A program made the translations under genes and the position numbers. This document shows, one piece after another, positions 1 to 20,731 of a stretch of DNA of 20,731 bases. The stretch's first letter is position 1. Every line of letters begins with the position of its first letter. Under the pieces are notes generated by a model, which saw only the letters and a program-made list of their open reading frames with translations, was not told the DNA's origin and made no database searches. Source of the stretch: a bacterium (GTDB lineage Bacteria > Zhuqueibacterota > Zhuqueibacteria > Oceanimicrobiales > Oceanimicrobiaceae); the NCBI GenBank assembly GCA_046757165.1, contig JBHHXT010000077.1:1-20731 (forward strand), written 5' to 3'.

Positions 1-199
1 TTTGGAGCATAGCGGTTTCCAAAGTATTTACCACCAATCTACTGAGATTTGTAGTAGAAACCTTCAATCCGTCGATGAGTTGATGTTTGTGAAAATTATA
101 AAAGAAGGCAAAGAAAGGAAGCCCAACAACCAATAAGGACAGGATCAATCCTAAGATTAACTTAATGTCTAACCTTTGATAAAATGGCGTGATTCTCAC
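1..199 (-). CDS. Partial CDS (5' end only, runs off the window): membrane protein, possibly the N-terminus of a sensor histidine kinase or chemoreceptor
   Basis: Not in the ORF track; translated by hand. GTG at 199 is preceded by GAGGTG and the frame is open to the window edge: MRITPFYQRLDIKLILGLILSLLVVGLPFFAFFYNFHKHQLIDGLKVSTTNLSRLVVNTLETAMLQ. A basic N-terminus, one TM helix and an amphipathic helix are typical of TM1 in sensor proteins. Confidence 0.6.
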   Translation of the reverse strand, partial: MRITPFYQRLDIKLILGLILSLLVVGLPFFAFFYNFHKHQLIDGLKVSTTNLSRLVVNTLETAMLQ

Positions 200-503
200 T
201 GCTTTTCACCTCTTTAGGAGGGGATAATTGAGATTTTTCGTGCAACCCAACTGGCTAACCTAATTATCCCACTAGCTAAATGCTCCTCGACGTACTTGAC
301 TCAACCGTTCGAGAAACAGGTGCAAAGGTGCACGGGCTTGCAGTTTGATGGAATAGATTGTCGGCCCTGGTATTCAAATTACGATGCTTAATCTACGAAA
401 CAAAAAAGCAACAATTATGCCATTCTCGGATCCGAGGGGATATGACGAACAATCTGCCAAACAACCGAGGTCTTTTGGCTGGAAACTACCATAACCCTGG
501 CCA

Positions 504-1358
504 TCACTTGCCGAGCGCGCTCATGATGCCTCTTACAGCCGCCGGCAGATCGGCCGGCAGGAGGACGATCTTCGAGTTTCCCGAGGTCGACAGATCTTTC
601 ACCGCCTCGATGTACTTTTCACCGAGCAAGAACAGAACGGGCAATTCGTTTTGATGAATGGCTTCTGTCACTTTTTGGATAGCGCGCTGGCTGGCCTCGG
701 CTAACAGGACCTGGGCCTGGGCATCGCGTTTGGAGGCTTCGAGACGACCATCCGCCTCGAGAATGGCGGCAGACTTGGCGCCCTCGGCGCGTGTGACCGT
801 CGCACGCCGCTCCCGTTCTGCAGCAGCCTGCTCTTCCATCGCTTTTTGCATGGTCTCGGAAGGATTGATATCCTGAATCTCTACGGTTCTCAGGGAGATG
901 CCCCAATCTGAGATATCACCTGAGATCGCCGCCTTTAGTTTTGCCTTGATCGCTTCACGCGAGGACAGGGCGTCGTCCAGGCTCATTTCTCCGATGATGG
1001 AGCGAAGGGAAGTCTGCACCATATTTTGGATCGCTAAGCTGTAATCCTCGACGCCGTAGACGGCTTTGGCCGGAGAGACGATGTTGATATACGCGACAGC
1101 GTTGGCAATGATGACGACATTGTCGCGGGTAATCACATCCTGTGACGGGATGTCCAGGACAATGTCCTTGGTGGTGATTCTGTGAGCCACGGAATCCAAG
1201 TACGGAAGGATGATGTTCAGCCCGGGCCCGAGCGTTCGATGGTATTTTCCAAGCCGTTGCACCAGGTGCTTATGGCCTTGAGGCACAATCCGCACCCCCA
1301 GAGCAATGGTCAAGAAAATCAGGAAGACGAAGACGGAAACGACAATGATGCCCTCCAT
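504..1358 (-). CDS. qmcA: SPFH/band-7 (stomatin-like, QmcA/paraslipin-type) membrane protein
   Basis: N-terminal TM, then RIVPQG..VQRLGKY..LGPGL, QDVITRDNV, LRSIIGEMSLDDALSSR, WGI..VEIQDI and the AAAERERRA coiled coil. GGAGGG lies within the first codons and AGGAGGG upstream of the ATG. Confidence 0.92.
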   Translation of the reverse strand: MEGIIVVSVFVFLIFLTIALGVRIVPQGHKHLVQRLGKYHRTLGPGLNIILPYLDSVAHRITTKDIVLDIPSQDVITRDNVVIIANAVAYINIVSPAKAVYGVEDYSLAIQNMVQTSLRSIIGEMSLDDALSSREAIKAKLKAAISGDISDWGISLRTVEIQDINPSETMQKAMEEQAAAERERRATVTRAEGAKSAAILEADGRLEASKRDAQAQVLLAEASQRAIQKVTEAIHQNELPVLFLLGEKYIEAVKDLSTSGNSKIVLLPADLPAAVRGIMSALGK

Positions 1359-1393
1359 GAAAAGTCCCTCCTATTTGTTGGCTTCAGTAGTAT

Positions 1394-1855
1394 TTATTTT
1401 GACGTTCGTGTCTCGACGACCAGGGTATTGCCAGAAATATCTTTGACATAGACGCGATCCCCGGGTGCCACCGTGTCGGTACAAACAAAAGGCCATTCGT
1501 CTGTGCCGAGGAGTGGCGTGGTAAAGCGTACGACACCGGGCTGTCCGCGTTCAGGTCTCTTGATCACCTGGCCGCTCTCACCCAGCACGGCCTCCGGTGA
1601 GACGCGCACGGCAGTCCGTCCAGTCATCAGCGGTTTGAAAAATTTGAACCATAAGACGGTAAACAGGGTGGATGCGACCGCCCAGATAAAAAGCTGCCAA
1701 CTCAGCGTCACGTCCGGCAGCAGCCAGAGGACGCCTGCGACGACGAAACCGCCCAAGCCGAACCAGAAAATCGTGAAACTGGGGATGAATATTTCGGCGA
1801 TAATCAGCACCATGCCGAATACCAGCCAGTGCCAGTAAAGTAGTTTGATCTCCAT
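1394..1855 (-). CDS. NfeD-like (YbbJ-type) membrane protein, partner of the SPFH protein
   Basis: N-terminal TM helices (WHWLVFGMVLIIAEIF...), then a C-terminal OB-fold pattern (G.SG.V...G.V....EW.....V.PGDRV.V..I.GNTLVV). Canonical position upstream of an SPFH gene. Confidence 0.9.
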   Translation of the reverse strand: MEIKLLYWHWLVFGMVLIIAEIFIPSFTIFWFGLGGFVVAGVLWLLPDVTLSWQLFIWAVASTLFTVLWFKFFKPLMTGRTAVRVSPEAVLGESGQVIKRPERGQPGVVRFTTPLLGTDEWPFVCTDTVAPGDRVYVKDISGNTLVVETRTSK

Positions 1856-2091
1856 TTGTCCTTGTTTTTTTGAAGTTATGGCGGAATGTACACAATAGCA
1901 GCAAGATAGTCAAATACTTATCGCGAACCTGAGACGACCTGCCGGTTGCAAGCAGGTCGCTCGAAATCCGGCCGGGCCGGGATTTAGTCGTTCGAAACAG
2001 GGCGAGATTATGTTGGGGGAAGAAAGAAGGAGCCTGCAAGGGACAACCGTCGGAAGACTGGCTAGTGGTTGAGCGGAAACCAGGAAGCTCA

Positions 2092-2246
2092 TGTCATTTT
2101 GAGTACAAACTCCCGCTCGTTCCTTATCAAGACCCGCATTTTTGTGCGAAGAATCTCTTCCCCAGGCAGAGATGACCAAAGATTCTTCGCGCCCGGAACC
2201 TTTGCCTCCGGGAGGCAGCATTTGGGAGTTTGCGCTCAGAATGACA
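2092..2246. repeat. Nested inverted-repeat (REP-like) element
   Basis: Outer arms TGTCATTTTGAGTACAAACTCCC (2092-2114) and GGGAGTTTGCGCTCAGAATGACA (2224-2246) are 20/23 complementary. Inner arms GCGAAGAATCT (2146-2156) and AGATTCTTCGC (2180-2190) are perfect. Confidence 0.8.
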
Positions 2247-2273
2247 ACAGAGACAGTTTTCGGTCAAACACTA

Positions 2274-3194
2274 TTACTGCCTTGGCCTCGAGCGAAACAT
2301 CCACCGATAGCGTCCGGGTCTATAGGTGATTTTCAGATTGACCCTCGGCGCCTCGGACATATAGTAGAGATACGAAAGTTGTGTAGAAATGGCGGTCAGG
2401 ATGTGCCACATGGCATGGCCCTGGAAACAGCTTTCAGGCAAGCAGAGCAATTTTCTTTCGTCCAGAACCCAGATGCCAAATCCCAGGCCCAGACTCACAA
2501 TCGCACCCACAAAGAGCCAGTTCTTGAGCGACTGGTGGAACCTGATTTCAATGACCAGCGCTGCCAGGATGAGCATGCCGAATGCGTAGCGGCTGGCCTC
2601 GGGCCGAAACCATTGAAAGAGCACCAGGGGCAGCACAACGGCGGCGTAAGCGAGCGTAAACCCGGTAGCACTCTGGCGCAGCTTGCGCGACAGGCCATAG
2701 GTAAAGAGAAATCCACCCAGAAAATACATCCCTGTGACATCAACGAAATGGCCAACGTAGGTCAAGCTGGCGTGAAAGAGCCAGGATCCGAGACCCATCA
2801 GCACAAGCGAGCCGCCATAGAAAAGACCATATCTTTTGTGGCGTCTGAGCGGAGAAAGTCGAGGGGAGGGCAGTTTGTCAAGAAAGGAGCGTCTCGCCGC
2901 CCACAGCCCGATCGGAATAAAAATCACGGAGGACCAGGTGTTGAGAGGCTGCCTTATCGGCCCATTGCGAACGTGCTCGCAAAAAACGCGATCGGGGAAT
3001 CCGGTGCTCAACTTCCAGGTGCTCCAGGAGATATCTTTGGTACTGATGAAAATGAGGGCAGCCATGATAGCCGCGAAAACAGTCACGGGCACAAAAAATC
3101 TTCTTAGCTCCCAGACCAGCCATCTGCCGTGTTTCTCAAAAAAGATAGTGAGAAAGAATCCTTTTCGTATTCTTCGAAGTCTAAATCGTTTCAT
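2274..3194 (-). CDS. CREST-superfamily membrane hydrolase (alkaline ceramidase-like)
   Basis: About 7-8 TM helices. FCE and PLNTWSS motifs, SxxxH (GSWLFHA), a conserved Asp (HFVD) and HxxxH (HAMWH) match the CREST Zn-binding pattern. Start codon uncertain. Confidence 0.8.
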   Translation of the reverse strand: MKRFRLRRIRKGFFLTIFFEKHGRWLVWELRRFFVPVTVFAAIMAALIFISTKDISWSTWKLSTGFPDRVFCEHVRNGPIRQPLNTWSSVIFIPIGLWAARRSFLDKLPSPRLSPLRRHKRYGLFYGGSLVLMGLGSWLFHASLTYVGHFVDVTGMYFLGGFLFTYGLSRKLRQSATGFTLAYAAVVLPLVLFQWFRPEASRYAFGMLILAALVIEIRFHQSLKNWLFVGAIVSLGLGFGIWVLDERKLLCLPESCFQGHAMWHILTAISTQLSYLYYMSEAPRVNLKITYRPGRYRWMFRSRPRQ

Positions 3195-3510
3195 GCCTTC
3201 CTATGGCTTGTTGCCTTCTAATAATTAATAACAGCGTCCTTGCCAAGACGTATTTCAGGAAAAAGAGTATGAATGAGCTATCTCTCTGAAGCGCAGAAAA
3301 GTTCCGTTCAAACCACGAAGATGTGCGATATTGCAATAAGTTCAAATTTGCTTCTCCATGATTCAAAATCAAACCGCTAATTCACGCTAATGCCGCGAAC
3401 TTAAAGAACGCAGAGTTGCGCACTTCACGTCAATAAGATGTAAATCTAAGCGTATGATATCGGGCTATCCACGACTGATTCAAGAATCTCCATTGCAGAA
3501 GGGTGGGAAG

Positions 3511-6500
3511 ATGAAAGTGTTGAACGTTCTCCTGACCGTGACCGTCTTTGCATTCATTGCATCTTCGGTTGCTGGACAGGTTTCTGGCAGAGCCGCCGGG
3601 GACAGCCTGACCTTTGTTCCGACCGACGACGGTCAGGTGAAGTCTACCCGTCCAGCCAAAAACTACGGCACAAAGAGCACGACGAAGGTTGAAAGAGGAC
3701 TCTTTAATACATATCTAAAATTTGACGTCACCGGCATTCATGCCGCCGTTCAGCATGCGCGTCTGCGGTTATTCGTCGTGGAAGAGAGTAACGATGGGGG
3801 TGCACTGTATTTAGTGTCCAACAACTACTTGAATACAGACGCCCCCTGGGACGAAGGCGGACTGACCTGGAATAATGCCCCGACGATAGCTGACTCTGTG
3901 GTAAGCACCCTCCGCCTCGTGACAGCAAACACCTTCGTTGAGTTCGATGTCACCGCCGCGATTTCAGGAGACACCACTTACAGTTTTGCCATAAGGAACG
4001 GCTCCACCGACAGAGTTCAGTATAGCACCAAAGAGGGGAGCCACGCTCCTGAGCTTATCATCGAGACCGGTGTTGGCAAACGCAACGCCTCTCCGCTGGC
4101 TGTCGACGACAAGTATGTTTCTGAAGATAGCCAGAGCCTGGTTGTTTCAGCTCCTGGTGTCCTGGAGAATGACCGTGATCCGGATGGCGATTTCATAACG
4201 GCCACTCAGGCCAGCCAGCCCACGCACGGCTCGTTGGTATTGAACGCAGATGGATCGTTTGTCTTTACCCCGGACGCAGGATTTCTTGGCACAGATAAAT
4301 TCATGTACACGGTAAGCGACAGCAGTGGCGGTACGGCCGTGGGTTTGGTGGCGGTGACATTTACCTTTAATGACTCTGCCAGAGCCGCCATCGTTGACCC
4401 CGCTATCAGTACGAATCCCACGACCGGTACTGCAGATGACCCGGCTCTGTGGATCCACCCAACCAACTCTGCCAGGAGCATTATCATCGGTACAGACAAA
4501 GTCGCTGGCATCTTTGTGTGGGATTTGAATGGCACTGAGTTGCAGCACATCGAGCAAGGAACGCAGTCGAACAACGTGGAGGTGAAAACGGGAGTGGTGT
4601 TTGCCGGCGAACGTGTAGATATAGTTGCGGCCAACTTGCGCGGCGCTGGCAAACTTGCTGTATTCAAAGTCAATCCCGACTACACTGGTTCCGATGTTTT
4701 GGTTCAGATAGCGGATATGAATAGCGAAAACAACGACATTCAAGCCGACAGTTATGGCTTTGGTTTGTACCGCCGTCCGGCTGACGGCGCGCTTTTTGTG
4801 TTTGAAAGGCCCAAAAATGAAGGGGCAATTCGACAATACCGCATCGTCGACGATGGCACACCAAACGGTGTGCTCGTCACGCCTGTTCGCGACCTCAACT
4901 ACAGCGGCGGTGTCGCGGAGGGGTTTGTCGTGGATGATGAGATGGGTTTCATTTACATCTCAGAAGAAGCAAAAGGCGTACATAAGTATCTCGTCGACCC
5001 GGCCATGAGCAGCGACCCCATCGCCCTTTTCGCCACGGATGACGGCATCGCAGGGGATCGCGAGGGATTGGGCTTGTACGCCTGCAGCGATAGTACCGGA
5101 TATTTGCTGTTGTCCAGTCAAGGAAACTCCACCATCAAGATCTATGAGCGGCAGGGAGACAACAGATTTCTCAAGACGGTCATCCCGGCGAACGCAGATG
5201 GAGACTTCGGCCTGGGGACAGACGGCCTGGATGTCACCTCATCTGCTGCCGGGCCAAACCTCCCGAACGGATTCGTGGTCGTTCATGAGGAGGCGGGCAG
5301 CAGATTTCATGTTTACGACTGGGCGCGGTTTGCCGGCGACGACCTGACCATCTGCGTCAACGGCGACGTTCCCGGGAATGGACAGAATGCCGCGCCCATC
5401 GCAGTGGATGACTCGCTAACGACGAGCGTCGGCGCAGCAGTCGATATTCAGGTCACCGCCAATGACAGGGACCCGGATGGCACAATCGAGGGCTCTACTG
5501 TGTTGATAGTCGAGCCGCCTCTCAATGGCACGGCCGTTGTCAGTAGCTCCGAAGGCGTGGTGACCTACACGCCGAACAGCAATTTTGTCGGCAGGGATCT
5601 GTTTTCCTATACCGTGGCTGACGATGATGGCGCCAGATCGAACCCAGCGAACGTGACCGTCACCGTTTCTAATGACGCCAACATCAACACTTTCTCATTT
5701 CGAGCCACGGACGATGCACACGTCAAGTCGACTAAACCAACAACCAATTACGGCGACCGCCTTTCTCTAAAAGTGGATGCGCCTCTTTTTCACAGTTATG
5801 TCAAGTTTAGAGTATCGGAGCTAAGCGGGCCGGTGCAAAGCGCCAGAATTCGTCTCTTCGCCATCAACGGCAGCAGTGATGGGGGGTCCATCTATTCTGT
5901 TTCCAATAATTACAAAGACTCGCTCACGCCCTGGAAAGAAGACAGCCTGCATTTCAGTAACGCGCCTGATATCATGGCACCCCCCATCAGCTCCGCTGGC
6001 GCGGTAGGGACTGGAGAGATAGTGGAATTTGACGTCACAGATGTCATCACCGCAGAGGGCATCTATAGCTTTGGAATCCTCAACCAGTCAACGGACAAGG
6101 CCGAGTACAGCTCTGATGAAGGGGCCAATCCTCCTGAGCTGATCGTTCAGGCTGGATCGGACGGCATCGGCAACCTTCCTCCAATCGCACTTGATGACAG
6201 CGCCACCACGATGATAGAAAGGCCCGTTACGATCGATGTGCTGGCCAACGACTCTGACCCTGACGACACCCTGGATGTGTCAACGGTTGCGATCGTGTCT
6301 CCCCCTGCGAGCGGCTCCATCACGACAGACATGGCCACAGGTCGGGTGACGTACACCCCCAACAACGGTTTCACCGGCCGCGACATGTTTACCTATACGG
6401 TCAAAGATAACACCGGGGAACTCTCCAATCCTGCGGCGGTTTCGGTGACCGTGCTCACCGGCGCACGGACTTTGAGTTTCGTTCCAACCGATGATGTACA

Positions 6501-7296
6501 CGTCAAGTCTTCCTATCCGACTCAGAATGCTGGCAGAAGGAGCACGGCCCGGGTTCAAAAGGATGTTTACAAAACGTACATCAAGTTCAAAGTCGAAGGT
6601 CTTCGCGAACGCGTACAAGGTGCCTATCTACGTCTCTTTGTTGTCGACGGCAGCGACCAGGGAGGCATGATCTACCTGGTATCGAACAATTACGTCGATT
6701 CCAGCACCGCCTGGGAGGAGAATCAGTTGATGTGGAGCAACGCGCCTCTTGTGGCCGGGGCATCACTGAGCGTCGTCAAGGAAGCAAAGGCTCATACACT
6801 TGTGGCGTTTGATGTGAAATCGGCGATCCCGGGCAACGGCATTTATAGTTTCGCCATCGTCAGTACCTCCCTGGATAAGGTCGCATACAGCACGAAGGAA
6901 GGAGTCAGCCCCCCAGTGCTCATCCTTGTTGAAAGCCCTTCATCACCGAACCCAGACGAGGCAGAGCAAACGCTGGCAACCGCCGCCGAACACGACAAGA
7001 CAACACCGCGCATGCCACAACAGATTGCTCTCAGTCCAACGTATCCCAATCCGTTCAACCTGGAGACCAGGCTCGAGTACGGTGTACCGGAACAGGCCAA
7101 AGTGCAACTGACGATCTACAATGTCAGAGGGCAACAAGTGCGCAAGCTCGTTGATGAAATCCAACCGCCGGGATACAAGAAGGTGTTCTGGAACGGGAAA
7201 GATAATACCGGCAATGTGGTCGGCTCAGGCGTCTACTTCCTGCAGCTTGTTGTTAACAAGCAAATTCTTACCAGAAAACTCACCCTGCAGAAATAG
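3511..7296 (+). CDS. Secreted multidomain beta-propeller phytase (3-phytase) with 3 DNRLRE/CBM96-like domains, 3 Ig-like tandem-95 (Big_9) repeats and a C-terminal FlgD-Ig/T9SS-like domain
   Basis: Signal peptide MKVLNVLLTVTVFAFIASSVAG from ATG 3511 (ORF track starts at 3454). Phytase motifs ADDPALWIHP, IIGTDK, EGFVVDDE, YISEE, DREGLGLY, GYLLLSSQGNS and TDGLDV. Repeats P.A.DD...V..ND.DPD...YTP...F.G.D.F.YTV.D (x3) and TDD..VKS..P..N.G...Y.KF.V....A.LRLF (x3). C-terminus YPNPFN...IYN.RGQ.VR.L...WNGKD..G..V.SGVYF. Confidence 0.88.
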   Translation: MKVLNVLLTVTVFAFIASSVAGQVSGRAAGDSLTFVPTDDGQVKSTRPAKNYGTKSTTKVERGLFNTYLKFDVTGIHAAVQHARLRLFVVEESNDGGALYLVSNNYLNTDAPWDEGGLTWNNAPTIADSVVSTLRLVTANTFVEFDVTAAISGDTTYSFAIRNGSTDRVQYSTKEGSHAPELIIETGVGKRNASPLAVDDKYVSEDSQSLVVSAPGVLENDRDPDGDFITATQASQPTHGSLVLNADGSFVFTPDAGFLGTDKFMYTVSDSSGGTAVGLVAVTFTFNDSARAAIVDPAISTNPTTGTADDPALWIHPTNSARSIIIGTDKVAGIFVWDLNGTELQHIEQGTQSNNVEVKTGVVFAGERVDIVAANLRGAGKLAVFKVNPDYTGSDVLVQIADMNSENNDIQADSYGFGLYRRPADGALFVFERPKNEGAIRQYRIVDDGTPNGVLVTPVRDLNYSGGVAEGFVVDDEMGFIYISEEAKGVHKYLVDPAMSSDPIALFATDDGIAGDREGLGLYACSDSTGYLLLSSQGNSTIKIYERQGDNRFLKTVIPANADGDFGLGTDGLDVTSSAAGPNLPNGFVVVHEEAGSRFHVYDWARFAGDDLTICVNGDVPGNGQNAAPIAVDDSLTTSVGAAVDIQVTANDRDPDGTIEGSTVLIVEPPLNGTAVVSSSEGVVTYTPNSNFVGRDLFSYTVADDDGARSNPANVTVTVSNDANINTFSFRATDDAHVKSTKPTTNYGDRLSLKVDAPLFHSYVKFRVSELSGPVQSARIRLFAINGSSDGGSIYSVSNNYKDSLTPWKEDSLHFSNAPDIMAPPISSAGAVGTGEIVEFDVTDVITAEGIYSFGILNQSTDKAEYSSDEGANPPELIVQAGSDGIGNLPPIALDDSATTMIERPVTIDVLANDSDPDDTLDVSTVAIVSPPASGSITTDMATGRVTYTPNNGFTGRDMFTYTVKDNTGELSNPAAVSVTVLTGARTLSFVPTDDVHVKSSYPTQNAGRRSTARVQKDVYKTYIKFKVEGLRERVQGAYLRLFVVDGSDQGGMIYLVSNNYVDSSTAWEENQLMWSNAPLVAGASLSVVKEAKAHTLVAFDVKSAIPGNGIYSFAIVSTSLDKVAYSTKEGVSPPVLILVESPSSPNPDEAEQTLATAAEHDKTTPRMPQQIALSPTYPNPFNLETRLEYGVPEQAKVQLTIYNVRGQQVRKLVDEIQPPGYKKVFWNGKDNTGNVVGSGVYFLQLVVNKQILTRKLTLQK

Positions 7297-7401
7297 TCCG
7301 TGACGGGAACCGTTCCAGTCTTTCCGTGCAAGATTTGGCGTTTGATGATCAAGCACCGATCGGAGACACTCTCTGACTGTTTCGTCTGGTTCCAACGCTC
7401 T

Positions 7402-7533
7402 GAGCCTGTGTGAAATGTAACGCAAGCATCTTGCTTGCGAGAATGGATTGCAAAGAAAACAAGAACTTAGTTTGAATCATATATCTTTCTTGACAAGCCA
7501 GAGACTTGTTTTACGATGTTTTCACACAGGCTC
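7402..7533. mobile_element. Putative MITE (132 bp) with 14-bp perfect terminal inverted repeats and a 3-bp TCT direct repeat
   Basis: GAGCCTGTGTGAAA (7402-7415) pairs with TTTCACACAGGCTC (7520-7533). TCT flanks both ends (7399-7401, 7534-7536). Removing the element restores the hairpin TTCCAACGC-TCT-GCGTTGGAA. Confidence 0.7.
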
Positions 7534-7551
7534 TCTGCGTTGGAATCCGGG

Positions 7552-7624
7552 TTTGACGCTCTGCGTCCTTTTACTTGACGCGGAGCGTCAAATACTGGTT
7601 CCCACACGGAGCGTGGGGAACCAG
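7552..7624. repeat. REP-like palindrome cluster
   Basis: TTTGACGCTCTGCGTC (7552-7567) and GACGCGGAGCGTCAAA (7577-7592) are 15/16 complementary. Hairpin CTGGTTCCC...GGGAACCAG spans 7595-7624. Confidence 0.7.
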
Positions 7625-7726
7625 AACAAGCCCGGGACTTGAATATTACCATCTGGTTTCGCACATTGTGTTAAGTCACTAAACTAATTTCTTTTCTATT
7701 CTCTTACATGCACCTGGGAGGCCAGA

Positions 7727-8473
7727 ATGAAACATCCCATCTTTGGCTGCTGTCTGATTCTCCTGCTTGTGCTCGCATCACGTGTGTCGGCTCAAGAGCA
7801 GCCACACGCCAGTCCAACCCGGCCGTCAGCATCTGACAATGGCTATTTGACCGCACCCGGGTACACCGAACTCGAGGTCGGCTTTGCCCTTGCTGAGGAC
7901 ACCTGGACCTTGCCCGCTCTGCTCAAATTAAGCCTGCAGCGCAGGCTCGAAGTCGGGTTCATCATGCAAGGCATCCTCAACCATTCGGACTTTGGGGACG
8001 GGGACACCGAGCTGGGGGACCCCGGATTTCAGGTCAAGTATCAGCTTGCAGACCGCCCCTGGGGCGCCGTTGCCGTCGTCGGGCGCGTGGACTTTCTTTC
8101 GGGCAGCGACCCGAAAACCACTGTCTACTCTGTCGTCAGCTATCAAGCCCCCACATTCCAGTTGGATGCGACACTGGGCGGCGCGCGCTTTGAGCAGGAA
8201 AATGGCTCGCATGACGAGTCGATCTTCTACGCGGTCGCCATTTCACGAAAGTTGAGCGGCAGGGTTGGCGGCTATGCCGAGATCTTCGGAGAGCACGCCT
8301 CGGGAGTCTCTGCGCTATCGGTTGACGGCGGGGTCTCCTTTGCGCATTCGCAGCAATTTGTCTCGGATATTTCGCTGGTTCTTGGCCTGAGCGATGATGC
8401 TCCGGATTGGGTGATTCAGGTTGGGTTGACCTCTGTGCTCGTGAGAGTGCTCGGCCGGCCCGCCGCGGAATAA
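7727..8473 (+). CDS. Putative outer-membrane beta-barrel protein (MetA-pathway/phenol degradation 'transporter'-like)
   Basis: GGGAGG SD and a signal peptide ending VSA-Q. RPS.SD.....PG..ELE.G N-terminal pattern, alternating amphipathic strands (GDPGFQVKYQL, GGYAEIFG, VDGGVSF) and C-terminal GL...APDW.IQVGLT. Confidence 0.65.
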   Translation: MKHPIFGCCLILLLVLASRVSAQEQPHASPTRPSASDNGYLTAPGYTELEVGFALAEDTWTLPALLKLSLQRRLEVGFIMQGILNHSDFGDGDTELGDPGFQVKYQLADRPWGAVAVVGRVDFLSGSDPKTTVYSVVSYQAPTFQLDATLGGARFEQENGSHDESIFYAVAISRKLSGRVGGYAEIFGEHASGVSALSVDGGVSFAHSQQFVSDISLVLGLSDDAPDWVIQVGLTSVLVRVLGRPAAE

Positions 8474-8583
8474 AATCCCGCGGCTCAGCTTAGTTAGCAA
8501 GGACGCTGAAGCGCCCTGTGCGGGCGGACGAGGGAACTTAGCATCATTCGATGATGCTTTGGCGATTCATCGCCATGCGGAGC

Positions 8584-9471
8584 TTAACGCTGCAGAAACG
8601 ACAATACAGACGAAGCCCACTCGTGCGGACTTTCGAGCATCGGATAATGTCCAAGCTCTGGCAAGAACGTCAGCCGGGAGTTTGGCATTTCTTCATGCAA
8701 TCTGTGGGCGATCTCAGGAACAGCGATGGGATCGCGCTGCCCCCAGAGAATGTGAGCCGGCAGCGTCGACTGCCCGAGTGCGCCGATCCATCGGTGCCAA
8801 TATCGGTATCGTTCATCGAGATAGCGGGAAATCTGTGGCAGTCGATGACGGCCGTCGTTGAGATTCAGGCCTTCCCACAGCACATCGAGGTCCTCGCGGG
8901 AAACCGAGTCCGGCGTTGCAAAGATTGCCCGCAAACGTCTTTCGAAGAACGATTTTGAGACCAGCCGGACAAAGGAGGGGCCGAGTGCGCGGTTTCGCAT
9001 CAGGCGCTGGGCGATGGTGAGCCGCGCCAGCTCGATGTGAACGCTGCCGTTGCACAAACTCAAACTGAGCAATTTCACCGGTAGCCCGCCACGCTGCTGC
9101 CGGGCCAACAGTTCCGTTGCGATGGAGGTGCCGTAGTCATGGGCCAGGAGATGCGCTTCCTGGATGTCGAGCTCCTGCCAGACTGCCAGCGCCACCTCCG
9201 CCTGCTCGATGAGGGAGTAGGAATAACTCCTGGGCTTGTCGGATAGTCCGAAACCGGGATGGTCGTGTATCACGACTCGGTAATTTTGTGCCAGCATTTC
9301 CAGGCAAGCATGGAAATCGAATGAAAAGGTGGGGAAGCCATGCAGGATGAGCAGAGCTGGCGCATCCAATTCACGCTCCGCGATCACGAAGACGTTTTGG
9401 TCGAGGACCGGGATGAACTGACCGCGGTTTTGCCAATTCAAGAGCGCTGGTGACAGGTTTTTGCTCATCAA
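8584..9471 (-). CDS. Alpha/beta hydrolase (epoxide hydrolase/MEST-like, Asp nucleophile)
   Basis: LILHGFPT oxyanion motif, DHPGFGLSDKP, nucleophile elbow AHDYG, ILWGQRD and the catalytic His in LGHYPMLE. Confidence 0.9.
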   Translation of the reverse strand: MMSKNLSPALLNWQNRGQFIPVLDQNVFVIAERELDAPALLILHGFPTFSFDFHACLEMLAQNYRVVIHDHPGFGLSDKPRSYSYSLIEQAEVALAVWQELDIQEAHLLAHDYGTSIATELLARQQRGGLPVKLLSLSLCNGSVHIELARLTIAQRLMRNRALGPSFVRLVSKSFFERRLRAIFATPDSVSREDLDVLWEGLNLNDGRHRLPQISRYLDERYRYWHRWIGALGQSTLPAHILWGQRDPIAVPEIAHRLHEEMPNSRLTFLPELGHYPMLESPHEWASSVLSFLQR

Positions 9472-9489
9472 CGATGGAATCGTCTCAAA

Positions 9490-9521
9490 TATAAAAGCCA
9501 GTGTCTTACGACACTGGCTTT
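9490..9521 (-). terminator. Intrinsic terminator-like hairpin
   Basis: Perfect 12-bp stem AAAGCCAGTGTC (9494-9505), 4-nt loop, GACACTGGCTTT (9510-9521). On the minus strand it ends in TTTTATATTT. Confidence 0.65.
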
Positions 9522-9682
9522 AAGTCTCCCACATCTAAGGTAAGAAAAAAAGATGTGATATTGTGTAGGGGACTAAGATATACAAAATCTCAACAGACAA
9601 ATCAAGTAAAAAAATCAAAAAATTCGATAGATCACACGGAAAGATATCTTAATTCAATTTGAGAAATCCGTGTGGAATATTC

Positions 9683-12394
9683 TCACAGAATGGCAACTTC
9701 CTGCTGACCAAAGATGCGTCGTATAGTCTTTTGGTCCAGGAATGTTTCGGCCCCCGTATTCTTGCCTGTCACAACCTCCCGAACAGCCTGGCTTTCGATA
9801 AGCTGTCGAACTTGCCGGGAGGCAACCGAATTTTGCGGGAGGGTGCGGTTCCGAATATGGTCAATCGTCTCCGGATGGTCGACCAGGTGGGCGGTAAGCA
9901 GCGGCCACCTGAGTTCGAGGATGGTCCAGAGCACGAGCGGTCCGGTCTCGACGTCGCGTTCCTCCAGAAAGTTGACTGCCTGGCGCAGACTGAAGGCATT
10001 GATCAGCCGTTTCATGGCACGCGGATTGGGTTCGAGCAGCACAGAAAAGGGCTTGAGCTTGTGCTCGAGGTGCTCGCGCGCTTTCGCGGTCGTCATACGT
10101 TTTGCGGCAACCGCACGCAGACCCTGCTTGATGATGGCATCGCCTTCGTACTCGCTGACCACCTGCTTCAATTCGTCATCTGTCTGAGCCTGACCAATGA
10201 TCTTTTCTGCCTCCTTCTCGGCTTCTTGCTGCACTCTTTCGATGTCCTCCGGTGAACTCGAGCCGGCCGTTTCCAGCAACCGCGCCCAATACTCCCGCAT
10301 CGCGATGGCAGACAGGAGCGGCACGGAGGCCGAGACTTGAAATATTTTTTCGAGAAAAAGATAGCCGAGCGGCCGTCCGGGCTCGCCGATGGTTCCGGCA
10401 TAATCCTCGTAGCGCTTCTCAAAACTCATGCGCACCCAATCCCGGTCGGCAGCGACAACGTATGCCGCATTGCTATCGCGAAAAAGTGTCTGGATGCCCT
10501 CGAGCAGATCGACGACGTAGTCTCCCGTGCAGCGGTCCAGGTCGTCGATGAAGATCGCCAGGGGGCGGTCGATTTCATTCACCAGTTTCTTGAACAAAGA
10601 GGCGATGGGACGCAGGGGGTCGCTACTGAGATCCATGTACGTTTTCGCCGCCCTTGCGGAGCCGAACAGGAGTGAGCGGCTGGCGGCCACCAGGCCGGCC
10701 CAGACTGCCAGCAGTGCCGCGATGACTTTCAAGCCAAACTCGATCTGTTTACCCCGGTCGCCGCTGGTCGGGCTTTCGCCGAGAACGTTCAAGCTTCCGG
10801 TTACCAGCAAACTCATCCCCACGATCACAACCAACGCGATAACGACCGGCAACCAATCGGCGCGCAGCCGCCAGACAAACCAGCGCAGTCTCAGCTTGAA
10901 CGCTTGCCACGAACCCGCCTGACCAACCTGGTGCACGGCCTCGCTGTACACCTCCCGAATCAGCGGCCACCATGGCGGATTCGTGTGCTGGTTGCGCCAG
11001 GCATTGAAGTCCACCACGACCCACTTTTCTCCCAGGACTCCGGAGACCATGTGGCGCCGCATGAAATTGAGAAGAGAGGATTTGCCCGAGCCCCACGGGC
11101 CGTGCAGGTGGACGGCAAAAGCACAGGGACTCTTGTGCCAGACTTCATGGATGCGGGTCGCAATGACCTCGGCAAACGGCCGGCGGCCGAGCTCGTCGAT
11201 TTCGGCCGGGGAGTCGTTGTGGGTGGGAACGGTCTCTTTGAGCTCTGCTTTTGCGGGTGAGTCAGGGGTAGACCGGTTCGTAACGGCTTCAACAACTTTC
11301 GTAGCAAACTCGGAGAGCAGGCGGTCGGCTTCTTTCTTGTCCATCGTCGCAATGGCCTGGCCATCTTCAGGAAAAGGACGCAGCTTGGCCAGCCATGGCA
11401 CCTCTTGCCAGGGAGCCGGCTCCAGTATGATCGGTAGCAATAACTGCTGGTCCCCGCCTTGTTTTCTGAGGATGTTCAGGAATTCTTCCTCCCGGACAGC
11501 TTTCGACTGAAGATAGGTTGAGGTAATCAAGAACAGACAAGCCGACCACCGGTCCGATTCTGATTGTATTTGCACAACCTTGTCGCCATGGCCTCTGGTG
11601 AGGGTGGGTTCAGTACTCGAGCGAACAAGATTTTGTTTCAAAAACGGCTCGAAGTGGTGGCGAACTCGCGCCATCCAATGCTTGTCCCCCTCATGGTAAC
11701 TCAGGTAAACAAACGGTGGCTTCAGATCTTCTGATTCGTCACTCTGAGCATCTTCCACACCCTTCTGCTCTTCGCCCTTGTGTTTGCCTGGGATGAGCCT
11801 TGCGCGCAAGCTGTCGAGCGGAAAGGCCGGTCCGGGATCTTGTTTGCGACCCGGTGCGATCTCCTCATGACCCAGGATGGATGAGATCTGGTACTCTCGA
11901 ATGAGAAGCGCACTGATCTCCTCGACAAGCTTGATCTGCTCGTCGGTATATCGATGCCAGTATTTGTACTCGATTTGTGGGTTGCGGTGCCGGGCTTCGA
12001 CCACCTCTGATTCATTGTAGGTCTTTTCGAACCACGCATGATACGTCGTCCCTTTTTTTGTCAGCCAGCCGGCATTCTCCAGCTCAATCCCGATGGCGAA
12101 GTTATTGAAGCCCGTTCTTCCCTCGTAGGCGCTTCTGCCAGCGTGCCAGGCAACGACATTGAAGGGGAGCAATTGCGTTACCCCGCCGTCGCGCGCAATC
12201 ACCAGATGTGCGGACGCCTTTTGGTTCGGGTCGGTAAGGGCCTTTATGGCTGAGTCCGCATCCGGGGACATGGTTGCGTGAATAACGATGGTATCTGGCT
12301 CGAGCTGGCCCCCGTGGTTTGGCGATTTATGCAACGAGACCCTCTCCCCCTGCAACAGATGATTTGCAATGCTCATGGTGGGCGCAGTACTCAT
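9683..12394 (-). CDS. Fusion protein: N-acetylmuramoyl-L-alanine amidase (Amidase_2) + TIR-like domain + KAP-family P-loop NTPase with two TM helices
   Basis: Amidase: IVIHAT, ASAHLVIARDG, AWHAGRS, IGIELEN, GHEEIAPGRKQDPG. TIR: FVYLSYHEGD...CLFLITSTYLQSKAVREEE...LLPIILEPAPW. KAP: DELGRRPFA, Walker A GPWGSGKSS, FNAW, two TMs, Walker B IFIDDLDRC, FLEKIFQ, NPRAMKRLINA. Start uncertain (12376, 12394, 12412 or 12424). Confidence 0.85.
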   Translation of the reverse strand: MSTAPTMSIANHLLQGERVSLHKSPNHGGQLEPDTIVIHATMSPDADSAIKALTDPNQKASAHLVIARDGGVTQLLPFNVVAWHAGRSAYEGRTGFNNFAIGIELENAGWLTKKGTTYHAWFEKTYNESEVVEARHRNPQIEYKYWHRYTDEQIKLVEEISALLIREYQISSILGHEEIAPGRKQDPGPAFPLDSLRARLIPGKHKGEEQKGVEDAQSDESEDLKPPFVYLSYHEGDKHWMARVRHHFEPFLKQNLVRSSTEPTLTRGHGDKVVQIQSESDRWSACLFLITSTYLQSKAVREEEFLNILRKQGGDQQLLLPIILEPAPWQEVPWLAKLRPFPEDGQAIATMDKKEADRLLSEFATKVVEAVTNRSTPDSPAKAELKETVPTHNDSPAEIDELGRRPFAEVIATRIHEVWHKSPCAFAVHLHGPWGSGKSSLLNFMRRHMVSGVLGEKWVVVDFNAWRNQHTNPPWWPLIREVYSEAVHQVGQAGSWQAFKLRLRWFVWRLRADWLPVVIALVVIVGMSLLVTGSLNVLGESPTSGDRGKQIEFGLKVIAALLAVWAGLVAASRSLLFGSARAAKTYMDLSSDPLRPIASLFKKLVNEIDRPLAIFIDDLDRCTGDYVVDLLEGIQTLFRDSNAAYVVAADRDWVRMSFEKRYEDYAGTIGEPGRPLGYLFLEKIFQVSASVPLLSAIAMREYWARLLETAGSSSPEDIERVQQEAEKEAEKIIGQAQTDDELKQVVSEYEGDAIIKQGLRAVAAKRMTTAKAREHLEHKLKPFSVLLEPNPRAMKRLINAFSLRQAVNFLEERDVETGPLVLWTILELRWPLLTAHLVDHPETIDHIRNRTLPQNSVASRQVRQLIESQAVREVVTGKNTGAETFLDQKTIRRIFGQQEVAIL

Positions 12395-12625
12395 AATATT
12401 ATCAATCCCCATCTTGATCCACACGGATCTTTTGAACTAAAATATTTTTTCGTGTGGTTTTTTGATCCGCGTGCACCAAACATGTCTCTTCTTCAGGAAA
12501 ACCTTTTGTTGCTTCATAGATCTTCAATGCCAATCCGTCGGCTAACTCAAAAGCTTAAAGTTTCGTCTGATCTCCAATCGATTCTTCCTACAGCCTAAAA
12601 GTCTTCAGCCTATCTACCTGAATAG

Positions 12626-13090
12626 TCACACCCCCACCGTCAGATCCTCCCGCACGATGGGCAGCTCGTCGACATGCTGTTCGGCCCAGGCAGCCGCTTT
12701 TCCGTTGAGCGGGCTCTTGACGTTGTAGCTCTGGTAGCAGATCATCTCGCCGATGCGAACGACCAGGTGGGCGAGGGATTCGCCAGCGCTCCAGTGGTCA
12801 CCGATGCAGATCTTTTGCGGGTCGATGTTCGGGTGAAACACGGGCGTGATCATGCGGCAGAAGGGCGGGCGGCGTGGGTAATCCCTGAGCAGAAACACCT
12901 CAGCGCGGTGGGTGAGGGCGCGCTTGCAGGAATCGCCCTCTGTGGGGACCAGGCCAGCCACCTTGAATTCAAACGTGTACTTTTCCGGGGGCGTACCCTC
13001 TGTGTCGATCAGACGAATGTAGGGATGATCCTGGAAAGCAGCTTGAATGCGTTGATTGTCGGCATGAAGTCTTCGGATTCTCGGGGTCAT
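12626..13090 (-). CDS. Ubiquitin-conjugating enzyme E2 (UBC fold)
   Basis: RIRRL..D N-helix, DYPRRPPFCRMITPVFHPNIDPQKICIGDHW (YPxxPP, HPN triad, catalytic Cys codon 12806-12808, downstream Trp) and SPLNGKAA. GGAGGA SD before ATG 13090. Confidence 0.92.
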   Translation of the reverse strand: MTPRIRRLHADNQRIQAAFQDHPYIRLIDTEGTPPEKYTFEFKVAGLVPTEGDSCKRALTHRAEVFLLRDYPRRPPFCRMITPVFHPNIDPQKICIGDHWSAGESLAHLVVRIGEMICYQSYNVKSPLNGKAAAWAEQHVDELPIVREDLTVGV

Positions 13091-13180
13091 GGTGTCCTCC
13101 AGTTTCTGAATCAAGGTCCCGGGCCGGGCCGATTCCGTGAAACGTCAAACGTGATCGTCAAACTCCCGCTTTGTTCAACT

Positions 13181-13750
13181 TCAAGGTCGAGCAGAGCCGA
13201 GTGCTGTGTAGAGCAGCATAAAAAAGAGCACGAGGGCGGTCTGAGTAATGGCCACGCCCATGGCCACTTTGCACAGACCCGAGTACAGCACTGGCAGCGC
13301 CGCAATGTCCCGGGCATTTCTTTTGTACCAGAACGGTACGACCAGCGCGGCAAGGGGCGCAGTACAGGGCAGGATGCTGAGAATCGTGCGCCAGATGACC
13401 TTTTTGCGCAAAGCGGGAAGCCGCTTTTCCAGAGCCTGATGCTGCTGGAATTCTGCCTGCTTCATGGGCGCCGCAGTAGAGAATCTTGCACCGCAATGGC
13501 GACAGCGGATGGCGGCCGCCAGAATTTCTTGACCACAATGAGGGCAGGGTTTGCGTTCATCGCCCCAGTAGGAGACCGGAATTTCAATGGCGTGCAGGTG
13601 CTCTGTTTCCGGAACCTGGGCACAGCCGTAGAGCGCACACCCCTGGTTTTCCTGCCAGCACTCCGTATGGTATGGCGAGCTGCACTCGGGGCAGCGGTAG
13701 ATTTTGGACCGCGTTGCCGGCAGCGGTGTCTGACAAATGGCACACAGCAT
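13181..13750 (-). CDS. Membrane-anchored prokaryotic RING-finger protein (Prok-RING_1-like) with zinc ribbon; putative E3 ligase
   Basis: CAIC-x13-CPEC-x4-H-x2-CW-x5-C-x4-C (YHTECWQENQGCALYGC). A second Zn ribbon (CPHC...CRHC) and two C-terminal hydrophobic helices follow. ATG lies 3 nt after the upstream stop codon. Confidence 0.8.
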   Translation of the reverse strand: MLCAICQTPLPATRSKIYRCPECSSPYHTECWQENQGCALYGCAQVPETEHLHAIEIPVSYWGDERKPCPHCGQEILAAAIRCRHCGARFSTAAPMKQAEFQQHQALEKRLPALRKKVIWRTILSILPCTAPLAALVVPFWYKRNARDIAALPVLYSGLCKVAMGVAITQTALVLFFMLLYTALGSARP

Positions 13751-13753
13751 CTT

Positions 13754-15157
13754 TTACGCCTGCCTTGTTTGAAAGACGAAAGAAGTCCGCCCGATGGTGA
13801 TTCTGTCGCCGTGTCGCAGCCGAGAGCGCTGGACGGCGCGGTCATTCACGATGACGGGTTTCTCCCGGCTCAGGCTTTGGATTTCACAGTCGTCGCCGAT
13901 GGTGCGCAAGGTGGCATGCCGGCTGACCACCTGCGGGTCGTTGAACAGGTAAATCTCGCACTTCGGTGAAGCGCCGATGGTCATGGTATCTTTGAAGAAC
14001 AAAAATTCTTTGCCAGCCAGCGGCCCTTCGGTCATGCGCAGCCACGCATCCCGCGCCAGCAGTTGCACGACACCGATCATGACGCCGACACTCAAGCCGA
14101 TAAGCGTGAAGCCGATCATTCGGCTCAGATGCGCGCTGGGCGTAGCCTCTCCCTGAATGAGAAAATAAATCGGATCGAAGAACAGGCCGCCCAGCAGGCC
14201 TCCGACCACGCCGCCGAGAAAACCGTAGATGAGCAACCGTTTCGAGCGCAGAGCAATCCCCTGGCCGAGCCCCATGGCGAGACCGATCAACGCCCAACTG
14301 CCGCCCCGTCCGATGATTTGCAGAAAAAAGGCAAAGGAGCTGAATTGGCCCGCTTCACTGACCTGGCGCATGACCACACTATTCACCGAGGCATAGAGCA
14401 GGCCTCCGAAGAGATGAGAAACAAAGCCCCCCACCAGGCCGACGAGCAGGCCCACCAGGCCGCCCAGGAGCGCACGCCTGATGAGACGGCAAACCAGCCC
14501 TTCAGCGGCACCAACTGCCAACCCGATGGCGCCCGCTATCAGCGGAAAGACGAGCATACCGAACAAACTGTCACGCCTGTCCAATTCTCTCAGGGATAAA
14601 GTTGCTTTTTCCGGGGGCGGGCTCACAGGGTTGAGGATGACGTAAACACCGAGAGCAATGTCGTTTACCAGCGTTGAGACATACTCCAGATAGATCCCGA
14701 CTTCCCGGCCTTGCCGCAGTTCGTTCGCCTGCAAAGGCACAGCTTCGCCGTCGCTGTACTCCTGCACCCCCTGCCACAGCCAGATTTTGTGGCCGTTGAC
14801 GTCAATCCAGCCCAGGCCGGAGAGCTCTGACGCATCGCCGTTGGATGGCAGATCACCGGTAGAGGGCAGGGCCGCCTGCAGGTTCAGGTTTTCGATCGGG
14901 CCCTGGAGATAGAAAAGATCGTCGATGTAGGGCTCGGTAAAGGCCCAGACAGCAAACGCGGCCAGCGCCCCGGCCAGGCCGAAAACAAACCAATTTTGCA
15001 AGTACCAGACCGTGCGCGTGCGCTCCTTGGTGATGCCGACATCGCCGGTGAGGCTGCGCTGCCGGTTCAGAAAGTCGTCAACCTTTGCGCTCATCGCCTC
15101 CTCGTGCGTGATGCGAATCGGCTCATCAGTCGTAGTGGATTTGTCGCTCTGGCTCAT
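13754..15157 (-). CDS. Multi-pass membrane protein with C-terminal FHA-fold domain
   Basis: One N-terminal TM, an ~120-aa loop, then about 5 Gly-rich TM helices. C-terminus WLRMTEGPLAGKEF...TIG...CEIYL..D..V.SRHA...VN......L.HGD.ITIG. ATGA overlap with the JAB stop codon (15154-15157). Confidence 0.85.
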   Translation of the reverse strand: MSQSDKSTTTDEPIRITHEEAMSAKVDDFLNRQRSLTGDVGITKERTRTVWYLQNWFVFGLAGALAAFAVWAFTEPYIDDLFYLQGPIENLNLQAALPSTGDLPSNGDASELSGLGWIDVNGHKIWLWQGVQEYSDGEAVPLQANELRQGREVGIYLEYVSTLVNDIALGVYVILNPVSPPPEKATLSLRELDRRDSLFGMLVFPLIAGAIGLAVGAAEGLVCRLIRRALLGGLVGLLVGLVGGFVSHLFGGLLYASVNSVVMRQVSEAGQFSSFAFFLQIIGRGGSWALIGLAMGLGQGIALRSKRLLIYGFLGGVVGGLLGGLFFDPIYFLIQGEATPSAHLSRMIGFTLIGLSVGVMIGVVQLLARDAWLRMTEGPLAGKEFLFFKDTMTIGASPKCEIYLFNDPQVVSRHATLRTIGDDCEIQSLSREKPVIVNDRAVQRSRLRHGDRITIGRTSFVFQTRQA

Positions 15158-16149
15158 GGTTTCTGTCCCTCCCTTTTATCAGATGGTGTTTCTTTCTTGT
15201 CTTTCTCGACGGGCACCTCCAGCCCGACAATTTGTACCGTCAGGAAAACCGTTTTGTCCCCGATACGTACCGGGATCGGCACGCTGCGCAGGCTCTCGAT
15301 CCTGGGCACGACCGGGTTGGTCGTGTACTGGAAATATATCCAATGTCCGGCCCACGCCACGACGACCACGAGGACCAAAACGACGACAAACATGACAAAC
15401 AGGTGCAGGCCATTGCGGTGCGATTCCACGTTGTGCATCAACTGGTCGAGCTTCGATTCCAGCGCTCGAATTTCCTCAGAAAGCGCCTCCTCTCGCGGTT
15501 GCGGGTTGTCCTGAGAGGGCGGCGTCTGGCAGCGCATTTCCTTGCCGCCTACCCAGAAGTGGCGCAGCGCAGCGATCCCATGCTCCGCGTTGGCACAGAT
15601 GGCCACCTCACCGATCACCGGGTCTGTCACCAGGGCAACCTGGGTTGGCGATGAAAAAAAATTACGCTGGATGAACAGGTCCATTTCAGAAAACTGCACG
15701 CCAAATCCCGGATGGGAATGGTACCAGCCGACGATCTGCATATCGGGATACTCGTTATCCCGTGTGTGATGAATCTTGTTCCAGGTCTCCTGGGTGAAGG
15801 TCACATGCGTGCTCCCCTCTTTGGCGCCTTCTCCTTCGATAACGGCCTTGACTTGCACATGGTCGCCGTCCTCATCCTCGCCCACCACACCGAGGAGCAC
15901 ACCACAGATTTCGGCGTCCAGGGACGAACGGGCGTGCGCCACCACGCTGGCATAGGCTTGTTTCTCGAAGAAAACACGCAGCTGAGCGCTCTGCGTACCA
16001 GGCACGGGAAAGGGCTGGGAAGATTTCTGTGTGACCTCTTGCCACTCTCCAACGGCTACGGCACCGGCGCCCGGGTCTGGCGTCTGTTTCTGCTTTTGCG
16101 ACTTTTTCTTGCCGGATTTTGTGCGTTTGTTTTTCTTCTTGGGCCACAT
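15154..16149 (-). CDS. JAB/MPN+ (JAMM) metallo-isopeptidase with C-terminal coiled coil and TM anchor
   Basis: Catalytic Glu in EICGVLLG. VGWYHSHPGFGVQFSEMD gives HxH-x7-S-x2-D (HSH at 15712-15720). Coiled coil LSEEIRALESKLDQL and TM LFVMFVVVLVLVVVVAWAGHWI. AAGGAG SD. Confidence 0.92.
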   Translation of the reverse strand: MWPKKKNKRTKSGKKKSQKQKQTPDPGAGAVAVGEWQEVTQKSSQPFPVPGTQSAQLRVFFEKQAYASVVAHARSSLDAEICGVLLGVVGEDEDGDHVQVKAVIEGEGAKEGSTHVTFTQETWNKIHHTRDNEYPDMQIVGWYHSHPGFGVQFSEMDLFIQRNFFSSPTQVALVTDPVIGEVAICANAEHGIAALRHFWVGGKEMRCQTPPSQDNPQPREEALSEEIRALESKLDQLMHNVESHRNGLHLFVMFVVVLVLVVVVAWAGHWIYFQYTTNPVVPRIESLRSVPIPVRIGDKTVFLTVQIVGLEVPVEKDKKETPSDKREGQKP

Positions 16150-16241
16150 GGGCGTTCTCCTTTTGTCGGGTTACCAGGCCACAACCCACCAAAAATCACC
16201 GAAAAACTGTGCTAAGAAAACACAATGTTGTCGGCTTGTAG

Positions 16242-16446
16242 GACGGATTAAACACGGATTCTGTCGATGATAAACAATTCTTCATATCCAAAACTCATTT
16301 TTTCGTGTCAATTCGTGTCAATCCGTGGCTAAGTACTGGTTTTCACCAATTCGATGACATATCGCCTCACGCAAAGCCGCAAAGTCTGCCGAGAAATGAA
16401 GGTCAAAAACAAACAAACTCTGCGCGCTCGGCGTCTTTGCGTGAGA
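16242..16446. repeat. Intergenic palindromic repeat elements within the ubiquitin-like cluster
   Basis: ACGGATTAAACACGGATT (~16242-16260) faces CGTGTCAATTCGTGTCAATCCGTGG (~16304-16328). Perfect 11-bp inverted repeat CTCACGCAAAG (16366-16376) / CTTTGCGTGAG (16435-16445). Confidence 0.65.
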
Positions 16447-16507
16447 TTAAGTCCGTAATAGTATGTACGAATTCCTGTACTAAGTATATCCGGGGCGCCA
16501 ACTCGGG

Positions 16508-17332
16508 TTACATCACATTGGCCACCAATCCCAGCCAGAACGGGAGCCAGGCCAGCACGCCAACGCTCCCGAACAGGATGCCGGCGATGGCCAGGCCCTT
16601 TCCTCGCAATTCTTGCCGCCCCTCCTTTATCAGACTCAAGCTTTTCACGCCATAATAAATCGCGAATGAAGAGCCAATGCCAGCCAGCCAGAAGATACCC
16701 AGGGCAAAACTCCTCTTCGCCAGGCGCATGACGGCGTCCTGAAGGTCATCAAATTGTCTCTCCGCAACCTCTTGCCCGAGTGACTCGGGTTCGGGCCCAG
16801 CGACCATAGCCAGGCCGCATTCCGGACATCTGGGCAGCCCTTCGATGGGCGATTGGCAGGCTGGACACTTATCGCCTGCGTCCTCCGGAACAGGTTCCTG
16901 AGCGGGTGGCGACGCTTCGTTGATGACCTCGCACGCGCGGTCGAAATCGTCCTGACGAACCTGGATTTGAACCGGGCCTGCCACGACGTTGAACCCGGCA
17001 CCGATTTGTCCGACTCCGAACAGGTGCTGCACACCGGCATTCTTCGAATAGGAGGGAATGCCGGCGCTTTCCAACAGCCCCACAACCGCCACGCGCTCCG
17101 CTTCGTCGTTTGGAATGAAGACGGTTCGCAATGCTACCTGGCCCTCCAGGTCCTGATCGATGTCCTCAACCTCCTGATTTTCCTCCACGATCTTGTTGGG
17201 GTCGTGCACATAATATTCGTTGTTGCATTTCTTGACAAACTTCTGTGGATAGTCGCGGACGTTGAAGTGCAGATGCTTGCAGACGCCGGTCTCGCTTTGA
17301 AAATGTCTGCATGTTTGGCATAAGTTGCTCAT
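16508..17332 (-). CDS. Membrane protein: N-terminal Cys cluster + DUF2007-like (PII-like signalling) domain + Zn ribbon + DUF4190-like TM hairpin
   Basis: CQTC..C..C at the N-terminus, then EAERVAVVGLLESAGIP...GPVQIQVRQDDFDRACEVI, CPAC...CPECG and SFALGI...G.KSL..IK....LRGKGLAIAGILFG. Start taken at ATG 17332, 23 nt after the E1 stop (ORF track starts at 17395). Confidence 0.75.
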   Translation of the reverse strand: MSNLCQTCRHFQSETGVCKHLHFNVRDYPQKFVKKCNNEYYVHDPNKIVEENQEVEDIDQDLEGQVALRTVFIPNDEAERVAVVGLLESAGIPSYSKNAGVQHLFGVGQIGAGFNVVAGPVQIQVRQDDFDRACEVINEASPPAQEPVPEDAGDKCPACQSPIEGLPRCPECGLAMVAGPEPESLGQEVAERQFDDLQDAVMRLAKRSFALGIFWLAGIGSSFAIYYGVKSLSLIKEGRQELRGKGLAIAGILFGSVGVLAWLPFWLGLVANVM

Positions 17333-17355
17333 GTCAAGATCCCCATTATCAGACG

Positions 17356-18516
17356 TTAGAGTGGGTTGTCTCCACTGATCTCCAAACCCAGACACAGGTC
17401 ACCGGATCTGGCCCAAACGATATCCCACCTCGGCAGCCCCAACTGCCTCGGCGTCATTTCGAGCAATTCACTCCCGCCCTCGATAGCGTGCAAGAACACC
17501 GGCGCCGCCTCCGCGCCACAATGCGCACACACCGCCCGTTCCGCGCTAATGTTCTCGAGCGATTGCCACACCGGCACGGTCTGGCCGCAGGTCGGGCACG
17601 CCAGCGCCCGCACCAGCTCACGCGCCAGGTCGATGGCATCCAGCCCGCCCAGTTTTTGCCTCGCATACTCCGCGACCACGCTCAGCGGCGTCTCCGACGT
17701 CATCTGTGGCAGGGGCTCGATCTCCGGCGGCGGCTCGTGCCAGGGGCACTCCGGGTTGATCGGGTAAGTCACCGCGTAGGAGTCATGGCTGAGGCCGTCA
17801 AAAAAGTACCCTTTGCCTTGCAGGGTTTCGAGACCGTGCAGCCATTTGACTACCTCCTGCGCTTGCATGGCGCCGATAACCGAGGCCGTGGTCGGGGTGG
17901 TCGGAGTGCCGTTGTTGGCCAGTGCCCGCCGTTCCAGCAGCGAGCAGGAGCGGCGCTGGTTGATCTGCTGCCAGTCCGCCTGGCTCATGGTACACTCGTA
18001 GCACGAGCTCTCCGGCGGGTTGAAGCCGCGCACGATGCCGTGCAGCACCTCGATGCCGCCGTCTATCCACGGCTTTCCGACTTGTGCACAGGCGGCGTTG
18101 ACAAACACTCGCGCCTCACGATTGTCCAGCGCGCCGACCACCACATCGGCCCAGCGGAAGATGCCCAGTCCGATATCCGCCAGGATGTTGCCCACCATCG
18201 GGATGGGGTGGACTTCCGGGCAGATCTCCTGCATCATCACGGCGGCACACTCCGCTTTGCTCATGCCCTGATTCGAGGCGCGAAACAAAATCGAGCGTGT
18301 CAGGTTGCTTGCCTCGATGCAGTCCATATCCACGATGACGACGTGCCTCAATCCGAGCAGCGCGAAGTTCTTGAGCACCTCGTTGCCGAGGGCGCCGGCG
18401 CCCACCACCAGAACACGAGCCTTCTGCAAGCGTTCCTGTTGCCACCACTCGATTTTCTCGAAGCGGGCGTAGCGGCCCTCTTCAAGCCCGAGCGCAGCCG
18501 GCTCCCGGGGAGTCAT
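17356..18516 (-). CDS. Ubiquitin-activating enzyme E1 (ThiF/UBA family) with extended C-terminal Zn-ribbon/UFD-like region
   Basis: RYAR arginine finger, VLVVGAGALGNEVLKN, DMDCIEASNLTR, ALDNREAR, Zn ligands CYEC and CPWH, putative catalytic Cys in RRSC (17944-17946). About 125 extra C-terminal aa carry CPTC/CAHC. ATGA overlap with the Ubl stop codon. Confidence 0.92.
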   Translation of the reverse strand: MTPREPAALGLEEGRYARFEKIEWWQQERLQKARVLVVGAGALGNEVLKNFALLGLRHVVIVDMDCIEASNLTRSILFRASNQGMSKAECAAVMMQEICPEVHPIPMVGNILADIGLGIFRWADVVVGALDNREARVFVNAACAQVGKPWIDGGIEVLHGIVRGFNPPESSCYECTMSQADWQQINQRRSCSLLERRALANNGTPTTPTTASVIGAMQAQEVVKWLHGLETLQGKGYFFDGLSHDSYAVTYPINPECPWHEPPPEIEPLPQMTSETPLSVVAEYARQKLGGLDAIDLARELVRALACPTCGQTVPVWQSLENISAERAVCAHCGAEAAPVFLHAIEGGSELLEMTPRQLGLPRWDIVWARSGDLCLGLEISGDNPL

Positions 18517-18803
18517 CGTTTGTTCGACCCCGCACCGCCTGCGGTAATCTCCGGCTGCAACCGCAACTCGTCCCCCTCGCCCACGCCAACCTCAGAAAAA
18601 GTCTGATTGTCCAGAAGTTGTTGGCCAGTCCGCCGGTGGTGCAGCTTGTAGATCATGATCTGGCCATCCGGACTGTTGAGCGGCAGGTTCATGCGCTCGA
18701 CCAGGAGCGCGATGATGCGGTCGACCGCGATATCGTCCGGCGCTTCCACCTCGCGGCTGCGACTGCCAGAGATATCTGTGACGCGAACATGTAAGGTTGC
18801 CAT
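18513..18803 (-). CDS. Ubiquitin-like (beta-grasp) protein with diglycine followed by a 6-aa tail
   Basis: LHVRVTDISGSRSREVE beta-hairpin, helix VDRIIALLVERMNLP, YKL and LLDNQTFSEVGVGEGDELRL (compare ubiquitin [20 protein letters not shown]). Ends ITAGG-AGSNKR. AGGAGG SD. Confidence 0.9.
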   Translation of the reverse strand: MATLHVRVTDISGSRSREVEAPDDIAVDRIIALLVERMNLPLNSPDGQIMIYKLHHRRTGQQLLDNQTFSEVGVGEGDELRLQPEITAGGAGSNKR

Positions 18804-18875
18804 ATGTTTCCCTCCTGAGGGGCTAATGGCAGGTTTTAGTACCTGACCAGTTCTTTTCTGCCACCTTTTGGCAAG

Positions 18876-18915
18876 CCCCGGCTGTCCTATTGTATTCCTA
18901 AAATGACAGTCGGGG
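18876..18915. repeat. Inverted repeat upstream of the Ubl gene (possible hairpin or regulatory site)
   Basis: CCCCGGCTGTC (18876-18886) and GACAGTCGGGG (18905-18915) are 10/11 complementary, with an 18-nt AT-rich loop. Confidence 0.45.
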
Positions 18916-18974
18916 TAGGACTTTTTGTGGCCCCGCTTTTTTCGAATTTTGAGCTTAGGATTTCCGGCTTAGGT

Positions 18975-19610
18975 TTATTCTACAAGTAATCCGACAATGA
19001 CCAAAAAGACAAAACACACGACGATCAGGCCATTCCATGCAATGGCGGCCCATACGGAACCCTGGCCTTGCGTGCCTTTGTCGCGCGCACTCATCCCAAG
19101 AACGGCGCCCACAAAACTCGCACCCGCCGACGCAAACAACACCAGACCAAAGAAAGTCTCTGCCCCCTCCGAGTCGGCCATATTAATGAGCACAATGGAT
19201 ACGGCCATCAGCACGGTAGCCACAATGGCCAGGATGAACGACCAGGTGCGCATTCTTCGTTTTGGCGGCGACATTTCTTCGCCCATGCTCACGGCACAAT
19301 GCGGGCAGTAATGATAATAGGAGAAGACGAAATCGCAGGTTGCGCAGATAGGCGTGCGGCAAATGCAGCAAACGGCAGTGGCCGGCACCTCGCGGTGTGT
19401 CACGCACATCGTGCTCACGCCAGAGACCCTCCCTGCTCTTCCCGCCTGATCCGCCGTCGGCTCGCCGTTTGCGCATCCAGGACACTGATATTTTCCCTCC
19501 CCCTTCTCTTCAGCGCAGGCGTCGCACACCGGGGCGCTGCATGTTTCACAAAAGTGCTCAGCGGGGAGCTGGCGATGAAAACGACAGTATATTTCAGGGC
19601 TGGCCAACAT
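18975..19610 (-). CDS. Membrane protein with two tandem B-box-type zinc fingers and three C-terminal TM helices
   Basis: CRFH-x8-CETC-x4-CDAC...CPGC and CVTH-x8-CCIC-x4-CATC...CPHC, then three hydrophobic helices. GGAGGG SD before ATG 19610 (ORF track starts at TTG 19625). Confidence 0.8.
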   Translation of the reverse strand: MLASPEIYCRFHRQLPAEHFCETCSAPVCDACAEEKGEGKYQCPGCANGEPTADQAGRAGRVSGVSTMCVTHREVPATAVCCICRTPICATCDFVFSYYHYCPHCAVSMGEEMSPPKRRMRTWSFILAIVATVLMAVSIVLINMADSEGAETFFGLVLFASAGASFVGAVLGMSARDKGTQGQGSVWAAIAWNGLIVVCFVFLVIVGLLVE

Positions 19611-19642
19611 CTCATTTCCCTCCAATCTTGTAAAAGAGATGA

Positions 19643-20041
19643 TTACACGTTTTCCACCAGAGCTCCCAGAACACCTATCATGAAAAGGAAGATGTACACG
19701 CCTGCGATGACCAAGGCAGCCGTGGACTGGCCGGCACCCTCCAGTTGCGGGTCCTCTTTGATCATCCGTTTGGCTTTGAGCGCTTTGAAAATGGCCACCG
19801 GCTCGAGAATGAAGCCGATGCAGAACAGCCCAACAATGGCACAGGTCAGGGCGTCGCTGGCTTCCTTACACGGAACGGTTGGCCGGTGCTCCGGAACCGG
19901 CGGGCGCTTGACCGTCACATATTTGCACTCACCGCAGTACGTCTGCCCCTGAATCTCAACCAAACAGTTGGCGCAGAACCCCTCGGCACAGGCAACACAG
20001 CGCTCCACCGCTTCCACACCCGTGTGATTTGTGCATTCCAT
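19643..20041 (-). CDS. B-box-type zinc finger + DUF4190-like membrane protein
   Basis: CTNH-x8-CVAC-x4-CANC...YCGEC, then ALTCAIVGLFC.G.IL.PVAI.KA.KA...I......GAGQSTAAL. GGAGGGAG SD before ATG 20041. Confidence 0.8.
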   Translation of the reverse strand: MECTNHTGVEAVERCVACAEGFCANCLVEIQGQTYCGECKYVTVKRPPVPEHRPTVPCKEASDALTCAIVGLFCIGFILEPVAIFKALKAKRMIKEDPQLEGAGQSTAALVIAGVYIFLFMIGVLGALVENV

Positions 20042-20183
20042 GACTCTTGCTCCCTCCGTTATTGGGCGCGCGATCAAAATGAATGATGGATTGAATCGAA
20101 ACCATAGCAGGCCCACATGTCGTTCCTACTCTCTAATAAATAGACACATTGCAGGGTAGTTTTCTCTCAGGTTTGTGGCATTC

Positions 20184-20600
20184 TCAAGGCTCGAGCTCCG
20201 GCTCGCAGCAACATTCTGCCGCATAGACGAGGTCGCAAATCAGTGCCCATCTCCCTTTGTTGGGACCGTCCTTCGCCTGCTGACACTCACAGGCGTCCTC
20301 TTTTGCCGGCGCGCGCAAGATCTTTTGCGGACATCGTGGGTCGGTACAGTCATACCAGGTGTCACAAAAGCTCTTGGCCTGGTCCCAGGCAAGGCCGTAG
20401 GTGCTGTCAACGGCTGCTTTCTGTTCACATTCTTCTTTGCTGTCATACCATCCGTCAAACTCGTACCCCACGGGGACGTTGTCACACTCACAGGGCAAGC
20501 CTTTGGGATAGTCACTCCTGAACCCATCATCAGGCCGGCACACCATTGCCACGAGCGAAAAAACCAAAACGAGCAAAGGGCACCACAGGAGTCTCCTCAT
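20184..20600 (-). CDS. Small secreted or lipoprotein-like Cys-rich hypothetical protein
   Basis: Signal-like N-terminus MRRLLWCPLLVLVFSLVAMVC from ATG 20600, followed by 12 further Cys in ~117 aa including CEC twice and CCC. No family recognised. Confidence 0.55.
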   Translation of the reverse strand: MRRLLWCPLLVLVFSLVAMVCRPDDGFRSDYPKGLPCECDNVPVGYEFDGWYDSKEECEQKAAVDSTYGLAWDQAKSFCDTWYDCTDPRCPQKILRAPAKEDACECQQAKDGPNKGRWALICDLVYAAECCCEPELEP

Positions 20601-20731
20601 CTCAATTGTTCTCACAAAGTTTAGTTGTAGCGTGCGGCAAGCGGAATTCGGCACGCATGCTCCCTGTCATCAGGAGGACTCCTTCGGTTTCAGAAAGTGG
20701 CTGCCAGCAAAAGTTGAAAGACCTGGGGTGA

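Follow-up and report, generated by a model that had tools for sequence, protein, structure and literature searches.

Does the gene cluster studied here equip a bacterium with a complete pathway for tagging targets with a small ubiquitin-like protein (Ubl) at its membrane, and if so, to which kind of system does it belong? A first-pass annotation of the window (the whole stretch of 20,731 nucleotides analysed here) had described seven co-oriented genes coding for a Ubl, an E1, a DUF2007/DUF4190 protein, a JAB peptidase, a transmembrane FHA protein (TM-FHA), a RING protein and an E2. All seven open reading frames are intact and lie on the minus strand where they had been placed, with all Pfam matches above curated cut-offs. 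The gene junctions were likewise described correctly: Ubl and E1 have an ATGA in common, as do JAB and TM-FHA, and between TM-FHA and RING the stop codon TAA is followed by three nucleotides and ATG. The boundary of the cluster had been drawn too short and has to be extended to position 20116. The Ubl, E1, JAB, TM-FHA, RING and E2 genes were assigned properly, while the DUF2007/DUF4190 gene does not belong to the set and two genes for B-box membrane proteins had been missed. Overall, the window appears to hold an intact copy of a widespread bacterial cassette that would put a small Ubl on targets at the membrane. We consider it likely that this is one copy of a self-contained, chromosomal, membrane-tethered Ubl-conjugation cassette of eight genes, broken between E1 and JAB by the inserted gene.

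Ubiquitin-like protein and E1

The Ubl gene (18513..18803, minus strand; Pfam YukD, 1.2e-9), with a GGAGG ahead of its ATG, encodes a YukD-like beta-grasp precursor of 96 aa. Residues E85-I86-T87-A88-G89 are invariant in 34/34 aligned sequences, and the tail after Gly89, seven residues long in the window copy, is absent in five of these sequences and variable in the others. The unchanging ...EITAG, with either a stop or a variable tail behind it, indicates processing by the JAB peptidase and activation of the C-terminal glycine, with Gly89 as the predicted mature end. K53, the sole lysine of the mature part, is invariant as well. The Ubl is YukD-like and has Ala-Gly instead of Gly-Gly at its end, which counts against a role in conjugation.

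The adjoining E1 gene (17356..18516, minus strand; Pfam ThiF, 1.4e-52) encodes a protein of 386 aa with a single adenylation domain. In the orthologue alignment, G39, G41 and G44 of the GxGxxG motif and C191 in the crossover loop are invariant. The protein further contains a zinc site (C172, C175, C257, H260) and a C-terminal domain (about residues 262-386) with a zinc ribbon (C307, C310, C330, C333). In a profile search against the PDB, UBA7, UBA1, UBA3 and SAE2 (1.7e-40 to 1e-32) were found ahead of ThiF (1.8e-28). The AF2 model (pLDDT 90.3) was aligned with the SUMO E1 9dqb_B using VIA-align (Z 28.3, 308 aligned residues, model 16-383), and model residues of about 10-382 align to Uba1 chains up to chain residue 1024. 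According to these aligned ranges, which are those of the whole-protein model and not of a domain-level search, the C-terminal domain corresponds to the terminal UFD of canonical E1s and may be called UFD-like. Judged by these comparisons, the E1 resembles eukaryotic E1s more than ThiF or MoeB.

If Ubl and E1 formed a pair of the ThiS/MoaD type for sulfur transfer or biosynthesis, unrelated to the neighbouring genes, this could also account for the ThiF fold of the E1, its sub-threshold NCBIfam matches to ThiF and MoeB, and a Ubl ending in Gly. We regard this as highly improbable, since all NCBIfam scores are far under their cut-offs (e.g., 126.5 vs 275 for ThiF), the E1 is nearer to eukaryotic E1s, no rhodanese domain and no biosynthetic neighbours were found, and Ubl and E1 are strictly co-conserved with E2, RING and JAB.

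E2 and RING protein

The UBC-type E2 gene (12626..13114, minus strand; Pfam UQ_con, 3.5e-10) likely starts at the ATG at 13090 behind a GGAGG, resulting in a protein of 154 aa as in homologues, of which 1422 were obtained at E<=1e-5. In this numbering, H86-P87-N88 and the catalytic C95 are invariant. Eukaryotic E2s are the best matches in the PDB (6zm3 with 8.7e-11; several UBE2N/Ubc13 entries near 1.5e-8), and it is these enzymes that the E2 appears to resemble most.

The candidate E3 is the RING protein (13181..13750, minus strand), which matches Prok-RING_1 with 2.9e-9 and 37.2 bits vs a cut-off of 29.1. Its N-terminal C4HC3 binuclear finger comprises C3, C6, C20, C23, H28, C31, C38 and C43, together with W32. 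Among orthologues, C20, C23, H28, C31, C38 and C43 are invariant, C6 is nearly so, and C3 is present in every row of the alignment whose chosen start codon leaves the N-terminus whole. A second zinc ribbon (C69, C72, C83, C86) and two to three C-terminal TM helices follow. In a sequence comparison with solved structures, PHD fingers and RING-H2 are equally close to the finger (both E 1.3e-3). For the pairing of E2 and RING envisaged in the first-pass annotation, the complex predicted from the E2 and RING(1-62) gave an ipSAE of 0.66, while the best of three controls gave 0.00. This value is reached by 116/157 solved complexes and 2/215 mismatched pairs, counts that are rough, with own alignments used. 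At least 95% of contacts are shared between the runs, with a partner pLDDT of at least 74, and the interface on the E2 is formed by residues 3-14, 66-77 and 93-104. The RING is thus predicted to dock on the canonical helix-1/loop surface of the E2. E2-RING complexes have already been solved, and a pass in such a prediction may reflect likeness to them rather than real binding of the pair.

The predicted geometry also bears on the nature of the acceptor, which could be a membrane lipid or an envelope amine, as in the Atg8-PE-like lipidation of a Ubl. The E3, the peptidase and all non-enzymatic partners are membrane-located, the gene context does not point to a protein substrate, and the trimming of the Atg8 precursor by Atg4 resembles the trimming logic of the cassette. 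Nevertheless, the E2 belongs to the classical UBC type with HPN and is not Atg3/Atg10-like, and the modelled RING-E2 arrangement is canonical for lysine aminolysis. Lipidation is a decidedly unlikely explanation.

Membrane proteins of the cassette

Hydropathy analysis gives one TM helix for JAB, about six for TM-FHA, two to three for RING and two for the DUF2007/DUF4190 protein, while Ubl, E1 and E2 have none; TM helices are carried by five out of eight proteins of the cassette. The proposed Ubl-E1-E2-RING-JAB set with membrane-anchored RING, JAB and FHA proteins is therefore borne out by motifs and hydropathy. The catalytic motifs reported earlier for E1, E2, JAMM and RING are all present and invariant in the orthologue alignments, with catalytic residues and domains intact and unchanged across 20-43 orthologues.

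The JAB/MPN+ metallopeptidase (15154..16149, minus strand; Pfam JAB, 3.4e-14) is Rpn11-like, and its residues E80, H144, H146, S154 and D157 do not vary among 43 sequences. Its TM helix (243-275) is followed by a conserved Pro-rich extracytoplasmic tail. In the PDB, the best match is CsRpn11 (6fjv, 9e-18), ahead of eukaryotic Rpn11 and CSN5, so that archaeal CsRpn11 seems to be the closest counterpart. According to the available text of PMC6043591, 6FJV is CsRpn11, an enzyme that cuts both the CsUb precursor and conjugates. The JAB protein is predicted to process the Ubl precursor and to deconjugate the Ubl.

TM-FHA (13754..15157, minus strand; Pfam Yop-YscD_cpl 4e-14, FHA 3.1e-9) is a putative scaffold. 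In its AF2 model (pLDDT 81.8, pTM 0.73), a cytoplasmic helix at the N-terminus is followed by TM1 (55-77) and a beta-sandwich in the periplasm (82-174); five long TM helices (189-367) then lead to the FHA domain (371-464) in the cytoplasm. The FHA domain superimposes on GarA/OdhI (Z 19.1, rmsd 1.3, 97 aligned residues). In the alignment with GarA, GA stands in place of GR, and the Ser of VSRRHA has given way to Val in the window protein and to Ala in the consensus of the family; N438 does not vary. Since the canonical pThr-binding Arg and Ser are missing, the 'FHA adaptor' is no sign of a kinase link.

Two membrane proteins are encoded upstream of the Ubl. Bbox2 (19643..20116, minus strand), the first cassette gene, matches DUF4190 (31.8 bits) and an ANCHR-like B-box (0.0034) only below the Pfam cut-offs in the window, but among its 37 orthologues DUF4190 is found in 33 and the ANCHR-like B-box in 27. 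It combines a cytoplasmic B-box-like zinc finger (C28, H31, C40, C43, C48, C51, C61, C64) and a K65 that never varies with a two-helix anchor of the DUF4190 type, and keeps a conserved place upstream of Bbox1. The latter (18975..19625, minus strand; zf-B_box 9.1e-8, 32.6 bits vs a cut-off of 24.1) contains a pair of B-box-like zinc fingers, the second of them (C74...C110) being the conserved one, and three C-terminal TM helices; zf-B_box is matched by 23/30 orthologues.

The combination of a YukD-type Ubl with a membrane FHA protein suggests a further explanation, in which the Ubl mainly serves as a non-covalent assembly factor docked on FHA, like YukD in type VIIb secretion, with conjugation being secondary or absent. 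Accordingly, the Ubl matches Pfam YukD and the FHA domain is best matched by the phospho-independent YscD-type family, lacking the phosphate-binding residues. YukD of type VIIb secretion is not known to be activated or conjugated. As far as described in PMC12637312, YukD of B. subtilis attaches non-covalently to the YukB FHA domains and has a stabilising effect on the T7SSb core. However, no T7SS genes occur in the window and no secretion-system genes recur in the flanks of related loci. Moreover, the dedicated E1, E2 and E3, the conserved residues of E1, E2, RING and JAB, the trimmed-looking tails and the invariant, apparently activatable C-terminal Gly of ...EITAG would make no sense without C-terminal activation, and an assembly role as the main function of the Ubl is hence rather improbable. 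Both roles could coexist, with FHA as receptor for conjugated Ubl.

Conservation and lineage-specific insertions

The conserved unit was defined from 52 related loci of other phyla (Planctomycetota 23, Verrucomicrobiota 11, Acidobacteriota 9, others 9) as eight genes in the order Bbox2-Bbox1-Ubl-E1-JAB-TMFHA-RING-E2. All eight are found in 35/39 loci with enough flank, so that Bbox2 and Bbox1 (18975-20116) belong to the cassette. In 40/42 such loci, the six core genes follow one another in the same order; the co-occurrence that a neighbourhood search was expected to reveal is thus kept elsewhere, and the set recurs far beyond chance. Median identities of the related loci to the window proteins amount to 68% for Ubl, 66% for E2, 58% for E1 and 50% for TM-FHA. 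Natural fusions of RING with E2 (P0121), JAB with TM-FHA (P0242) and E2 with FHA and a kinase (P0183) were found as well.

The DUF2007/DUF4190 gene (16508..17395, minus strand; DUF4190 3.7e-10, DUF2007 2e-7), probably starting at M22 (17332), encodes a Cys-rich N-terminus, DUF2007, a zinc ribbon and a DUF4190 membrane anchor. It was found in 0/52 related loci, where JAB comes directly after E1, and only partial domain matches exist in 7/40 relatives, none of them matched by the E2 query. Judging from this distribution, it is a local, lineage-specific insertion outside the conserved cassette. In the 358-nt gap between this gene and JAB lies one copy of a host repeat (16329..16485, about 155 nt), which a search of the host's own genome showed to be dispersed. 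Among the 42 repeat matches listed, including the self-match, about two dozen cover 16329-16485 with 76-94% identity. Public contigs break here, word depth is 5-7 times higher, and the element contains an inverted repeat (16366-16393/16418-16445). An own-genome search also revealed dispersed host repeats in the spacer after E2 (12484..12625), namely an element of about 140 nt and a shorter piece (12580-12625, about 40 nt) that has at least 30 copies; word depth is raised and contigs break here in public runs. Insert and repeat-bearing gap part E1 from JAB-FHA-RING-E2 in the host genome, which might impair co-expression.

The distribution of the cassette is of relevance for a possible role as antiphage or conflict system with Bil-like logic, in which phage or host proteins would be tagged at the membrane on infection and periplasmic domains would sense attack. 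Such a role would agree with the sparse occurrence of the E2 family, found in only 2/40 relatives, both carrying a different, compact variant, and in 0/20 genomes of the same family as the host. The cassette is self-contained with unconserved flanks (the commonest flank family occurs in 9 loci) and, in the window, is separated by 200 nt from a downstream gene for an Amidase_2-TIR-KAP NTPase that gives QatA, PifA and ThsB-like matches. Furthermore, other bacterial E1/E2/JAB operons are described as immune systems in the available text of PMC11601596, and Aravind and colleagues, as far as PMC3417536 is available, read such mobile operons as selfish or conflict elements. On the other hand, the KAP/TIR neighbour occurs in 0/52 related loci, and PADLOC, suggested earlier for this purpose, returned no named system but generic E1-E2 and JAB matches only. 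In the flanks of 18 loci, 6/98 ORFs gave PADLOC matches (E<=1e-10), all of them partial (mad2, mad3, Csa3, PD-Lambda-2_B), and no complete defence system was detected. No close relative turned up among the phage, viral and plasmid records of IMG/VR, INPHARED and PLSDB. In addition, the E1 tree groups by phylum, with 12 label changes vs a shuffled mean of 19.8 and a value as low in 0/200 shuffles. This clustering, together with the very high cross-phylum identity, seems to fit long residence better than rapid arms-race turnover. Among the functions proposed earlier, antiphage defence thus gains little support from the context, and we regard it as an unlikely role, though the least unlikely of the alternatives.

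Relation to known systems

Prokaryotic Ubl/E1/E2/RING/JAB operons were reportedly predicted by comparative genomics by Burroughs, Iyer and Aravind (Mol Biosyst, 2011), and PF14446 (Prok-RING_1) is presumably the Pfam family tied to this operon class. The window cassette is filed under this family. It shares with these operons a Prok-RING_1 match above cut-off, a YukD-like Ubl, a ThiF-type E1 with C-terminal domain, an HPN E2, a JAB and a membrane RING, but differs by the inserted DUF2007/DUF4190 gene and the host repeats. No experimental study of the cassette was found in the literature, in line with the earlier view of an operon kind predicted in silico for which no experimental characterisation in bacteria is known. 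RING-bearing bacterial Ubl systems as such are in print in more than one context (PMC7159879, PMC3417536, in their available text), so the cassette is not a first.

A reconstituted counterpart (PMC5654768) is the Ub-E1-E2-srRING-Rpn11 operon of Caldiarchaeum subterraneum, which follows the same three-step logic with a RING E3. According to the available text of PMC6043591, it likewise has a short-tailed modifier precursor and a JAMM peptidase for processing and deconjugation, CsRpn11, the best solved relative of the window JAB. In contrast, the archaeal proteins are soluble and the archaeal Ub ends in Gly-Gly, whereas in the window RING and JAB are membrane-anchored, the YukD-like Ubl ends in Ala-Gly, and the set is enlarged by an FHA protein of polytopic type and two membrane proteins with B-boxes. 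Bil (BilABCD), Bub and type II CBASS Cap2/Cap3 also rely on bacterial E1/E2/JAB-type machinery, for which conjugation is proven, but no RING E3 is mentioned for them in the available text of PMC11601596 and PMC11601603. Moreover, E2 and E1 are fused in Cap2 and adenylation domains occur in tandem in BilD, in contrast to the single-domain window E1 of 386 aa. Membership in Bil, Bub or CBASS was rejected, PADLOC giving partial generic matches only (BilD 9.3e-5 over 63 residues). Finally, the vWA-MoxR 'FtsH ternary' systems (Kaur et al. 2020, PMC7159879) hold, as far as described there, a complete bacterial set with a JAB, an E1 and a prokaryotic RING-type E3. They further include FtsH, MoxR/vWA, effectors of the caspase-like type and a Ubl-E2 fusion with an EAD1 adaptor, and no such component is encoded in or adjoining the window cassette.

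Proposed mechanism and role

Based on the conservation pattern and the CsRpn11 precedent, the Rpn11-like JAB would trim the 96-aa Ubl precursor after Gly89 to expose a free C-terminal glycine. By homology and from the models, the single-domain E1 would then adenylate Gly89 and form a thioester on crossover-loop Cys191, with its UFD-like C-terminal domain recruiting the E2, to Cys95 of which the Ubl would be handed. The membrane RING, predicted to bind the canonical helix-1/loop surface of the E2, would promote transfer to lysines of targets on the cytoplasmic side of the inner membrane, and tag reversal would also be achieved by JAB. TM-FHA, with its six helices, periplasmic beta-sandwich and phospho-independent FHA domain, and the two B-box proteins may provide the scaffold, serve as adaptors or be the first substrates. 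Considering the window and the flanks of related loci, neither the cassette nor its surroundings encode a partner unfoldase or protease, which counts against this scheme. As output, a part in regulating envelope proteins, in their quality control or in signalling is ranked above antiphage defence, and ERAD-like or signalling roles may be envisaged. The window cassette would represent, in bacteria, a three-step E1-E2-RING E3 tagging set like that of the eukaryotic enzymes.

Gene content of the cassette

All seven ORFs of the ubiquitination cascade proposed in the first-pass annotation are present on the minus strand of the window, a complete contig of 20,731 bases, and their Pfam matches all exceed the curated cut-offs. 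In order of transcription these are the Ubl (18513-18803; YukD, 1.2e-9), the E1 (17356-18516; ThiF, 1.4e-52), a third gene encoding a DUF2007/DUF4190 protein (16508-17395; DUF4190, 3.7e-10, and DUF2007, 2e-7), the JAB protein (15154-16149; JAB, 3.4e-14), the polytopic membrane FHA protein TM-FHA (13754-15157; Yop-YscD_cpl, 4e-14, and FHA, 3.1e-9), the RING protein (13181-13750; Prok-RING_1, 2.9e-9, 37.2 bits against a cut-off of 29.1) and the E2 (12626-13114; UQ_con, 3.5e-10, 40.1 bits against a cut-off of 27). The junctions are as initially described, with ATGA overlaps at Ubl/E1 and JAB/FHA and a three-base gap at FHA/RING. The probable start of the E2 is the ATG at 13090, which is preceded by GGAGG and yields a protein of 154 aa, matching the homologue length. 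The suggestion that the cascade is built at the membrane applies to JAB, TM-FHA and RING, for which hydropathy analysis gives one, about six and two to three transmembrane helices, respectively, while no membrane helix was found by the same analysis in Ubl, E1 or E2; the DUF2007/DUF4190 protein has two.

Scans for regulatory signals were uninformative. Nine sigma-70 promoter-like sites occur in the window versus 2.9 expected, none of them placed convincingly, a terminator scan of the window remained at chance level, and Rfam gave no match within it at the gathering threshold. Elsewhere on the contig, a predicted surface protein of 1280 aa (3454-7296, plus strand) carries three CBM96 modules, bacterial Ig/cadherin-like repeats, a phytase domain and a weak match to a C-terminal sorting tail, and shows no relation to the cassette.

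Catalytic components

The catalytic motifs, initially judged to be intact, are indeed conserved in orthologue alignments. E1 has an invariant GxGxxG motif (G39, G41, G44), Cys/His zinc site, Cys191 and C-terminal zinc ribbon. Also invariant are the HPN motif (H86, P87, N88) and C95 of E2 in 20 sequences, giving the sequence features of a UBC protein, and E80, H144, H146, S154 and D157 of JAB in 43 sequences, which make up the metal-binding and catalytic E...HxH...S...D motif of JAMM/MPN+ (Rpn11-like) isopeptidases. The RING finger is of the C4HC3 type, with all eight ligands conserved as well as a Trp past the sixth one.

In profile searches against the PDB, E1 matched UBA7, UBA1, UBA3 and SAE2 best (1.7e-40 to 1e-32), followed by ThiF (1.8e-28) and MoeB (3.7e-24). 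Its AF2 model (pLDDT 90.3) aligns to ThiF and MoeB across residues 11-261, and to SUMO E1, UBA3 and Uba1 through residue about 382, reaching the C-terminal ends of the latter. These ranges denote the first and last aligned residues only; alignments of the whole model comprise about 300 residues for SUMO E1/UBA3/Uba1 (for example SUMO E1 9dqb_B: Z 28.3, rmsd 3.7, 308 aligned residues) and about 230 for ThiF/MoeB. The model hence suggests a UFD-like C-terminal domain. No inserted catalytic-cysteine domain (SCCH/FCCH) of the Uba1/UBA3 type was found in the 386 aa of the protein, and the conserved Cys191 lies in the crossover loop, a position shared with ThiF, MoeB and Uba5-type enzymes. Since the insertion is absent and the cysteine resides in this loop, sequence and model together argue for an enzyme that would work in an E1-like manner and yet represents a minimal form. 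An alternative assignment of Ubl and E1 as a sulfur-carrier pair of the ThiS/MoaD type was rejected, with NCBIfam scores of 126.5 for ThiF against an equivalog cut-off of 275.25 and of 115 for MoeB against 449. No cofactor genes were found in the window or in the conserved flanks.

In case of the Ubl, a profile search against the PDB gave only weak polyubiquitin matches (E 0.06). The residues E-I-T-A-G closing the conserved body of the protein are invariant in 34 of 34 sequences; directly after Gly89, five of the 34 have a stop codon, and the others carry tails of variable length and sequence. From this pattern, the mature Ubl C-terminus is predicted to be Gly89 in ...EITAG. As the window Ubl contains seven extra residues past Gly89, its apparent Gly-Gly is coincidental. 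K53 is invariant and the sole lysine in the mature window protein. The best solved relative of JAB is CsRpn11 of Caldiarchaeum (6FJV; 9e-18), ahead of eukaryotic Rpn11 and CSN5. CsRpn11 trims a nine-residue tail off the CsUb precursor and cleaves conjugates too (PMC6043591).

The E2 aligns best to eukaryotic E2s such as Ubc13, including the active sites. In the RING protein, whose Prok-RING_1 match (PF14446) is the only one of this family listed in the genome, the finger is followed by a second invariant zinc ribbon and then by the membrane helices at residues 118-186; the hydrophobic C-terminal region aligns in 35 sequences. Bacterial versions of PF14446 are described in Pfam as carrying transmembrane helices. 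Compared by sequence with solved structures, the finger matches a PHD finger and the RING-H2 of EL5 equally well (both 1.3e-3). Because of this PHD/RING ambiguity, the complex of E2 with RING residues 1-62 was predicted. It reached a score of 0.66, the best of three controls 0.00. Of 157 solved complexes, 116 attained this mark, as did 2 of 215 mismatched pairs; the counts are rough because the prediction relied on alignments made for this analysis. Runs agreed in at least 95% of contacts, with a partner pLDDT of at least 74. The predicted RING interface on E2 comprises residues 3-14, 66-77 and 93-104, which correspond to the N-terminal helix and the two loops used by classical E2s for RING binding. 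The E2-RING interface is accordingly predicted to be canonical; as E2-RING complexes have already been solved, the pass demonstrates likeness to those rather than binding of this particular pair.

The membrane FHA protein

The AF2 model of TM-FHA (pLDDT 81.8, pTM 0.73) consists of a cytoplasmic N-terminus, TM1, a periplasmic beta-sandwich (residues 82-174), five long helices (residues 189-367) and a cytoplasmic FHA domain. The fold of this domain is clearly FHA: only FHA matches came back when the complete model was used for fold searches, among them GarA (6i2q_B: Z 19.1, rmsd 1.3, 97 aligned residues). A phosphothreonine-reading function was considered for this domain, which keeps the Gly, His and Asn (N438). 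When its profile is aligned to GarA, Ala stands in place of the Arg of 'GR', and the Ser of 'VSRRHA' is replaced by Val in the window protein and by Ala in the family consensus. With both phosphate-contacting residues replaced, phospho-reading is unlikely. Considering this loss of Arg and Ser as well as a best score against the YscD-type family, the domain is read, on sequence grounds, as a putative phospho-independent docking domain.

Library-wide, the TM-FHA profile retrieved 620 representative clusters at E<=1e-30. In the 150 top-scoring rows, many matches are confined to the part comprising the five helices and FHA, with other N-terminal parts ahead of it; a Pfam scan of 13 such rows gave five proteins with two FHA matches, three with vWA and one (P0242) with JAB in front. 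Most proteins found with this profile (P0242-P0390) probably lie outside Ubl cassettes.

Natural fusions of cassette proteins

Members of the E2 family also occur fused to other domains, namely to Prok-RING_1 and a zinc ribbon (P0121), to FHA and a Ser/Thr kinase (P0183), and to DUF4190 and a trypsin-like domain (P0186). Further fusions involve DUF2752, TPR repeats and zinc_ribbon_4/5. The E2 parts of the fused proteins P0121, P0183, P0186, P0140/P0160 and P0150 are 50-64% identical to the window E2. A fusion cluster of TM-FHA with UQ_con in Bacillota is shown by the atlas; protein searches did not recover it directly and gave P0183 (E2, FHA and kinase) and P0242 (JAB and TM-FHA) instead. Judged from these sequences, the fusions suggest that membrane-linked E2 systems of bacteria have radiated more widely. 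Moreover, RING-E2 and JAB-TMFHA fusions join neighbouring genes of the cassette, which fits a physical association of their products, and could in part be read-through or assembly products.

Extent and distribution of the cassette

At E<=1e-5, 1422 E2 homologues of similar length were obtained, many of them 65-80% identical despite being labeled as Planctomycetota, Verrucomicrobiota, Acidobacteriota or Thermodesulfobacteriota. For gene-order analysis, 52 related loci were collected in a scan of one genome per species with two peptide patterns; owing to the use of only two patterns, this number is a lower bound and biased to close relatives. By record label, the loci belong to Planctomycetota (23), Verrucomicrobiota (11), Acidobacteriota (9) and others (9). 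Six-frame ORFs of all 52 were searched with the window proteins, and gene order was re-counted by aligned positions.

The first-pass annotation had proposed a gene-neighbourhood search for the same order, and the six core genes Ubl-E1-JAB-TMFHA-RING-E2 indeed co-occur colinearly on a single strand in 40 of the 42 loci whose sequence extends at least 5.3 kb upstream of E2. L033 and L054, which deviate from this order, each hold a partial E2 only (residues 15-153 and 57-154), their 10 kb upstream harboring no other cassette gene; they may be remnants. The seven-gene boundary, in contrast, has to be revised, as the conserved unit comprises eight genes: two B-box membrane genes, in the window Bbox2 (19643-20116) and Bbox1 (18975-19625), are located upstream of Ubl, and all eight are present in 35 of the 39 loci with at least 6.9 kb upstream. 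Besides L033 and L054, the exceptions are L050, which gave no B-box match, and L057, in which Bbox1 was not detected. Among orthologues, Bbox1 matches zf-B_box in 23 of 30 cases, and Bbox2 matches DUF4190 in 33 of 37 and an ANCHR-like B-box in 27 of 37; the scores of the window Bbox2 itself fall below the Pfam cut-offs. Upstream, Bbox2 adjoins a gene for a Cys-rich protein of 156 aa with an N-terminal hydrophobic segment (20184-20654, minus strand), which matches no family (best Pfam E 0.076) and to which none of the 52 loci has an equivalent. Flanking families are not conserved in general, the commonest being a DUF2752 membrane protein after E2 (nine loci).

Across phyla, median identity to the window proteins amounts to 68% for Ubl and 66% for E2. 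Closer to home, the E2 query matched only two of 40 relatives and none of the 20 genomes of the same family, and both matching relatives have E1, E2 and JAB in a different order. These same-class genomes carry the reordered genes at L064 (G037:C79, 2068-5436, minus strand) and L065 (G032:C35). By Pfam, L064 is a compact five-gene locus encoding a finger protein, E1, a YukD-like Ubl, E2 and JAB, with neither TM-FHA nor B-box genes; its PHD/RING- or PHD/IBR-like zinc-finger protein comprises 161 aa, the Ubl 91 aa and JAB 259 aa, and the locus is similar in size to the compact archaeal operon. A tree of 39 E1 rows, built by a quick method, clusters by phylum, with 12 label changes, where the minimum is 8 and shuffled labels gave 19.8 on average; none of 200 shuffles came down to 12 or fewer. 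Planctomycetota appear in several places of this tree, and the position of the window is not settled. Taken together, these data suggest an accessory, patchy and occasionally transferred cassette that has long been resident in several lineages.

Inserted gene and host repeats

The DUF2007/DUF4190 gene, initially counted as a system component, has no match in any of the 52 related loci, where E1 adjoins JAB, and is hence no longer regarded as part of the conserved unit. Partial, domain-wise matches to its product were found in seven of 40 relatives, none of which matched the E2 query. Between this gene and JAB lies a gap of 358 nt, in which public contigs (four DNA runs, one study) break and word depth is increased 5-7 fold. 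Searched against its own genome, the gap gave a list of 42 matches including itself, about two dozen of which cover positions 16329-16485 with 76-94% identity. This stretch is a dispersed intergenic host repeat of about 155 nt, with further copies on other contigs. Likewise, the spacer after E2 (12484-12625) contains dispersed repeats, one of them a stretch of about 40 nt present in at least 30 copies, and public assemblies break at both sites. Three joints in public contigs that skip about 6.2-6.5 kb were dismissed as repeat or other-organism artefacts, their sides measuring 21-27 letters only; a repeat search revealed no shared element between the sites of these joints within the window.

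As the insertion is absent elsewhere and the repeats are dispersed in the genome, a lineage-specific gene and host repeats have entered the window copy of the cassette, all of whose genes are intact. The inserted protein shares its layout of zinc finger and DUF4190 with Bbox2, and DUF4190 is fused to the same E2 family in P0186. Given these two similarities, the inserted gene may have been recruited to provide an additional adaptor or substrate.

Genomic surroundings and the question of defence

Antiphage defence had been among the functions originally envisaged, and a comparison with named systems had been proposed. PADLOC named no system for the 11 window proteins scanned and gave only generic E1-E2 and JAB matches. 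Directly downstream of E2, a protein of 913 aa (9683-12424, minus strand) combines Amidase_2 (N-acetylmuramoyl-L-alanine amidase, 6e-27), TIR_2 (1.5e-4; PADLOC ThsB, 6.5e-7) and a KAP P-loop NTPase with internal membrane helices (KAP_NTPase, 4.6e-33; QatA, 7.6e-23; PifA, 6.6e-19). It has the appearance of a defence or conflict protein that stands alone, and is found next to the cassette in none of the 52 other loci. For the 18 loci flanked by at least 3.5 kb in each direction, the three nearest ORFs per side, 98 in total as selected by a greedy ORF picker, included six with PADLOC matches at E<=1e-10, all of them partial, and no complete system. Searches of IMG/VR, INPHARED and PLSDB yielded no close relative, the sole plasmid match being a 25.5%-identical E2 on a Crinalium plasmid. 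A defence-island context is not shown for the cassette.

Relation to known systems

Overall, the initial interpretation is largely correct as far as biochemistry can be judged by homology, while its boundaries need correction and its functional reading more caution. RING E3s in prokaryotic Ubl operons were reportedly already described by Burroughs, Iyer and Aravind in 2011 and in a 2012 companion, along with YukD-like Ubls that are possibly conjugated and a UFD in E1. That RING-containing bacterial operons have been predicted bioinformatically, as claimed in the first-pass annotation, is corroborated by three publications: one portrays operons with E2, 'sometimes E3' and JAB as mobile and suggests that they are selfish or conflict elements (PMC3417536), one notes 'some examples of complete operons' in bacteria (PMC5654768), and one reports another complete set with a prokaryotic RING E3 for vWA-MoxR/FtsH conflict systems (PMC7159879). 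The window locus exhibits a Prok-RING_1 match above the gathering score, Ubl, E1, E2 and JAB neighbours, and transmembrane helices in the RING protein, as defined for PF14446 operons. It is a slightly disrupted copy of this bioinformatically defined, experimentally uncharacterised kind of operon.

Among bacterial families, those studied by experiment are type II CBASS, Bil and Bub (PMC11601596, PMC11601603). In the descriptions consulted, CBASS Cap2/3, Bil and Bub are presented without a RING E3, whereas the window cassette contains one. In Bil, BilD is composed of tandem inactive and active adenylation domains and no E3 is present; the window E1, in contrast, has a single adenylation domain, and its PADLOC match to BilD (9.3e-5) is confined to residues 33-95. 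Type II CBASS features an E2-E1 fusion beside a CD-NTase and an effector, whereas E1 and E2 are separate genes in the window and none of the 11 proteins scanned with PADLOC matched CD-NTase. A full-text literature search, in which most subscription journals were outside coverage, retrieved no experimental study of a bacterial RING-containing cascade. Added here are the eight-gene definition, the invariant ...EITAG as predicted maturation site, the putatively phospho-independent FHA domain, the canonical predicted E2-RING interface, the natural fusions and the lack of a defence-island context.

Functional implications

For T7SSb, YukD is reported to bind the FHA domains of YukB non-covalently (PMC12637312). 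One speculative and rather improbable model for the cassette is a transmembrane Ubl switch, in which the periplasmic beta-sandwich of TM-FHA and an extracytoplasmic tail of JAB would sense an envelope cue and thereby set the balance between tagging by RING/E2 and untagging by JAB, the targets being the B-box/DUF4190 membrane adaptors or a lipid head group, with the phospho-independent FHA domain acting as built-in receptor for the YukD-like Ubl. If true, such a switch would be the bacterial equivalent of ERAD or of the ubiquitin-dependent sorting of membrane proteins, and possibly a bridge between YukD/FHA secretion-system modules and true ubiquitination.

With its eight-gene boundary, the predicted mature end at Gly89, the putative phospho-independent FHA domain and the RING-E2 and JAB-TMFHA fusions, the cassette offers a testable system. 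It spans only about 7 kb and its catalytic heads are soluble. E1, E2 and JAB are closer to eukaryotic and archaeal enzymes than to bacterial sulfur-carrier enzymes. Owing to this compactness, an unusual conservation across phyla and the eukaryote- and archaeon-like character of E1, E2 and JAB, the cassette is a good entry point to two questions: the origin of RING-type ubiquitination before eukaryotes, and the use that bacteria make of a membrane-tethered ubiquitin-like tag.
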